A DNA stretch of 64,000 bases, taken from an uncultured Burkholderiales bacterium (lineage in GTDB: Bacteria > Vulcanimicrobiota > Xenobia > Xenobiales > JADMJV01). The stretch covers positions 28,971-92,970 of the forward strand of contig CAZYPN010000026.1 in the NCBI GenBank assembly GCA_964649085.1. The letters are read 5' to 3'. How positions within the stretch are numbered: position 1 is the first letter of the stretch; each line of letters starts with the position of its first letter. The notes beneath the pieces were generated by a model. That model was not told where the DNA came from, did not search any database, and saw only the letters and a list, made by a program, of their open reading frames with translations. Shown here one piece after another: positions 1 to 64,000 of the stretch. The translations under genes and the position numbers were made by a program.

Positions 1-29
1 CGGCCCGGCGACTCAGCGACGCACAGGTC

Positions 30-956
30 GTGCGTCCGCCGGCCGATCAGACACGCGATCTCTCCACCCTGGCCCATTATCTTTGTCAGAACTGCGCTTC
101 CGATGAGGAAAAGGCCGAACAGCTCTTTCGCTGGGTGGCCGAGAACATCGCCTACGACCTCCCTTCGCTTCGCCATCCCCTGCGCCCCGAAGACGTCTCT
201 CCCCAGGTGGTATTGCAGCGTCGCCAGGCCGTCTGTTCGGGCTACGCCAATCTGTATCAGGCCCTGGGTCGAAAGGTGGGCCTCGAGGTCGAGGTGGTGA
301 ACGGTCGCACCAATTCACCGGTGGGTGCCGGCAACAATGGGGGCCACGCCTGGAACGCCGTCAAGCTGGACGGGGGCTGGGTGCTGGTCGACGCCACCTG
401 GGGGGCGGGCTACATCTCGGGGGAAACCTTTTTCCGCTCCTACTGCGATGATTTCTTCGAGGCCGACCCCCGCGAGCTGATCCAGACCCACTTCCCCGAG
501 GACCCGCGCTGGCAGTTGTTGCCCACCCCTGTCAGCCTGGACGAGTGGAGCACCTACACCTATCGTCCCCGCCATCGAGCAGGTCGGGGCGAGCCCGTAG
601 CCCTGACCGATTTCCGCCTCTCGACCCCCGCCACTGCTCCAAGGGGCTCTGCCCAGCCCGGGGCAGCGCCTCGACAGCTCTATTCCTACCGACTGCGCGG
701 GGTTCAACAGTTGCTGCCGCGCAGTGCCGAACTGCAGGAGGGAAGCCACGAGTTTCACCTTCAGGCGCCCGGAGCCGCCCGGGTCATGGTGCAAACGCCG
801 GAAGCCAGCTACGACCTTCTGGCGGTGCCGGGCAAGCCTGGCTGGTTTCGCTCCATGGTGCCTATCGCCGGACCCTCCGGCGGCCTCATCCGGGTGCTGG
901 CACAGTTTGGCTCCCAGGCCCGATTCGAGCCTCTGCTCGAGTATCGGCTCCCCTGA
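30..956 (+). CDS. Transglutaminase-like cysteine protease domain protein (may start upstream of window)
   Basis: Cys-His-Asp core motifs QAVCSGYANLY ... GHAWNAVKLDGGWVLVDATWG typical of the transglutaminase-like superfamily; normal composition; the antisense ORF 315..794 is Gly/Ala-rich junk. Confidence 0.7.
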   Translation: MRPPADQTRDLSTLAHYLCQNCASDEEKAEQLFRWVAENIAYDLPSLRHPLRPEDVSPQVVLQRRQAVCSGYANLYQALGRKVGLEVEVVNGRTNSPVGAGNNGGHAWNAVKLDGGWVLVDATWGAGYISGETFFRSYCDDFFEADPRELIQTHFPEDPRWQLLPTPVSLDEWSTYTYRPRHRAGRGEPVALTDFRLSTPATAPRGSAQPGAAPRQLYSYRLRGVQQLLPRSAELQEGSHEFHLQAPGAARVMVQTPEASYDLLAVPGKPGWFRSMVPIAGPSGGLIRVLAQFGSQARFEPLLEYRLP

Positions 957-968
957 GCCCGAACGGCC

Positions 969-1355
969 TCAATAGCGAACGCCAAAGAAATACTCCTGGC
1001 AGCCATAACACACCTGGTTCGAGCCGAGTTGTCCCTGATGCTTGCGCCGCCCGCACCACAGGCAGGGCATAAAGTAGCGTGGGTCCAGGAGAAGTTCGTC
1101 GGGGCTGGAGTCGGTGGTTTCCCAGCGGGCCTCGTTACGGTGGCCGTCCCACAGCAGTTCGGCCACCACCTGGAACTGGCCCTCGTGATGGCGGGTGTAC
1201 TGCTGCAGCAGTCCCTCATCGCTTTCTATCGCCAGGCCATAAGCTCTCGCCTCGATCAGCGGGCCCCTTCTGCCCTCGGCCTGTGCCCTTTCCAAAAGTT
1301 CCAAATTGGCCCGGCAAAAGGCCTCATATTCTGCCTGCGACTCAAAGCTCTTCAT
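969..1355 (-). CDS. Hypothetical protein with C-terminal Cys-rich (zinc-ribbon-like) tail
   Basis: Internal ATG (MKSFESQ) preceded by GGAGGG about 12 nt upstream; C-terminus CLWCGRRK...CYGCQEYF; the longer ORF to 1499 lacks an RBS. Confidence 0.5.
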   Translation of the reverse strand: MKSFESQAEYEAFCRANLELLERAQAEGRRGPLIEARAYGLAIESDEGLLQQYTRHHEGQFQVVAELLWDGHRNEARWETTDSSPDELLLDPRYFMPCLWCGRRKHQGQLGSNQVCYGCQEYFFGVRY

Positions 1356-1558
1356 CTGGCAGGGTTCAACCCTCCCACTGGTCGTCCTGGCGCACGAGGC
1401 CGCCGTCAAGTTCCCGGTAGGCGTGGCAACGAGGCCAGCTAAGAGCTCTTTGCTGGCGGCGTCCGGCAATTCTGGCAGGTTCGGCTCCGGCGCTACCATC
1501 CGGGTACAGTCGCCCAGACAATACTTACGGGAATTGGTCTGGTGCTGGTCGGAGAAAC

Positions 1559-2287
1559 TCAGCCCCGGGACTCGGGGTTCTGGAGCAATGCGCGCAGCCG
1601 GCGGAGTTCAGCTTCTGCGCGTTCGGCACGGGCTGCTTCCTGCTCGGCGCGGGCTGTTTCCTGCTCGGCACGGGCCGCTTCCTGCTCGGCACGGGCCGCT
1701 TCCTGCTCGGCGCGGGCTACCTGTTCGGCGGGGGTGGGGAGCAGGCGACCCTGGGGGTCGAAAATGCGCAGCTGGTCGCCGACGGGTCGGAAGTTCAGTT
1801 GCAGTGCCGGGCTGGTGTAGCCGGTGGCGGCCGGTACCAGCACGGGCAAGAAGCCGGAGCCGCCCCGGCGATAGACCTGGAAACGCGGCTCGAGGTAGTC
1901 ACCCCGAGGATCGAAAAGCAGGTATTCCTGCACTCCTAAGGTTTCGTAGAGGGCCTTTTTGTGATGGAGGTCTTTGCGGCGAGTGGTGCGCGAGGTGACC
2001 TCGATGACAAATTCGGGCATCTTGCCTTCTTCCCATAATTTGTAAATCTCGCGGGGATGGGGGGGATGGTCGAGCGTGACCATCACGTCGGGAGAGAGGC
2101 TGGCTTTGGGATTGCCACGCTCGTAGTAGAGCATCAGGTTGCCGCTGACATAGACCTGGCGCCCCCGGAAATGGGCGGCCAGGGCCTCGATGAGGTTGGT
2201 CATCAGCTGGCGATGCAGGTCGGACTCTGCCATGGGTTTTCCGTCGGAACAGGGGTAGTCTGGTTCGTCGTCCTGCGCGTGAAGCAT
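1559..2287 (-). CDS. Uma2-family (DUF820, PD-(D/E)XK-like) putative endonuclease with C-terminal AEQEAAR repeat tail
   Basis: MLHAQDDEPDYPCSDGKPMAESDLH...YYERGNP...VIEV start and body typical of Uma2 proteins; C-terminal (AEQEAAR)n repeat; start placed at Met 133 of the track ORF, where family-like sequence begins. Confidence 0.75.
   Translation of the reverse strand: MLHAQDDEPDYPCSDGKPMAESDLHRQLMTNLIEALAAHFRGRQVYVSGNLMLYYERGNPKASLSPDVMVTLDHPPHPREIYKLWEEGKMPEFVIEVTSRTTRRKDLHHKKALYETLGVQEYLLFDPRGDYLEPRFQVYRRGGSGFLPVLVPAATGYTSPALQLNFRPVGDQLRIFDPQGRLLPTPAEQVARAEQEAARAEQEAARAEQETARAEQEAARAERAEAELRRLRALLQNPESRG
1617..1730. repeat. About five tandem copies of a 21-bp unit ctgctcggcRcgggcYgcttc (encodes the AEQEAAR repeats of the Uma2 protein on the minus strand)
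   Basis: Directly visible in the sequence, 1641-1724 near-perfect. Confidence 0.9.
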
Positions 2288-2952
2288 GGTGTGGTTTTCG
2301 GGCCGTCGAACGAGTTTCCCTCGGCCGCTCCTTTCCTGTGGGCTGAGGGCAGTGTATGGGCCGGGAGGGCACGGTGTCTGTAGAGAATCCATGGCCGGAT
2401 GTGAACTTGTTTCGGGGCCGTTGGCGACTTTGGACATGCAATGGTAAAGAGGCCTGGCCCACTTGGAGGTGTTGGGTAATGGAAACTGGTCACCCAGGGA
2501 TTCTCGACGCAAAGCATTCTGTACTGGCTGCAAACCCGGCCAGTGATGATAACGCTGCCGCCAAAATTTCAGGCCTGTCAACTTGCTACTTCCGGGGCCT
2601 CTGTTCGAGATGGTAAAGTCTTTGAAGTCTTTGGCCAGACTGTATGTAGCGGAGATGCCAGGGTGATTCCCACAGGAATGCACGGAAGTCCTCTCAGAGA
2701 AGAATCAGCGTTGAACCGGTTGAACCGGAGAAGCCATAGGAGCATCTGTCGGATGATCAAGCGATACGATGTCTGGCGGGTGCTGCTGGCCGGGACCCAG
2801 CCGGTGGATAGCTACGATGTTGGAGAAGCGGTAACCCAACCCGCTACTCACCCCTATTTGCTATTTCGGACGCTGGACCGCGAGCGAGCCGAGATTCGCG
2901 AGACCGTGGTGACGTTTCAGCGGGGCGGACTGTTGGGCCCGGCTTCGGGGCG

Positions 2953-3372
2953 TTGAGTCGAGTGACCGTTCATCGCCTGCTCTGGATCGACTGTGCGGCC
3001 GCCCTGGCCGGCGGCATCGGGCTGGCGCTCCTGGCGGATTGGCTGGGGGCCTTCACCGGCCTACCCGTGATGCTCATCCTTCGTCAGTCCCGCATCAACC
3101 TGGTCTACTCCTTGTTCTCTTTTGGACTGACTCGCCTGTCGCCTTGCCCCCGTCCCTGGTTGGCTACTCTGGTGGTCGCCAATTTCTCCTATGCCCTCTA
3201 TTGTCTGGCCTTGCTATTCCACTACGCCTCTCGCTGTAACCCCTGGGGCTGGCTTTATCTGGTCCTCGAGGCCTCCCTGGTCGCGGCGCTGGCCAGCTGG
3301 GAGTGGCGGGTGTTTTTCCCGTCAGCAGCCGAAATGGACGGGCTTCAGCAATCTTTCAGGCCTCCAGGCTAG
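2953..3372 (+). CDS. Hypothetical 4-TM membrane protein
   Basis: TTG start overlapping the upstream stop (TTGA); hydrophobic helices LLWIDCAAALAGGIGLALLADWLGAF..., normal composition. Confidence 0.4.
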   Translation: MSRVTVHRLLWIDCAAALAGGIGLALLADWLGAFTGLPVMLILRQSRINLVYSLFSFGLTRLSPCPRPWLATLVVANFSYALYCLALLFHYASRCNPWGWLYLVLEASLVAALASWEWRVFFPSAAEMDGLQQSFRPPG

Positions 3373-3424
3373 CCTGCCCCTAGCCTCCGAAAACAGAGAG
3401 GCACGAGTTCGAGGGAGTTCCGTC

Positions 3425-4033
3425 ATGAATGTTCGCACCTACAGCCTGGGGGGTGTGCCGTCCGGCAGCCGCCAATCTCTTCGCGTTGAAGAGCACGACA
3501 AAACCCTGTCCGTGATTTCCGACGGGCGCATCGATGCCCCTATGATGGATGGCTTTCACAGTGCTGGCGCCGTCCAGTCGGTGCGCGATCCGCGCCTACA
3601 GTCACTGCGCAACGATACCCACAGCTGGTTCAAGGGCCACCTGATGAGGGAGTGGGAGTACGATGAAGACAAGGCGGCGCGCCTAAAAACGCTGGCCGAC
3701 CTCAAGGCTGCTGGCAAAGACGATTTCCAGGGCATCATCCTGCAGAATTTAGGCCCCAGCTGGAAACTGAGCCGTAGCGAGGTCCGCTGTGGTGGATCCG
3801 GTTCGCTCACTGCCACGCTCAAAGAGGGCGACCAGACCCTGGGGGTTACCGTCGATCGCTATCGTGGCGACGGCCCCGACCTTACCCTGTGGAGCACCCG
3901 GCTCGAGGGCGACTTCCGCCGCTCCCATGTGGTGTCGTACTTCTCTGAAACCGATCAGGTGGTGGAATCGGCCTATCTCGTCGACCGGCGTGTTCCAGTC
4001 AAACACCTTATCGGCGACGAGTGGTTGCAATAA
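3425..4033 (+). CDS. Hypothetical protein
   Basis: ATG (MNVRTYS) with GAGGGA 8 nt upstream; balanced composition; the longer track ORF from 3191 overlaps the upstream gene. Confidence 0.55.
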   Translation: MNVRTYSLGGVPSGSRQSLRVEEHDKTLSVISDGRIDAPMMDGFHSAGAVQSVRDPRLQSLRNDTHSWFKGHLMREWEYDEDKAARLKTLADLKAAGKDDFQGIILQNLGPSWKLSRSEVRCGGSGSLTATLKEGDQTLGVTVDRYRGDGPDLTLWSTRLEGDFRRSHVVSYFSETDQVVESAYLVDRRVPVKHLIGDEWLQ

Positions 4034-4555
4034 TCAGCGACTCAGCCAGCCCTGGTCACAGGAATCGATGGTGTCCTTGGGGCGAAAGTTCACCTCGTAG
4101 CCACTCTTGTTGCTGGCATGGGCCACGCTGGTCCCGTTCTTGTCGATCACGGTCTTGGTGATGGAATCCAGGTCCCAGCCCTTCACGTAGCTCAAGGTCA
4201 CCTGGCGATTGGCCTTGCCATCCGATCCGTAGTCGGTCCGCTGGTAGTGGGCACCGGTAAGTTCTTTGCTCACATGGGTTTCCCAGTAGCCCTCGCGATC
4301 CCGGTAGCTGTGCTCTTCGGTGCGAATTCCGGCACGAAAGGTGGTTTCGCTGCGGCCCTTCGGGCTGCGAACGTGCACCAGATTGTCGGCCGGGTTCAGG
4401 TCGGCCGGGCCGTTGTCGGCCTTGCGGAAGCTGTCGATCACCGCGTCCATTTCCTGGCGCAACTCGCGAGCCGCTTCACAGTCGCGTTGGAATCGGGCCG
4501 ACATCGACTGCAGTCCCTGGTTGTTGCTTGGGTGCTTGAGTGACGGGGTGTGCAT
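4034..4555 (-). CDS. Hypothetical protein
   Basis: GGAGG 8 nt upstream of ATG at 4555; balanced hydrophilic composition; convergent with 3425..4033. Confidence 0.55.
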   Translation of the reverse strand: MHTPSLKHPSNNQGLQSMSARFQRDCEAARELRQEMDAVIDSFRKADNGPADLNPADNLVHVRSPKGRSETTFRAGIRTEEHSYRDREGYWETHVSKELTGAHYQRTDYGSDGKANRQVTLSYVKGWDLDSITKTVIDKNGTSVAHASNKSGYEVNFRPKDTIDSCDQGWLSR

Positions 4556-4632
4556 AGCGAGAACCTCCAGGGCTGTCCAGATTCGGTTTGTATAAATTAC
4601 GATAAAATCGTGAACCTGGTGTTAACTCTCGG

Positions 4633-6045
4633 TTAAAAGTCTGTGTTTCCCCCGCTCGGGTTCCCGATTTGATCGTGGGCAGTTCCCGCCGTGTAATAGA
4701 CCACGGGCTTCTCGGCCCAGGCGGCTTCGACGGCGTCGGACACGCGCCAACCCGCCACCGCTTCTGCCGGTGTGGCAAAAAAGGCCGACTCACCCTGGGC
4801 GGCACTTGCTAGCAGGCCGGAATAGGCTGCCTGGTTGGGAATCTGGGGGTCGAGGGGCAGGCTTACCGTTTTCTCGGCCGTGACCACCTCGATACCCGCC
4901 TTTCCATTGACGGTGAACTTCATCGTGGCCGGTTGATCGGCCCTTAACCCCAGGCGCTCGGCCAGAGCCGGTGGCAGCGCGCGCAGATGAACGTCCACGC
5001 CCGAGCGTTTTTGCTCGACGCCCTTGGCGTTGATCAGGTGAAAACGCACGCCTTCCCAACGCGGCAAGCCCACCTTCAAGTCGAAGGCCACCAGGGTTTC
5101 GGCCTCAGACGGCGGAGCTCCCTCGGGCGCTCCCTGGAGGGGGTCGTTGAAGCCGGAAAACTGGCCTCGAACCACGGTCTCTGGCACGATTTCCACGGCT
5201 TCAGCCGCTCGCTGCCGCTGCAATCGAAGTTGCTCACTGGTGATGTTGGTGGGCAGATCCATGGCCAGCGAGGACAGGATTTGCATCGCATGGTTTTGGG
5301 TCATGTCCTTGAGAATGCCGGTGTCGCGGAAGTAAGGACGGTCGTTGGACTTGATCGTCTCCAACAACTTGACTTCCACCCGTTCCACATACTGCGAGCG
5401 CAACGCTTCGTCTACTTCAGGGCGGGCTTTGAATTGCAGCATATGGGACATGCCCGGATAGCCCAGAAAGTGGTCGATCAGCAACACCTGTCCGGGCTCG
5501 AAGTCGCGTTCCACCACCTCGGCCAGTTCGCGGGCCTCGGTCGAGTTGGCCCCGAAGGGCTTCTCCAGCAGAATACGCCGAAAGGCCCCGTTCTCTGGGC
5601 TTTGCGACAGCCCGCTCGATTTCAGGTTGTCCAGCAGGGGCTTGTAGGCCTTGGGGGGCACGGCCGCCAGAAAGACGGCGTTCTCGCTGCCAACGTCGTG
5701 CTGGATCTGTTGGAAGTCCTCCGGACGAGTCAGATTGACCCCCAGCACCGAGGCCCCTTCCTCTTGCAATGACGTCAATGCCCGAAACTTCTCGAATCCT
5801 GCTTCACGGATGGGTTTCGAATCGGCATCGCCCTGGCGAAACCGCTCCAGGTAGGCCGCTCCCGACGAGGGCTTCGAGCCCATCATAATCAGCGCGTGCT
5901 GTTCGGGGTTCAGACGATCGGTTTCAGCCAGCTCCACCAGAGCATCGCGCACCGAGCGCTTGCTCACGAGGTCGCCGGTGGCTCCGAAAATGTAGAAGCG
6001 CGCCGAGGGTATGGGCCCCAGGCTGCTTCGCAACAGTTCCGTCAT
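4633..6045 (-). CDS. zwf: Glucose-6-phosphate dehydrogenase-like NAD(P)-dependent oxidoreductase (divergent Zwf family)
   Basis: N-terminal FYIFGATGDL dinucleotide-binding motif, LIDHFLGY (cf. RIDHYLGKE) and ILKDMTQNHAMQIL (cf. RDMVQNHLLQ); start at Met 50 places the GxxGDL motif at residue about 17 as in G6PDs; alternative start 6192. Confidence 0.7.
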   Translation of the reverse strand: MTELLRSSLGPIPSARFYIFGATGDLVSKRSVRDALVELAETDRLNPEQHALIMMGSKPSSGAAYLERFRQGDADSKPIREAGFEKFRALTSLQEEGASVLGVNLTRPEDFQQIQHDVGSENAVFLAAVPPKAYKPLLDNLKSSGLSQSPENGAFRRILLEKPFGANSTEARELAEVVERDFEPGQVLLIDHFLGYPGMSHMLQFKARPEVDEALRSQYVERVEVKLLETIKSNDRPYFRDTGILKDMTQNHAMQILSSLAMDLPTNITSEQLRLQRQRAAEAVEIVPETVVRGQFSGFNDPLQGAPEGAPPSEAETLVAFDLKVGLPRWEGVRFHLINAKGVEQKRSGVDVHLRALPPALAERLGLRADQPATMKFTVNGKAGIEVVTAEKTVSLPLDPQIPNQAAYSGLLASAAQGESAFFATPAEAVAGWRVSDAVEAAWAEKPVVYYTAGTAHDQIGNPSGGNTDF

Positions 6046-6296
6046 GTCTTCCACGGCGGACGGCTGCGGAGCTGAACTCAAGGTGACCTGATCGGTGGCC
6101 CCCAAGGTTTCAGCAGCACCGCCCTTGTCCACGCCCGTTGCCGACTGCCGGTAGATCCGGTGGGGCTGGGAAGGCGTTAGGGGGGACAGCATCTCCGATC
6201 ATTCAGCAGGGCGATGGCAAAGCCTCCAACAGGAGGGATGTCTTAGTATGGACGGTTCTGTCAGTCTGACTGTAATAGTGTTATGCTTGGCATTCG

Positions 6297-6743
6297 ATGA
6301 GGAGGTGTGGGGTGAAGTCCTTCATTCTTGCGTGGTTACTCTCGGCCAGCCTGTGGGCCCAGCCTTCGGGGCCCATCATTCGCCCATTGGGGGCCGATTT
6401 CTATCTGGTTCAATGTAATGCTTATCCGCTCAAGGTCGACGACCGGGTAGTGCTCACCCGTCAGGGTGTCGAGGTGGGGAAAGGCCAGGTCATGCGTCAA
6501 GAGGGTGGCTTTTGCAGCATCCGCCTGCTCGAGGGTCAGGCCCAGCGCTATGACCTGGTGTCGCTGCAGTCTCAGGGGGGCTCTGGCGACCGGGGGCCGG
6601 CGCTGAACCTGCATACGCCACCGGCTTCCAAGCCAGGCGCGGCGGCACGTCCCCGCCAGTCCCAGCAAGCCAGCTATTTCCATTCGCTCGACTTCAGTGG
6701 TCGTGTCTACCAATTGAATACCGGCCAGGTGCTCACACCGTGA
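6297..6743 (+). CDS. Small secreted hypothetical protein (signal peptide)
   Basis: ILAWLLSASLWAQP signal peptide; GAGGAGG overlapping the ATG, so the GTG at 6312 is the more likely start. Confidence 0.5.
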   Translation: MRRCGVKSFILAWLLSASLWAQPSGPIIRPLGADFYLVQCNAYPLKVDDRVVLTRQGVEVGKGQVMRQEGGFCSIRLLEGQAQRYDLVSLQSQGGSGDRGPALNLHTPPASKPGAAARPRQSQQASYFHSLDFSGRVYQLNTGQVLTP

Positions 6744-7111
6744 GGTGGCTGCGCAGCTTCTGGTTGCTGTGTGCGGTGGCCTGGGCTCAACCCTCACCCA
6801 GGCTACCCGAGGGAAACTGGGTGGTCAGCGAAACTTCAGGCAGCACGGTGCAGGGCAACTGGTCCTATCGCGCCGGGGCAGCCGTGATACAGGCCCGCTG
6901 GAATAACGGCACCCAGGCCCTACTTCGTCTCGATTCGTGGGATGGCCAGCGCATACAAGTCTCCCGGCTCGATGCTAGCGGGCCCACCACCGGTCTCAGG
7001 GCCGTGTATTCGGGGGTTTGTCAGGGAACGTTGATTCAGGGGCAGGTCCATTGGTACTGGCCGGGCGGCTGTCGTCAGGGAAAGTGGACGGTTCAGTTGC
7101 CCCAGGTTTGA
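6740..7111 (+). CDS. Small secreted hypothetical protein (signal peptide)
   Basis: GTG start overlapping the upstream stop; FWLLCAVAWAQP signal peptide; tandem with 6297..6743. Confidence 0.5.
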   Translation: MRWLRSFWLLCAVAWAQPSPRLPEGNWVVSETSGSTVQGNWSYRAGAAVIQARWNNGTQALLRLDSWDGQRIQVSRLDASGPTTGLRAVYSGVCQGTLIQGQVHWYWPGGCRQGKWTVQLPQV

Positions 7112-7129
7112 GCTTTTCAGGGTTTCATC

Positions 7130-7909
7130 ATGACTCCCGGCTATGCTGCCCCCATGTTATCGCCGCTCCGCTTCCAATCGCCCACACTCTCGCGCCCGCT
7201 GGCAAGAGCCAATCGGCAGTCCCCGCAGGATCTGTCGACGGCTCCCTCGGACCAGGTCTGCCTCAGTGCGGCCCCAACGCCCAGCCGCACCTCGATCGGA
7301 GTTCGCGCCGGTCAGGCACTGTTGATCGGGTGCAGCCTCGTGGGCGGGGTGGTGGGGTTGGCCTCGGCGGCCCAGGCCCAGCAGGCTCAGGTCCAGGTGC
7401 GTCGCGGAGTGCGCTACGATATGACCGAGCAGCAGCTGAGCGAGCGGGTGCGCAACTCGCTGACGGCCGACCAGATCGGCGAAGGACAGCCCCACTTCAC
7501 GGCCTGGGAGGTCGACTCCAATCAGTCGAGCAAGTGGTATCACAACCCGCGCACGTTGCAGGTGGACGAGCAGCACAGCGGACGCACCGTCACCGAGGGC
7601 GACCCCTTCCGCCAGTGCGCCCGGCAAAGTGCCGACGGCACCTGCCAGACTGCCAAGCCCAATCAGATTCGTTACAGCGTGCTGAGCTGCATCTACCAAA
7701 AGCAGGAAGACGGTCAGCTCTACCGGGTCACCCACAAGTCCTACCAGCACAACTACACCCATAACATGCAGCGCAACGTCTGCGGCGGCCACGAGCTGCG
7801 CTACGACGCCGGTGCCATGACCTTCATGCCTCACCAGGTCAATGCCGAGGGCGATCAGTTGTTCCTCAATCCCGCCAACATTCTTTCGATCGAAAAAGTG
7901 GGCGGCTAG
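7130..7909 (+). CDS. Hypothetical membrane-anchored protein
   Basis: Balanced composition with a TM-like segment LLIGCSLVGGVVGLASAAQA; the overlapping antisense ORF 7157..8023 is Gly/Ala/Leu-rich junk. Confidence 0.45.
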   Translation: MTPGYAAPMLSPLRFQSPTLSRPLARANRQSPQDLSTAPSDQVCLSAAPTPSRTSIGVRAGQALLIGCSLVGGVVGLASAAQAQQAQVQVRRGVRYDMTEQQLSERVRNSLTADQIGEGQPHFTAWEVDSNQSSKWYHNPRTLQVDEQHSGRTVTEGDPFRQCARQSADGTCQTAKPNQIRYSVLSCIYQKQEDGQLYRVTHKSYQHNYTHNMQRNVCGGHELRYDAGAMTFMPHQVNAEGDQLFLNPANILSIEKVGG

Positions 7910-7917
7910 ATAGTCGG

Positions 7918-8442
7918 CTACGCCGACTTCTTCAGCAGTTGCCCAGGAGGCCAAGGAATCACGCCTCCAAGCAGGTCCACCCAGACCACCACTGCCACCC
8001 AGTGAAAGACAACCAGCGGCCACAGCGACCCGAAGCGCAGGTAGTGCAGGCTGTTCAGCAGGGCCAGGGCCAGCGCCAGCGCCAGGAAGCGCGGGTTCTC
8101 AAAGGCTGCCCGTGCCTCTGGCCCGCCTACTCGGCCCAGCAGCGGGTGCCAGAGCACGAATAGCACGGCGCTCAGCGCCACCGCGCCCCAGGGGTTGGGC
8201 GAGCCGGGTGCAGGCAGCAGCAGCACGCGCCAAAAGGCCTCTTCCAGGCAACAGGGCACCAGCCACAGGGCGGCCCAGCGACGCCAGCAGGGGCGACGCG
8301 GAGCCCAATGCAAGAACCGCCCCCGCAGCTTCCAGGCCAGCCCGGCGTAGAACAAGAGTTGCACCAGCAGCCACCCCCAGGCTTCGACGGGGGGCAAGGC
8401 CAGCGACTGCCACAATCGGTCATTTCCCAATGGAGTCAGCAT
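7918..8442 (-). CDS. CPBP-family (CAAX protease / Abi) intramembrane metalloprotease
   Basis: Motif 1 EEAFWR (EExxxR), motif 2 FVLWH (FxxxH), motif 3 HYLRF...HW; multi-TM. Confidence 0.8.
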   Translation of the reverse strand: MLTPLGNDRLWQSLALPPVEAWGWLLVQLLFYAGLAWKLRGRFLHWAPRRPCWRRWAALWLVPCCLEEAFWRVLLLPAPGSPNPWGAVALSAVLFVLWHPLLGRVGGPEARAAFENPRFLALALALALLNSLHYLRFGSLWPLVVFHWVAVVVWVDLLGGVIPWPPGQLLKKSA

Positions 8443-9002
8443 TGGGGGATATGCGAAAACATCCAGGCGTCGTGGCGCTTGCCGTGCAGGGCCAAGCGGT
8501 TGCGCAGCAACCCTTCATACCATGCCCCCGACTTTTCGGCCGCCCGACGCGACGACTCGTTGCCCACCGCCACCACGATTTCCACCCGGCCCAGGCCCAG
8601 TTGCTCGAAGGCCAGCCTTGAGGCCGCCCGAATGCAGCCCACGGCGATCCCCTGGCCCCAGCGGCTGCGGCGCACCCAGTAGCCCAGGTTGGCAAAACCG
8701 TGCTCGCGCGACAACTGGTTCAGCCCGCAGCCGGCCACCAGGTCCCCGCTGCCCGGGTCGAAGACCGCTAGAGAATAGTCCTCGCCGCGCTCCCAGGCGG
8801 GCGGGCGCGAATGGGCATAGCTGATGCTCTCGTCCTGGCTATAGTCGGGGTGACACCAGGGCATCCATTCGCTGAAGCCAGCACCGGCCGACTCGCGGGC
8901 GGCTTCATAGAGAGCCCTCGCGTCCTCGGGTTGATAGGGGCGAAAGAGCAGCTCGACGCGTACTTTGTCGTCGGCCGGCAGCAGCAGTTCGAAAGCGATC
9001 AC
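8436..9002 (-). CDS. GNAT-family N-acetyltransferase (RimJ/RimL-like)
   Basis: Acetyl-CoA-binding region RRSRWGQGIAVGCIRAASRLAFEQLGLGRVEI (Q/RxxGxG/A motif A). Confidence 0.8.
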   Translation of the reverse strand: MIAFELLLPADDKVRVELLFRPYQPEDARALYEAARESAGAGFSEWMPWCHPDYSQDESISYAHSRPPAWERGEDYSLAVFDPGSGDLVAGCGLNQLSREHGFANLGYWVRRSRWGQGIAVGCIRAASRLAFEQLGLGRVEIVVAVGNESSRRAAEKSGAWYEGLLRNRLALHGKRHDAWMFSHIPQC

Positions 9003-9065
9003 GCAGAAATCATCGCCCCCTGCGGCTATCGTGTCAATCGCTTTACAGGCCGTGGCGGGTGAAGG

Positions 9066-9257
9066 TCAGGCCAGGAAGTAAATCCCGTGACCAATATCGT
9101 CTGCAGTGTTGCCGGGGGTAATCAGGCCGGTCGCAGTATCCAGGGTGAACACCTGGTTTCCGGGGAAGTCACGCCCGGGTTCTGCCCACTCGGTCGAGGG
9201 CGTTTCCTGACGAGACCGCCGGATGGAAGGTTGGGAAACGAAGTTGGCCTGGATCAT
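9066..9257 (-). CDS. Small (63 aa) hypothetical protein; first gene of the small-ORF / GNAT / CPBP string
   Basis: AGGAG 7 nt upstream of the ATG; co-directional and tightly spaced with the GNAT and CPBP genes. Confidence 0.45.
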   Translation of the reverse strand: MIQANFVSQPSIRRSRQETPSTEWAEPGRDFPGNQVFTLDTATGLITPGNTADDIGHGIYFLA

Positions 9258-9421
9258 GGTTTGCTCTCCTGGATGTTTTGTCTGTAGGGACCAGCTTACA
9301 CGGCAATCCTGAAAAAGCTCTCAAGGGCACACTCCAAGGGGGGGGCAAACCAGGCAGGATGCTCAAATTGTTTCCAGAATGTAACCAAAGTTACAGACAA
9401 ATGAACTGGGGGGTGGGCAAC

Positions 9422-11281
9422 ATGCGCCGCGGCTTCACCCTTTACGAAGTCCTCGTGTCCATGGCCATCTTGACCTCGGTCATGGTGTTGGCCCTGGTCA
9501 ACGGTCGAACAGCCGAACGGTCGAGCCAGTCTCAGGCCGTAGCCGAGTTGCTGGCTGGCGAGTTTCGTCAGGCCCATCAGCGGGCTCTGGCCGAACATCG
9601 TCCCGTGGCCGTCGTGGTACCTGGTCAGGGCAATTCCTGCCCCCACGCCAGTTCCATTTATCTCATGGCCGGAGAAGAGAAGCCTCGCCCTTCGCGCTCG
9701 GTAGACTTTTCCAAAGAATTTCCGCTGGCCATGGTCAGCGTGGCTCACTGGCCGCTCACCAGCGGCGTCACCACACTCGACCCACCCGCTGGCGTCACTG
9801 GCCTGGATGTGAGTGCCTGGGCCGGACCAGGCTTCAGCGATTATGCCTATGTCTACGACGCATCGGGTCGGCTGCACACCAATCTGTTGCCCAACTTCCA
9901 GGGGGCCTATCATCTGGTGGTCTGCACCGGCCTGGACTATGTGTCCTCAAATCCCACGGTGACCGGAACGGCTCCTCTCAATCATTTTGCCCTGTCCAAG
10001 GTGGCCCAGCCCTATACGGTGCGGCTCACACCTTCGGGAGGCGTCAGCGTGAGCAAGGGGCTGCTGAATGCCAGTCCGGCAGTGGCTCAGCTGGTTGGCA
10101 GTATGAACTCCAGCCCCCCGGCCAGCAAGGTGTTGGTAAGCAACAGTGCCAACCAGAATCCGGTCATCGCCTCGCTCGATTTCGCCCCGCGCCTTCCCGG
10201 CGCCGGCTCCAGCACGGCCTATGTCGACAAGGACGGCTTCCTGTCGTTGAAGGTCACCGCTCAGGATCCTGAAGGCGGGCCGCTGTATATTCGTTGGACG
10301 GCCAACGGTGGTAGCTTCTCCTATCAGGATCGGGTGAGAATGCAGTGGAACGAACAGGCTCAGGCCTGGACCTCCACCTGGGAGTGGCGCCCGCCCCAGG
10401 CTTTTGTGGCCGGACAGCAGTTTGCCCTCACCTGCCAGGTGGCCGACCCGCTAGGGGCGGTGGTCAGCCTGGCAGACCCGGCCCTACAAGGGGTTGAGCC
10501 CGTGGCCGGCGGCAAGATCGGCTACAACGACGCCGCCGGTGGCGCCAAGTTGGTGCTGCAGAACGGCACTCCTGTGGGTGGCTTCGGCGATGCCACCTAC
10601 ATGTTTTTGAACTTCAGTGCCGACGGCAAGCGTGCCGTATGGCGCACCGGTCCTGCCACCGTCACCTGCAATACCGATGGCACCTCACCCCACAGCATTC
10701 CGGGTTCGCACCAGAACCAATCGTGGTCGCCCGACGGCAGCAAGATCCTCTATTGGGATGTGAGCTTTCCCCTGCGGGTGTGTGTGATGAACGCCGACGG
10801 CACCAATAAGACTCCGCTGACCCCCAACAGTTCCAGTTACATGATTTATCAGGAGCCGCGCTGGTCGAACCGAGGCGACCGCATCCTGGTCTATCAAAAC
10901 GGAGCCGCCATGCTGGTCAACCCCGACGGCACGGCGTTGGAGCCGCTACAGGGCGTGCCCGCTCAGGCCTACGGCTTTGACTTTAGCCCCGACAGCACCC
11001 GTATGTGCTACTTTCGAACGGGCACTGGGGGAGGTCTGTGGGTGTGCGACCTGACCGACAACCCCGGCGACGGACTCAATCCCACGCTAAGCAATCACGT
11101 GCAGATATCGACCGACACCCTCTATACGGCCCCACGCTGGTCGCATCGCGGAGACGCCATCGCTTACCACGCGTATTCCAGTGGCTATCGACTCAAGCTG
11201 ATTCATCCTGACGGCAGCGGCGCCGTCAGTCTGGGGTATAATGCCACGGGCAACTACACCCCGCCCAGCTGGTGTCGATAG
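9422..11281 (+). CDS. Prepilin-type N-terminal cleavage/methylation domain protein (pseudopilin) fused to a TolB/PD40-like beta-propeller
   Basis: MRRG|FTLYEVLVSMAIL class III signal peptide with Glu at +5; C-terminal repeats SWSPDGSKILYW / PRWSNRGDRILVY / FDFSPDSTRMCYF / PRWSHRGDAIAYH; GGGGGTG-type SD upstream. Confidence 0.8.
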   Translation: MRRGFTLYEVLVSMAILTSVMVLALVNGRTAERSSQSQAVAELLAGEFRQAHQRALAEHRPVAVVVPGQGNSCPHASSIYLMAGEEKPRPSRSVDFSKEFPLAMVSVAHWPLTSGVTTLDPPAGVTGLDVSAWAGPGFSDYAYVYDASGRLHTNLLPNFQGAYHLVVCTGLDYVSSNPTVTGTAPLNHFALSKVAQPYTVRLTPSGGVSVSKGLLNASPAVAQLVGSMNSSPPASKVLVSNSANQNPVIASLDFAPRLPGAGSSTAYVDKDGFLSLKVTAQDPEGGPLYIRWTANGGSFSYQDRVRMQWNEQAQAWTSTWEWRPPQAFVAGQQFALTCQVADPLGAVVSLADPALQGVEPVAGGKIGYNDAAGGAKLVLQNGTPVGGFGDATYMFLNFSADGKRAVWRTGPATVTCNTDGTSPHSIPGSHQNQSWSPDGSKILYWDVSFPLRVCVMNADGTNKTPLTPNSSSYMIYQEPRWSNRGDRILVYQNGAAMLVNPDGTALEPLQGVPAQAYGFDFSPDSTRMCYFRTGTGGGLWVCDLTDNPGDGLNPTLSNHVQISTDTLYTAPRWSHRGDAIAYHAYSSGYRLKLIHPDGSGAVSLGYNATGNYTPPSWCR

Positions 11282-12068
11282 GTTGTCTGTCCGCGGTCGG
11301 GGTCTCAGCCTGGTCGAGACCCTCATCGCCTTCTTCTTGCTCAGCTGCGGCGTCTTGCTGATCACTCAGCTTTTCCTTTACTCGCTGCGCTACACTCGCC
11401 AGGTGGAGGCCCGCGCCCGAGCCCTGCTGGCGGGCGAACGCGCCTGGCAGCGCCTGCGCAACTGGGCGGCCGAGGTGAATGGTGGTCAGCTCAACTTCTT
11501 GGGCAACTGGGCCACCTATCAAGGGGTAACGGAAACCGACCCCGACGACGCCGAATTCCAGCTGCGCTACCAGGTGGCCGACCAGAACTTGATGTCGCCC
11601 TGTCACGAGCTTGAACGTCTCATTCCGGCCGACCAACAGGGACTGATGGCCCGCTCGGCCAAAAGGGTGTCCATTACGGTCAGCTGGCGTGGGGGCTCGC
11701 TTCAGTTGGCCGGGCTGGTGGAAGAGCCGCCGCGCCAATGGCGGGCCACCAATCCTCTGGTGGTGTCGGGCACCCCGCCCGATCCGGTCAACGCCTCCAA
11801 TCCGGCCAACTTTACGGCAACCGCCTTCGACAGCAACGATGCCGCCATCGAAGATCTTGAGTTTCGCTGGTACGTCGACGCCATGTCCACCTCGGGTACG
11901 GTCACGCCCTCACAGAACGGAAAGGCGGCCACTTTCCTCCCTCAAATCACTCTGTCGGACGGCAGCACCCAGCCCAGCCCTCCAGGCCAGTGCCGGGTGA
12001 AAGTTCGGGCCGTGTATCGCGGCCAGGAGCGCATCGCCCTTTCTACCGTGATGAACGTGGCGCCGTGA
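11241..12068 (+). CDS. Prepilin-type pseudopilin (minor pilin-like)
   Basis: RGRG|LSLVETLIAFFLL with Glu +5; alternative TTG start at 11283 directly after the upstream stop. Confidence 0.7.
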   Translation: MPRATTPRPAGVDRLSVRGRGLSLVETLIAFFLLSCGVLLITQLFLYSLRYTRQVEARARALLAGERAWQRLRNWAAEVNGGQLNFLGNWATYQGVTETDPDDAEFQLRYQVADQNLMSPCHELERLIPADQQGLMARSAKRVSITVSWRGGSLQLAGLVEEPPRQWRATNPLVVSGTPPDPVNASNPANFTATAFDSNDAAIEDLEFRWYVDAMSTSGTVTPSQNGKAATFLPQITLSDGSTQPSPPGQCRVKVRAVYRGQERIALSTVMNVAP

Positions 12069-12610
12069 AGACGCGAGCGCGTGGCATCACCCTGATCGAG
12101 GTCTTGCTCACCTGTCTGCTCTTCAGTGTAGCGCTGGGATTGCTGGCCGGATTTGTCGGCCGGGTGAGCGATGTGATGCGCTTTTCCAGCGGTAAGGACC
12201 GCACGGTTCAGGCGGCCCGTCTGGCCCTGGACCGCATGCAGGACGAACTCTCAGGTGCCATACAGCTCTTGGAGCCCGGATCCAGCCCCACCGACAAGCT
12301 GCAGTTCGTGCGCCTTGACCCTCGTGTGGCCGGTCGCCTGCCCAACCCACTTCCCAGCACGCTTCCCACCAGTTGGGACCCGGTCGACCCTGCCTTCCTG
12401 ACTCAGGTCACCTACGCCCTGGTCGACGACCACCTGGAGCGCACGGCGTTGCACAATGACGGCAGCACCCGAAGTGAAACCCTGCTCGACCAGGTTCAGG
12501 GCCTGCAAACCGAGCGCCTGACCCCAACCAGCGTGCGTCTGACTCTGCTGGTGTGGGACAGTCGCCGCACCACTCGCTGGATCGCCATCGGGGGGATTCG
12601 CCTTCGATGA
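12065..12610 (+). CDS. Prepilin-type pseudopilin (minor pilin-like)
   Basis: GTG start overlapping the upstream stop (GTGA); VKTRARG|ITLIEVLLTCLLF. Confidence 0.7.
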   Translation: MKTRARGITLIEVLLTCLLFSVALGLLAGFVGRVSDVMRFSSGKDRTVQAARLALDRMQDELSGAIQLLEPGSSPTDKLQFVRLDPRVAGRLPNPLPSTLPTSWDPVDPAFLTQVTYALVDDHLERTALHNDGSTRSETLLDQVQGLQTERLTPTSVRLTLLVWDSRRTTRWIAIGGIRLR

Positions 12611-13068
12611 TCCGCCGGGGCTCTTCCATCGTGGCCGTGTTGCTGGTGTTGTCGGCCATTCTGGTGTTGGGCCTGGGGCTGCTGGGCTCGCGGGTGTCGC
12701 AGGTGCGTGCCGCCCAGGACTCGCTGCAGGCCTCGCAGGCCCAGCTTCTGGCCGAAGCGGGTCTGGCCGACGCGCGCATGAAACTGGACAAACGGCTCAG
12801 CTTTCCTCCCAAGTTGGTAGACCAGGATGAGGTCATTTTCAGCTATACCGAAGACCTGCTCGACCCGGCCGGGCAGCGTGTGGGCAGCTATCAGGTGGTG
12901 ATTGACCGAACCTGGGAAAAGGACCCCTACCGCCTGATCCGTGTAACTTCCGAGGGCCTGGTGGGGCCTGTCGAATCACCCAGGACGCGGCGCAAGATCA
13001 GCGCCGAACTCGACTGCGGCGCCAGCCCCACCGAGTGGATCAACTGGATAGACGAAGGGGGGCTGTAA
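12607..13068 (+). CDS. GspK/PilX-like pseudopilin-family protein (no Glu +5)
   Basis: ATG overlapping the upstream stop (ATGA); MIRRGSSIVAVLLVLSAILVLGL N-terminus. Confidence 0.6.
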   Translation: MIRRGSSIVAVLLVLSAILVLGLGLLGSRVSQVRAAQDSLQASQAQLLAEAGLADARMKLDKRLSFPPKLVDQDEVIFSYTEDLLDPAGQRVGSYQVVIDRTWEKDPYRLIRVTSEGLVGPVESPRTRRKISAELDCGASPTEWINWIDEGGL

Positions 13069-13473
13069 CTACCGCTGAAGCGGCTGAATGCTCAGAACCA
13101 GACCGTCTTCGCTCTTCAAGATTTCTCGGTCTTGCTCGATTACTCGATAGACCTTGCGGCCTCGAAAGGCCGCTGGAACCTGAGAATCGTCGAGCAATTC
13201 CCCCTGCGGCGTCTGGCCGGCCCTGGCCGGCCCGTTGAGCTGAACCTGGGTGGTGCGGCGGCGGCTGGGAACGCCGGTAATGGCCCCGCCCGTCGGGGCC
13301 GCGGGTGCTGTGGCCGCGGGAGCCGCCGGGGCCGCCTGAGGTAGGCTGCTCTGGGGAGACTTCGCCGGGGTGGCGGACGTGGCCGAAGCAGCGGGTGTGC
13401 GGGTTGAGGTGGGGGAGGGCTGCGAACTCTGAGCACAGCCGGCCAATAAAAGAGCGAGCAAGAACAGCCGCAT
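13069..13473 (-). CDS. Putative lipoprotein (Pro/Ala/Ser/Thr-rich linker)
   Basis: MRLFLLALLLAGC lipobox signal; the longer track ORF to 13737 overlaps gspF antisense. Confidence 0.45.
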   Translation of the reverse strand: MRLFLLALLLAGCAQSSQPSPTSTRTPAASATSATPAKSPQSSLPQAAPAAPAATAPAAPTGGAITGVPSRRRTTQVQLNGPARAGQTPQGELLDDSQVPAAFRGRKVYRVIEQDREILKSEDGLVLSIQPLQR

Positions 13474-13538
13474 GTCGAGGTTTTCTAGCTCAGAGAGAGT
13501 TGGCCTCCCGAGGAGTGCCAGGGAAAGGAGGTGCTGAT

Positions 13539-14699
13539 GTGCGCGAACGATGGAATGCCTTGAAACGCGGTCTGACCGGCAAGAAGCAGCCAGCCGGTGG
13601 GTGGTTGCCCAGCGGACTGGCCGACCCCGCAATGCGCAGCCATCTGAGCACGCTTGCGGTGGCACCCGGCGAGGTGGCGGCCTTGACCCGCCAGCTGGCC
13701 ACCTTGCTCTCGGGCGGCGTGCCGCTGGTTCAGGCATTGGGCATTCTACGCCAACAGCCCGAGAACCCCGTGCTTGGGGACGTGGTGGCCGACGTCGGCG
13801 CCCAGGTGGGTTCGGGCCATCGCCTATCGGCGGCCCTGAGTCACTACCCCAGGGTCTTTGGCCAGCTGTTTGTCACCATGGTGGCGGTGGGTGAAAACTG
13901 TGGGCAGCTCGACCAGTCGCTGCGCAATCTGGCCGATTGGCTGGAGAAAGACGACGCCCTCAGGCGCAAGGTCAAGGCGGCCATGACCTATCCGCTGATG
14001 GTACTCGGCCTGGCTGTGTTGCTTGCGGTGACGATGTTTGTCACGGTATTGCCCGGCTTTATCACCATCTTCGAGGACCTGCAAACCCCCCTGCCGTTGA
14101 TCACTCAGGTGGTGGTGTGGATCACCAAAGCCTTGCGACACCCCCTGTTCTGGATCGCGGCCGTGGGCCTGGGTGCAGGCCTCAAGGCGGCCCTGCAAAA
14201 GGCCCAGGCCGACAGTCAGCGCAACGCACAACTCTACCGCTGGCTGCTCAACATTCCTGGCCTGGGGGGGCTGCTCTTTCACAGCAGCTGCGCCCGCTAC
14301 TGCGCCACCGTGGGGGTGCTGCTCAATGCCGGCATGGACCTGCGACGCAGTTTGACTTTGGCGGCTGCTGCCAGCGGCAGCCCACTGCTTGAGCAGGATG
14401 CGAAGCAGCTGGTCAATGCCGTCATCCACGGACACGCCGTCGATGACTATATGATGGCCCATCCACAGCTCTACTCTGGCACCATGACTCAGATGGCCGT
14501 AGCCGGCGAAGAGGCCTCGCGCCTGCCCGAGATGCTCACTCGAGCCTCGCGTTTCCACGAACTGGAGGTGGAAGCTCGCATCGAAGCCATCAGCGCGGCG
14601 CTGGAGCCGATTTTGCTCAGCGGGGTGGCGCTTGTGGTGGGCACGGTGCTGGTGGCGATTTTCATTCCCCTCTACGGCATTGTGGCCACCCTGGCTTGA
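13539..14699 (+). CDS. gspF: Type II secretion / type IV pilus platform protein GspF/PilC family
   Basis: Two T2SSF-type halves (ALTRQLATLLSGGVPLVQALGIL...; RYCATVGVLLNAGMDLRRSL...) and 3 TM; GTG start with AGGAGG 8 nt upstream. Confidence 0.85.
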   Translation: MRERWNALKRGLTGKKQPAGGWLPSGLADPAMRSHLSTLAVAPGEVAALTRQLATLLSGGVPLVQALGILRQQPENPVLGDVVADVGAQVGSGHRLSAALSHYPRVFGQLFVTMVAVGENCGQLDQSLRNLADWLEKDDALRRKVKAAMTYPLMVLGLAVLLAVTMFVTVLPGFITIFEDLQTPLPLITQVVVWITKALRHPLFWIAAVGLGAGLKAALQKAQADSQRNAQLYRWLLNIPGLGGLLFHSSCARYCATVGVLLNAGMDLRRSLTLAAAASGSPLLEQDAKQLVNAVIHGHAVDDYMMAHPQLYSGTMTQMAVAGEEASRLPEMLTRASRFHELEVEARIEAISAALEPILLSGVALVVGTVLVAIFIPLYGIVATLA

Positions 14700-14744
14700 T
14701 CGCTCTTTCAGAAGGGTTTCAGCCCGAGGACATAAGGTTGAGGC

Positions 14745-15404
14745 GTGAACATCTCGGCTCACTGTCTGCCCCAACGACCCGACCGCATCGCACGCAAGGC
14801 TCTCGAGGCTCTGGCCCTGGACCCGCAGCAGCATCGGCTGCTGGAGGAGAATCTGGCCAGCTACACTTCCCACCTCCACGATGACTACCAGCAGAGTCTG
14901 GAAACCCTGGAGGGTGGAGACCTGCTGGCCCGGCTGCAGAACGGTTGGGCTCACGGCGAGCATCGTTGGACCGACAAGCTGCGCCGAGATCTCCGCGACC
15001 CTTATTCCGACCAGCAGGTGGGAGAGCGATTTGAAGCCCTCAAAGCTCGTTTCATCGAGGAGGCCCGCAACTATCCCGGCCAGCTCTTCATCGCCGGCAG
15101 CCTGAGCAAGGGGCGTTTCGGGGCCCATTCCGATCTGGACGTGCTGGCCACGGCCTCGCCCGGCTCAATGCCTGCTTCCTCGTGGCAAACGGGCAGCCCG
15201 CAGTTTTTGCTCGATTCCTTTCCGGGCGCCGTGGCTGTGGGCAGCGATGGACAGGACCTGCTCAAGCTGTGGCGCGAGGGCCTGGGCCGCAAGGGCCTGG
15301 AACTTCACGATGACTGGAAAGTGGCGCGCCACACTTACGTTCAGCGCCAGCCCGAACCCATCCCAAAAAGTGGCATGATGTGGAGCTTTGCCGACTTACC
15401 CTGA
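14745..15404 (+). CDS. Nucleotidyltransferase-fold domain protein
   Basis: Minimal NTase motif IAGSLSKGRFGAHSDLDVL (GS-x9-DxD); the antisense ORF 13824..15128 is junk. Confidence 0.5.
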   Translation: MNISAHCLPQRPDRIARKALEALALDPQQHRLLEENLASYTSHLHDDYQQSLETLEGGDLLARLQNGWAHGEHRWTDKLRRDLRDPYSDQQVGERFEALKARFIEEARNYPGQLFIAGSLSKGRFGAHSDLDVLATASPGSMPASSWQTGSPQFLLDSFPGAVAVGSDGQDLLKLWREGLGRKGLELHDDWKVARHTYVQRQPEPIPKSGMMWSFADLP

Positions 15405-15435
15405 GAGGCATCCGGCGAATTTCTGGGCCAGACCA

Positions 15436-16992
15436 CTAAACTTTTGTCTTCCGCCAGTCCTGGTAGGCAAAGAAGCAGTCGAGTCCCATAGGCACAATGG
15501 CCATGCGACAGGTCCAGGCCGGCAGGTCGGCTTCGGGCACCCAGGCGGACCATTCAATATGGTCGGGGTGAAATTCCATCGGGCCCTTCCATTCCAGGCG
15601 AAAGATATGGATCCAGGCCCGTGATCTCGCCCCCTGGTGAAAGTGGCTGCAGACGAACTCGGGGTTGGCCCCAACAATGCCCACCTCGGTCTGCAATACC
15701 CGACGGGCGGCCTCTTCATAGCTCTCGCCACTTTCGACCACGCCGCCCACAAAGACGTCGTGCATGCCCGGAAACAGGTCTTTGGTCGAGGTTCGCCGAT
15801 GCACGAGAACCTCGCCCTGGTCGTTGTAAATCAAGATTTTGACGGCCCGATGCATCAGGTTCTGCTCGCGCATGGCGCTGCGGGCCACGTGGTCCACCAC
15901 TCGATTCTCGCTGTCGACAACTTCCACGGTTTGCTGGCTGACGTCGATGCGTTGATGCGCTTTGGGTGCCTCCTGCTCAGCGGGGTCTGACGGCAGGTTG
16001 ACCTCGCGCAAGAATTCGGCATCGTTCTCGGGCACCGAAGGGTTGATGAACATCCCTGTGCCAAGTTCAAAGCCTGCACTTTTCTGCAATCGGGGCACGA
16101 TGGTGATATACCAATGAAATACACGTCCGCCCAGAATTTCAGCGTGCGACGAGCGCACCACCAGGTTATAGGGTGGGTCGCCCAGGCCATGATAGAGCCG
16201 GGCCAACAACTGTCGCAGCAGAACCGCCAGCTCTTCCAGTTCGGCATCGGTGGTCAGGGCATAGCTGCAACTGTGGCGACGCGGCAGAATCCAAATGGAG
16301 AACGGCGAGAAAGCGGCGTAAGGAACAAAAGCCACAAACTCTTTCGTTTCGCCTAGGATACGGGTGCGCTGACGCAGTTCCATCTCCATTTCATCGCAAA
16401 ATACACAGCGTCCGTGCTGATGATAGTAATGGTTGGCCACTTGCTGTCGGTCCAGCACCTGTCGGGGTGTCACTGGCAGAGCCACCACCTGAGAGTGCGG
16501 ATGTTCCAAGGAGCAACCGGCGGCCTGCCCGTGATTCTTGAAGATCACCACGTGCTCGGTTTCGGGCTGCAACCAGAAGGTACGATAGCGCTGGCGCCAG
16601 GCCTTCAGTACGAGGCTCAGGTGGCTGGGCACCATCAGGGCCAGCGTGGTGTTATGCAAGGGAGACTCGGCCACCACTTCGTGATGGCCAACCCCCTGCA
16701 GCCACCGGGCCAGTTCCTCGCCCCGCAACTCGGGGCGAGCCCCGGGGCTGACCACCGGAAAACGGTTGGGAAAACTGCGCACCAACCAGCCCGAAGTTTC
16801 ATCGCTGAAGCACAGCGTTTCTCCCGGAGTGCGGGAGTCGTGCCCCGGACAAAACGGGCACTGGCCCTTCCAGGTAGGTCGCTCATGCGTCCACTCGCCG
16901 ACCTCGCGGTGAAAGTCCTCGGGCCTGCGTGCCCTTTCGGGAGCAAAGACGACCCACTCTCCAGTGGCCACACTCAGGCGCAGTTCAGACAT
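15436..16992 (-). CDS. GalT-type (HIT superfamily branch) nucleotidyltransferase/phosphorylase fused to a C-terminal Nudix hydrolase
   Basis: Zn motif CPFCPG, active-site HPHSQ (GalT HPHGQ), then Nudix box GGVVESGESYEEAARRVLQTEVG. Confidence 0.8.
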   Translation of the reverse strand: MSELRLSVATGEWVVFAPERARRPEDFHREVGEWTHERPTWKGQCPFCPGHDSRTPGETLCFSDETSGWLVRSFPNRFPVVSPGARPELRGEELARWLQGVGHHEVVAESPLHNTTLALMVPSHLSLVLKAWRQRYRTFWLQPETEHVVIFKNHGQAAGCSLEHPHSQVVALPVTPRQVLDRQQVANHYYHQHGRCVFCDEMEMELRQRTRILGETKEFVAFVPYAAFSPFSIWILPRRHSCSYALTTDAELEELAVLLRQLLARLYHGLGDPPYNLVVRSSHAEILGGRVFHWYITIVPRLQKSAGFELGTGMFINPSVPENDAEFLREVNLPSDPAEQEAPKAHQRIDVSQQTVEVVDSENRVVDHVARSAMREQNLMHRAVKILIYNDQGEVLVHRRTSTKDLFPGMHDVFVGGVVESGESYEEAARRVLQTEVGIVGANPEFVCSHFHQGARSRAWIHIFRLEWKGPMEFHPDHIEWSAWVPEADLPAWTCRMAIVPMGLDCFFAYQDWRKTKV

Positions 16993-17095
16993 CCCCTGGT
17001 TTTCCCGCTATGGGCGGCCGAAGCCTGGCTGGACACCAGCGCTCAGGTCAACGATTCGGGCAGGGGTTTCCCCTTGCCATCTGTAATCCTGGGCC

Positions 17096-17872
17096 GTGCG
17101 CTATTGGTACCTGGTGCTGCTGGTCCTGCTGGCTCTGCCGGTGGCCTCACAAGGCCCCGACGACCTTAACGTATTGCGTTCCGCCTGCCAGTTTTTCGCC
17201 GGCTCTCCGCTCACCGCCGACGAGTGGGCCCGCATCGAAGCCGATGCCCGCAAGGATTTCGCCACTCAACCCGAGCAGTCCAGGGCCCAGCTGCAGGAGC
17301 TTCGCCAGCTGGGTTCCACGCTCTCCCAGATCACCGAGCCCGGGGCCCTGATCGAGGTGCGTCAGGCAGGGCTTTACTCGTTTTACCAGCTGCGCCAGTC
17401 GGGTCAGCACGACCTCAGTGCAGAAATTGTGCTGCAGCGTGCCCGTCCGTTGGCGGTCGACCCGGCCCATCAGGTGCTGCTGCTCGAAGCCGACCTCGAC
17501 GGGGTCATGGCCTATCTCAGTCTCCTGCGTCAAAGCCAGGGCGGGGCCCCCTGGTCTGCGCACGAGGCTCAGCAGTTCCGTAGCCAGACCGTCCAGAATT
17601 TCGCCCGACTGCCCGATGCTTCCAAAGCTTTCTTGCTGGGGGGGCAAATCTACTGGAGCGTGATCTCGGCCCAGATGCAGCGCCTTGGCCAGCAACGCCA
17701 GGCCGAGGTGCAGCAACGGCTGGCCCAACAGCAGCAGGTGCCGCTCTCGATGGATGCCTACCAGGCCCTCAGCAACCTCAGCCGCAGCCAGCACCTCACC
17801 ACCATGAACATTCTGGAGAACATGGGCGGCAGCGGCGACTACTGGGAAATGGTCGAGCGTCCCTCGTGGTGA
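17096..17872 (+). CDS. Secreted hypothetical protein (Gln-rich)
   Basis: Signal peptide YLVLLVLLALPVASQ; GTG start; antisense ORF 17147..17929 rejected on composition. Confidence 0.5.
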   Translation: MRYWYLVLLVLLALPVASQGPDDLNVLRSACQFFAGSPLTADEWARIEADARKDFATQPEQSRAQLQELRQLGSTLSQITEPGALIEVRQAGLYSFYQLRQSGQHDLSAEIVLQRARPLAVDPAHQVLLLEADLDGVMAYLSLLRQSQGGAPWSAHEAQQFRSQTVQNFARLPDASKAFLLGGQIYWSVISAQMQRLGQQRQAEVQQRLAQQQQVPLSMDAYQALSNLSRSQHLTTMNILENMGGSGDYWEMVERPSW

Positions 17873-17923
17873 GCCTGGAATAGGCTGCGCTCGAAGGCGA
17901 CTCTGGGGGGCGGAGGTCAGGAC

Positions 17924-19750
17924 ATGCAACGAACCTTAGGTTGGCTTCTCTCGCTGTGTATCACAGCCATGGCACAACCCATCCCCTACGCCAGTCAGCG
18001 TCCCGGTGGGGCTCTCAGCGACCCCCTGGAACAGCCACGCGACCTTACCGGGCGCTCGGTGAAAACCCCCCGGGTCCGCGCCATTCACGGCCGTGAATTG
18101 CCCGGGAGCAGCGGTTGGCTCATGGAGCACGACCCCTGGCTGGCCTACCAGATGGGGCGCGACCTCGGGCTACGCGAGTTCAGCCGGGCCGACGGCGCCT
18201 TTGGCGACGCCGGTCGCCTGGGGGGCAAAGTGCTCGACGATCAGGCCACGCCTATGATGAGCCGCGATCACGTCAACAGTTGCGTGGCCTGCCACAACGT
18301 CCCCTGGCGCGACATGGGGGCGGGCATCACCATCCAGAAAAACGCCGCCACCGGCCGTAACACGCCCCACGGCTTTGGCGGCGGTATCGTGGAAATGATC
18401 GGCCAGGAGATTCGCTCCCAGCTTATGGCCCAGGCCGATCGCAACGGTAATGGCTGGATCGAGCTCAGCGAGGCCAGCGGCCCGGCCCGGGTCCAGCCGG
18501 TATCGGGCGAGTTCCTCGACTACGGCTTTTTCGACGATCGCAACGGCGACGGCCGCCCCGATCTGAATCGAATCGTTTTTGTGTGCTACCTCGACGCCCA
18601 GGGGCGGCGTATCCCCTGGGCCCGCAGCCTGAACGATGCGGGAGTGGCCGGATACAACCTCGAGGTTCAGGTTTTTGGCCACGGTCAGCGCGACCGCCTC
18701 GGCCACGGGGGGCTCAGCGCCACCTTGCGGGCGGTCAGTTCCAACGCCTGGGACATGCACTCGGGGCTGCAGGCCCACGACCCCACCGCCTCGCGCGAAA
18801 GCCAGGCCGGACTGACCGGCTTCAGCCTGGCGGGCTGCTGGCAGTTCTTCACCGGTTTCACGCGCGATGCCGGCACCCGCAAAACTCCCAGCGGCATCAG
18901 CCTTGACGATCCCGATCGCGACGGAGTGGTGGAAGAAATTTCCCAGGGCGATCTCGACCTGCTCGAGTTCAGTCTGCTCAATCACCCGGCCCCGGCCGAA
19001 AAGGTCGACGCCCGATTTCAACGGGGGCAGAGCCATTTCCAGGCCATTGGCTGCACCGACTGCCATCGCAGCAGTTGGTCAGTGCGCCAGGACCGCCGCT
19101 TTTTCGAGCTAAAAACCAGCTACGTGCAGGGCCGGCTTCAAGGTCGCCTGCAGCGGCTGCACGGCGGCCCGGCCCGCTTCGAAGGTCTCTACAGCGATTT
19201 CCGTCACCACGATCTCGGCGAGGCCTTCTACGAAGTGCAATACGACGGTAGCCGCAACCGCAGCTTCCGCACCAGCCCGCTCTGGGGCGTGGGCAGCACG
19301 GCTCCTTATGGTCACGATGGGGCCAGCCTCAGCCTGGAAGAAGTCATTGTGCGCCACGGAGGCGAGGCGCTGGCCTCGCGCCAGCGCTTTGAACAGCTGG
19401 CCCCCGAGCAGCAGGACGAACTGGTGCACTTCCTGCGCGGGTTGACCCTCTACAGCAGCGAAACCCTGCCCTGTGACGTGAACGGCGACGGACACATCTC
19501 TCAGCACTTCGAAGTGGCCGGACAGGATACCGGCACCGAGTGCTTCAATCCCGAATGGCTTTTCGCCACGCCCGGGCGTATCGAAGGCATGGTCAGCGAC
19601 GGCGAGGGCGGGCGCATGCTCAGCAAGGCGCTGACCAACCTGCGCCAGGCCTACCGACTCGATTTACCGGCCCTGCGCGACCGCGACCACGATGGATTTG
19701 CCGACATCCTGGAACTACAACGATATCTGAGTGCACGGAGGAAACCATGA
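17924..19750 (+). CDS. Di-haem cytochrome c peroxidase-like protein (DUF1111 / MauG-CCP-like)
   Basis: Two CxxCH haem motifs (CVACH, CTDCH), PLWGVGSTAPYGHDG motif, signal peptide, C-terminal DVNGDGHIS calcium-binding-like loop. Confidence 0.75.
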   Translation: MQRTLGWLLSLCITAMAQPIPYASQRPGGALSDPLEQPRDLTGRSVKTPRVRAIHGRELPGSSGWLMEHDPWLAYQMGRDLGLREFSRADGAFGDAGRLGGKVLDDQATPMMSRDHVNSCVACHNVPWRDMGAGITIQKNAATGRNTPHGFGGGIVEMIGQEIRSQLMAQADRNGNGWIELSEASGPARVQPVSGEFLDYGFFDDRNGDGRPDLNRIVFVCYLDAQGRRIPWARSLNDAGVAGYNLEVQVFGHGQRDRLGHGGLSATLRAVSSNAWDMHSGLQAHDPTASRESQAGLTGFSLAGCWQFFTGFTRDAGTRKTPSGISLDDPDRDGVVEEISQGDLDLLEFSLLNHPAPAEKVDARFQRGQSHFQAIGCTDCHRSSWSVRQDRRFFELKTSYVQGRLQGRLQRLHGGPARFEGLYSDFRHHDLGEAFYEVQYDGSRNRSFRTSPLWGVGSTAPYGHDGASLSLEEVIVRHGGEALASRQRFEQLAPEQQDELVHFLRGLTLYSSETLPCDVNGDGHISQHFEVAGQDTGTECFNPEWLFATPGRIEGMVSDGEGGRMLSKALTNLRQAYRLDLPALRDRDHDGFADILELQRYLSARRKP

Positions 19751-20880
19751 AACTCACCACCGCAGCTCTGAGCCTGGCGCTCAGCGGCGCCGCCACCGCG
19801 GCCTGCTGCTACTTCGCCGCCATCAACAAAGACGTCACCCAGCCCGGGCAGCGCGCCTTTATTAGCTGGGATGAGCAACTGCAGCTGGAAACGTTCACCG
19901 TCCAGCCCCAGTTCCAGGGCAACGCCGAAGAATTCGGCATGGTCATCCCCACCCCGTCCCAGCCCAAACTGCAAGAGATGCCGCGCGACTTTTTCCGCGC
20001 TCTGGCGGTGTTCACCATTCTCGAACCGATGGACGTCAGCAAGTTCAAGCAAATGCGTCGTTCTATGCCTTCGTCCTACAGCGAAGGTGTTCGTCAGACC
20101 AAAAGCAGTCGTCCTCCCGTGCGGGTGCTTGAGCGTGGGGTTGTGGGCAACCTCGACTACAAGATTCTCGAGGCCGACAAGGCCGACGCTCTCTTTCGCT
20201 GGCTCAAAGACAACAAGTATCACTACGGCGGCGACGAGTCGACCCTCAAGTTCTACATCCAGCAGCGCTGGAACTTCACCGTCATGAAGATCGACCCGCG
20301 CCAGATGAAGAAAGGGCCCGACGGCAAGTTCCTCGGCGACATCACGCCCACCCGCTTTACATTCAAGTCTAAAAAGCCCATCTACCCCTTGCGCATCACC
20401 CAGATCAGCGTCAAAGACCAGACTGACGTCTTGCTGTACGTGATGTCGCGCAAGAAAATGGACCTGGACGGCAACTGGTCCTATCAGGCCAACTTCTTTT
20501 CCATGTGGACCCAGGCCATGAGTTGGGCCGTGCCCGAGAAGCTCACGGCCGAGGAGAAACGTTGGAAGTCCATCCTCGAGAAAAAGCCCCTCCAGGGCAG
20601 CCCCCAGGGGGCGCAACTCGAATGGGCCGGCAAGCTCACGCGTGACCGTCTCGCCGTGCTTACGGGCGATCGCGCCTACAACCGCGAGGCACCCCCTGAA
20701 GAAATAAAGAAACTCAAAGTGCTGAGCGGGCACCTCAAGCAGGATTGGTATCTCACCAAGTTTCGCAAATCGTTCCAGAAGGCCGAGATGACCCACGATA
20801 TCGGGCTGGTCGAGGCTCGCTATCAGGGCCAGGCTGACGACCTGGAATACGTCAGCATCCTCCCCACCTCGCCGCCTTAA
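19747..20880 (+). CDS. Secreted hypothetical protein, translationally coupled to the di-haem peroxidase gene
   Basis: ATGA start/stop overlap, GGAGG 5 nt upstream, signal peptide MKLTTAALSLALSGAATAA. Confidence 0.6.
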   Translation: MKLTTAALSLALSGAATAACCYFAAINKDVTQPGQRAFISWDEQLQLETFTVQPQFQGNAEEFGMVIPTPSQPKLQEMPRDFFRALAVFTILEPMDVSKFKQMRRSMPSSYSEGVRQTKSSRPPVRVLERGVVGNLDYKILEADKADALFRWLKDNKYHYGGDESTLKFYIQQRWNFTVMKIDPRQMKKGPDGKFLGDITPTRFTFKSKKPIYPLRITQISVKDQTDVLLYVMSRKKMDLDGNWSYQANFFSMWTQAMSWAVPEKLTAEEKRWKSILEKKPLQGSPQGAQLEWAGKLTRDRLAVLTGDRAYNREAPPEEIKKLKVLSGHLKQDWYLTKFRKSFQKAEMTHDIGLVEARYQGQADDLEYVSILPTSPP

Positions 20881-20968
20881 GAGCCTGGCCCGGCACCGGG
20901 CCGGTCTGGATTGAGAATTTTTTCAGCCACTCCCGCTAGGCTCTGTCCATACAGATACAGGGAGAGCA

Positions 20969-21622
20969 ATGACCATGGAACTCAAGAACCGAGCCGAAGG
21001 AATTTTCAACCGATTCATCTCTACGGGCAGCCTGGGAGAAGGTGCCCGTCGCAGCGAGAAGCTGGGCATGATGGACCGCATGAGCGCCACCGGCGGCGAC
21101 GTCTACGAAGCCGTTTTTCAACAGGACAACAACCCCGCCCTCGACCAGAACCCCGCCGTCGGTGTCATGAGCGGTGATGCGGGCAAACTCAAGCAATTCC
21201 TCGAACAGGGCTTCATGGCCGAACTCGAGCAGGGCCTCAACGAACTGATGGGACCCACCCCCGACCCCGCTACCCTTTCGGAAGAGAAGAAGGCCGAGTT
21301 GCGTAAAGAAATGGAAGAACTCGTCAAAATGGGCATCATGACCCAGGAAGACCTGGAAGCCGCCTTCAAGCCGGCCGACCAGCCCGGCGCCGCTGTCAAC
21401 GGAACCTACGACGGCACCATGACTCGCGACGAGGCCGGCAACCTCAAGGTGATCTTCGAGACCAACACCAAAGAAGAGCACGATGTCGAGTGCTTCTTTG
21501 CCGACGGCCAGGGCGGCAGCTTTTTCCTCGACGTGACCAACATGGGCGACCACCTCAGCCTGCGGGCCGTGCGTATGGGCTCCGAAGCTGAATACAAGGA
21601 AGAGATGATTCTCCGCGACTGA
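20969..21622 (+). CDS. Hypothetical acidic protein
   Basis: GGGAGAG SD; balanced, Glu/Asp-rich composition; possible start at the second ATG, 20975. Confidence 0.5.
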   Translation: MTMELKNRAEGIFNRFISTGSLGEGARRSEKLGMMDRMSATGGDVYEAVFQQDNNPALDQNPAVGVMSGDAGKLKQFLEQGFMAELEQGLNELMGPTPDPATLSEEKKAELRKEMEELVKMGIMTQEDLEAAFKPADQPGAAVNGTYDGTMTRDEAGNLKVIFETNTKEEHDVECFFADGQGGSFFLDVTNMGDHLSLRAVRMGSEAEYKEEMILRD

Positions 21623-21697
21623 AGCCCGGTTGCTTCTGCACGATGGGCCCTCGCTCCGGCGGGGGCTTTTTGCTGCTGCTACCCCCGGCTCAGTCCG

Positions 21698-23212
21698 TCA
21701 CCAGCTGGCCCCGGCCCCGCCCCCGCTCGACGAGCCTCCTCCCCAGGAAGATGAGGAACTCGACGACGAGCTCGACGAAGAACTCGACGAGCTTTCCGAT
21801 CGCTGCACGCGGGGAATGGTGTAGTAGCTCTTGTTATGGTAGGAACAATGAACGCAGTTGGAGGTCCTCACTCCGCGCCCCTCGCTCCATTCGGTGGCGC
21901 TCGACAGGGTTTCGCTGGTCGTCGACAGGGTGCGCCGCGAGCAGCGCGGGCAACTCGAGTAGCCGCTGAGCCAGGCGGAATAGCGGCTCTTTTGGGAGAA
22001 CTCGCATTCGGGACAAAGCCAGATGTCATAGTCGACCGAGCCGATCCGCTCTTCGGCTCGCTCTCCTTCATCCAGGTGCTCGTCGTCGCTCACCTCGTCA
22101 AGCAAAATCATGTCGCGTTGGCAGTTGGGGCAGCGCCTGCGTCGGTAGCGAAAGTAGCGATAGATGGCGTAGCCTACTCCGGCCAGGCCTCCCGCGCCCC
22201 CGGCTCCCATGGCCCAGCTAAAGTCTCCTGAATGCACGGGCGAGCGCATGGGGTGTGGGGGAGGGGCCGCCGCCGGCGCGCTCGGCGCCTCGGGAGCGCC
22301 GAGCAGCGCTACGGCCAGCTCCACCGATTGGGCGGGATGTCCGGCCTTCAGCGCTTCCTCGGCCTCGCGCTGGAACTTCTCCATTCGGGCCGACGAATAG
22401 CGCCCGGTCGATTCCGGGCCCAGGCGCAGGGACAGTTGGTGGCTGCGGGGATTGAGCACCAGCAGACCGTCCTTGCCCGCCACGGCCCAACTGCGCTGAA
22501 GTTCTTCGGCCACGGCCGACGGACCGGCCGGTGCCTTGTCTTTGTCTTTGAGCAGAACGGTCAGCAACTGCACGTCCTGGCTGGCGATCAGCCCCTCCAG
22601 ATCGCGTTGCAGCCGGGCCCGAGCATCCTTGGGCAGGCGCTGTCCAGGGTCGACGATCAGGCTACCCTTGGGGCGCGGGTCGGCCAGCGACTGAACCAGT
22701 GCCGAGGGCCGTTTCAGGCCAGAGTACACCACGGGTTGCAGGCGCTTGCACAAGGTTTCCGTGCAGAACACCACGCCCTGATCGGGGTGGCCGGCGCGAA
22801 AGTGCGGCACAACCTGCGACTCCAGCAGTTGCTTCAGGTCGGCGTCCGACCAGTACTGGCGCACGCCATCACCGGTGACCACTTCCATTCGCCGTTCCTG
22901 AATCACCACCAGAAAGAGCAGGCCGTTGTTGACCCCGCGCTGACCCACCCCCCAATAGTTGAACAGTCGATGGGCATAGTCTCTGGGGGCCATGCCGCTG
23001 CATTCGGGCAGGATCACCACCCCTACCTCACTGCCGTTGGCTCGTCGCAGGGCCTCGATACACCCGTGCAGTTGCTGCTGCTGAGCCGCGCTCAGCACAC
23101 CACACATATCGCTCACCCAGCGGTTTTGGGCCCTGGGGTTGGGCACTTCAGTGTAGGGCACCCCCCAGGCGGGCACGGCCCACAGCAGCAGAACACACAA
23201 AAGCAGTCGCAT
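21698..23212 (-). CDS. TPM (TLP18.3/Psb32/MOLO-1) domain protein with two TPM repeats, a TM segment, CxxC zinc ribbons and a poly-Ser/Gly tail
   Basis: Signal peptide; VSDMCGVLSAAQQQQL...GLLFLVVIQERRMEVVTGDG TPM-like domains; CPNCQ...CPECEF and CPRCS...CVHCS pairs; 17 consecutive Ser. Confidence 0.7.
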   Translation of the reverse strand: MRLLLCVLLLWAVPAWGVPYTEVPNPRAQNRWVSDMCGVLSAAQQQQLHGCIEALRRANGSEVGVVILPECSGMAPRDYAHRLFNYWGVGQRGVNNGLLFLVVIQERRMEVVTGDGVRQYWSDADLKQLLESQVVPHFRAGHPDQGVVFCTETLCKRLQPVVYSGLKRPSALVQSLADPRPKGSLIVDPGQRLPKDARARLQRDLEGLIASQDVQLLTVLLKDKDKAPAGPSAVAEELQRSWAVAGKDGLLVLNPRSHQLSLRLGPESTGRYSSARMEKFQREAEEALKAGHPAQSVELAVALLGAPEAPSAPAAAPPPHPMRSPVHSGDFSWAMGAGGAGGLAGVGYAIYRYFRYRRRRCPNCQRDMILLDEVSDDEHLDEGERAEERIGSVDYDIWLCPECEFSQKSRYSAWLSGYSSCPRCSRRTLSTTSETLSSATEWSEGRGVRTSNCVHCSYHNKSYYTIPRVQRSESSSSSSSSSSSSSSSSWGGGSSSGGGAGASW

Positions 23213-23271
23213 TCTCAGGCCTTCGGCCCAAAGCTCAAGGTTCCGTTGTAAACCCGTCTTGGGGTTTGGAC

Positions 23272-24651
23272 TCAGGCCTGGGGTTTTCGGCGCAGCAACT
23301 TGCCGCGGGTCTTGTCGCCCACGAACTTTCCGTCCTTGACTGCCAGCTGCCCGCGCACCGTCACATGGGTGGGCTTGCCATCGATTTCCATGCCCTCAAA
23401 GCCGCTGTAGTCGTTGTTGACGCTGTGCTCTTTGGCCGTGATCTTGCCGCGATAGTTGGGGTCGTAAATCACCAGATCGGCGTCGCTGCCCACCGCGATC
23501 GTTCCCTTGCGGGGGAACAGTCCGAAAATCTTGGCCGATTTGGTGCTGGCGGCATCGACAAAGCGGTGAATATCCAGGTTGCCGCGGCTCACCCCATAGG
23601 TGTACAGCAGGTTTACCCGGTCTTCGATGGCAGGAATGCCGTTGGGAATGGCCGTGAAGGCATCTTTGCCCATCTTCTTTTGCTCCACATCGAACGGGCA
23701 GTGGTCGGTGCCCACCGTGTCTACCAGCCCCTGGGCCAGGCCGTCCCAGAGGATCTTCTGGTTGCGTTTGTCGCGCAGGGGGGGCGACATGACATGCTTG
23801 GCACCCTCGACGCCGGGGCGTTCGGCGTAGGTCTTGTCGAGCATAAAGTGAGGAATGACCGATTCCACGTAGAGCGGAATGCCTCGCTGTTTGGCGGCCA
23901 CGGCGGCCTGCAGCGCCGGCCCGCAGGACAGGTGCACCACATAGCCGGTAGCCCCGGTGTTTTCCAGGAAGGTGGCAAAACGACTTGTGCCCTCGGCCTC
24001 CACCGATTCGGGCCGGCTGGGTTCATGCCACTCCGGTCCCGTCTTGCCTTCGGCCAGCAGTTTCTGCTGCAGGCGGCCCACCAGTTCGGCGTTCTCACAG
24101 TGGGCCGTCACCACCACCCCCAGTTCTTTGGCCAGCAACATCGTTTGATACATCTCGTCATCGGTCACGCCGAAGAAATTCTTGTAGGACAGGAAGATCT
24201 TGAACGAAGTGGTGCCGTCGGCCACGATCTCGCGCAACTGCTTCTCGGTGGTCTCATCGAACTTGGAGATCCCCATGTGAAAGGCATAGTCGCAGGCGCT
24301 GTTGCCCTCGGCCTTGGACTTCCACAAAGCATAACCGTCTTTCATGGCGTCTTCGGTTCGGTTGGGGCAGCACATCTCGATATAGCAGGTGGTGCCTCCG
24401 ATCAGGGCGGCCCGACTGGCTGTCTCGTGGGTGTCCTTGGCAAAGGTGCCCATGAAGGGCAGATAAATGTGCACGTGAGGATCGATAAAGCCCGGAAACA
24501 CCAGTTTTCCACTGGCGTCGATGACCTCGCAGCCGGCCGGAACTTCCAGGTTCTTGCCGATTCGCGTGATGGTCTCGTCTTCGATATAGATATCGGCCAC
24601 GGTTCTGGAATCGGCCGTTACGATTTCACCATTTTGAATAAGTAGCGCCAC
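23272..24651 (-). CDS. Dihydropyrimidinase / D-hydantoinase (cyclic amidohydrolase)
   Basis: PGFIDPHVH metal-binding motif, TDHCPF, about 460 aa; GTG start with GGAGGG 7 nt upstream. Confidence 0.85.
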   Translation of the reverse strand: MALLIQNGEIVTADSRTVADIYIEDETITRIGKNLEVPAGCEVIDASGKLVFPGFIDPHVHIYLPFMGTFAKDTHETASRAALIGGTTCYIEMCCPNRTEDAMKDGYALWKSKAEGNSACDYAFHMGISKFDETTEKQLREIVADGTTSFKIFLSYKNFFGVTDDEMYQTMLLAKELGVVVTAHCENAELVGRLQQKLLAEGKTGPEWHEPSRPESVEAEGTSRFATFLENTGATGYVVHLSCGPALQAAVAAKQRGIPLYVESVIPHFMLDKTYAERPGVEGAKHVMSPPLRDKRNQKILWDGLAQGLVDTVGTDHCPFDVEQKKMGKDAFTAIPNGIPAIEDRVNLLYTYGVSRGNLDIHRFVDAASTKSAKIFGLFPRKGTIAVGSDADLVIYDPNYRGKITAKEHSVNNDYSGFEGMEIDGKPTHVTVRGQLAVKDGKFVGDKTRGKLLRRKPQA

Positions 24652-24883
24652 GGATATACCCTCCAACAAACTTCTCTGGGCGGGCGCTTCTTCGGCGGGC
24701 CCCCGTCCACCTATCCGGGTGTCAGGCAACCCCCAGGAGGGATTCCCCGAGCCCCGGTCGAAGCGCGGCTTCGCCCCGATGGAGATTCAACTTTTCTCCT
24801 CGAGGGGACAAGAGAGAAAGCCCATAAATAAAGGCTTCAGTGACAGTTAACCCAAGAAAAAAAAATTGAGTTAACTACCAGGA

Positions 24884-24900
24884 CTTGAATAGTATTCAAG
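24884..24900. promoter_or_regulatory. Perfect 8-1-8 palindrome CTTGAATAgTATTCAAG in a low-GC divergent promoter region, next to an A9 tract and two AGTTAAC direct repeats
   Basis: Read directly; lies between divergently transcribed dihydropyrimidinase and LysM-NlpC/P60 genes. Confidence 0.4.
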
Positions 24901-24952
24901 TCGAAGGCGCCTCCGAAAGGGGCCGTCACTTTGAAGAAAGGAAGGTGAGAGC

Positions 24953-25699
24953 ATGAAGCATCGCTTCACTTCAATGGTCGCCCTCTGTGTCCTCAATCTC
25001 GGGATACAACACGCTTCGGCCGAGACACTCTACTCGGCACGCAAGGGCGACACCCTCACCAAGGTGGCTAAGAGCCACCAGATCACCGTAGAGAAACTCC
25101 TGGCCGCCAATCCTGCTCAGTCGGGTGTGGCCAATCTGGCCGAAGGCGTTATTCTGGTCATTCCCGATGCCGAGGAAAAGGCCGTTCGCGAAGAGGCCGA
25201 TCCCGCTGCTACGGCTGTTCGCATCGAGGGCAAAACCCCCGAACCACAGCAGGTAGCCGCCGAGACCGACGAGTTCGTTCTCGACCGTCAGGGCAACTAT
25301 CGCCGTCGCCCCAGCATGAGTGCCCGCCGTGGCAACTTGCTGCGCGGGGTTACCGGCTCGGCCCATCGCTTCCTGGGCACCCCCTACGTCTTTGGGGGCA
25401 CCAGCCAGGGTGGTATCGACTGCTCCGGCTTCACCATGCGGGTCTTCGCCATGAACGGCATCAAACTGCCGCGCACGGCCGACGTGCAGTATGCCGCAGG
25501 CAGCCCGGTGAAGAGCGGTCACGAAGAGCCCGGCGATCTGGTGTTCTTCGAAACCTACTGCCCCGGTCCGTCCCACGTGGGTATCTACCTGGGAGGGGGC
25601 AACTTCATTCACGCCTCGTCCTCACGCGGGGTCTGTGTCAGCAACCTCTCCGACTCCTATTACAAGAGTCGCTACCTGGGCGCCCGCCGCTTCTTCTAA
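24953..25699 (+). CDS. LysM domain + NlpC/P60 (C40) peptidoglycan endopeptidase
   Basis: Signal peptide; LysM YSARKGDTLTKVAKSHQITVEKLLAANP; C40 catalytic GIDCSGF...H...H; AAGGAAGGTGAGAG SD. Confidence 0.85.
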   Translation: MKHRFTSMVALCVLNLGIQHASAETLYSARKGDTLTKVAKSHQITVEKLLAANPAQSGVANLAEGVILVIPDAEEKAVREEADPAATAVRIEGKTPEPQQVAAETDEFVLDRQGNYRRRPSMSARRGNLLRGVTGSAHRFLGTPYVFGGTSQGGIDCSGFTMRVFAMNGIKLPRTADVQYAAGSPVKSGHEEPGDLVFFETYCPGPSHVGIYLGGGNFIHASSSRGVCVSNLSDSYYKSRYLGARRFF

Positions 25700-25721
25700 G
25701 CCAGGCAACGCCTTCATCAGG

Positions 25722-25752
25722 GAGCTCGACCCATCCGGGTCGGGCTCTTTTC
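25722..25752 (+). terminator. Putative rho-independent terminator (11-bp stem with one mismatch, 4-nt loop, TTTT)
   Basis: gagctcgaccc-atcc-gggtcgggctc followed by ttttc, immediately after the LysM-P60 stop. Confidence 0.45.
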
Positions 25753-28700
25753 AGTTGCGCGGACTGAACAACTCGCCCACTTCGTCAAAGTTCAGCTCTT
25801 CTCCGCACAGCACGCGCGTGCGCTCGTCGAGCAGCACCGATCGCCCCAGCAAGTCGCTTTGCGACTGCACCTTGTGGGCTCTACGCACGCTGTCGCCTAT
25901 CACGGTAAACTGTTGCTGATCGCCGGCCCGCAAAATACCCACCGTCAGCAGCCCGCTACACAGCCCCGCCCCCACGTCAAACGACTCGTGCTCGCTCAGA
26001 TTCCAGCGCGAACGCAGCCGACTCACCACCTGCTCCAACTCCATGGCGGCTCGCACCGCTGCCAAGGCCGGCCGCGCCAGCGGGCGCAGCAGCCCGAACA
26101 CCACCAGTTGAGCGTCGCCCTGGTAGGTCAGCACCGACCCCCCGTGGCGCTCATAGCAGGCCACGGTTTCCTCGTGGTATTCGTTGAGTAACTCCAAAAT
26201 TTGCACCGGGCTGCGCCGTTCCGAAAGCGAGGTGTAGCCGCGGATGTCGGTCACCAGAATGGTGGCCTCGCCCACCCGGTCGGGGGTTTCTCCTCGCTGC
26301 ACCAGGTCCAGCACGATGCTGTCGGGCACAAAGCGCCGCAGGGCCGATACCGACATCAGCGTGCGTCCCAGCAACAGCAGAAGCCCGGCCAGCGCCACCG
26401 AGGTCACCGGCTCCTGGCTCAACACCCAGCCGGCGCGGGTCAGCCAGAAGTGCCCCAGCCAGGCCAATCCCAGCCCTGCCAGGCTGACCAGGGTCAGCTC
26501 GGCAAAGCGGCGAGCCTTCATTCCCAGACCGGCCACCAGAGCGCAGGCCAACCCGGCCAGCAGCGTTCCCCAGCGACTTTCCCGCAGGTCCTGTGGAGGG
26601 CGCGGTGCCAGCAAAGTTTCCAGCAGCTGGGCGTGCACTTCGGCTCCCTTCATCGGGCCCACCGGTGTGTCAAAACGGTCGCTCTCTCCGGGCATCGCGT
26701 CGCCCACCATCACCACCGCGCCCTGCAGGGGCGGCAGCGGTTCCTCCAGCAGCCGGGCGTAGGAATAGCGCAGCCGCCTGGGGCGCTGCCAGCGCACCAG
26801 GCACTGTTCGGGCAGCCTTTGCGATCCCAGTTGTAGGGGCGGGCCAGGGTGCAGGGGCTGTCGCTGCAGCTGGGCGGCCACGGCCAGGGCCGCCGCCGGA
26901 TAGGCGGGGTTCAGCTCCCGATATACCAGGGCCAGCGAGCGCAGGCGCCCCTCCTGGTCCTCCATGCGGCTGTGAATCAAGCCCACCTGCATTCGCTCCC
27001 GCAGCTGGGCCACGTCCAGTCCCGGCAGCAGTGATGGTGGCTCTACCTCCGAACTGCCGGCCCTGCGCCGGGCGGCACCGGCCAGCACCACCCGGGGAAA
27101 CTTCTGAACCGCCTCGGCCAGAGCTCGATCCTCGTCGGTCGAGTTCGAGGCGGTGTCGAACAAAATGTCGTAGAAGACGCAGCCCACCCCGGCCCGTTCC
27201 AGGTTGGCCAGCACCCGGGCGTGCAGGTTGCGAGGCCAGGGCCAGCGGTGCACCTCCAGGCAGGCCTCGTCAATGCCGGCCAGCACCACCCTGGTGGCTA
27301 TGGGTGCCCGGCTGTGCAGCAGGGGTCGGTCCCAGAGCCAGCCGCTCAGCCAGGGAATCGGGCCCAGCAACCAGGCCGCCCCGGTGGCCAACGTGGCCAC
27401 CGCCAGTGTGGCTCGAGGGGCGCCCCGCCCCCAGGAACGCGGCCGCCCGTCGGAAGTGCGGCGGGGCTGGCGCCTGACCAGCGCCTGGCGAGCCTCGAAT
27501 ACCGGCACAGGCTCGGCCTTGCCTTTCAGCACCAGAGGTTCCAGCGCTTCGGCCTCCACCCGAATCCCGGCCTGCTCGCGGGTCCGCTCGGAAATCAATA
27601 CGCCCTTGCCCAGCTTGCGGGCCGCGCCCATCAGGCGAGCGGCGGTGTTGGTGGTGTCGCCGATGGCTGCAGCCGCCTTCAAACCGCTGGCTCCTACCTC
27701 TCCCCAGGCCACCGGGCCAGTGCACACGCCGCAATGAATGGCCTCGGGTGGCGCCTCCCAACTTTGCATCAGTTCGGGCACCCGGCGACACAGATCCAGC
27801 CCGGCTGCCACCGCCCTCAGGGCGTGGGCCTGGCGGGGGTGCAGTGTGCCAAACCCCACCATCTGGGCGTCTCCTTGCTGATCGAGTATCAGCCCCTGAT
27901 GGGGCAACAGCACCTCGCCCAGCAATTGGGAATACTCGCGGCGCAGGCGCGAGGCCCGATGATGGTCCGACTTTTCCAAGTCGAGCAGAAACTGGGGCAG
28001 CATCGTAAAGAGAATGCTGGCTTCGCGCATTTCGCCGTCTTTGGACTCCGGTTCGGGCGTGGAGAAGGCCTGTACCAGTCGGGCTGCCAGCGGGCCTTGC
28101 AGCATCAATCCGGTCACCAGCGCCCCCAGCGAGCCCAGCCACACCGGTACCACCGCCCCCACCAGGCCCCGTCGCGCCAGTTCCAGTTGCAGCAGGGCCC
28201 AGAGTCCCAGGCTCAGCAGCCAGACCAGGCCGGCCCCGGCCGGTTGCAGTCGCGACAGCAGCCCGCACAGCCCGGCCAGCCAGGCCGCTCCCAGGGCCAG
28301 TTGGAAGGCCAGCGGTAAAGGTTTCCAGCCATGGCCACTCAGCAGGCTGTCCCACAGGCTGCCCAGCAGTTCCAGGCGGGCCATGCTGCCGGTGGGGGTT
28401 TTGCGGTCCACCTGCTCGGCGCTCTGCAAGTAGCTACCCAGCACCACCACCTTACCTTTCAGGTGCTCGGGGTTCTGAGCGGCTGCCAGCAGCGGGATGG
28501 GTGCCAGGCGAAAGACCCCGGTGGGCCCGCTCACCATGGCCTCGGTTTCGGCGAAGTGAAACAGCGGATAGAAGCGCCCCTGGCGGTCCAGCGGCAATAC
28601 CAGGCGGTCCACGGGGGTGCCCTTCACCCGCGCCAGTTCGCTCATCAGGGACGTGGGCCGACCCTGGCGTAGCAACTGAAACCGGCGCACCACCCCGTCC

Positions 28701-28984
28701 GGCTCGAGAAGGGCCTCGTCCAGCGCGTCGGGCATCACCACCCTGGCTCCGGCGCTTTCCAGGAAGCCTCGAAACTCTTCCAGTTCGGCCTTGCCCAGCC
28801 CGGCACGGGCCGAGTCCTCGTCAAGACCCACCAGCACCAGTTGATCCACCAGAGGTCGGTCCTGCCAGTGGCGCACCAGTCGTTGGCGCACATCGTAGCT
28901 GGCCCATTCCAGGCTGCGGCCCAGGCCCAGCTGGCCCAGCAGCAGGCCCAACAGTGCCGCAAACAAGCGCAGTCGCAGGGCCAC
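25751..28984 (-). CDS. Membrane signalling protein: two consecutive CHASE2 sensor + class III adenylate/guanylate cyclase (CHD) modules in one 1077-aa polypeptide
   Basis: Two CHD-like regions (GDAQMVGFG...TNTAARLMG and YQGDAQLVVFG...GDSVRRAHKVQS) each preceded by a TM-flanked extracytoplasmic region; GTG start with GAGGG SD. Confidence 0.75.
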   Translation of the reverse strand: MALRLRLFAALLGLLLGQLGLGRSLEWASYDVRQRLVRHWQDRPLVDQLVLVGLDEDSARAGLGKAELEEFRGFLESAGARVVMPDALDEALLEPDGVVRRFQLLRQGRPTSLMSELARVKGTPVDRLVLPLDRQGRFYPLFHFAETEAMVSGPTGVFRLAPIPLLAAAQNPEHLKGKVVVLGSYLQSAEQVDRKTPTGSMARLELLGSLWDSLLSGHGWKPLPLAFQLALGAAWLAGLCGLLSRLQPAGAGLVWLLSLGLWALLQLELARRGLVGAVVPVWLGSLGALVTGLMLQGPLAARLVQAFSTPEPESKDGEMREASILFTMLPQFLLDLEKSDHHRASRLRREYSQLLGEVLLPHQGLILDQQGDAQMVGFGTLHPRQAHALRAVAAGLDLCRRVPELMQSWEAPPEAIHCGVCTGPVAWGEVGASGLKAAAAIGDTTNTAARLMGAARKLGKGVLISERTREQAGIRVEAEALEPLVLKGKAEPVPVFEARQALVRRQPRRTSDGRPRSWGRGAPRATLAVATLATGAAWLLGPIPWLSGWLWDRPLLHSRAPIATRVVLAGIDEACLEVHRWPWPRNLHARVLANLERAGVGCVFYDILFDTASNSTDEDRALAEAVQKFPRVVLAGAARRRAGSSEVEPPSLLPGLDVAQLRERMQVGLIHSRMEDQEGRLRSLALVYRELNPAYPAAALAVAAQLQRQPLHPGPPLQLGSQRLPEQCLVRWQRPRRLRYSYARLLEEPLPPLQGAVVMVGDAMPGESDRFDTPVGPMKGAEVHAQLLETLLAPRPPQDLRESRWGTLLAGLACALVAGLGMKARRFAELTLVSLAGLGLAWLGHFWLTRAGWVLSQEPVTSVALAGLLLLLGRTLMSVSALRRFVPDSIVLDLVQRGETPDRVGEATILVTDIRGYTSLSERRSPVQILELLNEYHEETVACYERHGGSVLTYQGDAQLVVFGLLRPLARPALAAVRAAMELEQVVSRLRSRWNLSEHESFDVGAGLCSGLLTVGILRAGDQQQFTVIGDSVRRAHKVQSQSDLLGRSVLLDERTRVLCGEELNFDEVGELFSPRN

Positions 28985-30024
28985 TAAGGCACCCTCAGTT
29001 GGCCCTCCAGCGGACGTCCCTGGGGCTGCCCCTGACTGTCTACAGGCCAGGCTCGCCAGCGATAGGTGCCCGACTCCAGCGGGCGCGCATCGGACGGATA
29101 GTCTACCTCGCCCTGGTTCGTCCGGGCGCTCCAGTAGAGCTCGCGTTCAAAGGAATCGCCGCGGGTCAGCAGCAGCTGATAGCCTCCGGTGGCAGGAGCA
29201 GGCAGCGAAAAGTGAGGGCGCCCTCCCACCAGCCAGGCCGAGGCGCCGGTGCGCATCTGCGTTCCTCGGTTGCTGTTCGACCCCCTCAGTCCACCCAGGC
29301 TCTGCAGCAGGCTGTCGCGAGTGGTGTAGGCCGCCTGCCTCAACTCGTCGGCCGTGGTCAACATATCCTGGCGAAAGGCCTGCATCTGCTGACGGGTTTC
29401 AAACAGCTGCTGACGCATGTCAAACAACTGCTCGCCCAGTTCTGCGCGCAGTCGCTTCAGCAATTCTTCGGTCGAGCGCAATTCGGCCACCAGCGGACGC
29501 CCCGCTCCAAAGACCACGTCGGCTCCGGGCACGGCCTCATAGGCCTCTCCCTGATCGGGCTGCACGACCACTTCGCCTTCCAGCAGGGCCAGACGGGTCT
29601 CGCCGCTCTCCTGTACCGACACGACGAATTCGGTGCCCTTGATGGCCATCACCCCACCGGCGGTCTTCACCTTGAGGTCTTTCTTCTGCTTGTCCACTTT
29701 GGCCCAGAGCGTGCCCGACTTTACCAGCAGGGTATTGCCCACCACCTGCACATCGCGGTCGCCTACGATTTCAATTTCCGAGCCCTGAGCCAGGTTGGCC
29801 ACCCCGCCCAGATGAAAGCGCAAAGTGGCCCGCGTTTGCGCATCGGTCTTCAGGTGCTGCCCCTTGAAGTTGTCCATGTCGACAAAGGCTCGATACCAGT
29901 CGGACTTGCCAGCGTTGTGATACATCAGATTGCCGGCTCCCGCCAGGCTCTCCACCTTGCCCACTGCCGTGGGTTCGCTCCAGGCCGCCACGGCCAACCC
30001 AAGCCACAGGATCCAGGTTCGCAT
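28984..30024 (-). CDS. Secreted FecR-domain protein with a distinctive C-terminal domain
   Basis: Signal peptide MRTWILWLGLAVAAW; FecR-like beta-sandwich LWAKVDKQKKDLKVKTAGGVMAIKGTEFVV; GGGGG SD; stop overlaps the cyclase gene start. Confidence 0.7.
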   Translation of the reverse strand: MRTWILWLGLAVAAWSEPTAVGKVESLAGAGNLMYHNAGKSDWYRAFVDMDNFKGQHLKTDAQTRATLRFHLGGVANLAQGSEIEIVGDRDVQVVGNTLLVKSGTLWAKVDKQKKDLKVKTAGGVMAIKGTEFVVSVQESGETRLALLEGEVVVQPDQGEAYEAVPGADVVFGAGRPLVAELRSTEELLKRLRAELGEQLFDMRQQLFETRQQMQAFRQDMLTTADELRQAAYTTRDSLLQSLGGLRGSNSNRGTQMRTGASAWLVGGRPHFSLPAPATGGYQLLLTRGDSFERELYWSARTNQGEVDYPSDARPLESGTYRWRAWPVDSQGQPQGRPLEGQLRVP

Positions 30025-30090
30025 GTTCCAACCCCCTTTGGGGGTAGCTACGCCTTTCACGGCTTGTCTCCTACGGGTATAATCAACCCC

Positions 30091-31092
30091 ATGGGTTATG
30101 GCCTCCTCAACGACGTCTTGTTCAAAATCGTCTTCGGTAGCCCCAGTAGCGAGCCCGTTCTTCGGGCGCTTTTGAATGCGCTGCTCGGCTACACTGGAGA
30201 GGACAAGATCGCCGAGTTGCAGATCCAGAACCCTTCGTTCGACAAAGAGTTTGTGCACGAGAAGGGTTCCATTCTCGACATCAAGGCTCGAGATCGGAAG
30301 GATCAGCTTTACAATATCGAGGTTCAGCTCACGCCTGGCTATCCCGATGACTACCTGAAACGTTCCGTCTACTACCTGACCAAGCTATTTTGTGAGCAAC
30401 TTGAGCGGGGCCAGCCCTACAGCAGCCTGAATCGAACTATAAGCATTTCGTTGCTTGATTTTGTGCTGTTTCCCGAGACTACAGAACTCCACAGCCGATT
30501 TTCTCTCTACGAAAAGGACCGTCAACAACGACTGACCGATGTCATCGAGCTGCACTATATTGAGCTCAAGAAATTTTCACCCAACAAGCCTCATCATTTG
30601 CTGACACCGTTCGAAAGGTGGCTTTACATTCTGAAGTTCTCCGACCTTTATGAATCCGAACCCTTACCCCAAAATCTGCTGCAGGAAGAAGGTATCTCCA
30701 TGGCCATCGATTCTATGAAACGGGCCTATGCGACCGACGAGATCCGCGAAATGATCCTCGCTCGTGAAAAGGCCCATCGCGACCTTGTGAGTTTGCGCGC
30801 GAGCGCCATCCGGGAGGGTCACGAACTGGGTCGCGCTGAGGGTCGCGCTGAGGGTCGCGCTGAGGGTCGCGAGGAGGGTCGCGAGGAGGGTCGCGAGGAG
30901 GGTCGCGAGGAGGGTCGTCGCTCAGGGCTTCAGGCGGGATTGGCTTTGGCCCTGGATCTTCGATTCGGAGAGTCCGGGGCTTACTTGAAGCCATTGACGT
31001 TGGCCGCCACGGTACCACAACTCGAGGCCGCCCTGGCTGCCTTACCCCAGGCCACCACGCCCGCGGAACTCGAGGCCCTGTTGAAAAGCTGA
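30091..31092 (+). CDS. Rpn/YhgA-like PD-(D/E)XK nuclease family putative transposase (TIGR01784-type)
   Basis: Family-typical MGYGLLNDVLFKIVFG start; C-terminal GRAEG/GREEG repeats; about 50% GC against about 67% around it; TATAAT 8 nt upstream of the ATG. Confidence 0.75.
   Translation: MGYGLLNDVLFKIVFGSPSSEPVLRALLNALLGYTGEDKIAELQIQNPSFDKEFVHEKGSILDIKARDRKDQLYNIEVQLTPGYPDDYLKRSVYYLTKLFCEQLERGQPYSSLNRTISISLLDFVLFPETTELHSRFSLYEKDRQQRLTDVIELHYIELKKFSPNKPHHLLTPFERWLYILKFSDLYESEPLPQNLLQEEGISMAIDSMKRAYATDEIREMILAREKAHRDLVSLRASAIREGHELGRAEGRAEGRAEGREEGREEGREEGREEGRRSGLQAGLALALDLRFGESGAYLKPLTLAATVPQLEAALAALPQATTPAELEALLKS
30828..30918. repeat. About 7.5 tandem copies of a 12-bp unit ggtcgcgMKgag (GRAEG/GREEG codons) inside the Rpn-like gene
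   Basis: Directly visible. Confidence 0.9.
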
Positions 31093-31102
31093 GGAAGGGG
31101 CC

Positions 31103-31804
31103 ATGTCCTCGCTGGTCGGTAGGCAGCAACTGCAGCAGGCCTGGGCCCTGAGCCTGGAACAGCCCGAGTGGGCTGACTTGCTGCGCAGCGAACTGGAGTT
31201 CCTTGGCCAGGACTCGTTGCTCAGCCGCCTGGGCCAGGGCTCGGGCGAGGCCTGGCGACAGCTTGCGCGCTACCTGCGTTCGGGTCGATATAGCCTTGAG
31301 CAGGCTCGGTCCCAGGCTCTCGTATACCTGAATCCCCCGTCTGAATTTGTCGAAGCCTGGCAGCGGCGCCAGCGCTACCAGTTTACGCCCCGGCCGCTCA
31401 AAGTCGACGGCTGGCTCTACCGACTTCCCCAGCCCAGAGCCGAGTCGCTCGAGGGCATGCAGCGGGTGGTCAACCTGCGCCAGGAGTGCGAACGAAGCAA
31501 AGAGCTCTGTCAAGAACTGGGTCTGGAATACCACTGGCTGCCGGTGCCCGACATGCAAACCCCTCGACTCGACCAGGTGCTCACCTTTTTGGCCTTGTTC
31601 CATCAACCCCGGATTACGCTGGTGCACTGTTACGCCGGTCAGGGCCGCACCGGGCTGTTCGTGGCCTGCTATCGCATCTGGCGCGGCCTGCAAGTGGAAC
31701 AGGCCATCACCCTCACCGACCGCGAAATCGGTTCACGCGGCATGCGCGAACATCAGCGCCAGTGGGTGCGCGAGCATGCCGATCAACTGCAACCAACCCC
31801 CTGA
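31103..31804 (+). CDS. Dual-specificity / tyrosine protein phosphatase (CX5R P-loop)
   Basis: VHCYAGQGRTG signature; GAGGAAGGGG SD. Confidence 0.75.
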   Translation: MSSLVGRQQLQQAWALSLEQPEWADLLRSELEFLGQDSLLSRLGQGSGEAWRQLARYLRSGRYSLEQARSQALVYLNPPSEFVEAWQRRQRYQFTPRPLKVDGWLYRLPQPRAESLEGMQRVVNLRQECERSKELCQELGLEYHWLPVPDMQTPRLDQVLTFLALFHQPRITLVHCYAGQGRTGLFVACYRIWRGLQVEQAITLTDREIGSRGMREHQRQWVREHADQLQPTP

Positions 31805-31844
31805 GGGGGCAGGGGAAAGTCCTTTCGTCACTAAGCCAGCCTTG

Positions 31845-33584
31845 ATGGAGTTGCCCCGGGTCACCGAGCCCATCTCAGCCCCCGCCACCCTGCAGACCAT
31901 CGTCGAAGAGTACAATGCCCAGCCCGCCGCCGGCCTGCTTCGCGACGCACTCGGCTACCTGGCGCGTTACTACACCGGCGTGTGCGTCGCGGCGTGTCGC
32001 GAACTCGACTGTTTACCCGGCGAGGTCGCCCAGAACTGGTCTGGGCCGCCTTCTATCGAGCTTTCCCTGCCCATCCTGCATAACTGTCTGGAGCGCCTGC
32101 GCCCCTGTGAACAACGCCTGGCTCGCAAGCTGGTTCAGGTGTTTTACGAGCAGGATGGCCAGCTGCGCTCGTTTGCTCTGAGCTGCTTTGGCAGCTCGGA
32201 GTTTCAGGTCGCCGACTTTTGCAGCACGGCCCGCGATCAGGTCGAAAGCGCCCCCCAGGAGCACTTGGAGACGGCGGCACGTCTCGTCGACACCTGGATT
32301 TCAGCTTCTTTCAGTTTCTTTCTCGAGGCCGAACACCGCCTCGAAACCGGACCCTACTTCGGTCAGCTCGAGCAGGTGGTCTGTTTCGAGCAGTACACGC
32401 TGCGCAGTGGACTTACGATGCGCGTCCACGAAAGCCGCGGCCTGGCTCCACTGCCGGCCCTGGCGCCCGATTCCGTTGCCTTGGAGAGCGAACCCGTCCC
32501 TCAACTCGAGCCTCAGCCGGTGCCCACGGCTGGCGAGGCACCTGCCCTCGAGCCTCCCCGGCCGGTCGCGGCCGAGTCGCTGATCAAGTTTCTCGAAGAC
32601 AAGCAGCGCCATGTTCCGGCCGGGCCCGTTCGCTCGGCTCCGGTCGTCCCGTCCGATCAGGCGCCGCGCCTGGAGGTGCGGCTCGAGCCACTCGGCTTCG
32701 CCCGCAACAGTCGAGGCAAAATCGGCTATGGCGGTTTTCTTTGGGTAGAGTCCAACGACGGCGACCCCATCACCGGAACCGTCACGGCCACCGGGGGAAC
32801 GGTCGACATTACTCCACCCGTGTTCGAAGGGGCCACGACCCGCATCTCCTACTGGGTTCATCCCGACGACGTGGCCTCGTCTAAGCATTACCTGAAGGTC
32901 AGCGCCGACGGCGAAAGTCGCATGTACGGCCTGTGGCGGCTGGCCCCCCCCAGTCGGTTCGAGTCGTTTACGCGCAGAAGGCTGGCCGGGCTGTTGCTGC
33001 TGCCTGGCTTGATCGGCGTGCTCTATTCTGCCTGGATTTTGTTCATCACCGAGCGCACGGTAGAGCGCCAGGTGCGGGCCATGTTGGGCAACTACGCCAG
33101 TGAGTATCTCAACCCCGAGCAACCCCTTTCTCTGAAGCAGGCCGGCATCGGCCAGCTCGACGTCACCTTCAAGCCGCAGATGGAATCGGCTGCATTGATT
33201 TTTCTGCTGGCCGCCTGGGCCACGCCGGTGGTGGTGGCCAGGCTCTATGCGCGCTATCCTCGCCGCGATCAGCGGCCGCTGGTGCTCTTCTTCATGTTGG
33301 GATGTTGTTTGCCCCTGTTGGGCTACCTGGCCCTGTGGAACACGCCGCTGACTCAGGGCGTGCTCACCCTCCATCCCGAGCTGGCCCAGATCGATTTTCG
33401 GCGCAGCTTCCTGGCTTTTGCCGCCCTCAACCTCGGCACGTCCCTCTACGTGGTGCTCTCGGTGGCTGGCTTCTTTCACCGCGTGCTCAACGAACTGGGG
33501 CGATTTGCCCTGGCCTCGCTGGGTGTGGCGGGGGTGGTGCTGGTCATCCTCTTGCAGGTCTACGGACTGTCGTGGTTTAGTTAG
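31845..33584 (+). CDS. Hypothetical membrane protein (soluble N-terminus, Pro/Glu linker, C-terminal multi-TM)
   Basis: Chosen over the antisense ORF 32301..33479; the 5' part of the track ORF from 31347 overlaps the phosphatase gene and is rejected. Confidence 0.5.
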   Translation: MELPRVTEPISAPATLQTIVEEYNAQPAAGLLRDALGYLARYYTGVCVAACRELDCLPGEVAQNWSGPPSIELSLPILHNCLERLRPCEQRLARKLVQVFYEQDGQLRSFALSCFGSSEFQVADFCSTARDQVESAPQEHLETAARLVDTWISASFSFFLEAEHRLETGPYFGQLEQVVCFEQYTLRSGLTMRVHESRGLAPLPALAPDSVALESEPVPQLEPQPVPTAGEAPALEPPRPVAAESLIKFLEDKQRHVPAGPVRSAPVVPSDQAPRLEVRLEPLGFARNSRGKIGYGGFLWVESNDGDPITGTVTATGGTVDITPPVFEGATTRISYWVHPDDVASSKHYLKVSADGESRMYGLWRLAPPSRFESFTRRRLAGLLLLPGLIGVLYSAWILFITERTVERQVRAMLGNYASEYLNPEQPLSLKQAGIGQLDVTFKPQMESAALIFLLAAWATPVVVARLYARYPRRDQRPLVLFFMLGCCLPLLGYLALWNTPLTQGVLTLHPELAQIDFRRSFLAFAALNLGTSLYVVLSVAGFFHRVLNELGRFALASLGVAGVVLVILLQVYGLSWFS

Positions 33585-33589
33585 CCCCT

Positions 33590-33922
33590 ATGCGAACCAA
33601 ACAACCGGTCGATGTCCAGCTGCTTGAGGGGGTCCTTGAGATTCGCTGGAGTGACGGCCTTACCAGCCAGCATTCCATGGAGATTCTGCGGCGTCATTGC
33701 CCCTGCGCCACCTGCCGCACCGAGCGCGAGAAAATGCAGGGAGCCAGGGGGCTTTCCAGCCTGCGGGTCATCCAGTCGTCCACCCCGGCCGTGGCCGAGG
33801 CGCGCATTCTGCAGGTCACCCCCGTGGGGCGCTACGCCCTATCCTTTCGCTGGAACGACGGCCACCAGACCGGCATCTACTCCTACGAATTCCTGCTCGA
33901 GCATCAGTTGCCGTTGAAGTGA
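33590..33922 (+). CDS. DUF971-family small protein (CPCAxC zinc motif)
   Basis: RRHCPCATCRTE motif and about 110 aa size typical of DUF971. Confidence 0.65.
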   Translation: MRTKQPVDVQLLEGVLEIRWSDGLTSQHSMEILRRHCPCATCRTEREKMQGARGLSSLRVIQSSTPAVAEARILQVTPVGRYALSFRWNDGHQTGIYSYEFLLEHQLPLK

Positions 33923-35061
33923 GTGTAGGCCAGGTAGCCCACGCCGGTGGCGATGCCCACCGCTACGGCGCCGCTGACCACCGGGTGCTCTTTGATAAAG
34001 CTGCCCACGTTGGCCGCCGCGCTTTTGCTGCCCTGGAAGGCCATACCGGCCAGATCGGCCACCTTGTCGGGCACCCCCGCGCGCTCGAGCAGCACACCGG
34101 TGGCCACGCCGGCCGAGGCCACCACCGTAGCGGCCAGCACGGGGTGCTCGTAGGCAAAGGCCTTGACGTCGTTCATCACGTTGTCCCAGGTCTTGCCGCT
34201 GTCTTTCTGATATTGCGAGATGGCCGCCATCACTTCGCGGTTGATCTCCTTGGCATCGGCGTCGGGGTTGGCCGCCAGGCGGTCTTCCAGCGACTTGAAG
34301 GTTCCCTCCAGTGCCTGGGCCTGCGCTCCTGTGGGTTTGGCCGGAACCGAACCTTCGGCCGTCACCACCTGGTGAATCAGGTAGGCCGTGCCGCCGGCCG
34401 CGGCCAGGGCAATGCCGGTGGCCAGTAGGGGGCGCTCTTTGGCGGCCTGATAGATTTTGGAAACCCCGCCCGAGATGCCGTCGCTCAAGCCCAGCTTCTC
34501 CAGGCCCACGCCCGAGGCCGTGCCCAGCGCAAACAGGCTGGTAATGGTCAAGGCCGGGTGGTCCTGCATCAGGTTGCGCAGGTCGTTGACCAATCCCGGG
34601 CCGTCCTTGCCCGACTCGCGGGCATAGGTCTTGGCTGCGTCCATAATCTGGCGCGTGATCTGCTCGGCCTGCAACTGACCGTCGCCCGCCTGCATGTCCT
34701 TCATCTGTCGCTCGATGTCGCCCAGCCGTGAAGAGAGCTGCTGGCGTGCCTCTTTCTGCACCTGGGTCTCCACCTGCTGGGTGCCCACCGGTTGCTTGGT
34801 GCAGCCCGTCAGTGCCATCACGCCCACCAGTCCGGCCATTCCCATCGTAGAGGCCCGCATCCACAACGGCATCGAGGCCAGCTTCACCGGCTTTTCGGCG
34901 CTTTTTTCGGGGGCCGACTGGCCCGGCTTCATCAGGTTCAGGGGGGCTTCCGAGCCGCCTACCTCCAGCCTGTCTTCGAGCCGATGCAGAGTGGGGATCG
35001 GGCCTTTCAGCGAAGGCTTTCCGGTCGTGGGGGACGGCTGCTGGCGGAGGGCTGAAATCAT
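33904..35061 (-). CDS. Membrane protein with four repeated ElaB/YqjD(DUF883)-like HP-x-(A/V)-Gly-zipper anchor modules
   Basis: Repeats QDHPALTITSLFALGTASGVGL / KERPLLATGIALAAAGGTAYLI / YEHPVLAATVVASAGVATGVLL / KEHPVVSGAVAVGIATGVGYLAY; GGGAG SD; antisense ORFs rejected. Confidence 0.5.
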   Translation of the reverse strand: MISALRQQPSPTTGKPSLKGPIPTLHRLEDRLEVGGSEAPLNLMKPGQSAPEKSAEKPVKLASMPLWMRASTMGMAGLVGVMALTGCTKQPVGTQQVETQVQKEARQQLSSRLGDIERQMKDMQAGDGQLQAEQITRQIMDAAKTYARESGKDGPGLVNDLRNLMQDHPALTITSLFALGTASGVGLEKLGLSDGISGGVSKIYQAAKERPLLATGIALAAAGGTAYLIHQVVTAEGSVPAKPTGAQAQALEGTFKSLEDRLAANPDADAKEINREVMAAISQYQKDSGKTWDNVMNDVKAFAYEHPVLAATVVASAGVATGVLLERAGVPDKVADLAGMAFQGSKSAAANVGSFIKEHPVVSGAVAVGIATGVGYLAYTHFNGN

Positions 35062-35184
35062 GACGAAGCTCCCAGAAAATGGATGCCGCCACTATGCCCG
35101 GTCCGGCTGAAAAAACTCTCAAAGGAGTTCTGGCCCCACCTGCTAAGGTGCCCATTTTCCTACACTGTTCGGAGGATAGCGAAG

Positions 35185-36081
35185 TTGAGTGAGATCCACA
35201 CCCTGGCCGTGATCGGCGCAGGCACCATGGGGGCCGGCATTGCCCAGGTTGGGGCGGCCGCCGGATACAACGTAATCGTCAACGACGTTCAGGAGGCCTT
35301 CCTGGAGCGGGCCCGCAAAACCATTGCGGGCAGCTTTGACAAGTTCGTGCAAAAGCAGAAAATGAGCGAGGCCGACCGTCAGGCTGCACTGGATCGCCTG
35401 ACCTTCACCACCCGCCTCGAGGATGTGGCCCAGGCCGATCTCGTGGTCGAGGCCATCATCGAGCAGATCGCTGCCAAAGTCGAGCTCTTTGGCCGGCTCG
35501 AGTCGATCTGCAAGCCCTCCACCCTTTTCGCCAGCAACACCTCTTCGCTTTCGGTTACCGAAATGTCGCGGGCCTGTGCCCGCCCCCAACAGGTGGCCGG
35601 TATGCACTTTTTCAATCCGGTGCCGCTGATGAAGCTCGTCGAGGTGATTCGCACCCCGCTGACCAGCCCGGAAACGTTCCAGGCCATCTGGCAGGTGGCT
35701 CTGAAGATGGGCAAGTCGCCTGTCGAAACCCGTGACACCCCCGGGTTCATCTTCAACCGGCTGATCATTCCTTACCTTAACGAAGCCATGTGGGCTCTTT
35801 ATGAGGGCGCTGGCACGGTCAAAGACATCGACTCGGCCATGGTGTTGGGGGGCAACATGCCGATCGGCCCTCTGGGGCTGCTCGACATGATCGGCCTCGA
35901 CGTGCAGCTGCACGCCTGCCAGGCCCTCTTCGAGCAGTTTGGCGACCCCAAATTCCGTCCCTGTCCGCTCAACCGGGCCCTGGTCCGGGCCGGGCTGCTC
36001 GGGCGCAAAAGCGGCAAAGGCTTCTACGACTACTCCCAGGACCCGCCCCGGCCGCTCGCCATGGATCCGTTCCGACTCTAA
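35185..36081 (+). CDS. hbd: 3-hydroxyacyl-CoA / 3-hydroxybutyryl-CoA dehydrogenase
   Basis: TLAVIGAGTMGAGIA Rossmann motif, FFNPVP, 298 aa; TTG start with GGAGGA 8 nt upstream. Confidence 0.85.
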   Translation: MSEIHTLAVIGAGTMGAGIAQVGAAAGYNVIVNDVQEAFLERARKTIAGSFDKFVQKQKMSEADRQAALDRLTFTTRLEDVAQADLVVEAIIEQIAAKVELFGRLESICKPSTLFASNTSSLSVTEMSRACARPQQVAGMHFFNPVPLMKLVEVIRTPLTSPETFQAIWQVALKMGKSPVETRDTPGFIFNRLIIPYLNEAMWALYEGAGTVKDIDSAMVLGGNMPIGPLGLLDMIGLDVQLHACQALFEQFGDPKFRPCPLNRALVRAGLLGRKSGKGFYDYSQDPPRPLAMDPFRL

Positions 36082-36099
36082 ATTCTCAGGAGGTACCCG

Positions 36100-36912
36100 A
36101 TGCAAGGCATGCAACCCACGATGAACCAGAAATACAGCAACCTCATCCTCTGCTTCGAGGACGGGCTGGCCGTCATGGTTCTCAACCGACCCAAAGCACT
36201 CAATGCCCTCAATGCCGAGGTCATCCAGCAAATGGCTCAGGCCCTCGACGAAATCGAGGCCGACCCGAAGAACAAGGTGTTGCTCATCACCGGTGCCGGC
36301 GACCGTGCCTTCGTGGCCGGGGCCGACATCCACGAGCTCAAACAGTGCACTTCCAGCCAGCAGGGTCAGCAGGCCTCTCAGGTGGGCAGCCAGCTCTTCC
36401 GTCGGCTGGAACGTTCGCGCCTGGTGGTCATCGCCGGCGTGAACGGATTTGCTCTGGGAGGAGGCATGGAGCTGTCGCTGGCCTGCGACATGCGCATTGC
36501 CGGAAGCAACGCCGTATTCGGCCTGCCCGAGGTGGGCCTGGGCATCATTCCCGGCTACGGTGGCACCCAGCGTCTGCCGCGTCTGGTGGGCCGCGGGCTG
36601 GCCATGGAGTTGATTGCTACGGGGCGCAAGCTCAATGCCGAAGAGGCTCTGCAGATCGGCCTCGTCAACCGGGTGGTTCCAGCCCAGGAGCTGCTCAACA
36701 CCTGTCGCAGCCTGGCTCACGAAATCATGCAACAGGCTCCGCTGGCCGTAGCGGCCGCCAAGTCGGCTCTGACCCGCGGCTGCGAAACCGACCTCGATGC
36801 CGGGCTGGCCATCGAATCGGAAGAATTTGGCAAGCTCTGCCTCACCCAGGATATGCACGAAGGCATGGCGGCCTTCATCGAAAAACGCAAGGCCCAGTTC
36901 CAGGGCCAGTAA
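36100..36912 (+). CDS. crt: Enoyl-CoA hydratase (crotonase family)
   Basis: LITGAGDRAFVAGADI and GGGMELSLACD crotonase motifs. Confidence 0.85.
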   Translation: MQGMQPTMNQKYSNLILCFEDGLAVMVLNRPKALNALNAEVIQQMAQALDEIEADPKNKVLLITGAGDRAFVAGADIHELKQCTSSQQGQQASQVGSQLFRRLERSRLVVIAGVNGFALGGGMELSLACDMRIAGSNAVFGLPEVGLGIIPGYGGTQRLPRLVGRGLAMELIATGRKLNAEEALQIGLVNRVVPAQELLNTCRSLAHEIMQQAPLAVAAAKSALTRGCETDLDAGLAIESEEFGKLCLTQDMHEGMAAFIEKRKAQFQGQ

Positions 36913-36928
36913 GAAGGAGTCATTATCC

Positions 36929-38125
<1,197 letters not shown>

Positions 38126-38129
38126 GCCG

Positions 38130-39347
38130 GTGCTGACCGTCGCCGAGGCGCTCGAGCGCATCCTCGCGGCGGTGCAGCCGCTGCCTCCCGGGCCTCTGCC
38201 GCTGGCCGAGGCCCTGGGGGGGCGGCTGGCCCGACCCCTGGTGGCTCAAGAGGACCAGCCCTCCTTTGCCAGTTCGGCCATGGATGGCTATGCTCTGGGC
38301 CCTCCCCGCGACCCGCCCGGTTGGACGCTGGTCGGACGCGTGGCCGCTGGCGAAGTGCCCCAGTTTGGGCTGCAGGCGGGCCAGTGCGCCCGCATCTTCA
38401 CGGGGGCCCAACTCCCAGCCGGCAGCTGGGCTGTGGTGCCCCAGGAAGAGGCTCAGCTCCAGGCCGACCGCCTTCAGGCCAGCGTTCCCCCCTCGCCCGG
38501 TCAGCACATCCGTCCGGCTGGCGAACACTTTTCTCAGGGTTCTGAACTCATTCCCAGCGGCACCGACCTGCACCCGGGCACGCTGGGTTTGGCCGCGCTG
38601 ATGGGTTATGGGGAGGTGCACTGCGCTCCCCGCCCCCGGGTGGCCATCCTGTCGACGGGCGATGAACTGGTCGAGCCCGGTTCGCCACTGGGCCCGGCTC
38701 AGGTGCGCAACTCGAACGCTCACGCCCTCGAGGCCCAGATCACCCTGGCCGGGGGTAGGCCGCGTCGTTGCCCCATCGTGCCCGACGATCCGGCTGCCCT
38801 GCGCAGCTGCCTCGAACAGCTCCTGCCCGAGGTTGATCTGATCGTCACCGCCGCCGGAGCCTCCGTGGGTGAGCACGACTTCGTCCAGCCCGTACTCCAG
38901 CAGCTGGGGGCCAGTACCCAGCTGTGGACGGTAGCCATGCGACCCGGCAAGCCGCTGGGGTTCTCCCGCCTGCCCGGCGACCTGCCCGTGCTCTCGCTGC
39001 CCGGCAATCCGGTGTCCTGCTTTGTCACCTTCGAGCTCTTTGGCCGGCCCTTGCTCGATCGATTGCGCGGCGGCCCGGGCCGCGGGTTGGCCCGACGTTC
39101 CATGAAGCTGGCCGAACCCGTGCGCAAGAAAGTCGGGCTGCGCTTTTTTCATCGCTGCTGTTGGAATGCTCGGGGAGAAGTGCGCCTGGCGGGCGGGGCG
39201 GCTGGCCAGGCCAGTCATCTCTTTCGCAGCATCCTCGACAGTCAGGGCCTGGTGGAACTCCCCGAGGGTCTGGCAGCTTTAGAGCCTGGGACTGACGTTG
39301 AAGTTCGCCCCTGGCCCTGGGTTGAATCCCCGCCAATCGGGTTATAG
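38130..39347 (+). CDS. moeA: Molybdopterin molybdenumtransferase MoeA
   Basis: SFASSAMDGYAL and LSTGDELV ... PGNPVS MoeA motifs. Confidence 0.8.
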   Translation: MLTVAEALERILAAVQPLPPGPLPLAEALGGRLARPLVAQEDQPSFASSAMDGYALGPPRDPPGWTLVGRVAAGEVPQFGLQAGQCARIFTGAQLPAGSWAVVPQEEAQLQADRLQASVPPSPGQHIRPAGEHFSQGSELIPSGTDLHPGTLGLAALMGYGEVHCAPRPRVAILSTGDELVEPGSPLGPAQVRNSNAHALEAQITLAGGRPRRCPIVPDDPAALRSCLEQLLPEVDLIVTAAGASVGEHDFVQPVLQQLGASTQLWTVAMRPGKPLGFSRLPGDLPVLSLPGNPVSCFVTFELFGRPLLDRLRGGPGRGLARRSMKLAEPVRKKVGLRFFHRCCWNARGEVRLAGGAAGQASHLFRSILDSQGLVELPEGLAALEPGTDVEVRPWPWVESPPIGL

Positions 39348-39367
39348 TATCTGCAAAGGAGGCTGCC

Positions 39368-39565
39368 ATGTTCGGACTGGGCCTGTGGGAATGGGTTGGC
39401 ATCATCATCATCGCGGGGTTGCTTTTCGGCCCGCGCTTCCTCATCGGCGTCTTCACCACCGTATGGAAAAGCCTCAAGGGTTTCTTCACCTCCTTCAATC
39501 AGGCTACCCAGGACCCGGCCTTGTCGGCTGAGCCAGAGAAGAAAGCCCTGCCCGGGGGGCACTGA
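39368..39565 (+). CDS. tatA: TatA/E-like twin-arginine translocase small subunit (divergent)
   Basis: AGGAGG SD; TM helix + LFGP hinge + amphipathic KSLKGFFTSF. Confidence 0.6.
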   Translation: MFGLGLWEWVGIIIIAGLLFGPRFLIGVFTTVWKSLKGFFTSFNQATQDPALSAEPEKKALPGGH

Positions 39566-40272
39566 TGGCCATCGAGGAAAAGCCCATGACGCTGGTGGGC
39601 CATCTCGAAGAGTTGCGCGGACGAATCCTGTGGTCGGTGTTCTATTGGGCCCTGGCCGCCTTTGCTTCCTACCAGATGATCCCCAGCGTGCTGGCCAAAT
39701 GTCGGCCGCTGCTGCACGGCCACAAGTTGATCTTCACCAACCCTACCGAGGCCTTCTTTGCCTACATCAACGCCAGCCTGGTGGGTGGAGCCTGTCTGGC
39801 TGCCCCGGTTTTTCTCTACCACGTCCTGATGTTCGTGCTTCCCGGGCTCGAAAAGCACGAGCGTCGCTGGATCTACCGCCTGCTGCCGCTAAGCATCTTC
39901 CAGTTCTTGCTCGGGTCGGCTTTTGCGCTTTACGTGGTGCTGCCGGTCACGCTGAACTTTTTCCTCGGTTTCGCCACCGAAGAACTGCAGGCCACCATTC
40001 GCATCGGCGAGTTCGTCGGCTTTATCGCCACGGTCACGGTGATGTGCGGGGTGATCTTCGAACTTCCCATCGTGCTTTTTTTCCTGGCCAGTTTGGGCAT
40101 CCTCAATTCTGCCTACCTGGCCCGACATCGCCGCATCGCCTACTTCCTGGCCTTCGTGGTGGCGGCCGTGGTCACACCCACGCCCGACGCCCTGACGGCC
40201 GCGGTGGTCGCCGTGCCTATCATCCTCAATTATGAGTTGAGCATTCTGATGATCTGGTTGTTCCGAAAATAG
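39565..40272 (+). CDS. tatC: Twin-arginine translocase subunit TatC
   Basis: LEELRGR, FTNPTEAF, 6 TM. Confidence 0.85.
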   Translation: MAIEEKPMTLVGHLEELRGRILWSVFYWALAAFASYQMIPSVLAKCRPLLHGHKLIFTNPTEAFFAYINASLVGGACLAAPVFLYHVLMFVLPGLEKHERRWIYRLLPLSIFQFLLGSAFALYVVLPVTLNFFLGFATEELQATIRIGEFVGFIATVTVMCGVIFELPIVLFFLASLGILNSAYLARHRRIAYFLAFVVAAVVTPTPDALTAAVVAVPIILNYELSILMIWLFRK

Positions 40273-40281
40273 GAGGTCAAC

Positions 40282-40488
40282 ATGCAAGAAGTCGTACTGA
40301 TGTGGTCACTGGGTCCTGGGGAAATCGCTTTACTGGTGTTCTTCGCCATTCTGCTGTTCGGTCCCAAGCGACTGCCCGAACTTGGTCAGGCTCTGGGCGA
40401 TTCACTGCGCTCGTTCCGCAAAGCGTCCAACCCCGAACCTCAGGGACTCTCCGCGCCCTCGGAAGACTCCGAGGCCCGAGCGAAGTAG
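40282..40488 (+). CDS. tatA: TatA/TatB-family twin-arginine translocase subunit
   Basis: AGGAGG SD; LLFGPKRLPELGQALGDSLRSFRKA. Confidence 0.75.
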   Translation: MQEVVLMWSLGPGEIALLVFFAILLFGPKRLPELGQALGDSLRSFRKASNPEPQGLSAPSEDSEARAK

Positions 40489-41087
40489 GCGAGAATGGCC
40501 AGTTCATGGGTCAGGTCTACGTTGCGCACATGAATGTGGGCGGGTAGATGCAGGTGGGCTCCACTGAAGTTCAGTAACGAGTCCACCCCCGACTCCATCA
40601 ACAGCCGGGCCGCTTCAGGGGCTGCCGCTGCGGGCACGGCCAGAATACCCAGGTCGGCACCCAGCGCGCGGGGCAGGGCGCTCACGGGCTCCACCTCGAT
40701 GTGCTGCAGTTTCTGGCCGACTTTTTCACTGGAGTTATCGAAGATCCAGAGAATTTGAAAGCCCCAGCGCGCGAACCCCGGAAATCCGGCCAGGGCCGTT
40801 CCCAGATTGCCCGCGCCCACCAGGGCAACCTTATGCACTTGGTCGAGCCGCAAAATCGACGAAACCCGCTTGAGCAGGTGGGGCACCGGATAACCCAGGC
40901 CCTGCACGCCAAACTCACCGAAATACGACAGGTCCTTGCGAAACTGAGAGGCCTTGACGCCGGCCCGAAAGGCGATCTCTTCCGAGGAAACCACCGCCAC
41001 CTGCTGATCGTTAAGCTCCACCAGGCAGCGAAAATACATCGCCAGTCGAGCGATGGTCGGTTCTGGTACCCGCGTGCGCTTCTCCAT
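40440..41087 (-). CDS. rex: Redox-sensing transcriptional repressor Rex
   Basis: N-terminal wHTH PTIARLAMYFRCL, Rossmann ALVGAGNLGTALA; 3' end overlaps the tatA-like gene convergently by 49 nt. Confidence 0.85.
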   Translation of the reverse strand: MEKRTRVPEPTIARLAMYFRCLVELNDQQVAVVSSEEIAFRAGVKASQFRKDLSYFGEFGVQGLGYPVPHLLKRVSSILRLDQVHKVALVGAGNLGTALAGFPGFARWGFQILWIFDNSSEKVGQKLQHIEVEPVSALPRALGADLGILAVPAAAAPEAARLLMESGVDSLLNFSGAHLHLPAHIHVRNVDLTHELAILAYFARASESSEGAESP

Positions 41088-41309
41088 GAAGCAACCCCTT
41101 TACGCCGATTTCTTCAAGGTCTCCTGTTGTAAAGGTTTTGATCCTCACGTTCCGGGTTATATCTCCGGGGTACGGGGTCCGTTATCTAAGATTCAGGACG
41201 TCGAAAAACAACCAGGAACCGATCCTCGATAGTTTCTGGACCCGAGGTCACGCTCGTCACCGTCCTGGTGTGGGGACGGCCAGCCCGGGAGACATTATGG
41301 GAGGTACAC

Positions 41310-41495
41310 ATGGCAGCCAAAAAGGGAGAGGGCAAGCCCGCTGCTGGCAAGGGGAACGCCCCCAAGAAGACCAGCACCAAGCCGGCCAGCAAGCCCGCCA
41401 AAACCGCCACCGCCGCCGCTCAGCCGACTCAGGCCGAGCCCGCGAAAAAAGCGGTTGAGGTTCGTAAAAAGGGTACGCCCGTCCGCGAAATGTAG
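41310..41495 (+). CDS. Small Lys/Ala/Pro-rich basic protein (histone H1-like / Hc1-like tail composition)
   Basis: GGGAGG 6 nt upstream of the ATG; 61 aa, AAKKGEGKPAAGKG...PAKKAVEV. Confidence 0.5.
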   Translation: MAAKKGEGKPAAGKGNAPKKTSTKPASKPAKTATAAAQPTQAEPAKKAVEVRKKGTPVREM

Positions 41496-41567
41496 CAACG
41501 TTTCCCCGCGATGTGCGTGAGAAGCCCTCTGCCTGGCAGGGGGTTTTTCGTTGTACGCCAGGCCTGC

Positions 41568-42107
41568 TCAGGGAGCGATGCTTCGTCCGCTCCACTCCCC
41601 CCCGCGACGTTCCCACACGGTTCGACGCGGCTCTTCGCCCAGCACGAGCACCTCGATTCGTGGATGCCACCCTTCTACAGCTCGGTCGATCGGGTCCAGG
41701 CGGGCTTCCATAAGCCAGAAACTCTCGGGGGGCTGGGGGGTGTGGGGATGGGCCTGATACAGGGCTCTGCGTTGGGGGGGCGCTACTTTTTGCCACAGGC
41801 GCAGGCCCTGGGGGTGGCTCTCACCGCTGCTGGCCGCCAGCAGTACGTCAATACGTACCTGCAGCGGTCCGTCCTCGCGCAGCAAACACAGCTGCCCGCG
41901 GGGGTCGGTCGTGACCTGGTGAAGCTTGGCGTGGTCACGGTGGCAGGCAAAGGTCCAGCACCCCTGCAGCAGGTTGTAGCTCAGCAGCCGCACCGTGCGC
42001 ACCCGAGCCCCGCGATCGGGGTCGCTGGTGGCGACCCACACCCATGGGAAGGGCTTTCCCGCGGTGACCTTCTGTAGAGCCTCGTGCAGCGGTGCGGGCA
42101 GACTCAC
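41568..42107 (-). CDS. Pyridoxamine 5'-phosphate oxidase-like FMN-binding split-barrel protein
   Basis: PNPOx-like fold sequence features; the antisense ORF 41511..42077 is junk. Confidence 0.6.
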   Translation of the reverse strand: MSLPAPLHEALQKVTAGKPFPWVWVATSDPDRGARVRTVRLLSYNLLQGCWTFACHRDHAKLHQVTTDPRGQLCLLREDGPLQVRIDVLLAASSGESHPQGLRLWQKVAPPQRRALYQAHPHTPQPPESFWLMEARLDPIDRAVEGWHPRIEVLVLGEEPRRTVWERRGGEWSGRSIAP

Positions 42108-43327
42108 CGTTTACGGATCAGCACCAGCGGCGTCATTTCGGCGGCGTTACCGGCGGGGTTGGGGCGCAGGGCCTCGACCACCTCCTGGCTGCGAGCCGGA
42201 TCGCTGATGTGAAAGATGTCCACCTTACCCAGGTCGTTGGCGTCTACAATGGCGCAATCCATGCCGGTAGCGGCTTTGATCTCCTGCACCAGCTGATCGC
42301 CACGAGCCGGGCCCATCACCACGTGTTTGTCAAAGGGTGGCAACGTGCCGGTACAGTCGTCAATGGCGGCTACGCCGCGGCCCGCCAGGCGGTAAAAATC
42401 GCCCCCGCGACGGGTGATCTTGCCCAGCACCCCGGCCGCCATGGCCAGCAGAATGCGTGCTGCCCCCACCTCGCGCATGGCCATTTCCAAAGAGTAGGGC
42501 GACGACAGGCTCGAGTGCATTCCGAACAGGCTGTTCAGTTGGCGGGCCAGGAAGCGGGGTTGAATATCTTCACAGTAGGCCAGTCGTCCTTGCACAATGG
42601 CCACGGCACTCTCGGCCAGGGCCACGATGTCGCCAGGTTGGCCCACCCCATCGGTATAGCGGCGCACAATCTCCAGGGTGTCTTCGCCGGGGCGCAGCAG
42701 GTGGGTGCGCAGGGAGACGACCTGAGCTTCCGGGTCCAGCGGCGCCTTGGGCTTGGGCGGCTCGGGGCGCAGCAGCGGCTGGGGCTGGTCCTGGGGAGCG
42801 AAGGCGTCCACCGGAAGCACGATCTCTACCTTGCGGTAGTGCAGCGGCGTGCGGCAGTAGTACTTGTAGTGCAAATCCAGACGCAGGGCGCCCATTTCCG
42901 CCAGTTTTTCGCTGACGCGGCCGTCCTCGCACTCCAGATCCAGGCGGATCTCCACCTCGATCTCCTTGCCGGCGGGAATGATGTAGGCTTCCCAATAGCC
43001 GTCCACTCGGGGGGAGTCAGGGTTGATCAGTCGGCAGCGGGGTTGCAGATCGTTATAGCGGTCTCCGGCCGGCTGCATCAGAGCCCGTGCATCGATGATC
43101 AGGGCCTGCTGGCGCCCCAAATTCTTCAAGGGCATCCGGCAGGTCAAAATGGCCGTGCGCTGGTCCTCGGCGACGAACATCTTGGGCTGACTGACCAGCT
43201 CGGGGCGCGCCACCACCCGGGCATCGCCCACGTGTTTACGCCAGGCCTGCAAACCCAGATAACCAAGCAACAGTGGGACCGAACAAGAAACAAGACACAT
43301 CAGATCCTCCGGAAGGAAGGCGCCCAT
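42104..43327 (-). CDS. CofE-like (F420-0:gamma-glutamyl ligase family) protein with N-terminal TM/extension
   Basis: C-terminal region DIVALAESAVAIVQGR...LARQLNSLFGMHSS...VAAIDD resembles CofE; start at Met 35 avoids overlap with the divergent gene; alternative start 43429. Confidence 0.6.
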   Translation of the reverse strand: MGAFLPEDLMCLVSCSVPLLLGYLGLQAWRKHVGDARVVARPELVSQPKMFVAEDQRTAILTCRMPLKNLGRQQALIIDARALMQPAGDRYNDLQPRCRLINPDSPRVDGYWEAYIIPAGKEIEVEIRLDLECEDGRVSEKLAEMGALRLDLHYKYYCRTPLHYRKVEIVLPVDAFAPQDQPQPLLRPEPPKPKAPLDPEAQVVSLRTHLLRPGEDTLEIVRRYTDGVGQPGDIVALAESAVAIVQGRLAYCEDIQPRFLARQLNSLFGMHSSLSSPYSLEMAMREVGAARILLAMAAGVLGKITRRGGDFYRLAGRGVAAIDDCTGTLPPFDKHVVMGPARGDQLVQEIKAATGMDCAIVDANDLGKVDIFHISDPARSQEVVEALRPNPAGNAAEMTPLVLIRKR

Positions 43328-43379
43328 AGTAAGGCAAAGATGAGCCTCGCTTTTCGAGGGCCGGCTTGGTATCCTGCTG

Positions 43380-45314
43380 ATGCAGGGGGAAATCCGCACC
43401 CAGGACAGTCTCATTTTCATGCAACTCATCGGCAGCTACAACTCACGCTTCTTCGCTGCCCTGGCTCCCAGCGAGATCAGGCTCTATCGGGGTATTTCCG
43501 CGGGGGGTAACTTCACCGAGTCCAACGAGGCCACGATGGTCTACCAAAAGCCCGTCGATGCCAGCTGGGGTCTGCAATTACTGCGGGTGGCCAACCAGGG
43601 CGACCTCTTCTTTTTGTGCAAAAAGGGCCTGCTGCGGTTGCGCAACGACCCTCAGGCCCAACTCGAAATCGTCAACGCCCAGCTTTCGGCCCTGGCCGCA
43701 GGCGACGAGGGTGGCAAGTTGGGCAGGGTGAGGGTCGACGCCGACGGCCGCGAAATCCTTTACGAGGTCATCGCCCCCGAAACGGGTCTGAAAGGCAAGT
43801 TTTTCAAAATGCTGGGCGGCAAGTCGGGCGAGCCCCCTCTGGTGCACCAGGTGGTTCACTTCAATCTGCACAGCCAGAAGTATCTGTATTTCCCTGGCAC
43901 CCAGGTCGACCCCAAGCGAGAATACCCCTTTGTCTGGAGCAGTTCCGAGGGTGGACGCTTTATTGTCCAGGCGCGTCCCGAGAAGAAGGCCTACAGCATT
44001 GAGGTTATCGACATCCTCTCCGAGACCCTGATCAGCAACTTTCAGATGGCCCTGGCGCCCATCAACGAACTGCGGGTCAACGATGCCGGCGTCATGCTTG
44101 TCGACGTTCGCCAGATCGGCGAAGAGAAGATCATCATCGCCCTGCCCGACGAACGCACTCGCCATCACTTTGTGCCGCCGCCCAGCTATCGCGTGCTCAA
44201 CCTGGGTGCCCTTCACGTAGCCCTGGTGCTGGAAGAACAGAGACGTCTGCAGATCTACGATTACCCCGGCAAGTTGTTGGCCGATATCGACACTCGGCCC
44301 TTGCGTCAACTGGCCTCCGATTTCGATTTTAACTTTAATGAGCGCAGCGACATCGACGTTCTCATCTGGCAGCAGGGGCGTCTCCATCTTCATCACGCCG
44401 ACCACAAGTCCATCAAGGTAGATGCCCAGCGTTGGCACCTCATCGCTCAGCATCAGCAGGCCCAGATCGAGCATCAATTGGTCCAGGAAGCCACCGCCCA
44501 GCACCTGCAGGACCGCAAGAAGATGGAGGATTTCCAGCTCAGTCGCCAGTTGCTCGAGGCCGTCCAGGGCGATGTCTCGGCCGCCAGTCCTCCTCCTGCC
44601 CAGCGCCCCCACCTGGGGGGCGAACGTCGCCCGGCCAGCCCGCTGCCCCCGCCCGTCCCCAGCTTCGAGAGCATTCCCGATGTGCCGGCGGCGCCATTGG
44701 AGCCGGCTGCTCCGCCTCCCTGGATGAGCCCCGCGGCCAGCAGCCCCCCACCGCCGCCCACGCTGGAGTTGCCACCCCCCGAGATCGCCATCCCGGCTCC
44801 CGAGCTTCCGCCTCCTTTGCCGCCCGTGCTCTCGGTGCCCGAGCCGTTGCCCACGCCCACGCCTGCGCCGCCTCCCCTGCCGCCGCCACCGCGCACTCCG
44901 GTGCTCGACGGCATGCCGGCTCATTTGCAACCACCGTTGCCATCGCGCCCCTCTTCGCTCAAGCCGCCGGCCTCGATTCCCAGCCCGGCAGCCCCTCCGC
45001 CGCGTCCGGCTCCCGAGCCGCCTCCGCCGCCCACCAGCTTTTCCAGCGCGGCCGATATCGACGCCGAGCTCGAGCGTCTGCGCATGACCTATATCGCCGG
45101 TGAAATCACCCGAGATGTCTATTATCAACGCCGATCCGAACTGGAGGCGCAGCGGCGGGGGTTTCAGGGGGCATCTCCGGCACTGGGCGGACCTCTGCGT
45201 CTCGACCTCGAGGCGCCGGGCGGGGGCGCTGCTCAACCCTCCCGGCCGGCCATCAAGCGCCGCGCCCTCGATGGCCCCTCGCTCGAACTGCCTCTGCCCG
45301 GCAGCGACGAATAG
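43380..45314 (+). CDS. Hypothetical protein with a long Pro-rich C-terminal region
   Basis: Long ORF with balanced N-terminal domain; the antisense ORF 43578..45236 is Arg/Gly junk. Confidence 0.5.
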   Translation: MQGEIRTQDSLIFMQLIGSYNSRFFAALAPSEIRLYRGISAGGNFTESNEATMVYQKPVDASWGLQLLRVANQGDLFFLCKKGLLRLRNDPQAQLEIVNAQLSALAAGDEGGKLGRVRVDADGREILYEVIAPETGLKGKFFKMLGGKSGEPPLVHQVVHFNLHSQKYLYFPGTQVDPKREYPFVWSSSEGGRFIVQARPEKKAYSIEVIDILSETLISNFQMALAPINELRVNDAGVMLVDVRQIGEEKIIIALPDERTRHHFVPPPSYRVLNLGALHVALVLEEQRRLQIYDYPGKLLADIDTRPLRQLASDFDFNFNERSDIDVLIWQQGRLHLHHADHKSIKVDAQRWHLIAQHQQAQIEHQLVQEATAQHLQDRKKMEDFQLSRQLLEAVQGDVSAASPPPAQRPHLGGERRPASPLPPPVPSFESIPDVPAAPLEPAAPPPWMSPAASSPPPPPTLELPPPEIAIPAPELPPPLPPVLSVPEPLPTPTPAPPPLPPPPRTPVLDGMPAHLQPPLPSRPSSLKPPASIPSPAAPPPRPAPEPPPPPTSFSSAADIDAELERLRMTYIAGEITRDVYYQRRSELEAQRRGFQGASPALGGPLRLDLEAPGGGAAQPSRPAIKRRALDGPSLELPLPGSDE

Positions 45315-45319
45315 CTGCT

Positions 45320-46597
45320 TTAGAAGCGCTGGCGGCCCAGAACTTCAATGTGGGCGGGTCCACTGTGGGCTCCGATACCCATCAGCGAGGTGTCGAAGTG
45401 AAAACCGGCCCCCTGTAAGGTCAATTTGCGGTTGGTGGCCACCGCTCCGAACAGGCCTTGAGTTTGACTGCCGGTAATCGTGACATCAGCCCGAGGGGCA
45501 ACGACCGTGCAGTAAGATTCCGAGCCGCCATAGAGCCCGACCGTGCCGGTGCCATCAAAACAGATCTTGAACTTCTTGGGGTCGCGGGTCGAGTTCAAAA
45601 TGGTGTCCGAAGCGAGCAGGTTGAGCGAGTTTCGCACATAGATCACCACCGACCCCGTGGGGTCGTTGAATCCGATGTCGCCGGCGGTCATCGAGATGCT
45701 GTCAAAAACATACTCTCCGGGTTGCAGTTCGATACGACCCAAGATCACCGACAGGTCCCCGTAGGCGCCGGGGGGCAGGCTGTGGGTGCCCCCCACGTCC
45801 AGCGGTCCGCTCCAGGGAAACGACTGGGGGGTTAGAGTCGGCACGGTGAAGGTGGGACAGGGCATGGGTTCGGGCAGAGTGCTGATGCTGCCCTGCACAC
45901 TGCCCGGGTCCCATAGCAGATCGGAGCCGCCCCCGGGGCCGACGCGTACATTGCCCTTGATGTCCCCCATATAGTTGCCGATGGCTTTCAAGGGGAAGGG
46001 GTTGGTGGCCCGGTTGGTGGCCACCACGTCGGCCCCTGCCACCAGTGTGGCCGGACCATAGGGCCCCGCCCCCGAGTCGTAAGCGTCAATGGTTGGGGGG
46101 TCGGCGCCGATGCCGATGGGCGGCACCACCATGTGGAAGCTGTCGGCCAGCGCGCCTACCCGAAAATCGCCGTTGAGTCGCTGGATCAAAGCCCCCACGC
46201 GGCGGCGCGCCAGCACCTTGCCCGAGGCCGATCGGGCCAGTCCGACGGAAAGCACGTACAGGGTGCCCTTGGGAATGGGAAAGTCCAGTTCGGGCACGCT
46301 CAGTTCGCTGGTTCCTCCCACATTGTCAAAAACCGTCACCTCAAAACCGTCGCCTGTCGGGTTGCCGGGCAGCGTTCCCGATGTCACCGAAGGGGGGAGG
46401 GGAGGAGGTGCTTTGCTCAGTTCATTGAGCGCCAGGGTTAAGCCACCCTCGGCCGCAAAGTGGGCCCTTTCACTGGAGAGTTGGCTCACACTTACCTGCA
46501 GTTGATCGGCGCTAAGCCCGATGGCGGCCAGTCCGATCACCGACACCAGGGCCAGAATCAGCAGTACGGGAACGATGGCCAGGCCGCGGCGCCTCAT
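45320..46597 (-). CDS. GspK/PilX-like large pseudopilin-family protein
   Basis: MRRRGLAIVPVLLILALVSVIGLAAIG N-terminus; ATG overlaps the upstream stop (ATGA). Confidence 0.65.
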   Translation of the reverse strand: MRRRGLAIVPVLLILALVSVIGLAAIGLSADQLQVSVSQLSSERAHFAAEGGLTLALNELSKAPPPLPPSVTSGTLPGNPTGDGFEVTVFDNVGGTSELSVPELDFPIPKGTLYVLSVGLARSASGKVLARRRVGALIQRLNGDFRVGALADSFHMVVPPIGIGADPPTIDAYDSGAGPYGPATLVAGADVVATNRATNPFPLKAIGNYMGDIKGNVRVGPGGGSDLLWDPGSVQGSISTLPEPMPCPTFTVPTLTPQSFPWSGPLDVGGTHSLPPGAYGDLSVILGRIELQPGEYVFDSISMTAGDIGFNDPTGSVVIYVRNSLNLLASDTILNSTRDPKKFKICFDGTGTVGLYGGSESYCTVVAPRADVTITGSQTQGLFGAVATNRKLTLQGAGFHFDTSLMGIGAHSGPAHIEVLGRQRF

Positions 46598-47211
46598 CGA
46601 TTGAGCACCGTGATCTGGGTTTCCAGTTCGATGCGCGTGCGGCTGCGACTGGTGATGGGTTCCAGGGCCACCACCCTGACCACGTAGGATCCGGGTAGGG
46701 CGCTGGGTGTCAGGCTCCAGTGTTCGATGTTGCGGGCCAGAACCCGGCGGGCTGGATAGGTCTGCGAGCGAAAGACCGTTAGAGCCGGAGCCGGTCCGGG
46801 CCCCGGCAACAGGTCGACCAGCGGCCCTCCGCTCAGGGCTACCTCCGAGCGAACCAGTTGGCTGCCTGAATCGAGGGAGTAGCAAAGCCACTTCCACCAG
46901 CGCAGTCGGGCGCTGTCCAGGGCGTATTCATAGCCCGATTGCGGAGCCAGCCGCTCGGGAGAAAGGAAGCGCACGGCCCCGGCGCTGATCACCAGGTGCT
47001 CGCGACAGCTGTTGTTCAGGTCGCGCCCCAGTCGGGCCAGCGCCTTCTGCACCTCTTGTTGCCCGCCCTGATAGGACTTCGACTGCTCAAACAGCCTCAA
47101 TCCGGCCAGGGCCAACAGATATAGGATTCCCAGCATGCCGAGCATCACCGTGCTGGAGACCACCACTTCGATCAGGTTGAACCCCCGCCGCCGGCTAATA
47201 GGGCCCCACAC
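46594..47211 (-). CDS. Prepilin-type pseudopilin (GspJ-like)
   Basis: RRRG|FNLIEVVVSSTVMLGML. Confidence 0.65.
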   Translation of the reverse strand: MWGPISRRRGFNLIEVVVSSTVMLGMLGILYLLALAGLRLFEQSKSYQGGQQEVQKALARLGRDLNNSCREHLVISAGAVRFLSPERLAPQSGYEYALDSARLRWWKWLCYSLDSGSQLVRSEVALSGGPLVDLLPGPGPAPALTVFRSQTYPARRVLARNIEHWSLTPSALPGSYVVRVVALEPITSRSRTRIELETQITVLNR

Positions 47212-47614
47212 AGGTCTGCAGGCGCACCTGGTGCTGAGCCCCGCCGGGGTCGGAGGCTCGGAACGGCCACTCCACCGTAACCACCACGTTCTTCACCTGG
47301 TCCGGCGCCCAGGGTTGGCTCACATCAACTCGATAGGTGAAGGTGCGGCTCACGGTGGCCGAGTGCACCTCGACCGAGCGGGTTACCGCCTGGGCCCCAA
47401 TCGGTTGCACGGCGCTGTAGTCCAGCGCTCGCTGGGCCTCCAGCACCTGCCGTGCCAGCGCGTTGGCCTGGGTCAAATCCATGCTCTGGTTCTGACTGCG
47501 CGCCACCGTCACAAACGATCCCAGGGCCAGCAGGGCGATGGTCCCCGTGAGTGCCAGCCCCAACATCAGTTCCAGTAGAAGGCTGACCCCTCCGGCTCGT
47601 TTTCTTCCAGCCAT
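47195..47614 (-). CDS. Prepilin-type pseudopilin (GspH/I-like)
   Basis: KRAGG|VSLLLELMLGLALTG with Glu +5 equivalent; GGAGG 4 nt upstream of the ATG. Confidence 0.65.
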   Translation of the reverse strand: MAGRKRAGGVSLLLELMLGLALTGTIALLALGSFVTVARSQNQSMDLTQANALARQVLEAQRALDYSAVQPIGAQAVTRSVEVHSATVSRTFTYRVDVSQPWAPDQVKNVVVTVEWPFRASDPGGAQHQVRLQTCVGPY

Positions 47615-47807
47615 GAGCCTCCAGTATAGCAGATGGCGAGGGCTATGGCCTTCAGTGTCGGCCCTGTCGCTGCAATGAACGGCGCTCTGGCAATCACAAA
47701 ACTCCTCGAATCGGTCATGGAACGGCAACGCCTTCCCCGGCCAGGTAGCTTTCTGGCAGTACCCGCCACTCTAACCTGAGGCATCACATCTCAGGAGGAC
47801 AAGACCC

Positions 47808-47999
47808 GTGCCCATCGTCAAAGAAAAAGACCCTCTGGTTCGTATGGCCCGGCGCCGAAAGGCGCAGCGCCGCGAGGCCATCAAGCAGATGAGCCTCGAC
47901 TTCGAGGACCGGCTCGAACACAATCGCGCCCTGATGAGCCTCTACCAGCAGCATCAGGCGGCGCTGCGCAGGCTGGGCAGCAGTACATCGGGGGGTTAG
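47808..47999 (+). CDS. Small basic hypothetical protein (63 aa)
   Basis: GTG start with AGGAGG 9 nt upstream; helical Arg/Lys-rich sequence; its 3' end overlaps the stop of the tubulin-like gene convergently. Confidence 0.35.
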   Translation: MPIVKEKDPLVRMARRRKAQRREAIKQMSLDFEDRLEHNRALMSLYQQHQAALRRLGSSTSGG

Positions 48000-50900
48000 C
48001 CCAGCTTCAGGGCCAGTCGCCCGTCCCCACGGGCCTGGCCCAGCTGGTCGCGGGGGCCTTCGATCAGCTGGTTGACTTGCCCGGAAAAGCTGTCTTGGCC
48101 CAGGGCCCGCACCGCCGGGCAATCGAGCACGGCGGCGATTTCGGCTGACAATACGCGCACCGTCATCATTTCTTCGAAGGGAAGCTCGGAGTCGTCGGTC
48201 TTACGGCCCCAGTCTTCGCCCCAGGCCTGGCGTTTCGTCAGCTCTAAAATGCCCGCATAGCGGGTCAGCAGCCCCTCGTCCGAGCTGGCCAGAATTTGCT
48301 GGCGCTGCTCGCGAACCTTGGCATACAGCTTCTCGCGCGTGGGGGCGTGGGTGCTCAGCTTGAGCAGGGTCATAAACTGGTCTCCCAGGGGGTGGGGGCG
48401 CATCTGGAAACCGTCGCGCTCCATCCAGAGATACTCCTGGCCCTTGAATTCCAGAATGTTGAACAGGCTGCCCAATACAAAGCACTGATAGGCCTCCTCC
48501 AGAGCCTGACGCTCTTCCTGGGTGAGGATCATCAGGTCGGGGAAACGCTTGTCGTTGCAGTCGATGTGCAGCGGATCGCCGGCCGTATACAGCTTCAAAT
48601 ACGACTCCCGCAGGTCGGCCAGCCGAGACGAGTAGTTGATCGGAAAGCCTCCGGCCTCCTGATAGAAAATCAGCTCCGAGCTGTCCGGCATGGGGTAGTA
48701 GCGCAGGTCGGTGCTCAATTCGCGACCGGCAATGGTTTTGAGTTGCTGAATATAGCCTTCGAGCTCGCTGCGCTGGGCCGGATCCATGTTGGAAGTGGGT
48801 CCGGGCAGGCCCACCATGATGTGGATCTGTTCCGGCGGAATGCGGAAGGTGCCGTGCACGCCGCTGCGGGTCACCCAGTAGGCCGAGCGGGCGAAGATCT
48901 GCTTGAGGTGGTGCACCCGCGAGGTCTCGTCTACTTGGGAAAAAAGCACCTTGACCACGTGGAAATCTGCCCGCACCCCCAGGAAGCGCTGGCGACACTC
49001 GGCCAGCAGGGCCCGCTTCCACTGGTCCGAGCGGCCCGCCGCCAGATCGACCGAAAGGCCGGTCACCGAGCGTTCCAGCCGGGCCAGCACGGCTTTGGAA
49101 GTTTCTTCGATGACCCCGGGGCGCACATAGGCCGGATAATACTTCTTCTCGACATCGGTGCTCTCGTAGAGCAGCAGCGCCTGGGGCAGCTTCTCCTTTT
49201 GGGAAAAGTAGTTGTAGCCCACCAGCAGGTCCTGCTTCATCTGGGCCAGGTCGCGCTGCAACTGTTCGATTTGCTGGCGAATGCCGCCGCTCAGGCTGCC
49301 GTCGGCGCGCACCTGGCCCGAAAGGGCCGGAATCAGGCGCTTGCAAAACTCGATGGCCTCTTTGTAGAGGCGGTCCTGCAGCAGGCAGCGCAGCAGGCCA
49401 GGGTTGGCTCGGTCGCCCACCAGTGCGTCCAGATAGCGCTCGGTGACGTGCTGCAGAATAATGGCCTTGCGACCGTCCCAGTTCATGCGGCCCTGCTGTC
49501 GGGCTACCTCGGTCAGGCAGCGCTGGGCCTCTTTCTGGCGGCGTTGCAGCTTGTCTTGAAGGTCGCTGGCCTGGCGGGCCATCTGTTCCGACACCTGCTG
49601 CAAAGCCTGGGCCGCTTCTTTGAGTACGGCCTCGGCAAAGCGCAGGCTCTCGTTTTTCTGATCGATCAGCCCGAAAGCCTGATTCTGCAGGCCCTCCTGG
49701 GCTCGCTTCAGCAGCGCTTCCATGTTGGCTCGAATGGTGCGCGGATAGCTGCCCCACTGGTCCGGACTGGTGCCTACCTGCTCGGCCCACATCTGCTTTT
49801 CGGCTTCTTGGTGGGCCCGGTCCAGAAATTCACGCAGGGCCAGGTTTTGCTGGCGATACACCCCGCGCTCGACTTCCATCATGCGCTGTTGCTTCCACTG
49901 GGTCAGTTCGTCAATCAGTCCGCGGCTCTTGCCCTTGTCGGGGTCGCCCAGGCCCTGGGTGTCCAGCAGCGCGTAGAGGATGTCGTGGTTCTTGTCATCC
50001 TCCTGCAGGCGCACTTTGGCCAGCACGTCCTGACGCACAAAGCGGGGCAGGTCGGCGTCGTTGAAGTCGCCGGCCGAAAGGCCTCCCCAGCGGTCGACGA
50101 TCTCCGAGGCCAGGCGGTGGGCGCAGGCCGTGATGATGCGGGCGTGGGGCACCATGATGCTGGCCATGCCCAGTGACCCGTAGCGCTGAATGAAGCGTTG
50201 CTTGAAGCGCGGGTGCTCGTAGTCGAAGGTCTTGTTCATATACTGGCGCAGGTTGATGCGAGCGCTGCGCTTGTGGTCGGCGAATTCGCCGTGGGAGAAG
50301 TCTTTGAAGATCGAGTCGGCCAGCAGCTCAAAGACCAGTTCCTGCGAGTTGGGCTGGCCCCCCGTCACCTGGCCGGCGGCGTTCTGGTTGTCGAACACGT
50401 AGCAGTAGTCAAAGGGCGGAATGGGCACCTTCGACTGGGTGCCCCGGGTCCACTCGGCGTTGAAGTGCGACACCCCATATTGGTAATAGTTCAGCTCCTT
50501 GAGCAGGGCATAAGAATTGGCCTTCATGCGTTCGTTGGTCACGCTGCCAAAGTGGTCGGGAAAGACCAGAAAAGAGGAAACGGTAACGTTGCCTTCCTGA
50601 AACACGTCCTTGACGAGGAAGGCCATGTCCATCAGCATGCCGCTGCCCGTGCCACCGGCGATCGAGGTCACCAGATAGACGTTGGTCGGCTGCTGAAACT
50701 CGACCTGGGCCAGCAACCCCTGGTCTTTGAGCACCGCCGATTTCATCATCGACTCCTGGGCCAGCGGGTCGCGTATGCGCTTGTTGGCGTCTACAATGGC
50801 CGCGCGGATGGCCGTGTAGTGATGAAAGAAGGCCAGACGGCTATAGGCCCGGATCTGTCCGGCCCCCTCGTTCATCTGCCCCAGTGAATTCAGCCCGGGA

Positions 50901-51223
50901 TACCACCACTTGTCGATGTGCTGGAAGTTCGGTTCTTTCAGGTTGGTGGTGATGGCCGTGGTGTCATTGATGGTCATCATCAACCGCTCGGTGTCGGTCA
51001 GGCGCACAAAGTCGCGAATTTCACGCGCCAGGATGTGCTTTTCGCTGCGGTCGGTGTCCATCCACAGATAGCCCACGATGGGAAACTCGGCCAGGCTGCC
51101 GTAGCTTTCGTAGAAACGGCGGCGGATGCGCATCACCACATCGCCGCCGGTGCCGCCCAGACCGATGATCAGGGTGGGACGGATGCGGATTTGCTCGTTT
51201 TTGGCGCCCTGGGTTTCGCTCAA
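47996..51223 (-). CDS. Tubulin/FtsZ-superfamily GTPase-like giant protein (1075 aa): N-terminal tubulin-like domain + long alpha-helical/coiled-coil C-terminal region
   Basis: N-terminal G-box PTLIIGLGGTGGDVV and the tubulin signature loop VTSIAGGTGSGMLMD (GGGTGSG-type); TTG start 12 nt after the upstream membrane-protein gene stop. Confidence 0.75.
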   Translation of the reverse strand: MSETQGAKNEQIRIRPTLIIGLGGTGGDVVMRIRRRFYESYGSLAEFPIVGYLWMDTDRSEKHILAREIRDFVRLTDTERLMMTINDTTAITTNLKEPNFQHIDKWWYPGLNSLGQMNEGAGQIRAYSRLAFFHHYTAIRAAIVDANKRIRDPLAQESMMKSAVLKDQGLLAQVEFQQPTNVYLVTSIAGGTGSGMLMDMAFLVKDVFQEGNVTVSSFLVFPDHFGSVTNERMKANSYALLKELNYYQYGVSHFNAEWTRGTQSKVPIPPFDYCYVFDNQNAAGQVTGGQPNSQELVFELLADSIFKDFSHGEFADHKRSARINLRQYMNKTFDYEHPRFKQRFIQRYGSLGMASIMVPHARIITACAHRLASEIVDRWGGLSAGDFNDADLPRFVRQDVLAKVRLQEDDKNHDILYALLDTQGLGDPDKGKSRGLIDELTQWKQQRMMEVERGVYRQQNLALREFLDRAHQEAEKQMWAEQVGTSPDQWGSYPRTIRANMEALLKRAQEGLQNQAFGLIDQKNESLRFAEAVLKEAAQALQQVSEQMARQASDLQDKLQRRQKEAQRCLTEVARQQGRMNWDGRKAIILQHVTERYLDALVGDRANPGLLRCLLQDRLYKEAIEFCKRLIPALSGQVRADGSLSGGIRQQIEQLQRDLAQMKQDLLVGYNYFSQKEKLPQALLLYESTDVEKKYYPAYVRPGVIEETSKAVLARLERSVTGLSVDLAAGRSDQWKRALLAECRQRFLGVRADFHVVKVLFSQVDETSRVHHLKQIFARSAYWVTRSGVHGTFRIPPEQIHIMVGLPGPTSNMDPAQRSELEGYIQQLKTIAGRELSTDLRYYPMPDSSELIFYQEAGGFPINYSSRLADLRESYLKLYTAGDPLHIDCNDKRFPDLMILTQEERQALEEAYQCFVLGSLFNILEFKGQEYLWMERDGFQMRPHPLGDQFMTLLKLSTHAPTREKLYAKVREQRQQILASSDEGLLTRYAGILELTKRQAWGEDWGRKTDDSELPFEEMMTVRVLSAEIAAVLDCPAVRALGQDSFSGQVNQLIEGPRDQLGQARGDGRLALKLG

Positions 51224-51235
51224 GGAATTCGGTTC

Positions 51236-51994
51236 CTAACTTCGGGTAAGGACGTAGCCAAGTCCAAAGATGCCCAGCACCACCACCAGATAGCCAGCGG
51301 GCACCAGGACGTAAATCCAGTAGAGCTTGTCCCAGACAATGATGGGGAAGAACACCATGGCGGCGGTGGCCAGGGCGGTCAGGCACCAGCTCAGCAATAC
51401 CAGCACATTGGACCAGCCTAGCGCGCTACCCACTGCCATGCGACGATGGCGAAGCATACGCGCAAACAGGCTTCGCCCGAACAGCATGTAGGTCGTAAAC
51501 AGACTACCCAGCGTGAAGCCCAGGATGATGGCCATTTCCACCTTGCTGTGGGGAGCCCTCAGCTCATCGGCTTTGACATCGCCCCGGGTGCTCTCGGTGC
51601 CGATGTGCCAGATGGCCGGCGACAGAGAATGCACCGTATTGTCCTGGATCAGGGTCAGCTCATAGTCTACGGGGCTTTTGTCTTCCTCGAAGACGACGAA
51701 CTGCACCTTGGCCACCCCGTCTTGTACAGGAAATTTGACGTATTCCTGAGTTTGACGAGCATACTCGATGCCTGCGCAGGCCAGGGTCTCGTGGTTGGCC
51801 ACCAGTTTGTTACCCTGCTTTTCATCCTGAGCCAGACGCACCCCAACCCAGGCCGTATTCTGTTCCACCAGGTAGGGCCGCTCAAAGCGGTCATTCACCT
51901 GAACTTCAATGGGAATCAGGCGGAATTTGGGCGGGTCGGCTCCCGCCAGTACCGAGAGAGCCACCGTCAAAAAGACAAGAATGCGCCACCACAC
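51236..51994 (-). CDS. Membrane protein: signal peptide, about 150-aa extracytoplasmic domain, three C-terminal TM helices
   Basis: MWWRILVFLTVALSVLAGA signal; C-terminal hydrophobic helices; 12 nt upstream of the tubulin-like gene. Confidence 0.6.
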   Translation of the reverse strand: MWWRILVFLTVALSVLAGADPPKFRLIPIEVQVNDRFERPYLVEQNTAWVGVRLAQDEKQGNKLVANHETLACAGIEYARQTQEYVKFPVQDGVAKVQFVVFEEDKSPVDYELTLIQDNTVHSLSPAIWHIGTESTRGDVKADELRAPHSKVEMAIILGFTLGSLFTTYMLFGRSLFARMLRHRRMAVGSALGWSNVLVLLSWCLTALATAAMVFFPIIVWDKLYWIYVLVPAGYLVVVLGIFGLGYVLTRS

Positions 51995-52028
51995 GCGGGC
52001 CTGTTCTTGCTCGACGGGGCCCTCCCCT

Positions 52029-53198
52029 CTACTGAACCGTGAAGTAGGTTTGGCTGGCTCGCTTCATCGGTTGATCCTCGGAATCCACCGGAATCACGCG
52101 CCAATAGTACTGTCCGGGAGCCAGGGGTTGGTGATTGGCTGGATAGACCACCTGGGTCTCGCGGGTCAGCGTGGTGAAGCGATTGTCATTGGCGTTCTCG
52201 TCGCTGGAAATCATCACCACGTAGCCGGCCGCTCCCTCGACACCCTTCCAACTGAAGCTGGGTCGGTTGGGCATCGGGCCCGCGCCGTGTGCCCCGTCAG
52301 GCACCAGTTGAGTGGGAAAGTCGGGTTCTTTGGGCTTGTTGTTGCGGGGGATCGACACTCCGAAAGGACCGGGAATGCGAGAATTGATCTGAGACTCAGC
52401 ATAGCTGATGGCTGTGTTCTCCGGGTCGGTGACCAGGTTGGCCCCCAACGAGGCATAGCTCAGGCCCGTATAGACATTGCCCGGAAGATAGGCCCCGGCC
52501 CCGAACATGTTGGCCACAGACATGGCCTGGTTCAAATAGCTCCAGGCCTCATTGAAGGTGCTGCGCAACTTGGTTTCACGAAATTCTTCGACGTTTTCGT
52601 AGGTCTTCACCACCGGGGCCGACTTAAAGTCTGTTTTGAACTGTTCTCCGGGCTTCACCAGTCCGACCACTTTGCCCGAGTTGTCGCGAACTTCTACGCC
52701 GCCCTGTTCGCTGTTGCTCTCAAAGCAACACACCTCCGAGGAGCCGCCCACCTCTTCCACGGTGAACTCGGTGCCCTTGATACCCATGACCCCGCCCGAG
52801 GTCTGGATTTCCATCGGTTGTTTCAGAGTTTTGGCGTCGGCTTTGACCCACATCGCACCGCTCTTCAAAATCACCCTTTTTACGCTGGTCTTGCCGTCGG
52901 CCACCGACTTTTCATCGACGATGACGATATCGGTGTTTTTGTTGATGCTCACCTTGCCGCCGATCAAAAACTCCAGCGCGGCCACCGTATTGGCGTCGGT
53001 GATGAAGTGGTCTTTCGGGTAGCCGGCCGCGTTGACCGACACGGCAAAGGGCTGCTCGGTGGGTCGCTGGCGCTGCAGCACGGGGGTCGAGCCCTCTTTG
53101 GCTGGCTTGATGCTCTGCACCCGTACCACGGCTTCTTCGGCCAGGGCGGCACCCATCATTACCAGAGTTAGAGCGAGAATGGTCGCATTTTTCTTCAT
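52029..53198 (-). CDS. Secreted FecR-domain protein, paralogue of 28984..30024 (shares the C-terminal Y-x-W-R-x-x-P-V-D-S motif domain)
   Basis: Signal peptide MKKNATILALTLVMMGAALA; VKADAKTLKQPMEIQTSGGVMGIKGTEFTV FecR-like; GGGAG SD; the longer track ORF to 53531 lacks an RBS. Confidence 0.7.
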   Translation of the reverse strand: MKKNATILALTLVMMGAALAEEAVVRVQSIKPAKEGSTPVLQRQRPTEQPFAVSVNAAGYPKDHFITDANTVAALEFLIGGKVSINKNTDIVIVDEKSVADGKTSVKRVILKSGAMWVKADAKTLKQPMEIQTSGGVMGIKGTEFTVEEVGGSSEVCCFESNSEQGGVEVRDNSGKVVGLVKPGEQFKTDFKSAPVVKTYENVEEFRETKLRSTFNEAWSYLNQAMSVANMFGAGAYLPGNVYTGLSYASLGANLVTDPENTAISYAESQINSRIPGPFGVSIPRNNKPKEPDFPTQLVPDGAHGAGPMPNRPSFSWKGVEGAAGYVVMISSDENANDNRFTTLTRETQVVYPANHQPLAPGQYYWRVIPVDSEDQPMKRASQTYFTVQ

Positions 53199-53283
53199 AG
53201 CTGTCTCCCCGTATGGATTTGCCCCGCCACTTTCCCCCCCCGGCGCGGGGAATCCTTGGGTCGCAGTCGGCCCCGCTTTCTTC

Positions 53284-53535
53284 CCGCTCAGACCCAGGTG
53301 CGATCTGGACCTGCTCCAGGGTGACGGCCTCGATACGCATCCCATAAGCCTGCACGGGGTCATCGAAGCGGCGGCTGGCAACTTGCTCTCGGCTGGAGTC
53401 GATCCCAATGGCGGATTCCAAGAAGTTGGCGGCGGACATCCGAAGAATTTCCCACCCTTCCATGGGTCTGGCCAGCGCCTCAGCCTCTGGCTCAGCCCGA
53501 AGAATGGCGAGCACAGCGGAGGTATCCACAATCAC
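53284..53535 (-). pseudogene. VapC (PIN-domain toxin) N-terminal remnant, with a degenerate 25-36-codon vapB-like upstream ORF ending in a GTGA overlap
   Basis: Translation starts VIVDTSAVLAILRAEPEAEA...SAANFLESAIG...GMRIEAVTLEQVQIA (classic VapC N-terminal half); similarity ends abruptly near a G8 homopolymer and the frame runs into the FecR gene. Confidence 0.5.
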
Positions 53536-53684
53536 CTGGGGAGTCCTCGCTCGTCATAGAGGAAATCACCGTGTTCGATGGCCAGAGTGGCCGCTATACC
53601 AATTCTCAAAAGTTCTGTCTTGATTGGCCGCCTTGTGACCCGACTTTATCAGGGCTTGTGCGGACAAACCTTACGAGAATTTGT

Positions 53685-55481
53685 CTAGCGCTTCTTCTTG
53701 GGAGGCGTCTTCTTCTTAGGAATCTTCACCAGGTTGACGGCTTTGGTGTGTTCCCCACCGGGTTCGATCGTCACCTGGACAGCCTGAGGTTTGAAGCCAT
53801 CGGCGGCCACCATCAGTTTGTGCTTGCCCGGCCACAGAGGGATCGGCTCGCCTTTGCTGTATTCGATGCGTTTTTTTCCATCGATGCGAACGGCCACCTT
53901 GGCGGGTTTACACTCCAAAACCAGCGTTCCCGCTCGTAAGAACTTCCAATATGCGCCCCCCAGGCCCAGGCCGACCAACAACAGTAACAACCATTTCCAC
54001 GGAAAGCGTCGTTCCGGCTCGAGCATCAGCGGGACGGGAATGGTCTTCGGGCGATCGTCCACCAGCACGGGGCCACGATTCAAGACCGCTTTGCGGGGCG
54101 GGGGGGGCGGCGGCGGGGGGGGCTCCGGCTCGGGCTCCGGCTCCGGTTGGGGCTCCGGCTGGGCTTCCGCGGGCGGCAGCTCCAGCGAGGGTTCCACCAC
54201 CACTTCGGGCACTGCAAATTCTGGGCCCGAGTCGTATTGCCACACTCCGTCGCCGCCTTCTACCCAGTGATTGCGGTCGTGCAGTTGAGAACCCGAGTGC
54301 GCGCAGATGCGCAGCCGCCCGGGAGGGCAGTTTTGCAAAATGGAATAGCCGATGTCCACCGTCGGACAGGCCAGGTTGTCCAATTTGGGTCGACGCATAT
54401 AGCTTACCGGGTCGGGCTCGATCTCGCCCGTGACCACCACCAGGCGGATTTGGTCCGAGGGGTCCTCGCCGCGGCGCAGTGACAGGGCGCATTCAAGAGC
54501 CGGCTGGAGCTCGGTAAATACCAGCAGCGCCACCTCGTCCAGCCATTGATGATGCTGCGGCCGATGAGCGAGCAGCGCCTGCTCGACTCGTGGTAGGCCC
54601 TCTGATTCCGCCGGAGCAGAGACCATCAAGATCGAGTATTCTCGGCCCGATTCAAAGCTTTCTGTAATCTCGGGGGAGGGAGCCGGCTCGGCCTCGCTCA
54701 TCAAAATGAAGCTCAGTTCGCGAGACAGGCCCGAGCAGGTGGCGCGGGTGCTCGGGTCTCGCGATAGGCCTTTAAGAACGGCTTCGCTCAGGCCCTCGGG
54801 CAAGGCCGGCAGCGGTGCCACCGCCTGGTTGCGGATCGCCTCTTCGGTGGCCTGCGTGCCCGAGCGCAGGAAAGGATGGGCTCCGGCCAGCAGTTCATAG
54901 AGCATCAAGGCACAGGCATAGCTGTCGCCCTTGGGGTCGCCCGGGCCGCGGGGCAACAGTTCCGGCGCACAGTAGGCCAGTGATTCTGGGGTGGGCTCTT
55001 CGTCGGCGGGTATGAGTTGAGCCAGCGCAAAATCGGTGACCACCACCTGCTGCTCCTGGTCGACCATCAGGTTCGCGGGTTTCAAATTGCCGTGGCTCAC
55101 ACCGTGGTCGTGAGCCATCTGCAGGGCTTTGAGGGCCGAGTTCACCCATTCACAGGCCTGAGCCCAGGGAAGTCCGCCGGCTTGCAGCTTCTGCGAGAGG
55201 GGAGCGCCCTCCAGGAATTCTGTTACGATGAAGTGGTGCCCCTTATCGCTGCCCTGGTCGACCACTTCGACGAGGTTGCGGTGTGACAGATTTCCCAGCA
55301 CGTCCACATCGCGCGAAAACCGCTCGAGGCGAGACTCGTCGCGGCACAGCTCGGGGCGCAACACCTTCATCACCAGTTTGCGGTCCGAGTCAAAACGGCT
55401 CACCTGATAGACCACGCCGTGGGGGCCTTCACCCACTTTGCGCTCGAGGAGATAAGCTCCAATTCGATCCGGCACCACCAT
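53685..55481 (-). CDS. Ser/Thr protein kinase with C-terminal TM segment and PEGA domain
   Basis: Kinase subdomains: GxGxxG-like VGEGPHGVVY, VMK, HGNLKPANL, DFALA, APE; C-terminal PEGA-like VAVRIDGKKR...GKHKL. Confidence 0.85.
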   Translation of the reverse strand: MVVPDRIGAYLLERKVGEGPHGVVYQVSRFDSDRKLVMKVLRPELCRDESRLERFSRDVDVLGNLSHRNLVEVVDQGSDKGHHFIVTEFLEGAPLSQKLQAGGLPWAQACEWVNSALKALQMAHDHGVSHGNLKPANLMVDQEQQVVVTDFALAQLIPADEEPTPESLAYCAPELLPRGPGDPKGDSYACALMLYELLAGAHPFLRSGTQATEEAIRNQAVAPLPALPEGLSEAVLKGLSRDPSTRATCSGLSRELSFILMSEAEPAPSPEITESFESGREYSILMVSAPAESEGLPRVEQALLAHRPQHHQWLDEVALLVFTELQPALECALSLRRGEDPSDQIRLVVVTGEIEPDPVSYMRRPKLDNLACPTVDIGYSILQNCPPGRLRICAHSGSQLHDRNHWVEGGDGVWQYDSGPEFAVPEVVVEPSLELPPAEAQPEPQPEPEPEPEPPPPPPPPPRKAVLNRGPVLVDDRPKTIPVPLMLEPERRFPWKWLLLLLVGLGLGGAYWKFLRAGTLVLECKPAKVAVRIDGKKRIEYSKGEPIPLWPGKHKLMVAADGFKPQAVQVTIEPGGEHTKAVNLVKIPKKKTPPKKKR

Positions 55482-55602
55482 GCTGGGTCCCTTCCAGCCC
55501 CCTCCCCCAAGCTCCTATATATAGAAGGCAATCAATTCTTTGGGCGCAGGAGTGCCAGCAGCAGCGTCCAACATTCGCTCATCTGGCTGGCTGGGGGCTT
55601 GC

Positions 55603-56244
55603 ATGTTTGACTTCCTGAAGACGATGACGGCACCGCACTTTTCTGTGGTCGATTATGGCGAGGGCCTGGTCTACTTTCGCTGCAGCAAGAAACTCTCGTT
55701 GGCCGAAACAGTAGCTGGCTATGCGGTGCTGCCCGGCGGCGAGAAGCATCCTCTCTGCGTGCAGGTGGTTCAGCGACGCTCCGACGGCATTTACCTGGGC
55801 CGGCCCACCGAGGCCACCCCCGGAGTGGTGGCACTGGAGAAGCATTTCCTGCCCGATGCCTACAAGCCGAAGGAGCAGATGTTCTACAAGATCGACCCCG
55901 AGGAGTCGACCCGGCATCTGCGTACCTACTCGCTGCGTTCCGAGAGCTTTCCCGGCTTCAAGGGCATGACGGCCGAACTCTCCACCGAGGGTTGCAAGGT
56001 TGTGCTCTCGGGCAGCATTCCCGAGGGAACCTCTCTGACCATGTTTCTCGACCTGGCCGACGAGCAGCCGCCCATTCGCATTCTTGGTGAAGTTCAGTGG
56101 TCCAAACAGCGAGACAAGAAGGCCTGGGTGGTGCAGCTCAAGTTCACCGAAATGGATGACGAGCAAAAGAGCTTCATGCGATTCCATCTGGCCGGTCTCA
56201 AGGTCAATCCTCAACTCCATCGCGACGAGCCCGAGCCGAGCTGA
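55603..56244 (+). CDS. PilZ-like c-di-GMP-binding domain protein (tentative)
   Basis: GGGGG SD; C-terminal region with an ELSTEG (D/NxSxxG-like) motif and PilZ-like beta-barrel pattern. Confidence 0.4.
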   Translation: MFDFLKTMTAPHFSVVDYGEGLVYFRCSKKLSLAETVAGYAVLPGGEKHPLCVQVVQRRSDGIYLGRPTEATPGVVALEKHFLPDAYKPKEQMFYKIDPEESTRHLRTYSLRSESFPGFKGMTAELSTEGCKVVLSGSIPEGTSLTMFLDLADEQPPIRILGEVQWSKQRDKKAWVVQLKFTEMDDEQKSFMRFHLAGLKVNPQLHRDEPEPS

Positions 56245-56713
56245 TTCGCTCATAGCGGCAGAAACGGTAGGGCCACTCTTCCCCATCCGGACCCTCTTGA
56301 ACGTCGGCCAGTAGCCATTCCCGAGGGGAGAATTCGGGGTAGTAGCTGTCGCCCTCGGGCTCGGCTTCTACTTCGGTCAGTATCTGACGGTCGCAGTAGG
56401 GCAGCAGCTGTCGGTAGACCTGCTCCCCTCCGATCACCCAGGCCAGCTTTTCGTCCAGGGCCTGTAAGAGTGTCTCTAGCGAGGAAAAGACGCGAACTCC
56501 TGGCAGTTGTAGGCCCACGGTTCGCGACAGCACCCAGTTTTCGCGTTGGGGCAGGGGGCGCCCGATCGAAGCGAAGGTGGTGCGGCCCATAATCACGACA
56601 CCACCGCGAGTGAGTTCGCGAAAGCGGCGCAGGTCGCCCGGCAGGTGCCAGGGCAGACGGCCCCCCACACCGATCACCCGGTTTTTGCCCATGGCGGCAA
56701 TGCTGATCAACAC
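56204..56713 (-). CDS. folA: Dihydrofolate reductase
   Basis: LISIAAMGKNRVIG ... LPWHLPGDLRRFRELT ... VIMGRTTF motifs; GTG start; overlaps the upstream kinase gene stop by 7 nt. Confidence 0.8.
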   Translation of the reverse strand: MLISIAAMGKNRVIGVGGRLPWHLPGDLRRFRELTRGGVVIMGRTTFASIGRPLPQRENWVLSRTVGLQLPGVRVFSSLETLLQALDEKLAWVIGGEQVYRQLLPYCDRQILTEVEAEPEGDSYYPEFSPREWLLADVQEGPDGEEWPYRFCRYERISSARARRDGVED

Positions 56714-59700
56714 GGCCCGGGCTCTTTCGGAAAGCGGGCCGAGGCGCCGGCGGCGGCCAGATAGAGCTGAGCGTTTTGCAAACGGGCCGGATCGGAATCC
56801 AGCTTGCCCAACTCCCACTCCACCAGCCCCTGTTCCAGCAACAGGTCCCAGCGCCGCGACTGCCCCAGGGCCTGGCGCAGCGTTTCTCGGGCCAACGATT
56901 TGCGCTGCAGGCCGGCTCGAAAGCGCAGGGCAGCGCAGCGAAAGGCGGGAAAGATCCCTTCGCTGGCTCTCTCCAGTTCGTCCAGGGCCGTTGGATTGGC
57001 GGGTTCACAAGCGCAGCCAATCAGAGCCGCCTCGGCCTGCTGCAACAGGTCCAGATCCCCCGGCTTTTTCAGCCAGTCCAGGGCGCCCCTCAGCTCCCCC
57101 TTTTGCCAGCAGTTCCAGGCTGCGGCCAGACGTTGTTCAACCCCCAGGTATCCTCCTGAACGGCACTCCAGTGGTTCGTCCACAGGCTGGCCGGCCATCG
57201 CTGCCAGGCGATGGAGATGGGCCTGCAGCACCTGGCTTTCGTAAGAGTTGCGCGATTCTTCCACCAACAGAGACGACTGTGCGAAGGCCTCCTGGCTGCG
57301 AATCAAGCGGCCGCTCAGGCGATGGTAGAGCCCCTTGAGGTTGTAGGCTTGCAGCAGCGACCCCAGATCGCCGATGCGCTCGGCTTGTTGGATCAGCAGT
57401 TCCAGCAGATTGGCAATGTCGGGCTGACCCAGCACCAGCAGTTGATAGCAGGTGTCGAGCAAGAGTTCACAGCGGGTCGAGCCCGAGGGTAGAGCCAGCG
57501 TTTCGTTGACCCCCTGTTCCAGATGGCGGCGGGCTTCGGCAAAGAAATGACGAGGACCCATCAGGTAGATCGAGCCCAACGTCACCTCCAGCTGGGCACG
57601 CTGCACCTGGCGACCACGCTGCCAGCTGCGAGCCAACTGACAGAGCATCAGATACAGTCGATCCAGCTTCCAGCCCGGCGGTCGGAGAAAGAACAGGGCC
57701 CTGTTCAGGCTAACTTCCACCTTGGTGAGCTCGGCCGGTTGAGTTCGCCTTGAAGGTGCGGGCGGCAGGCCCAGCAACATTCCTGCAAAGGACCCCAGCG
57801 TCCACAGCCCGCTGAGCATCGAGTGCGACGGGGGCTTGCGGTTCAATTGCTCCAGCGCCCCTATCAGGCATTGATGGGCACCTTCCAAATCGCCCTGGCG
57901 CCAAAGGCAACGCCCCGCCTTCCGCAGCAGGCGAGGTTTGACGGCTCGCGCGGCCAGCTGCTCGTACAGCGTCTGGGCTTCTGCATAGGCGTGACTGCCC
58001 AGCAGCGCGTCTGCCAGGCTCTCAAGTTGGGCCGGTTGTAGTTCTCCCGCGGCCTGGCGCAGTTGACCGAACAGCGAGGCTGCCTTGCGGAAATTGCAGG
58101 CCCGCAAATGAATCTGTGCCGCCATTTCTAACCAGCGACAGGCTCGTCCCCCAGCCTGGGCCTGCAGCCAATGGTAAGCGATGCGCTCGGGCTGTCCTCC
58201 TTTACGTTCCAGAGCCAGGGCCAACTGGGTGTGCCAGCCGTTGAGGCTGGCCTGTGGCAGGTGGCTTTCCAGAAACACCCGCAGATGCTGAGGCATTTCG
58301 TAGTTGGCTCCGCGTTCCTCGCGCAGCAACTGGCGCCGAACCAGCGTGTCGAGCCCCAGCAGCAGCGGTTGAGGCGGCTCGGCCGTGGCGTGAAACAGAT
58401 CGTCGAACGAGATGCGCCCCCGGGCACAGGCCGTCAGGAACAGTAGCTCGATCTCCAGGGGAGTCAGGTTGGAGATGCGCTTTTGCAGTACCTCGTGCAG
58501 GCTGCCGCTGTGGGGGTCGCGCGTGGTCAATCGTCCTTCCGGACTGCGGCACAGGCGGTCTTCCTCCCACAGCAGTTTGACCATTTCGGCCACTGCCAGG
58601 GGGTTGCCCTGGCTTTCATCATACAGTCGCTGGGCCAGGCCCTCGTCCAGGGAGGCGCCCAACATGGAGCTGGCCAACTCGCGCACCTGCTCGGCGTTGA
58701 GGGGGTCGGCTTCGACCAGCCGTCCGGGCAGGCCCAAGGACCACCAGGAGCGGCTATCGGCGCTGACCAGCATGGACGGAGCCCCTGCTTGATGCGAGAG
58801 GTATCGCAGCAGTTCCAGTTCGTCGTCGGCCAGCAGATCCACATCGTCGAGAATAATCATCCCCCCGCACATGGTGGTGCGCAGCACCGCCAGCACGGCC
58901 GCAAACAGCGAGGCACGGTCATTGGCCTCGGCGCTGCCCAGTTCGGGCAGCAAGGTGGCCAGGGCGGGGCGAAAATGCTCCAACGACCGGGGCAGTTCGT
59001 TCACCAAGAGCTTCTTCAGCAGGTCCACCCAGATTTCAAAGGGGTCCCCGCTCTGGGTGCCAGCCCGTAGCCGATGAATGCCTTCTCGCTGTTCCGACTT
59101 CAGCCGGTAGCGCCGTTCCAGTTCATCCAGAATGCGCGAGCGTCCGGCTCCCGCCGAGCCCACGATAGCGACCAGATGACAACCTCCCTGCAGCGCTTCT
59201 GTCACCTCGTTGAGCAGGCGTTCCCGCCCCACCAGGCGTGGGGCCAGCAGGTTCGGCACCACCGCCTGCAGGCCACGCGGTGATTTCTGCAGTTGGAACA
59301 TCTCCCGCCAGCGCTGCAGAGCCACCTGGGCAGAGCTGGGGCGATCCTGAGGATCCTTGCTTAGCAAATGGCCGATGAACTCCCCCAGGCCCTCGGGCAG
59401 TTCACCCAGAGGTGTAAAGGGTGCCGGCGGCTGGGTGAGCAGGCTCTGCAGCAGTTGCATGAGCTGGCTTTGAGGGAAGGGTAGCTGACCGCTGAACATC
59501 AAGTACATCAAGACGCCCAGGCTATAGAGGTCGCTGCGGGCGTCCAGTTCACAGTCTTGTAGCTGTTCGGGGGCCATGAAGTGTGGGGTTCCCACCAGGG
59601 TGCCAGGGTCGGTCAGGCGCGTCACCTGAGTGGCGCCGGCCAGCCCCAGGTCCAGCAATTTGGTGGTGCCCTGGTCGCTTATCAAGATATTCTCGGGCTT

Positions 59701-60120
59701 CAGGTCGCGATGGATGATGCCCAGGTGGTGCAGGTGCTCCAGTCCTTCGAGCAGCGAAGCGAAGATTTGAGCCAGATGACCCACCCAGGCGGGCCAGGGC
59801 AAGGTGGTCCGCATGCGTTGGGAAAAGTTGTCTAACGTTTCCCCCCTCACCAATTCCATGGTGTAGTACGTCAATCCAGGCTCTTCGTGATAGTCATAGA
59901 CGTCTACGAACAGGGGGTGATCGACCAGTTTTCGGGCCAGATGATATTCTCGGGCAAAGCGAGCCCGTTCCAGCGGGGCGACCAGGGCGGGATGCAGCCG
60001 CTTCAGGGCGCGAAGTTCCCAGGTGGGCAGGTGGCGAACCTCGTAGACCGAGCCCATGCCACCACGGCCGAGGACCCCAACGAATCGATGGTCAGGGATG
60101 CGGGTTGACCAACTGTCCAC
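56707..60120 (-). CDS. Ser/Thr protein kinase fused to a STAND/AAA (NB-ARC-like) ATPase and a long TPR-like helical repeat region (1137 aa)
   Basis: LGRGGMGSVYEV, HRDLKPENIL, DLGLA, APE; Walker A VAIVGSAGAGRS; GTG start at 60120 with GGAAGGA SD (the track ORF start at 60339 would overlap the divergent gene). Confidence 0.8.
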   Translation of the reverse strand: MDSWSTRIPDHRFVGVLGRGGMGSVYEVRHLPTWELRALKRLHPALVAPLERARFAREYHLARKLVDHPLFVDVYDYHEEPGLTYYTMELVRGETLDNFSQRMRTTLPWPAWVGHLAQIFASLLEGLEHLHHLGIIHRDLKPENILISDQGTTKLLDLGLAGATQVTRLTDPGTLVGTPHFMAPEQLQDCELDARSDLYSLGVLMYLMFSGQLPFPQSQLMQLLQSLLTQPPAPFTPLGELPEGLGEFIGHLLSKDPQDRPSSAQVALQRWREMFQLQKSPRGLQAVVPNLLAPRLVGRERLLNEVTEALQGGCHLVAIVGSAGAGRSRILDELERRYRLKSEQREGIHRLRAGTQSGDPFEIWVDLLKKLLVNELPRSLEHFRPALATLLPELGSAEANDRASLFAAVLAVLRTTMCGGMIILDDVDLLADDELELLRYLSHQAGAPSMLVSADSRSWWSLGLPGRLVEADPLNAEQVRELASSMLGASLDEGLAQRLYDESQGNPLAVAEMVKLLWEEDRLCRSPEGRLTTRDPHSGSLHEVLQKRISNLTPLEIELLFLTACARGRISFDDLFHATAEPPQPLLLGLDTLVRRQLLREERGANYEMPQHLRVFLESHLPQASLNGWHTQLALALERKGGQPERIAYHWLQAQAGGRACRWLEMAAQIHLRACNFRKAASLFGQLRQAAGELQPAQLESLADALLGSHAYAEAQTLYEQLAARAVKPRLLRKAGRCLWRQGDLEGAHQCLIGALEQLNRKPPSHSMLSGLWTLGSFAGMLLGLPPAPSRRTQPAELTKVEVSLNRALFFLRPPGWKLDRLYLMLCQLARSWQRGRQVQRAQLEVTLGSIYLMGPRHFFAEARRHLEQGVNETLALPSGSTRCELLLDTCYQLLVLGQPDIANLLELLIQQAERIGDLGSLLQAYNLKGLYHRLSGRLIRSQEAFAQSSLLVEESRNSYESQVLQAHLHRLAAMAGQPVDEPLECRSGGYLGVEQRLAAAWNCWQKGELRGALDWLKKPGDLDLLQQAEAALIGCACEPANPTALDELERASEGIFPAFRCAALRFRAGLQRKSLARETLRQALGQSRRWDLLLEQGLVEWELGKLDSDPARLQNAQLYLAAAGASARFPKEPGPC

Positions 60121-60165
60121 CCCGCATCCTTCCCAGTGCGAACGGCTTCCTCCTATGGGGGTCAG

Positions 60166-61110
60166 ATGATCCTCGGACTGGCTGCCCGGATGGGAGAAAC
60201 TCGAGCGGTGTTGCTCGACCTGCAAGGTCAGGTGCTGGACCGCATGGTGGAATTCCCTTCCCCGGAAGCACTCTCGGGCTGCAATATCTCCCACGTGGGC
60301 GTGGCCGCCACCGACGAGCGCCTGGAAGAAGTGCAACACTGGCTTCAGTCCTGGTCAGGGCGGGCCCGGCTGTGGCAAACCCCCTGGGTCGATGCGGCGC
60401 TGGCCGGAGCCTTCCTGGGCCATCCGGGCGTTTTGCTGTGCACCGAACATTGGTCGACCTATCGAGGGTGTGCCGCCAAAGCAGGCCCCGAGTCGATCTG
60501 CCAGGCCCTGGTCATGGCTCGCGAGCCCAATCATCGCAGCCTTTCCATCGTTCACGGCGAAGGTGGTCTCGAGTGGCTCAGCCGCGAGGGTCTGGCGCTG
60601 CTCGACCAGGTCGGCGGGCCTTCCCAATTGCGCCTGCGGCGCTTGCTCGGTCCTCACCAGGGCGAGCGCCCTCCGCTCGATCCGATGCGCCAGCGGGCCC
60701 TGGCCGTGCGCGCCAGTCTCGAAGAGCTGTCGGAATACCCCGGGCCCGATCCGGCCTCACTGGCACTGCTCACCCGCGCGGCCCGCCGCCTCAGCGATCT
60801 GCTGCGGGTGCTGGTGGGGCGTGCCCAGCTGCCTGTGCGCTGCCCGGCGGCCTGGTGGGACGGTCGCCTGGAAGGGCCGCTGTGGGGCGCCCTCGAGAAC
60901 GAGTTTCGCCGCTACCTGCCCCAGTTGCACTGGCAGCCTGCTGCCGACGATGCGGGTCGCGGCTGTGCGGCTCTGGTGTGGGGGCAACTTCGCGAAGAGC
61001 AGCGACAAGCTCTCCGACCCGGGGCGCCACCGCCTCCACCTCACGAGGGGGTTCGGGCCTTGAGTGCCGACGCCTGGCGTCAGCTCTCGCGAACCACCTC
61101 AATCGGTTGA
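60166..61110 (+). CDS. BadF/BadG/BcrA/BcrD-type ATPase (ASKHA superfamily, N-acetylglucosamine kinase-like)
   Basis: MILGLAARMGETRAVLLDLQGQVL N-terminal phosphate-1 motif of the ASKHA fold; GGGGG SD. Confidence 0.6.
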   Translation: MILGLAARMGETRAVLLDLQGQVLDRMVEFPSPEALSGCNISHVGVAATDERLEEVQHWLQSWSGRARLWQTPWVDAALAGAFLGHPGVLLCTEHWSTYRGCAAKAGPESICQALVMAREPNHRSLSIVHGEGGLEWLSREGLALLDQVGGPSQLRLRRLLGPHQGERPPLDPMRQRALAVRASLEELSEYPGPDPASLALLTRAARRLSDLLRVLVGRAQLPVRCPAAWWDGRLEGPLWGALENEFRRYLPQLHWQPAADDAGRGCAALVWGQLREEQRQALRPGAPPPPPHEGVRALSADAWRQLSRTTSIG

Positions 61111-62543
61111 AAATACACCCGCCGCTCAAAGCGCTCTACCTGGGCGGCTTCGTTTTGCACGGGGAATACGTAGACGGGAGTCATCACGGCCTTCCATTTC
61201 CCGCCCTCGGGGCGCACCTCCACCTCCAGGTGGCCGTAGTGCTTACCGCCGTCGATCAGCCGCCCGCCTTCCCAGCGTTCCGGGCTGTCGCGATGGGCCA
61301 AAAACACCAGATGAGGGTTGCTGAGCACGGGTTCGGGGCTGCGCAGGCCATCGCCCCCAATGCCCACGTCAAAGACGTGCAGGTCGCCTACCCGCGAATA
61401 TTCCATCATCTCGTCGTGGCCGTTGAGCAGGGCCGTGACTCCGTATTTCTGGAACAGCGGTGTGAGCACCTGAGTGGGCAGCCCCGATTGCTTGTCTTTG
61501 CCGGGGGGCAACGAGTGGGGACCACTGGTGTAGCCGCAGTGATGAAAGGTCACGAAGGTGAATTTCGAGCTCTCACGGGCCGACTTCAGCTGCTCCTCCA
61601 GCCAGCGGTACTGGGCTGAACCGGGATTGAAGTCGGGCGCTCCCGAGCCCCGCGATGCCAGATGATGGTTGGTATCGGCCGGGCCGCTATCGGGCTGGCC
61701 ATTGCAGCAGTCCAGCCCGATCAGCGTCAGCGGGCCGTAGTCCATGCGGAAGTAACGATGCTGGCGGCCCGCTCCAAAGTAGGTGAGAAATTTGCCAATG
61801 GCGCGTTCCGAGGCCTCGGGTTCAAAGCGGCCTTGTTGGGGCCCGGCAAAGTATTCATGGTTGCCTTGAATCGCCACCAGCGGGATATGCGAGGCCAGGC
61901 GGGCGTTGTGTTTCCAGAATTCGTCCCAGTCGCGCTGCTCGCCGCCGGTCTCCACCAGGTCCCCTGCCAGCACCACGAAATCGGGCTGGCGTTGCTCGAT
62001 CACCGCCAGGTTTGCGTCATAGCCGCGCTGCTGGTCGACGAGATACTTGCGGCCTTTCACCGTCGGATCGGCGGAAGGCCAGTCTACGCAGGCGCCTCGA
62101 CTTTCCGGTTCGGTTTCCGAATCGGCATAGGCGATAAAACGAACGGGCTGGTCAGGGTTGGGCGCGGTGCGGAATTCCCCCCGGCGGCCGTCCACTCGAT
62201 AGACATAGCTCTTTCCCGGCTGCAGGTCGTCCAGGCGCACCACGTGGCGGTAGGCCGTGCGAATGGGGCAGTCATTAGGAAACTGCTTGCGTTCCCAGCT
62301 TCCGTAGTCCAGAGCTGGAGCGGGCTGCGACTGGCTCATCCAGGGGCTCTCCCGGCCGTCCAGGTAGACGGCCTGTGGTTGGGCCTGGGTGCTGAACCAG
62401 ACCAGGCTTATAGAGTTGCGTTCGGGGTCTTGCACGTAGGGCGTTACCAGCCAGTCGATGTGCTCCCCTCGCCAGCTCCACACGGCGGCACTCAGCCCCA
62501 GCGGCACCAACAGGGCCAGGCCCCAGCGCGTCCAGATTTTCAC
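61080..62543 (-). CDS. Secreted calcineurin-like metallophosphoesterase (purple acid phosphatase-like)
   Basis: GDLVETGG, GNHEY, VTFHHCGYTSGPH metallophosphoesterase motifs; signal peptide; GTG start with GGAAG SD. Confidence 0.75.
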   Translation of the reverse strand: MKIWTRWGLALLVPLGLSAAVWSWRGEHIDWLVTPYVQDPERNSISLVWFSTQAQPQAVYLDGRESPWMSQSQPAPALDYGSWERKQFPNDCPIRTAYRHVVRLDDLQPGKSYVYRVDGRRGEFRTAPNPDQPVRFIAYADSETEPESRGACVDWPSADPTVKGRKYLVDQQRGYDANLAVIEQRQPDFVVLAGDLVETGGEQRDWDEFWKHNARLASHIPLVAIQGNHEYFAGPQQGRFEPEASERAIGKFLTYFGAGRQHRYFRMDYGPLTLIGLDCCNGQPDSGPADTNHHLASRGSGAPDFNPGSAQYRWLEEQLKSARESSKFTFVTFHHCGYTSGPHSLPPGKDKQSGLPTQVLTPLFQKYGVTALLNGHDEMMEYSRVGDLHVFDVGIGGDGLRSPEPVLSNPHLVFLAHRDSPERWEGGRLIDGGKHYGHLEVEVRPEGGKWKAVMTPVYVFPVQNEAAQVERFERRVYFQPIEVVRES

Positions 62544-62603
62544 GCTTCTGGCTTCCTGTCCAGCGAAGGCGCTCCCTGCCAAGAATTTTCTTTGAATTGA
62601 GGG

Positions 62604-62627
62604 AACGTTCGTGCTTTGTCGAACGTT
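62604..62627. promoter_or_regulatory. Inverted repeat AACGTTCG-n8-CGAACGTT in a low-GC divergent promoter region, TAGTAT -10-like box just downstream
   Basis: Read directly; between divergent genes 61080..62543(-) and 62637..63155(+). Confidence 0.4.
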
Positions 62628-62636
62628 ACATTTAGT

Positions 62637-63155
62637 ATGCGAGAACTGCCAGCGATGTGTGTGCTTGCACTTCGGGACGTCCTGGGCCGACAGGACGGCG
62701 CTTTGCGGGTTCCCTATGCCGAGCACGCCCTGGCGGTTGCCCGCCGATTGGCGGCTCTGGGCAGTTTTTCCGAGGCGGTTTGTGCCGCCATCTTACACGA
62801 ATGCTTCGAGCAGGGCCGCATCTCGTGCCAGGAAGTGGCCGAGCGCTATGGTTCCGAGGTGGTCGCCCTGCTGCAGTCATCGGCTGAGCCCTGCGAATTG
62901 CCGGGACGTCTGCTGCAGGTCTGTGATCAGTTGCAGCATTTGGACGAACTGGCCGAGCTGGGCTTGGGCCTGGCTCCCGAACGCATCAACTGCCTGTGGG
63001 CATTGCTGCGCAAGCTACCTCCGCGCTTTCGTCAGCCTTTGAGTGACGAGCTTGCTGGGCTTACCGGCACCCTCCCAGCCACACCCGCCACGCGTTCGGC
63101 TCGGATCTATCGGCCCGTTGCCTCGCCCAGGGGGCGTTCATCGGACCTGAACTGA
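62637..63155 (+). CDS. HD-domain protein (small ppGpp-hydrolase-like HD fold)
   Basis: HALAVARRLAALG...AVCAAILHE matches the H...HD-type HD motif context; ATG chosen downstream of the operator-like repeat. Confidence 0.5.
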   Translation: MRELPAMCVLALRDVLGRQDGALRVPYAEHALAVARRLAALGSFSEAVCAAILHECFEQGRISCQEVAERYGSEVVALLQSSAEPCELPGRLLQVCDQLQHLDELAELGLGLAPERINCLWALLRKLPPRFRQPLSDELAGLTGTLPATPATRSARIYRPVASPRGRSSDLN

Positions 63156-63986
63156 GCCCTCGGGTCCGTCCGGTCCGGGGCGTCCCGGTGTTCCGTTGCG
63201 CCCGTTGCGGCCGCTGAAGGGTTGGCCGTTGTTGAAATAGCCCACGGCTCCCAGTCCCCCGCGGCCGCCACTTCCGCCCGGTCCTCCCGGTCCGCCGCGC
63301 ACATCCACCTGCAGGTACTTTTCCACCGCCAGTCCGTGAGATGTAATGCGCACCGTGCCTCCGCGACCGCCGGGGCCGCCCTGGCCGCCGTCGCCCCCCG
63401 GTCGGCCATCGGCGTCATAGGGGTTGAGACTGGTGCCTCCCAGGCCGGGCTGCCCGGCACCGCCGGGTCCTCCCGGGCCACCCCGCGCCTCGATGATCAC
63501 AGGTGGAGCCCCTTCCACCAGCAGAAACTTGCGATTCTGCACCGATAGCACCACTCCGGCGGGGCTGGGTTGCAGGTCAACATCCACCACCGGCCCGTCT
63601 CCGCCCGGCAGGCCCATCAGTCCGTGAATCGAGTCGCTGCGTCGGCGGTCGGGTGGGGCGGGCTTGCCAACAAATCGAAACTCATCGCCGCTGGAAAACT
63701 GAAAGGAGTTCCAACCCGTGTCGGGGGCGTTGCTCAGCGGGCTCACCATCCAGCGGTAGAGCACACCCGGTCGCACGGACAGGGGAAAGCCTCGCCCCTG
63801 AACCCGGGTGTCGATCAGGGGGCGCCCCGAACCCTGCACGCTCAGTTGAAACTCTTTGCCGGGCAGATCCCACTGCAGCAAAATCTCCGAGACTCGCCCC
63901 AACATGTGGGCGCCATCCGGGGGGTAGGTTTGGCTCCAGGCCAGCGGCGTCAGGCTCAGCGCCAGCAAAGCGGCTTTCCAGGTCAT
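63138..63986 (-). CDS. Secreted protein with Gly-rich collagen-like GGPGGPGG repeats
   Basis: Signal peptide MTWKAALLALSLTPLAWSQ; repeated GGPGGPGG/GRPGGDGG tracts. Confidence 0.6.
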   Translation of the reverse strand: MTWKAALLALSLTPLAWSQTYPPDGAHMLGRVSEILLQWDLPGKEFQLSVQGSGRPLIDTRVQGRGFPLSVRPGVLYRWMVSPLSNAPDTGWNSFQFSSGDEFRFVGKPAPPDRRRSDSIHGLMGLPGGDGPVVDVDLQPSPAGVVLSVQNRKFLLVEGAPPVIIEARGGPGGPGGAGQPGLGGTSLNPYDADGRPGGDGGQGGPGGRGGTVRITSHGLAVEKYLQVDVRGGPGGPGGSGGRGGLGAVGYFNNGQPFSGRNGRNGTPGRPGPDGPEGSVQVR

Positions 63987-64000
63987 TGCGTTGGCTTTGA

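Follow-up and report, generated by a model that had tools for sequence, protein, structure and literature searches.

Minor pilins, together with the propeller protein PilY1, prime the type IVa pilus (T4aP) and occupy its tip, and one of them, PilX, lacks the glutamate at position 5 (Glu5) (PMC7541494). [quoted passage not shown] Modular pilins present grafted binding modules, and Dataset S1 of Raynaud et al. 2021 contains the domain combinations IPR012902-IPR011659 (four proteins) and IPR012902-IPR022346-IPR011659 (two proteins); this N_methyl-GspH-PD40 architecture is listed there without comment, discussion or characterisation (PMC8179133). The protein g1, encoded in the 64-kb stretch of DNA analysed here (hereafter, the window), possesses exactly this architecture and is therefore less exceptional than the preliminary description had implied; its size of 619 aa lies far above that of a normal minor pilin and its propeller is real, but large modular pilins were already known as a class. 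The propeller-minor-pilin design is common among uncultured bacteria. Of the 150 top-ranking representatives of clusters at 50% identity, about 80 are related to g1 over its full length, and the family is thus far larger than the six catalogued proteins. To our knowledge, this design has been studied by nobody.

The pilin-type gene set consists of four co-oriented and tightly coupled genes with prepilin-type N-termini (window positions 9422-13068, + strand), which are followed by a convergent lipoprotein gene and then by a GspF/PilC platform gene. The individual features are given below, with a slash at the predicted cleavage sites:

9422-11281, + strand: g1, 619 aa, N-terminus MRRG/FTLYE
11283 (TTG)-12068, + strand: g2, 261 aa, N-terminus ...GRG/LSLVE
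12065 (GTG)-12610, + strand: g3, 181 aa, N-terminus ...ARG/ITLIE
12607 (ATG)-13068, + strand: g4, 153 aa, N-terminus MIRRG/SSIVA, without Glu5
13069-13473, - strand: lipoprotein gene, 134 aa, lipobox MRLFLLALLLAG/C
13539-14699, + strand: gspF, 386 aa, two T2SSF domains

The four consecutive genes with prepilin signal peptides had been correctly recognised, as had the 4-nt overlaps at the g2/g3 (GTGA) and g3/g4 (ATGA) junctions. The term 'directly abutting' used for g1 and g2 is approximate only, since these genes are separated by a 1-nt spacer (TAG-g-TTG), or overlap by 41 nt if g2 starts at the ATG at 11241; both start choices (TTG 11283 and ATG 11241) were made by gene callers on related contigs. 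An alternative start of g1 (ATG 9401) is located seven codons upstream, and the orthologues begin at MRRGF. Because some ten independent loci have conserved all four pilin genes, with identities of 25-45%, g1 to g4 can be regarded as real genes and not as chance ORFs.

The first gene had been interpreted as a pilin fused to a TolB/PD40-like propeller, and structure prediction bears this out. According to its AF2 model, g1 is a modular GspH/FimU-type minor pilin with the following parts:

N-terminus: class III signal peptide MRRG/FTLYE, recognised by Pfam N_methyl and NCBIfam TIGR02532
Residues 7-58: alpha-1 helix of about 50 residues (AF2 model)
To about residue 235: GspH-like beta head (structure model, PDB matches)
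Residues ~245-352: Ig-like beta-sandwich
Residues ~357-619: six-bladed PD40/TolB-like propeller

The scores of g1 lie above the cut-offs for Pfam N_methyl (21.4 versus 21.2 bits), as had been anticipated, and for TIGR02532 (23.1 versus 16.3), while the equally anticipated match to Pfam PD40 is present but, at 20.7, falls just under its cut-off of 20.9. Between residues 398 and 577, the [WF]S-x-[DR]-G repeat occurs five times and the DGT motif three times. The full-length model has a pLDDT of 86.6; its C-terminal region (pLDDT mostly >90) does model as a propeller, with TolB (E 3e-12 to 1e-10) and YWTD six-bladed propellers as top PDB matches. When the N-terminal domain was modelled separately (pLDDT 88.3), the ten best PDB matches of the pilin module were exclusively FimU (4ipu, 4ipv), EpsH (2qv8, 4dq9) and XcpH (9a1f, an XcpGHIJK model), with match probabilities of 0.95-1.0 that then fall to ≤0.06. 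Pfam GspH is matched by nine of the 14 g1 family members (best E 7.9e-10). Judged by identity levels, the propeller is the fastest-evolving domain of g1 (21-25%, compared with 31-39% in the pilin and Ig portions), and in two g1 paralogues encoded on a single contig it can no longer be aligned, in contrast to those portions.

Gene order, the Glu5 pattern and sub-threshold profile matches suggest that g2, g3 and g4 occupy the PilV/GspI, PilW/GspJ and PilX/GspK positions, respectively. The N_methyl motif is plain in the g2 and g3 sequences, with Pfam N_methyl matches under the cut-off in both. The g2 protein matches NCBIfam PilV below the cut-off (1e-7 over profile positions 2-138 of 139), is alignable end to end with seven orthologues (tblastn 1e-32 for that of locus L003), and carries at its C-terminus an additional conserved domain (~110 aa), the motifs of which mark it as all-beta; it may be Ig-like. 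Matches of g3 to Pfam T2SSJ (E 0.11) and, over the same region, to the GspJ chain 5vtm_W (E 1.4) are weak. NCBIfam GspK is matched by the N-terminus of g4 only (1e-4; 22 bits versus a cut-off of 130); the absence of the glutamate that had been noted in this protein extends to all seven orthologues, and the C-terminal INWxDxG motif is conserved. These traits point to g4 as a candidate for the PilX/GspK/ComGG cap position, a pilin-like protein without Glu5.

The platform gene does follow a convergent lipoprotein gene, as originally described, and encodes two T2SSF domains (Pfam T2SSF 1.9e-54). Its best start is the GTG at 13539 behind an AGGAGG box, and the resulting 386 aa is the length called on related contigs. 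The protein belongs to a short subfamily without T2SSF_N, the closest relatives of which comprise 332-390 aa and lack PF28597; its NCBIfam scores for GspF (245 bits) and PilC (234 bits) are both below the equivalog cut-offs. The gene is not 'lone', as it had been called, but a fixed fifth member of the cassette in relatives. Four pilins and their own T2SSF gene recur in all related metagenomic loci examined but one, several of which are labelled Eremiobacterota. The order H-propeller pilin, ~265-aa, ~185-aa and ~160-aa pilins, T2SSF is found in L003, L010, L012, L001, L015 and twice in L014, a single contig with two copies of the cassette; in L006 this order is truncated by the end of the contig, in L011 T2SSF lies beside the pilins but on the opposite strand, and in L007 and L009 T2SSF shares a nearby operon with the three small pilins. 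The five cassette genes travel together across distant genomes.

In the genome studied here, gspF is set apart from the pilin genes by the convergent lipoprotein gene, a point against the explanation proposed below. It directly abuts the g4 stop codon, and its product, with a lipobox (LLAG/C) and a Pro/Ala/Ser-rich linker, has no family match in Pfam or NCBIfam profile searches. The gene is present in L001, L015 and L016 as it is in the window, and absent between g4 and T2SSF in L003, L010 and L012; it is an insertion confined to the window and these close relatives. Elsewhere in the window, a second pilin-like trio is located at 45320-47728 (- strand).

As initially stated for the ATPase and the major pilin, none of the T2SSE ATPase, secretin, prepilin peptidase and GFTLxE-type major pilin genes was found within the 64-kb window by tblastn, a motif scan and Pfam scans of about 50 ORFs; the window on its own thus does not establish a complete machine for this genome. 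We nevertheless consider it likely that g1 to g4 form an H-I-J-K type initiation/tip complex of a type IV filament, and that the adjacent GspF/PilC paralogue is its inner-membrane assembly platform. By analogy with XcpH-IJK and FimU-PilVWX, a prepilin peptidase encoded elsewhere would cleave g1 to g4 after the Gly, and g4, g3 and g2 would assemble into an apical trimer. The g1 pilin module would dock beneath this trimer and join it to a major pilin encoded elsewhere, and an ATPase, likewise encoded elsewhere, would then extend the filament; in L003, a GspE/PilB-type ATPase gene is located directly upstream of the cassette. The Ig-like domain may serve as a spacer, roughly 4 nm in length, and position the propeller next to the tip or above it. 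The propeller itself, by analogy probably a binding module, would determine the binding specificity, be it for a surface, for a polymer or for a protein ligand. While the propeller of the 'propeller-tipped' pilin is indeed present, its placement at the tip is a geometric guess, because GspH-type subunits occupy the lowest position of the tip complex and, in characterised systems, the GspH/FimU type is the base adapter of the I-J-K trimer and does not form its apex. Taken together, the pilins, the fusion, the gspF gene and the lack of an ATPase or major pilin in view stand as first interpreted, and the tip placement, the 'lone' gspF and the exceptionality are corrected.

We lean towards an extracellular type IVa-like pilus over a periplasmic type II secretion endopilus because of the affinities to PilV, FimU and small PilX proteins, because the gene tables of the related loci contain no secretin gene, and because type IV pili have been reported for a cultured Eremiobacterota species, the diderm Vulcanimicrobium alpinus, whose phototactic surface motility is attributed to these pili by its authors (PMC9758169). 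The endopilus, a short filament on which the propeller of the GspH-type adapter would recruit a folded substrate or push it towards a secretin instead of being displayed on a pilus, is in our view a rather unlikely alternative. In its favour, the similarity of the g1 pilin module to EpsH and XcpH of the T2SS is almost as high as that to FimU, g1 orthologues match Pfam GspH, and GspF and GspE are the top models for the platform and the L003 ATPase, respectively, although the scores are close in both cases (481 bits for GspE and 460 for PilB with the ATPase). TolB-type propellers are periplasmic protein-binding modules, and an outer membrane is present in the one cultured Eremiobacterota species (PMC9758169). 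Neither the related-locus gene tables (up to ~10 kb on each side, less at contig ends) nor the scanned window ORFs contain a Secretin Pfam entry, however, and GspC/L/M-like genes were not recognised in them; g2 matches PilV and not GspI, and g4, with its 153 aa, lacks the alpha-domain typical of GspK. T2SS operons normally include a GspG-like major pseudopilin, and the cassette has none.

The fully retained and well-conserved GspH/FimU head fold, and the linkage of g1 to three more pilins and a platform gene in all related loci examined but one, make it improbable that g1 stays unpolymerised, with its signal peptide and helix as an inner-membrane anchor and its Ig and propeller domains as a tethered periplasmic TolB-like binding protein, e.g., in envelope maintenance or signalling. 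Such a role would suit TolB as the closest structural match of the C-terminal domain and the histidine kinase and response-regulator (BTAD) genes that flank the cassette in L007, L009, L010 and L014, but neither g1 nor any of its full-length relatives contains the N-terminal domain of TolB (PF04052); the lipoprotein gene inside the cluster loosely recalls TolB-Pal, but its product lacks an OmpA/Pal-like domain and is of restricted occurrence. That the cluster is the decaying and no longer functional rest of a pilus or secretion locus from which the ATPase and major pilin genes have disappeared, as the missing genes, the interrupting lipoprotein gene and the inversion of the whole 7.7-kb segment relative to a close relative might be read, is very improbable, given that all five ORFs are intact with 4-nt start/stop overlaps and Shine-Dalgarno boxes, that the five proteins are 88-97% identical to those of a relative with only ~83% DNA identity, and that minor-pilin cassettes apart from the core machine are normal in T4aP systems (PMC7541494).

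Among the known systems, TolB provides the best structural match of the g1 propeller (E 3e-12), a six-bladed PD40 propeller; the NCBIfam propeller_TolB model is matched only locally (1.7e-5; 24 bits versus a cut-off of 343), and g1 has neither the TolB N-terminal domain nor a Sec signal peptide nor a tol-pal context; the similarity is confined to the fold of the domain. GspH-I-J-K/XcpHIJK (PDB 9a1f) correspond to g1 to g4 in gene order and in roles, with a GspF-type platform, the EpsH/XcpH-like head fold of g1 and a last subunit without Glu5 in common. In contrast to the T2SS, where GspH has ~140-190 aa and no extra module and GspK ~300 aa and an alpha-domain, g1 has 619 aa and g4 only 153 aa, the cassette lacks gspG, gspD and gspC/L/M, and all equivalog scores are far under their cut-offs.

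With the modular type IV pilins, such as S. sanguinis PilB (pilin plus vWA) and PilC (pilin plus lectin) and ETEC CofB (PMC8179133), g1 shares the class III signal peptide and pilin module, a linker, and a bulky predicted ligand-binding module of a type not specific to type IV filaments. It differs from them in that its carrier is specifically a GspH/FimU-type adapter, in its extra Ig-like spacer, and in that its I-type neighbour (g2) also carries an extra domain. The FimU-PilV-PilW-PilX-PilY1 sets of P. aeruginosa and M. xanthus (PMC7541494) likewise comprise four minor pilins in the same order, the last without Glu5, and a beta-propeller protein in the complex; a genome may contain several alternative sets (L014 carries two), away from the core machine and with two-component regulators nearby. 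The PilY1 propeller (IPR008707) belongs to a separate non-pilin protein that is exported by Sec and docks on PilX via a C-terminal strand; no PilY1 family was found in the Pfam tables for the related loci. In the cassette, by contrast, the FimU-type pilin itself bears the propeller, which is six-bladed, of the PD40 type and covalently attached. Each cassette also has a PilC/GspF paralogue of its own, unlike the minor-pilin operons of T4aP.

The window holds four consecutive minor pilin genes on the + strand (g1 to g4), followed, beyond a convergent lipoprotein gene, by a gene for a platform protein of the GspF/PilC type (gspF); g1-g4 and the platform gene are here collectively referred to as the cassette. 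In the following list, a slash marks the predicted processing site.

9422-11281, + strand, g1: 619 aa, prepilin-type N-terminus MRRG/FTLYEVLVSMAIL
11283-12068, + strand, g2: 261 aa, prepilin-type N-terminus MSVRGRG/LSLVETLIAFFLL
12065-12610, + strand, g3: 181 aa, prepilin-type N-terminus MKTRARG/ITLIEVLLTCLLF
12607-13068, + strand, g4: 153 aa, N-terminus MIRRG/SSIVAVLLVLSAIL, no Glu at position +5
13069-13473, - strand, lipoprotein gene: 134 aa, lipobox LLAG/C, touching the g4 stop codon
13539-14699, + strand, gspF: 386 aa, best start a GTG at 13539, seven bases 3' of an AGGAGG box

The overlaps that the preliminary description had claimed, GTGA between g2 and g3 and ATGA between g3 and g4, are present. 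The g1 reading frame ends with a TAG codon (11279-11281), and a TTG codon one base further is taken as the start of g2; on sibling contigs, gene callers are split between this TTG and an ATG at 11241 (a 41-nt overlap with g1), and they sometimes place the start of g1 at 9401, seven codons earlier. Our conclusions are unaffected by these alternative starts. The length of 386 aa for the gspF product is the same as that called on related contigs. The lipoprotein gene is placed between g4 and gspF in convergent orientation, and no base separates its stop codon from that of g4. It occurs only in the window and in three closely related loci, L001, L015 and L016 (numbers of this type denote related metagenomic loci); its product comprises a Pro/Ala/Ser-rich linker and about 50 aa of C-terminal sequence, and gave no family match. 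No family match was obtained either for a 219-aa ORF directly 3' of gspF (14745-15404, + strand), which is kept in L001 and L015. Neither promoter-like nor terminator-like sites exceeded the shuffled expectation, and an Rfam search of the window gave no match.

The proteins g1, g2 and g3 each begin with a class III signal peptide, in which a basic leader and a Gly residue precede about 20 hydrophobic residues with a Glu at position +5 (MRRG/FTLYE, GRG/LSLVE and ARG/ITLIE). As type IV pilin-like proteins, they are predicted to be cleaved by a prepilin peptidase, to be N-methylated and to be incorporated into a filament. The two Pfam families that the preliminary description had named for g1 fared differently: N_methyl is matched (21.4 bits; cut-off 21.2), as is the NCBIfam model TIGR02532 (23.1 bits; cut-off 16.3), and PD40 is just missed (20.7 bits; cut-off 20.9). 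The best profile match of g2 is PilV (1e-7, below the cut-off), covering 137 of the 139 profile positions, and g3 gives weak T2SSJ/GspJ signals. Leader and hydrophobic helix are likewise present in g4, from which Glu5 is absent as in PilX/GspK-type subunits, and none of its seven orthologues has a Glu at +5. A classification of g4 as GspK proper would be in keeping with the missing Glu5 and with its being encoded last in the operon, the only two features that it has in common with GspK; its 153 aa are set against roughly 300 aa for GspK, in which an alpha-domain interrupts the pilin fold, and its match to the GspK profile NF037980 is confined to the N-terminus (residues 4-64; 1e-4; 22 bits against a cut-off of 130), and we reject this identity. 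Profile searches with g2, g3 and g4 against PDB sequences returned chance-level or N-terminal matches only, and a word-indexed profile search with g4 yielded just five relatives. The orthologues of all three proteins align over their full length with 25-43% identity, and with the proteins of locus L003 as queries, each window gene is found by tblastn at 1e-20 to 1e-32.

The full-length AlphaFold2 model of g1, computed from a 19-sequence alignment of full-length relatives, has a mean pLDDT of 86.6; residues 1-239, modelled separately, reached a pLDDT of 88.3 and a pTM of 0.81. Both models exhibit the type IV pilin layout of a long alpha-1 helix and a beta head, with a continuous helix from residue 7 to 58 and a beta-rich head extending to about residue 235 in the full-length model. 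There follows (about residues 245-352) an all-beta domain with the family motif DP(D/E)G(D/G)PL...W; this modelled domain we call Ig-like, a putative assignment made solely from its secondary structure and the family motif. The remainder, from about residue 357 to the C-terminus, is a propeller with pLDDT values mostly between 90 and 96 for its blocks, and when g1 was compared with the PDB by Foldseek, TolB ranked first (E 3e-12 to 1e-10), followed by the YWTD propellers of LRP4, LRP6 and megalin. TolB and YWTD propellers are six-bladed, and six blades are deduced for g1 as well, since the strand count and five [WF]S-x-[DR]-G repeats agree. The beta-propeller that the preliminary description had read from the sequence is thereby borne out: it had named a failure of this region to model as a propeller as the observation that would speak against it, and the region does model as one.

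The Foldseek search with residues 1-239 identifies the type of pilin that carries the propeller. Ranks 1-10 are all occupied by FimU, EpsH or XcpH (probability 0.95-1.0; TM-score by target 0.52-0.66), and the probability is 0.06 or lower from rank 11 onwards; the structures matched by the head are FimU of the P. aeruginosa type IVa pilus (T4aP), EpsH of the V. cholerae type II secretion system (T2SS), and XcpH in the XcpGHIJK model. Furthermore, the Pfam family GspH (PF12019) is matched by nine of the 14 aligned g1 orthologues (best E 7.9e-10); g1 itself gave no match to it at E ≤ 1. Taken together, the top matches restricted to FimU, EpsH and XcpH and the GspH matches of the orthologues assign the pilin module of g1 to the H (adapter) type. 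A canonical GspH would share this head, and the TIGR01708 gspH model is matched by residues 3-69 only, with 22.9 bits against a cut-off of 80. Typical GspH/FimU/FimT proteins consist of a single module of about 130-190 aa, whereas in g1, with its 619 aa, the pilin head is followed by an Ig-like and a propeller module; because of these extra modules, we regard it as a modular derivative of the GspH/FimU family and not as a typical member. An identity as TolB, to which the first rank in the full-length structural search might point, is rejected on several grounds: PF04052 is absent from g1 and from its full-length relatives P0001-P0020 and is present in the true TolB matches lower down, the TIGR02800 model is matched with 24 bits against a cut-off of 343, the neighboring genes encode pilins, and the signal peptide is of class III and not a Sec signal peptide.

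The gspF product contains two T2SSF (PF00482) domains (183 bits; 1.9e-54), which identifies it as a platform protein of the GspF/PilC type. Its matches to the GspF model (245 bits; cut-off 424) and the PilC model (234 bits; cut-off 700) are nearly equal, and both are below the equivalog cut-offs. The window protein and its relatives P0232-P0246, the GspF/PilC proteins linked to cassettes of this type, constitute a subfamily of short proteins (332-390 aa) without a recorded T2SSF_N domain (PF28597), a domain that is present in ordinary PilC/GspF matches of at least 400 aa. P0232 is 100% identical to the window protein.

A word-indexed search with g1 detected about 20 full-length relatives, all of them metagenomic and almost all unnamed. 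In an exhaustive profile search, 83 of the 150 best cluster representatives (50% identity) have a length of 550-760 aa; nearly all of these 83 are matched from end to end, and most of them begin with a (G/A)-F-(T/S)-L-x-E motif. Scores exceed 450 bits throughout these best 150 representatives, and the family is at least as large as what is counted here. The 57,376 proteins found at E ≤ 1e-30 in the same search represent PD40 propellers in general and not the pilin-propeller family. Among 46 matches to a pattern used to scan a genome collection there was no relative, and another such scan returned only an unrelated propeller from a Steroidobacteraceae MAG.

The order of a propeller pilin of about 620 aa, pilins of about 265, 185 and 160 aa, and a T2SSF protein recurs in L003, L010 and L012; it is interrupted by the contig end in L006 and complemented by the extra lipoprotein gene in L001 and L015. 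The T2SSF gene is adjacent on the opposite strand in L011, while in L007 and L009 the three small pilin genes are grouped with the T2SSF gene in an operon of their own, at a distance of a few kb; L008 is the only related locus examined that shows no T2SSF gene. A 547-aa ATPase of the GspE/PilB type (GspE 481 bits; PilB 460 bits) is encoded just upstream of the cassette in L003, and a BTAD-domain response regulator and a histidine kinase flank the cassette in L007, L009, L010 and L014. Immediately 5' of the propeller-pilin gene, and overlapping it in some lineages, lies a gene whose product, a bitopic membrane protein of 160-190 aa, shows little conservation and is not a pilin (L003, 9462-10004; L006, 9432-10004; L008, 9387-9866; L012, 9399-9920); it has no counterpart in the window.

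Two complete propeller-pilin cassettes (6202-9915 and 13914-19386) are present on the 39-kb contig L014 from an NCBI MAG, and their gene orders differ: in one, H-I-J-K is divergent from F, and the other reads F-I-J-K-H. In their pilin and Ig parts the two propeller pilins are 25% identical; their C-terminal halves can no longer be aligned. Across the family, too, the propeller is the least conserved part, with 21-25% identity as compared with 31-39% for the helix, the head and the Ig domain. Between the two L014 cassettes lie a histidine kinase gene and a response regulator gene, and a separate 191-aa ORF on this contig contains only T2SSF_N. A T2SSF protein of L014 is named from 'Candidatus Eremiobacteraeota bacterium', and the available taxonomic labels (the record name 'Xenobiales', an Eremiobacterota partial protein, and the L014 MAG) all point to Eremiobacterota.

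The statement of the preliminary description that no ATPase is in view holds for the entire window: no T2SSE ATPase, secretin or prepilin peptidase was detected there, either by tblastn with the L003 ATPase as query or in Pfam scans that covered about 50 ORFs. According to a motif scan and the Pfam results, the only further prepilins of the window belong to a second pilin-like trio at 45320-47728 on the - strand, which resembles the second cluster of L003 (T2SSF-255-1016-165).

47195-47728, - strand: variant prepilin, probable start MAGRKRAGG/VSLLLE
46594-47211, - strand: canonical prepilin, MWGPISRRRG/FNLIE
45320-46897, - strand: protein of about 435 aa, probable start MRRRGLAIVPVLL, with PilX_N (4.4e-6) and DUF7305 (1.4e-8) matches

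Neither a platform nor an ATPase gene adjoins this trio. Directly upstream of it, the region 47996-51223 (- strand) encodes a protein of 1075 aa that contains a bacterial Tubulin_2 domain (4.3e-69), and further along the same strand follow a 252-aa ORF and the genes for a FecR-domain protein and a Ser/Thr kinase; beside the trio on the opposite strand (43380-45314, + strand) lies a 644-aa ORF with a strongly proline-rich C-terminal half (PPPP and PAP runs) and no Pfam match. Elsewhere (25751-31092), the longest reading of an 863-aa + strand ORF, whose C-terminal part contains a PDDEXK_2 transposase-like nuclease domain, shares about 480 nt with a 1077-aa CHASE2-adenylate/guanylate cyclase ORF on the - strand; the true start of at least one of them must give a shorter ORF.

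In a blastn comparison with L001 (DNA about 83-88% identical), the 7.7-kb segment 9350-17030 lies inverted with respect to the flanks on either side; it contains the pilin genes, gspF, the 219-aa ORF and a GalT-NUDIX gene. A programmed invertible element was considered; since no inverted repeats were found flanking the segment, we treat the inversion as an ordinary rearrangement.

Minor pilins determine when a type IV filament is started and what its tip can bind. Because the anatomy of g1-g4 matches that of H-I-J-K initiation complexes, we propose, by inference, that g4, g3 and g2 would form the apex, and that the pilin module of g1 would dock beneath it and recruit a major pilin encoded elsewhere, with the GspF paralogue serving as the platform. 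The Ig-like domain may act as a spacer that positions the propeller at the side of the apex or above it, and there the propeller could bind a ligand. A role as specificity module would be consistent with the faster divergence of the propeller and with its exchange between paralogous cassettes. We lean towards an extracellular pilus rather than a secretion endopilus, given the PilV affinity of g2, the small, PilX/ComGG-like g4, the absence of secretin and GspG genes from the gene tables of the related loci, and the type IV pili reported for the sole cultured Eremiobacterota species, to which its phototactic surface motility is ascribed by the authors (PMC9758169).

Bolder, and in our estimation rather unlikely, is the proposal that in this lineage a FimU/GspH-type adapter pilin took over the job that PilY1, a separate propeller adhesin, has in classical type IVa pili, and that propeller variants are inherited as a 'tip kit' of four minor pilins and a matched PilC/GspF paralogue, with the platform recognizing its own initiation complex. 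Such recognition would be implied by co-inheritance of the platform with the kit; in the literature covered, we found no demonstration of it for type IV filaments. If the proposal were true, filaments with exchangeable, rapidly evolving propeller tips could be built by one motor and one major pilin used in common.

The pilin-propeller family, large and uncharacterised, joins a PD40 propeller to an H-type adapter and comes with three partner pilins and a platform protein of its own. It provides a natural experiment on how an initiation complex accommodates bulky modules, whether a platform protein discriminates between initiation complexes, and what little-studied phyla of soil and peat, among them the Eremiobacterota, attach to or take up. 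It also permits a correction of annotation: in the source databases most family members are nameless, and one bears the label 'TolB protein'.

Among known systems, the T4aP offers a parallel: FimU-PilV-PilW-PilX and the propeller protein PilY1 prime its extension and remain at the tip, and PilX is without Glu5 (PMC7541494). A K-type subunit needs to be completed by a terminal beta-strand, provided in cis or by PilY1, before I-J recognition (PMC13533445). In the cassette, g1 has a C-terminal strand with a conserved W-x-R, and g4 a strand with the sequence INWxDxG. PilY1/PilC tip adhesins are Sec-exported, are not pilins and bear a modified propeller at the C-terminus. Although g1 shares a propeller with PilY1, its identification as a PilY1/PilC tip adhesin is rejected, as it has no PilY1-family match (IPR008707/PF05567) and possesses a class III signal peptide; its likeness to PilY1 would be one of functional analogy only. 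The Verru_Chthon cassette proteins A-D (TIGR02596-TIGR02600) are dismissed, since their models gave only N-terminal matches of 9-25 bits against cut-offs of 70-332. By joining an N-terminal pilin module to a domain not specific to type IV filaments (the PD40 propeller), g1 fits the definition of a modular pilin, a class that is well established. We take the combination IPR012902-IPR011659 to stand for N_methyl-PD40 and IPR012902-IPR022346-IPR011659 for N_methyl-GspH-PD40. Both are already listed, with four and two proteins, respectively, in Dataset S1 of the survey of modular pilins by Raynaud et al. (2021, PMC8179133), which comprises more than 1,200 proteins and 264 architectures. As our literature search returned no paper naming both pilin and PD40, the pilin-propeller family can be considered catalogued but undescribed. 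What the present analysis adds to the catalogue entry is that the carrier pilin is of the H type, that a putative Ig-like spacer is present, that the five genes make up a fixed cassette including a platform paralogue of its own, that more than one cassette can occur in a genome, that the family is large, and that it is associated with the Eremiobacterota.

Follow-up and report, generated by a model that had tools for sequence, protein, structure and literature searches.

The Arabidopsis protein At5g18200 has the class-I GalT fold, and is an ADP-glucose phosphorylase according to McCoy et al. 2006, as that work is cited in PMC6329318. The roles of the residues of the HXHXQ sequence, a modified HIT motif, have been described (bioRxiv 10.64898/2026.09.13.751320). 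One histidine is the nucleophile that accepts the nucleotidyl group, another is a ligand of the zinc ion, and the glutamine stabilizes the phosphate.

Nudix domains carry a box with the consensus GX5EX7REUXEEXGU, including the three glutamate residues of its REUxEE core. YfcD of E. coli is a Nudix protein for which we found no established substrate in the literature. In the NrtR-type regulators the Nudix domain is a non-catalytic sensor of ADP-ribose. The NUDT9-H domain of human TRPM2 has the box RILRQE and binds ADP-ribose without hydrolyzing it, and NUDT9 with a RILGEE box is inactive (PMC6461439). Some Nudix-fold enzymes are active with an incomplete box, or with a catalytic base that lies outside it (PMC6461439).

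Architecture and distribution of the fusion

The window, i.e. the whole stretch of 64,000 nucleotides that was analyzed, contains an open reading frame at 15436..16992 on the (−) strand that joins domains of these two kinds. It is a complete and uninterrupted frame of 518 amino acids plus the stop codon. The sequence-only reading had described the product as a GalT-type protein of the HIT branch fused to a Nudix hydrolase in one polypeptide. The profile searches it proposed bear out that architecture, with E-values of 2e-18 for GalP_UDP_transf (PF01087), 7e-11 for GalP_UDP_tr_C (PF02744) and 7.5e-18 for NUDIX (PF00293), all above the gathering scores. Residues 1–333 (15994..16992, (−) strand) form the GalT half, and residues 353–518 (166 residues; 15439..15936, (−) strand) the Nudix half. 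Between them is a linker of residues 334–352 (15937..15993, (−) strand). An AF2 model of the whole protein has pLDDT = 91.2 and is confident in both domains, falling to around 75–77 in the linker.

The combination of GalT and Nudix domains recurs in about 11 protein clusters, counts of fused forms being lower bounds, and these come from independent JGI, ENA, NCBI and Logan assemblies. All are from metagenomes of Vulcanimicrobiota/Eremiobacterota (Xenobia), and the fused orthologues are 51–92% identical to the 518-residue protein over their full length. A word-indexed search with the Nudix half alone gave 11 matches and missed the fused orthologues, while an exhaustive search of representatives with the Nudix half listed P0010 as the sole fused protein. 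The others were probably absent from the latter because they are not representatives of their clusters. In the neighbor-joining tree of the GalT half P0009 and P0010 fall outside the main fused clade, and P0011 is an unfused sister. The sequence-only reading had raised the possibility of an overlooked stop codon or frameshift between the halves. This is excluded by the uninterrupted frame, and by the same architecture in the orthologous clusters.

Purifying selection acts on the two halves alike, with dN/dS = 0.03 in the GalT half and 0.09 in the Nudix half (dS of about 0.8). The linker, at dN/dS = 0.27, evolves fast and has poorly conserved columns in the alignment.

The GalT half

The GalT half, which belongs to branch III of the HIT superfamily (IPR001937), scores 67.7 bits against PF01087 (cut-off 22.1), 42.6 bits against PF02744 (cut-off 29.2) and 125.5 bits against TIGR00209 (cut-off 102.1). 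The two motifs from which the sequence-only reading had recognized it are both present, and both are invariant in an alignment with 15 relatives. CPFCPG (residues 45–50; 16843..16860, (−) strand) provides Cys45 and Cys48 of a first predicted zinc site, completed by His104 (16681–16683) and His164. All four residues are invariant in the 15 relatives, and they align with the zinc ligands of At5g18200, of Pyrobaculum aerophilum GalT (PaGalT) and of E. coli GalT (EcGalT). The predicted site has the expected composition of a CxxC, a histidine and the first histidine of the HIT motif. The sequence HPHSQ (residues 164–168; 16489..16503, (−) strand), of which every position is invariant, is the modified HIT motif HXHXQ. 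It aligns with HSHSQ of At5g18200 and HPHGQ of EcGalT. We predict that His166 is the nucleophile accepting the nucleotidyl group, that His164 is the zinc ligand and that Gln168 stabilizes the phosphate.

A second metal site would comprise Cys196 and Cys199 of the sequence CVFC (16396..16407, (−) strand), His240 (16273–16275) and His293 (16114–16116). All four are again invariant in the 15 relatives, and the site is present in At5g18200 and PaGalT but absent from EcGalT. Finally, the loop GFELGTGMFIN (16042..16074, (−) strand) is almost completely invariant in the same relatives. Its counterpart is GFEIGTGCYIN in At5g18200, GAELGASLFTL in PaGalT and KFMVGYEMLAE in EcGalT, so that GFE[LI]GTG is shared with At5g18200 only. 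In EcGalT structures this segment is a hexose contact contributed by the partner subunit. Taken with the profile matches, the N-terminal 333 residues are best explained as an intact, catalytically competent class-I nucleotidyltransferase of the GalT/HIT branch.

To which clade does this half belong? Among solved structures the best sequence match is At5g18200 (1Z84; E = 2e-63, 218 bits, 35% identity), compared with E = 3e-32, 115 bits and 33% identity for the Pyrobaculum GalT, and E = 2e-25, 93 bits and 27% identity for EcGalT. By E-value At5g18200 (1ZWJ/2H39) likewise comes first in Foldseek, with TMt = 0.82–0.85, although by TM-score it is not distinguishable from the Pyrobaculum GalT at 0.84–0.86. 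In a simple neighbor-joining tree using Kimura distances, rather than a maximum-likelihood tree, the query clade groups with At5g18200 to the exclusion of PaGalT and EcGalT in 97 of 100 bootstraps. The score against NF008724, the equivalog model of the E. coli-type GalT, is 140.6 bits where the cut-off is 448. We also considered, and rejected, an Ap4A phosphorylase of the Apa1-Apa2 type (PF19327). The match is 17.5 bits, below the cut-off of 23.1, and covers just the HxHxQ strand (residues 147–177).

In sequence and phylogeny the GalT half thus lies closer to At5g18200 than to the proven uridylyltransferases. The choice of clade left by the sequence-only reading falls on the ADP-glucose phosphorylase side, and the GalT half most probably acts like the Arabidopsis enzyme. 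Since the literature search found no characterized member of the prokaryotic clade of GalT-like proteins of ~335 amino acids, ADP-glucose as substrate is an extrapolation from a plant enzyme of 35% identity.

The Nudix half

The C-terminal half is a Nudix-fold domain of the YfcD type. It scores 65.3 bits against PF00293 (cut-off 21.1) and matches YfcD (2FKB) in sequence with E = 3.5e-24. The C-terminal half of the AF2 model superimposes on the same structure with TMt = 0.90–0.92 and rmsd = 1.5–1.8 Å. The best-matching Nudix model is NF011922, the YfcD equivalog, although at 104.1 bits the score is below the cut-off of 152. Type-1 IPP isomerase was tried as an identity for the domain and rejected, with scores of 48 against NF002995 (cut-off 127) and 33 against TIGR02150 (cut-off 106), and GGV at the positions of the CGH motif.

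The Nudix box is GVVESGESYEEAARRVLQTEVGI, residues 417–439 (15676..15744, (−) strand). The sequence-only reading had called it canonical, and had named a lack of the catalytic glutamates on alignment as an observation that would count against its proposal. Alignment to YfcD, DR0079 and standalone relatives reveals just that. The query has ARRVLQTEVGI where YfcD has ARREAEEELGI. The REUxEE core is thus RVLQTE (Arg431 to Glu436; 15685..15702, (−) strand), in which the first glutamate has become Val432 and the second Thr435, while Glu423, Arg431 and Glu436 are kept. The domain therefore does not possess the three REUxEE glutamates of an active Nudix hydrolase.

The same is true of every fused orthologue. 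The first two glutamates are absent from all 11 fused copies, the first replaced by Val, Ile, Arg, Thr or Lys, and the second by Thr, Val, Asn, Ser, Arg or His. Across the subfamily 168 of 197 domains have all three glutamates, and the double loss is found in no domain that is not fused. In the alignment and in species-representative genomes the closest standalone relatives keep RE..EE, including those of the same phylum. Because these relatives have a canonical box, the loss of the glutamates is specific to the fusion and coincident with it.

The remainder of the domain is well preserved. Residues conserved across the family, namely R371, H381, R382, H398, R400, K404, D405, E423, R431 and E436, are kept in the fused copies. 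Together with dN/dS = 0.09, the retention of the basic and histidine residues indicates that the domain is being maintained and is not decaying.

Gene neighborhood

No conserved neighbors of the fusion gene, and no conserved operon, were found in seven orthologous contexts, and so the neighborhood indicates no pathway for it. The convergent frame at 14745..15404 (219 amino acids) had been read as a nucleotidyltransferase-fold gene. It has a GS-x10-DxD motif, but its match to PF01909 is sub-threshold (E = 0.047, 14.5 bits, cut-off 21). A functional link between the two convergent genes is not sustained, as this neighbor accompanies the fusion in the closest relative only. When the breakpoints of the inversion were searched, no convincing terminal inverted repeats came to light.

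We also ran a Rosetta-stone test, asking if genes of the two kinds are associated where they are not fused. No Nudix gene adjoins the closest unfused GalT-like gene, and none of 72 standalone Nudix loci has a GalT-like gene within 3 kb. These negative results leave no independent genomic evidence for a pathway combining GalT and Nudix activities.

Function of the fused Nudix domain

On balance we favor a phosphorylase or transferase of NDP-hexose, probably ADP-glucose, that carries a pseudo-Nudix ligand-binding domain, rather than an enzyme that degrades its substrate in two steps. The reading builds upon the architecture, the intact motifs of the GalT half, a degenerate box that is restricted to fused copies and the purifying selection on both halves. 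From these we infer the identity of the substrate, the loss of hydrolase activity and a regulatory role. With two of its three signature glutamates lost, the Nudix part more likely serves to bind a ligand than to act as a second enzyme.

In the mechanism we propose, His166 would attack the α-phosphate of the NDP-hexose, for which ADP-glucose is the leading candidate. Hexose-1-phosphate would be released with formation of a covalent His-NMP intermediate, and the NMP would then be handed to phosphate to give NDP, or to another phosphorylated acceptor. The two metal sites of Cys2His2 type would hold the GalT fold together. Of the three box glutamates, metal-binding or catalytic, the Nudix domain would have lost two at around the time of the fusion. 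The resulting pseudo-hydrolase would bind a nucleoside-diphosphate-X compound, be it substrate, product or a related metabolite, and not cleave it, thereby serving the transferase as a regulatory, substrate-capturing or oligomerization module.

A more specific form of this proposal is attractive, but we put it forward tentatively. The C-terminal domain may be a bacterial pseudo-Nudix sensor, the mechanistic counterpart of NUDT9-H of TRPM2, which binds an NDP-X metabolite with no hydrolysis and acts as an allosteric switch of a HIT-family NDP-sugar phosphorylase. Candidate ligands would be ADP-glucose, ADP-ribose or a nucleotide alarm signal. We know of no earlier case of a metabolic enzyme being regulated in cis by a Nudix domain that has lost its catalytic activity.

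The alternative closest to the sequence-only reading is a bifunctional enzyme in which both halves turn over. The GalT half would act on an NDP-sugar or Ap4A by phosphorolysis or transfer, while hydrolysis of the substrate or product would fall to the Nudix half, for example the conversion of ADP-glucose to AMP and Glc-1-P, or the hydrolysis of an NDP product. As first put forward, the two-step degradation of nucleotide sugars or Ap4A rested on a canonical box, and it loses that footing with the replacement of the first two REUxEE glutamates in every fused copy. The equivalent change of glutamate to isoleucine abolishes the activity of NUDT9 (PMC6461439). Moreover, the canonical boxes of the closest standalone relatives make the loss specific to the fusion and coincident with it, and the absence of GalT-like genes within 3 kb of all 72 standalone Nudix loci leaves a shared pathway with no independent genomic support. 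Yet purifying selection acts on both domains, Glu423, Arg431 and Glu436 remain together with many other family-conserved residues, and certain Nudix enzymes carry their catalytic base elsewhere than in the box (PMC6461439). YfcD-type Nudix domains occur in other fusions with a wide range of catalytic partners, among them kinases, HAD, GDPD and CoaE, suggesting that their normal role is in small-molecule metabolism. Since an incomplete box does not inactivate every Nudix-fold enzyme, residual or altered chemistry may persist in the domain. We nevertheless consider a bifunctional enzyme unlikely.

Altered chemistry could take the form of a different reaction, as in the type-1 IPP isomerases (IDI-1) of the same Nudix sub-clade, with the conserved H381, H398, H412 and D405, in place of the box glutamates, acting upon a product of the GalT half. 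Among solved relatives of the domain only YfcD and DR0079 are closer than the IDI-1 enzymes, His381 aligns with the conserved histidine of the IDI HxA motif, and the Nudix domain is strongly conserved. But where IDI has its CGH motif, Gly and Val of the query stand opposite Ala67 (in the mutant chain 1OW2) and His69, with FVGGVVE in place of SVAGHPQ, and nothing points positively to any specific alternative reaction. This possibility is improbable.

Lastly the Nudix domain might be purely structural, a module for oligomerization or stability that has no specific small-molecule ligand. Dimerization is obligate in class-I GalT enzymes and in At5g18200, whose active sites are formed between subunits, and tandem Nudix arrays in which one copy is degenerate are common in the subfamily, showing that the fold does serve as a structural partner. 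The retention of R371, H381, R382, H398, R400, K404 and R431 in the fused copies, as across the catalytic family, is hard to explain in the absence of ligand binding, and we regard a purely structural role as having little likelihood. That the fusion is an artefact, in which adjacent genes were merged by an error of sequencing or assembly, or a decaying pseudogene, as might be suggested by the truncated relic that is all that is left of it in the SZAS-1 lineage (L032/P0127), has a negligible probability and is already refuted by the orthologue set, because the same continuous frame occurs in at least 11 independently assembled clusters, with dN/dS of 0.03–0.09 and an AF2 model that is confident in both domains.

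Comparison with known systems

The GalT and Nudix parts are both drawn from well-known superfamilies, and the fusion does not amount to a system of a new kind. It does provide a natural experiment in the evolution of pseudoenzymes, as the Nudix domain has lost two catalytic glutamates in the fused lineage while canonical standalone relatives persist in the same phylum. If it is indeed a sensor, then this would be a naturally replicated conversion of a Nudix domain into a pseudoenzyme upon fusion. The ligand of the pseudo-Nudix domain could reveal the physiological substrate for the YfcD-type Nudix family and for the GalT-like clade alike, both of which are orphan activities. Throughout the large prokaryotic clade of ~335-residue proteins the annotation is galactose-1-phosphate uridylyltransferase. 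By sequence comparison the clade is sister to the plant ADP-glucose phosphorylase, and the fusion signals that the annotation is probably wrong or incomplete.

At5g18200 (1Z84/1ZWJ/2H39) shares with the query the class-I GalT fold, the HxHSQ sequence, two Cys/His metal sites and the GFE[IL]GTG..IN loop. However, it is a single domain of 351 amino acids that lacks a Nudix domain, and in the strand of the nucleotide pocket it has ENLY where the query has PNRF. The Pyrobaculum GalT, deposited as a uridylyltransferase and 33% identical, has the motif PNR[FY]P, as does the query, a point against ADP-glucose as the substrate. The classical class-I GalT enzymes (EcGalT, 1HXP; PaGalT, 6K5Z) have in common with the query the HIT-branch double half-barrel, HPH(G/S)Q and the first zinc site, but both lie outside the clade of the query and At5g18200 in the neighbor-joining tree. 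EcGalT lacks the second Cys2His2 site, and the NF008724 score of the query is far under the cut-off.

On the Nudix side, YfcD (2FKB) and the standalone YfcD-type proteins (P0121–P0126; L016–L034) share the Nudix sub-fold and the motifs HR, VHRRT.TKD and GGVV..GE, the standalone relatives being 41–49% identical to the query. They differ in having the canonical RE.xEE where the fused copies have R[VIRTK]L..E, and PDGL where these have PMGLDC. The NrtR-type regulators (3GZ8, which is among the weak structural matches) are a bacterial precedent for a Nudix fold that is fused to another module and senses a ligand, but there it is joined to a winged-helix DNA-binding domain and is of another Nudix subfamily. 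For NUDT9-H of TRPM2 the analogy is one of mechanism, with homology limited to the superfamily. It belongs to the NUDT9/ADPRase subfamily where the query is of YfcD type, and its host is an ion channel in a eukaryote. Yet in both a Nudix domain is fused to a larger protein, and in both the box has exchanged its first glutamate for Ile or Val and its second for Gln or Thr, while keeping the last.

Architecture of the fusion protein

The gene occupies 15436..16992 on the reverse strand, and the ORF list gives an uninterrupted frame of 518 codons. The motifs on which the sequence-only reading was based were all located, CPFCPG at aa 45-50, HPHSQ at aa 164-168 and GVVESGESYEEAARRVLQTEVGI at aa 417-439. 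Both proposed halves were recovered by profile, with the Pfam GalT N-terminal (aa 3-176, E=2e-18), GalT C-terminal (aa 186-265, E=7e-11) and NUDIX (aa 381-490, E=7.5e-18) families all above their gathering scores. In the AlphaFold2 model both domains are confident (mean pLDDT 91.2, pTM 0.72), and the linker is less so. The NCBIfam model TIGR00209 (galT_1) is passed with 125.5 against a cut-off of 102.1. The top Nudix model, YfcD NF011922, scores 104 bits, below its equivalog cut-off of 152. Profiles and motifs place the protein in the class-I GalT family, in which it does not count as an E. coli-type GalT equivalog.

The GalT half

The HIT-type nucleotidyl-transfer center is intact. The nucleophile motif H164-P-H166-S-Q168, zinc site 1 (C45, C48, H104, H164) and the second Cys2His2 site (C196, C199, H240, H293) are unchanged in all 15 relatives aligned. 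The best sequence match among solved structures is At5g18200 (2e-63), followed by the GalT enzymes of Pyrobaculum (3e-32) and E. coli (2e-25). Foldseek also ranks At5g18200 first by E-value, but the TM-scores (TMt 0.82-0.85, versus 0.84-0.86 for Pyrobaculum GalT) give no separation. In a simple neighbor-joining tree the prokaryotic clade of the query groups with At5g18200, without the Pyrobaculum and E. coli enzymes, in 97/100 bootstraps. The placement called for earlier thus falls on the ADP-glucose phosphorylase side of the family. The At5g18200 loop GFEIGTGCYIN resembles GFELGTGMFIN of the window protein, which has no match in either proven uridylyltransferase (Pyrobaculum or E. coli GalT). 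At5g18200 of Arabidopsis is reported to act as an ADP-glucose phosphorylase and not as a GalT (PMC6329318); it is a dimer with an inter-subunit active site, as in class-I GalTs (bioRxiv 10.64898/2026.09.13.751320). No assay of any member of the query's prokaryotic clade was found in the literature searched.

With these motifs invariant, the N-terminal half looks catalytically competent, and we consider it very probable that it is an active GalT-type transferase. An NDP-hexose phosphorylase or nucleotidyltransferase is more likely than a Leloir-pathway GalT, an extrapolation from a plant enzyme of 35% identity. ADP-glucose as the specific substrate is a tentative assignment, with slightly less than an even chance of being correct.

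The Nudix half

The C-terminal half has a YfcD-type Nudix fold lacking two glutamates of the Nudix box (consensus GX5EX7REUXEEXGU), so that its earlier description as canonical does not survive alignment. Where YfcD has ARREAEEELGI and the structurally characterized DR0079 has FRREAREEL, the window protein has ARRVLQTEVGI. The 'RE' glutamate has become Val432 and the first of 'EE' Thr435, while Glu423, Arg431 and Glu436 are still present. Both are lost in every fused orthologue (RVLRTE, RVLKVE, RILATE, RRLAVE, RVLATE, RVLANE, RVLQSE, RTLASE, RKLGRE, RKLGHD). In the nearest standalone relatives (P0121-P0126, 41-49% identity) the box reads RRE.EEELG without exception, and it is canonical as well in standalone copies from other Vulcanimicrobiota and Xenobia genomes. 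We compiled a census of 197 domains, which combines the fused and standalone sets with the top 150 representatives from an exhaustive search across 1.84 billion proteins. All three glutamates are kept in 168 of these, and the double loss is confined to GalT-fused copies; apart from it, only a single E-to-G substitution recurs, in one copy of tandem-Nudix proteins. As judged by sequence the domain does not pass the Nudix-box test, which is the defining one, and so is not to be classed among the Nudix hydrolases.

The fused copies retain the residues conserved across the subfamily (R371, H381, R382, H398, R400, K404, D405, E423, Y425, R431). Because putative ligand-contact residues are kept while two box glutamates are lost under continuing purifying selection, this is the pattern expected of a binding-competent pseudoenzyme, and the Nudix half is probably hydrolytically dead. 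A true two-step bifunctional enzyme, akin to the degradation or editing enzyme first suggested from the covalent fusion, is unlikely given a box that lacks two glutamates in every fused copy. We give still less credence to a neofunctionalized chemistry in the Nudix domain, and equally little to a purely structural role.

YfcD-type Nudix domains are promiscuous fusion partners. In Pfam analysis of proteins P0132-P0279 from the representative search, they are joined to GDPD, 6PGDH-like NAD-binding dehydrogenases, GHMP kinase, APH-type kinase, HAD, CoaE and N-formylglutamate amidohydrolase. Tandem double or triple proteins are frequent, one copy having RG..EE.

Reality and distribution of the fusion

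A search of 5.8 billion proteins returned full-length fused relatives (P0001-P0010; 51-92% identity, 498-526 aa) that align end to end with the window protein, a partial one (P0012), and thousands of single-domain GalT-like proteins of ~335 aa. The fused sequences come from independent assemblies (JGI, ENA, NCBI, Logan). Against the 92%-identical orthologue (Nei-Gojobori, dS about 0.8), dN/dS rises from 0.032 in the GalT half to 0.091 in the Nudix half and 0.27 in the 19-residue linker. Both halves are thus under purifying selection within one polypeptide. Low dN/dS and recurrence in independent assemblies, with the uninterrupted frame, exclude an overlooked stop, a frameshift or a decaying pseudogene, and an artefactual fusion is extremely improbable.

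Where a source is named, it is a Vulcanimicrobiota (= Eremiobacterota) MAG or, in one case, a contig labeled Xenobiales_JADMJV01. A scan of 185,579 species-representative genomes for motifs that distinguish the fused Nudix half gave only two fused loci, one full length in JADMJV01 (L014) and one in a Vulcanimicrobiota bin (L015) that spans the junction and ends at the contig edge. A third, in SZAS-1 (L032), is a relic that retains residues 308-429, running directly into 492-516, and nothing else of the protein. These counts make the fusion a rare one, confined to one lineage.

The relic (EREM-KAN-1 contig 88, nt 2875-3309, protein P0127) has lost the Nudix-box helix and beta core, and the GalT half is missing upstream. 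It is publicly annotated 'NUDIX domain-containing protein', and its genome also carries a canonical standalone Nudix gene (L027). In the GalT-half tree the divergent fused P0009 and P0010 fall outside the main fused clade (P0001-P0008), whose sister is the unfused P0011 (69% identical). Despite this split, both fused groups share the degenerate box and an LDC motif. Either P0011 has secondarily lost its Nudix domain or the tree is poorly resolved.

Genomic context

The gene looks monocistronic. It is divergent from a 258-aa ORF (17096-17872, +; no family match, 90% amino acid conservation in contigs L001-L003), and convergent with a 219-aa ORF (14745-15404, +). The latter had been called a nucleotidyltransferase-fold gene. 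Its orientation holds up and it carries a GS-x10-DxD motif (a minimal Pol-beta nucleotidyltransferase motif, GSLSKGRFGAHSDLD), but the family is matched only below threshold (PF01909, E=0.047), and an NCBIfam search gave no match. This ORF lies beside T2SS-F in L001-L003 (85% amino acid conservation), and adjoins the fusion gene only in the closest relative. Shared neighbors were sought across orthologous contigs, and every contig examined differs. No Nudix gene adjoins the nearest unfused GalT-like gene, and the 3-kb surroundings of 72 standalone Nudix loci contain no GalT-like gene. Of ~25 larger window ORFs scanned, none proved to be a glycogen or ADP-glucose gene; a G6PD homologue lies ~9 kb from the fusion gene.

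The 258-aa ORF precedes a di-haem oxidoreductase/MauG-like gene (17924-19750, +), in which PF06537 DHOR matches just the C-terminal part. The pair is kept in L001-L003, where a DUF2330 protein comes next. Window block 9350-17030 (~7.7 kb) is inverted relative to 9963-18029 of L001, the contig of the 92%-identical relative, with collinear flanks (4670-8996 and 17120-20582). It contains a pilus/T2SS-like cluster (667-aa N-methyl-motif protein to T2SS-F), the 219-aa ORF and the fusion gene. A search at its ends gave no convincing terminal inverted repeats, and blastn found nothing in the window that corresponds to a 200-aa ORF at the L001 breakpoint.

Elsewhere, modules at 25751-30258 and 47996-53531 (-) each have a ~1075-aa ORF followed by a FecR-domain protein (424 and 500 aa), which looks like a duplicated system. 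The window has about 63% GC, and no tRNA genes or Rfam families at gathering threshold were found in it. Many large ORFs lack a Pfam match (e.g. 31347-33584, 35143-37071, 43380-45314), consistent with a poorly characterized phylum.

Proposed function and comparison with known systems

We propose, with somewhat better than an even chance, that the GalT half transfers NMP from an NDP-hexose to phosphate and is coupled to a non-hydrolyzing, NDP-X-binding Nudix domain. His166 would take NMP from an NDP-hexose, by homology preferably ADP-glucose, as a covalent intermediate and pass it to phosphate. The Nudix domain, having lost hydrolysis, would bind an NDP-X ligand and modulate the transferase or feed it.

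No description of a GalT-Nudix fusion was found in the literature searched, and fused P0008 is annotated just as 'galactose-1-phosphate uridylyltransferase'. The architecture of GalT plus pseudo-Nudix is new; the component families were already known. The fusion is useful chiefly as a way into two orphan activities, and is a clean case of a pseudoenzyme arising upon fusion. In NUDT9 (REFGEE), substitution to RILGEE inactivates the enzyme, and the NUDT9-H domain of human TRPM2 (RILRQE) binds ADP-ribose and has no enzymatic activity (PMC6461439). TRPM2 NUDT9-H is thus a documented precedent for a Nudix domain with an altered box that binds without hydrolysis.

Follow-up and report, generated by a model that had tools for sequence, protein, structure and literature searches.

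Two CHASE2 modules and two complementary class III cyclase domains on one bacterial polypeptide: a predicted single-chain heterodimeric receptor cyclase

Bacterial class III nucleotidyl cyclases are described in reviews as homodimers, while the concatenated, asymmetric pseudoheterodimer is placed from early eukaryotes onward (PMC4821796, PMC9552081). For the mammalian membrane adenylate cyclases AC1-9 (class IIIa, TM1-C1-TM2-C2) an origin by duplication and fusion has been proposed (PMC9552081). The CHASE2 guanylate cyclase Cya2 of Synechocystis PCC 6803 (2W01) has an acidic residue, Glu488, at the position of the adenylate-cyclase lysine, and its second base-specifying position is filled by the tiny Gly562 (PMC6005667). 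One active site of Cya2 suffices, and the E488K replacement switches the enzyme from GTP to ATP (PMC6005667, PMC5995499). An inverted division of labour between two catalytic domains is known from the Toxoplasma guanylate cyclase, which has an E/A pair in its first domain (PMC6592433). A literature search for dual-CHASE2, heteromeric CHASE2 or bacterial membrane pseudoheterodimeric cyclases retrieved no description of such proteins.

The gene analysed here encodes a protein of 1077 residues with two CHASE2 domains and two class III cyclase domains (cyc1 and cyc2). It is located at positions 25751..28984 on the minus strand of the window, i.e. the whole stretch of 64,000 nucleotides that was analysed; all features described below are on this strand unless stated otherwise. 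We propose, with a probability of roughly 0.8, that this protein is a single-chain, membrane-bound, pseudo-heterodimeric class III cyclase with two sensors and one composite active site. It shares with mammalian AC1-9 the presence of two membrane modules and complementary catalytic domains on one chain, with one putative active site and one degenerate site. However, each module has 1+3 membrane spans (TMs) and a CHASE2 ectodomain of 196–262 residues rather than six TMs, and the C2-like half comes before the C1-like half, the reverse of the mammalian order. Its catalytic domains are most similar to those of the class IIIb-type bacterial enzymes Cya2 and CyaB and not to class IIIa, and the base-contacting pair is Asp368/Ala439 instead of Lys/Asp. 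The protein resembles the tmAC in its predicted way of working, and is not a member of the tmAC family.

Three other groups offer partial parallels. The order CHASE2, TMs, CTE-like linker and class III domain is the same in Cya2, but Cya2 is a single module that dimerises symmetrically with itself, which gives two complete sites, and has a Glu/Gly pair, whereas two modules would build one composite site with an Asp/Ala pair here. The alveolate P4-ATPase-guanylate cyclases (TgATPaseP-GC, Plasmodium GCalpha/beta) likewise carry the base pair and transition-state residues in the first domain and the two metal-binding Asp residues in the second; in contrast, they are eukaryotic proteins with 6-TM modules, a P4-ATPase fusion, no CHASE2, and Glu instead of Asp. 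Tandem catalytic domains on one chain also occur in bacterial soluble tandem-cyclase STAND proteins, which have complementary signatures as well (D-K-D-V-E-V followed by M-K-D-M-N-R; P0070-P0101), and in mammalian sAC. Unlike the protein described here, these are soluble, have an NTPase and TPR region after C1-C2 and no sensor ectodomains, follow the C1-then-C2 order, retain the canonical Lys, and sit elsewhere in the cyclase tree, on an unrelated branch.

Domain and membrane layout

The reading frame was taken from the ORF list and its coordinates were verified; it starts with a GTG codon at 28982-28984 and ends with a stop codon at 25751-25753. The initial annotation described a TM-CHASE2-TM-cyclase arrangement occurring twice within the 1077 residues, and the profile searches bear this out. 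In a Pfam scan of the whole protein, CHASE2 (PF05226, gathering cut-off 26.3) was matched in three stretches and Guanylate_cyc (PF00211, cut-off 21.9) in two, and the four domains scanned as separate pieces all scored above these cut-offs, so that two cyclase domains rather than one are present. An NCBIfam scan of the protein gave sub-threshold matches only.

The first module begins with TM1 (residues 1-25; 28910..28984), an N-terminal anchor identified by hydropathy and covered by the AF2 helices of residues 2-40. It is followed by the CHASE2-1 ectodomain (residues 26-221; 28322..28909; 55.2 bits as an isolated N-terminal piece), which is the shorter and less conserved sensor, with a mean column conservation of 0.38 in the family alignment. 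The three hydrophobic segments TM2-TM4 (residues 222-296; 28097..28321) agree with AF2 helices 225-243, 248-271 and 279-307, and this stretch has a constant length of 75–76 residues across the family. Linker 1 (residues 297-318; 28031..28096), the segment that would transduce from membrane to cyclase, is of fixed length as well, at 20–22 residues in 40 out of 40 family members. The cyc1 domain (residues 319-500; 27485..28030; 29.5 bits), referred to as the 'C2-like' half, was delimited by the Pfam match, alignments with Cya2 and CyaB, and family columns, with its codons verified.

The two modules are connected by an Arg-rich cytoplasmic linker (residues 501-524; 27413..27484), recognized from the sequence and from low pLDDT near residues 510-520, which corresponds in position to the junction between the two genes of the split forms described below. 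TM5 (residues 525-543; 27356..27412; hydropathy and AF2 helix 522-540) leads into the CHASE2-2 ectodomain (residues 544-805; 26570..27355; 133.2 bits), the longer and better conserved sensor (conservation 0.52). As an isolated domain CHASE2-2 was modelled by AF2 with a pLDDT of 89.7; a Foldseek comparison of this model with the PDB, made for ligand clues, gave no significant match (best E-value 0.36, TM-score <0.25). TM6-TM8 (residues 806-882; 26339..26569; hydropathy and AF2 helices 804-823, 827-850 and 858-882) are followed by linker 2 (residues 883-902; 26279..26338), which is fixed at 20 residues and aligns with the FGRY cyclase-transducer-element region of Cya2 (lrrfvpdsiv versus fgryltdqvv); the CTE motif has been described previously (PMC5995499). 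The cyc2 domain (residues 903-1077; 25754..26278; 51.0 bits), the 'C1-like' half, was delimited and its codons verified in the same way as for cyc1. With one TM before and three TMs after each of them, both CHASE2 domains would be extracytoplasmic, as judged from hydropathy and predicted helices. A TM-CHASE2-3TM layout has also been reported for CHASE2 kinases (PMC5192318).

Alignment of the N-terminal and C-terminal halves of the protein showed 30% identity over 323 residues (E = 5e-17), and the halves are therefore homologous, as expected from the initial annotation. Its caveat that they might stem from an assembly duplication can be set aside: a nucleotide comparison of the two halves gave nothing above noise, which makes a duplication artefact impossible. 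The long ORF could also be imagined to consist of two genes read through via a sequencing error at their boundary, and split two-gene versions do exist in related organisms. However, the uninterrupted 1077-residue ORF was found, identical or near-identical and with the same neighbours, in at least eight independent assemblies (runs DRR438460, DRR438461, SRR15237813, SRR34831191, SRR34831224, SRR34831239, SRR34831238 and SRR34831213), and about 40 diverged homologues have a continuous two-module ORF, with a linker of 26–40 residues and TM5 in frame. The probability of an artefact, of either kind, is negligible.

Complementary catalytic domains

Catalytic residues were mapped with Cya2 (2W01) and CyaB (3R5G) as references; phmmer matches of cyc1 and cyc2 to these PDB entries had E-values of 8e-11 to 4e-15, and A439 was placed by the CyaB alignment and hmmalign. 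In cyc1, the first metal-binding Asp is replaced by M328 and the second, D372, is kept, together with the base-pair residues D368 and A439, the transition-state residues N446 and R450, and the phosphate-binding K487. In cyc2, both metal-binding Asp residues are present (D913 and D957), and the positions of the Lys, Thr, Asn and Arg are occupied by T953, T1027, R1034 and K1038, respectively. The GDA/GDS-type motifs previously noticed in both domains are indeed found (QQGDAQ and IGDTTN in cyc1, YQGDAQ and IGDSVR in cyc2), but each domain is catalytically incomplete by itself. The complete class III set of two Asp, Asn, Arg and base pair is present in trans only, neither domain alone being sufficient, and one complete active site is predicted to be formed by pairing of cyc1 with cyc2 only.

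This residue pattern is strictly maintained in 40–42 full-length homologues with 31–58% identity. The first-metal (Me1) position of cyc1 is never Asp in these proteins, and D368, D372, A439, N446, R450 and K487 are invariant. In cyc2, D913, T953, D957 and R1034 are invariant, and position 1038 is K, H or R. The cyclase domains are also the best-conserved parts of the protein (0.66 for cyc1 and 0.74 for cyc2).

As each module has a complete domain content, and homodimerisation is normal for single-module CHASE2 cyclases (PMC4821796, PMC6005667), the protein might be regarded as two independent receptor-cyclases that have been joined, each module pairing with its counterpart on another chain to give two enzymes. 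A cyc1 homodimer, however, would lack the first metal-binding Asp in both of its sites, and in a cyc2 homodimer neither site would have Asn and Arg; under the established class III mechanism, the absence of these key residues predicts that both homodimers are inactive. In addition, the reciprocal losses are invariant in the family and in the split gene pairs, as is expected of an obligate heteromer, and not of two autonomous enzymes. We consider the two-enzyme explanation very improbable.

A second alternative is that the protein is a dual-sensor receptor of which the cyclase-like domains only bind nucleotide or serve as a scaffold. There is a precedent in an ATP-binding P. aeruginosa protein with tandem class III cyclase-like domains (PDB 6YII), which is among the structural matches, and both base-specifying residues deviate from the canonical ones, with Asp in place of Lys and Ala in place of Asp/Thr. 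Against this, the pair of domains together keeps every catalytic residue (two Asp, Asn, Arg and Lys487), with 100% conservation down to about 31% identity, and conservation of the full set would be difficult to account for if the protein had no catalytic function. An active site can be maintained in the presence of the Asp, since numerous single-module CHASE2 cyclases, the nearest relatives of that type, have Asp at the Lys position and all other catalytic residues intact, and characterised guanylate cyclases have an acidic and a small residue at the corresponding positions. A non-catalytic role is therefore judged unlikely, though less remote than that of two separate enzymes, and the composite cyclase is preferred.

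Structure prediction points in the same direction. The full-length AF2 model has a pLDDT of 89.3 and a pTM of 0.84, and its top whole-chain PDB matches by Foldseek are human AC9, AC5 and AC8. Both sAC and the AC9 soluble domain superpose over the two catalytic domains with target-normalised TM-scores of 0.62–0.66 (about 0.64 for sAC on the cyc1/cyc2 pair). Cya2 is the best match, in sequence as well as in structure, for each domain taken separately. The pTM and the Foldseek TM-scores suggest that cyc1 and cyc2 pack like C1 and C2 of mammalian AC9 and sAC; whole chains may in addition dimerise with each other. The complementary conserved residues and this AF2 packing together strongly support the intramolecular heterodimer with two different CHASE2 sensors that the initial annotation suggested.

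Relatives, split forms and origin

The fused form is rare, with about 15 full-length cluster representatives (and about three partial ones) among the best 150 matches from 1.84 billion. A scan of genome contigs gave one locus of the same architecture, from a Candidatus Xenobia MAG, and one unrelated single-domain match; the named taxonomy of the family consists of a few MAG labels. In Candidatus Xenobia relatives, the two halves are encoded by adjacent genes that overlap by GTGA (at 7001-8872 and 8869-10758 in one split pair). Their signatures (N-D-D-A-N-R and D-T-D-T-R-K) occur in the same order, behind the same FecR-domain gene. In a neighbour-joining tree of the cyclase domains, calculated without bootstrap support, the cyc1-type and cyc2-type domains each form one exclusive clade, with catalytically complete single-module CHASE2 cyclases as sisters.

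The initial annotation took the protein to be a tandem internal duplication. As a recent event this is improbable, because relatives carry the two halves, each already specialised, on neighbouring genes that overlap; the origin probably lies in a fusion of adjacent paralogues, or in the opposite process, fission. These sequence relationships indicate that the fused asymmetric design arose independently within the bacterial CHASE2-cyclase clade, which means that the pseudoheterodimer solution was also reached in bacterial receptor-cyclases. Three evolutionary stages are extant, i.e. relatives of the complete homodimer type, pairs of specialised genes lying side by side, and the fused protein, and a route by duplication, reciprocal loss and fusion is therefore directly testable. 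The end of cyc2 is about 15 residues short of the family consensus; a C-terminal truncation or frameshift was considered and rejected, as the whole near clade is equally short.

Proposed mechanism, product and FecR-domain partner

In the proposed topology, the chain would start inside, cross the membrane with TM1, expose CHASE2-1 to the periplasm, and return through three TMs to cytoplasmic cyc1 and the Arg-rich linker; the second half would repeat this with TM5, periplasmic CHASE2-2, three TMs and cytoplasmic cyc2. Within the chain, cyc1 and cyc2 would pair head-to-tail to form one full active site, to which cyc2 would contribute the metal-binding D913 and D957, and cyc1 the base contacts D368/A439, the transition-state residues N446/R450 and the phosphate-binding K487. 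The symmetry-related second site (M328/D372 of cyc1 with T953/T1027/R1034/K1038 of cyc2) is predicted not to support catalysis. Since this degenerate site is nevertheless invariant in the family, it is probably a pocket with a structural or allosteric function, comparable to the sites for forskolin and bicarbonate in mammalian cyclases. We propose that the two non-identical CHASE2 ectodomains control the conformation of the two linkers of fixed length, and thereby the activity of the single site. The protein would thus offer a bacterial system for studying how two different sensor domains govern one catalytic site, which parallels the question of the membrane domains of mammalian AC.

The residue pattern predicts that the protein cyclises an NTP. 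As to the product, we lean to cGMP over cAMP or another cyclic nucleotide, a choice with about an even chance of being right, because Asp/Ala is similar to what guanylate cyclases have at these positions, Glu/Gly in Cya2 and Glu/Ala in the alveolate enzymes. This likeness in charge and size hints at GTP specificity and does not prove it; activity and product are extrapolations, as Asp is not among the characterised specificity determinants at the Lys/Glu position. The finding also draws attention to a sizeable group of CHASE2 cyclases in which this base-specifying position is Asp.

The gene upstream (28984..30024), on which the initial annotation is silent, encodes a secreted FecR-domain protein of 346 residues when read from the ATG at 30024; its longest ORF begins at a GTG at 30258. 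The N-terminus has a signal-peptide-like segment (MRTWILWLGLAVAAWSEP), and the FecR domain (PF04773, 40.3 bits versus a cut-off of 24) comes immediately after it. Its TAG stop overlaps the GTG start of the cyclase gene by 1 nt (junction TAGTG), from which the two genes are predicted to be translationally coupled. A FecR orthologue adjoins the cyclase in six of the six lineages examined, with 29–60% identity and beside both fused and split cyclases. No sigma-factor gene was found among the called neighbours of the examined loci, and promoter and terminator scans around the operon gave nothing informative. The co-transcribed FecR-domain protein probably acts together with the CHASE2 ectodomains.

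Taken jointly, these elements would make up a hitherto undescribed family of CHASE2 receptor cyclases that are obligately heteromeric and either fused or split, so far named only from Eremiobacterota/Xenobia MAGs, in which the tmAC design was re-invented independently, cGMP (or another non-cAMP nucleotide) is made by way of the Asp/Ala pair, two different periplasmic inputs are relayed with a FecR-like co-receptor onto one site, and the invariant degenerate site T953/R1034/H1037/K1038 is an allosteric ligand pocket. In this full combination the proposal is speculative, and unlikely to hold in every part.

In Burkholderia, the BiofilmReg system has the gene of a LysM-FecR protein beside that of a CHASE2 histidine kinase (PMC5192318). 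The present locus is similar in that a periplasmic FecR-domain protein is encoded beside a CHASE2 receptor, but differs in having a heteromeric cyclase output instead of a histidine kinase, and a FecR protein that itself lacks LysM; a LysM-NlpC/P60 gene is found separately, downstream on the opposite strand.

Architecture and integrity of the two-module cyclase

The cyclase gene (25751..28984, minus strand) is an open reading frame with a GTG start encoding 1077 residues, in which a whole-protein Pfam search identified three CHASE2 and two Guanylate_cyc stretches. When the protein was split into four pieces, each scanned alone against the Pfam gathering thresholds, all four exceeded the cut-off, i.e. 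26.3 bits for the two CHASE2 domains (PF05226; residues 26-221, 55.2 bits; residues 544-805, 133.2 bits) and 21.9 bits for the N-terminal cyclase domain cyc1 and the C-terminal cyclase domain cyc2 (PF00211; residues 319-500, 29.5 bits; residues 903-1077, 51.0 bits). This bears out the twofold TM-CHASE2-TM-cyclase order read in the initial annotation. Each CHASE2 domain is preceded by one hydrophobic span and followed by three (residues 1-25, 222-296, 525-543 and 806-882), and the helices of an AlphaFold2 model match these hydropathy spans. Together with an Arg-rich linker C-terminal to cyc1, RRQPRRTSDGRPRSWGRGAPR, the spans would fit a periplasmic location of both CHASE2 domains and a cytoplasmic one of both cyclase domains.

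The N- and C-terminal halves share 30% identity over 323 residues (E = 5e-17), and no nucleotide similarity above noise was detected between them. Since the halves are alike in protein only and not in DNA, an assembly duplication, for which a check had been advised, is ruled out. Moreover, the same reading frame (identical or near-identical) recurs with the same neighbours in independent assemblies from at least eight sequencing runs, and an uninterrupted two-module frame is also found in about 40 homologues with 31-58% identity. The somewhat short C-terminus is common to the entire near clade.

Complementary catalytic domains

Both cyc1 and cyc2 align best with the bacterial cyclases Cya2 (2W01) and CyaB (3R5G), and these alignments were used to map the canonical class III residues. 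The first metal Asp position is occupied by M328 in cyc1 (Asn, Glu, Leu, Met, Ile or Ser in the family, never Asp) and by D913 in cyc2, the Lys/Glu (base) position by D368 and T953, the second metal Asp position by D372 and D957, the Asp/Thr/Gly (base) position by A439 and T1027, the transition-state Asn position by N446 and R1034, and the transition-state Arg position by R450 and K1038; the phosphate-binding Lys of cyc1 is K487. Ten of these residues are invariant family-wide (D368, D372, A439, N446, R450, K487, D913, T953, D957 and R1034). Class III cyclases use an established two-metal mechanism, by which a metal ligand would be missing from a cyc1 homodimer and the transition-state residues from one of cyc2, so that a complete site, and only one, would be formed solely by the cyc1-cyc2 pair. 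In this pair cyc2 would supply the metals, and cyc1 the base, transition-state and phosphate contacts. The complementary residue sets support and sharpen the earlier proposal of an intramolecular heterodimeric cyclase, and we consider a single-chain, single-site heterodimer probable (roughly 80%). At the degenerate site T953, R1034, H1037 and Q1040 are invariant in the family alignment and K1038 is mostly conserved, which suggests that this site retains a function, perhaps, speculatively, as an allosteric pocket.

The whole-chain AlphaFold2 model, built from a 40-sequence family alignment (mean pLDDT 89.3, pTM 0.84), has full-length human AC9, AC5 and AC8 as best PDB matches (E 4e-17 to 9e-12, 950-1013 aligned columns). 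The sAC and AC9 soluble domain structures superpose on the model with target-normalised TM scores of 0.62-0.66 in alignments covering both catalytic domains, implying a predicted C1/C2-like packing of cyc1 and cyc2. The membrane-to-cyclase linkers have a constant length of 20-22 residues in all family members, and the second (residues 883-902) aligns with the FGRY transducer-element region of Cya2; both features would fit rigid signal transmission. The isolated second CHASE2 ectodomain (26570-27355, minus strand) was confidently modelled as an alpha/beta domain (pLDDT 89.7, pTM 0.88), for which Foldseek gave no significant PDB structure (best E 0.36), and the CHASE2 fold seems to be without a solved representative. 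CHASE2 domains generally have no known ligand; in Sinorhizobium, an outer-membrane protein relays a plant protein signal (PMC13001267).

Adenylate cyclases have Lys/Asp or Lys/Thr at the two base positions, where this protein has Asp368/Ala439. Similar pairs are the Glu/Gly of the CHASE2 guanylate cyclase Cya2, which becomes specific for ATP through E488K and for which a single active site suffices (PMC6005667, PMC5995499), and the Glu/Ala of Toxoplasma GC1 (PMC6592433). Given these likenesses, GTP would be the favoured substrate, with odds that are about even.

Mammalian membrane adenylyl cyclases follow the same C1/C2 logic with their halves in the opposite order; alveolate guanylate cyclases share the inverted order seen here (PMC6592433). 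Although it would work in the manner of a tmAC, the protein lacks the 6-TM domains, C1-then-C2 order and Lys/Asp pair of the tmAC family, and hence falls outside it. The parts are already known, namely CHASE2, the class III cyclase, the principle of the pseudoheterodimer and the synteny of FecR with CHASE2; their combination in a membrane receptor with two different CHASE2 ectodomains, inverted catalytic order, an Asp/Ala pair and split as well as fused forms was not found in the literature outside subscription journals. Bacterial class III cyclases have been stated to be homodimers (PMC4821796). This is not absolute, as soluble proteins of about 1300 residues (P0070-P0101 of the homologue search) contain two cyclase domains in tandem, ahead of AAA and TPR regions, with complementary halves (D-K-D-V-E/D-V, then M-K-D-L/M-N-R, the six positions in the order listed for cyc1 and cyc2), and are sAC-like pseudoheterodimers of bacteria, with C1 before C2 as in mammals.

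Split and fused forms

Most of the nearest single-module CHASE2 cyclases have a complete catalytic set, with Asp already at the Lys position (D-D-D-T/A-N-R). Some single-module proteins bear the cyc1-type defect (N-D-D-A-N-R). On three contigs (L006, L007 and L008) a cyc1-type single-module gene is followed, with a 4-nt overlap (GTGA), by a second CHASE2-cyclase gene of cyc2-type signature (D-T-D-T-R-K) and 37-41% identity to the C-terminal half of the window protein. The gene order matches that of the fused gene, with a FecR gene upstream in L007 and L008, and one such protein cluster is labelled Candidatus Xenobia. In a neighbour-joining domain tree, calculated without bootstrap, cyc1-type (62/62) and cyc2-type (57/57) domains each form an exclusive clade, in which split forms are basal and which has complete single-module enzymes as sisters. 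The simplest reading would be duplication, then reciprocal loss to an obligate heteromer, and finally gene fusion; less simply, the split forms might have been derived by fission.

When 1.84 billion cluster representatives were searched exhaustively with a profile, 8,275 related proteins reached E <= 1e-30. Among the best 150 matches, about 15 full-length and about 3 partial fused representatives were found, with split cyc1-type and cyc2-type singles in similar numbers; those fused members that have a name are Eremiobacterota/Xenobia MAGs. The single-module CHASE2 cyclases include a large, catalytically complete group (D-D-D-T/A-N-R; P0043-P0060, P0154-P0260 etc.) in which Asp, or in some cases Ser, occupies the base-specifying Lys/Glu position. 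A further subgroup (P0063, P0075, P0078, P0080, P0081, P0086, P0089 and P0097), which takes in a Phytopseudomonas punonensis protein, has an unusual pair of Arg residues at the base-specifying positions (D-R-D-R-N-R).

FecR partner and gene neighbourhood

Directly upstream of the cyclase lies a FecR-domain gene (Pfam 40.3 bits), whose stop codon TAG shares 1 nt with the GTG start of the cyclase (TAGTG). Its product, 346 residues counted from the ATG at 30024, has a signal-peptide-like N-terminus and the FecR domain, followed by a helical stretch and a small domain at the C-terminus. Full-length orthologues (29-60% identity) adjoin the cyclase in all lineages examined, fused or split, and a Burkholderia FecR-domain protein is encoded beside a CHASE2 sensor kinase (PMC5192318). 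We infer that the FecR-domain protein acts as a periplasmic co-sensor. On contig L004, the FecR gene lies downstream of the fused cyclase P0016, and a gene with a weak PilZ-domain match (4989-5999, plus strand) directly upstream; in the single-module relative P0056, PilZ is fused to the CHASE2 cyclase. These PilZ associations could be a sign of cross-talk with c-di-GMP signalling.

The TPM-domain protein (21698-23212, minus strand; Pfam 124 bits) and the dihydropyrimidinase- or hydantoinase-like Amidohydro_1 family enzyme (23272-24729, minus strand) are ordinary neighbours on the chromosome without an apparent connection to the cyclase. A gene for a LysM + NlpC/P60 peptidoglycan hydrolase (24953-25699, plus strand), convergent with the cyclase and 51 bp from its stop, is present in all assemblies of the source organism. 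The CHASE2-associated FecR protein of Burkholderia itself has LysM (PMC5192318), and a cell-wall-related input to the cyclase is conceivable. Directly upstream of the FecR-cyclase operon, in divergent orientation, lies a PD-(D/E)XK nuclease-family transposase gene (30091-31092, plus strand; PDDEXK_2, 183.9 bits) with a C-terminal EGRAEGRAEGREEGREEGREEGREEGR repeat, in a stretch with a GC content of 0.52-0.56 compared to about 0.65 in the flanks.
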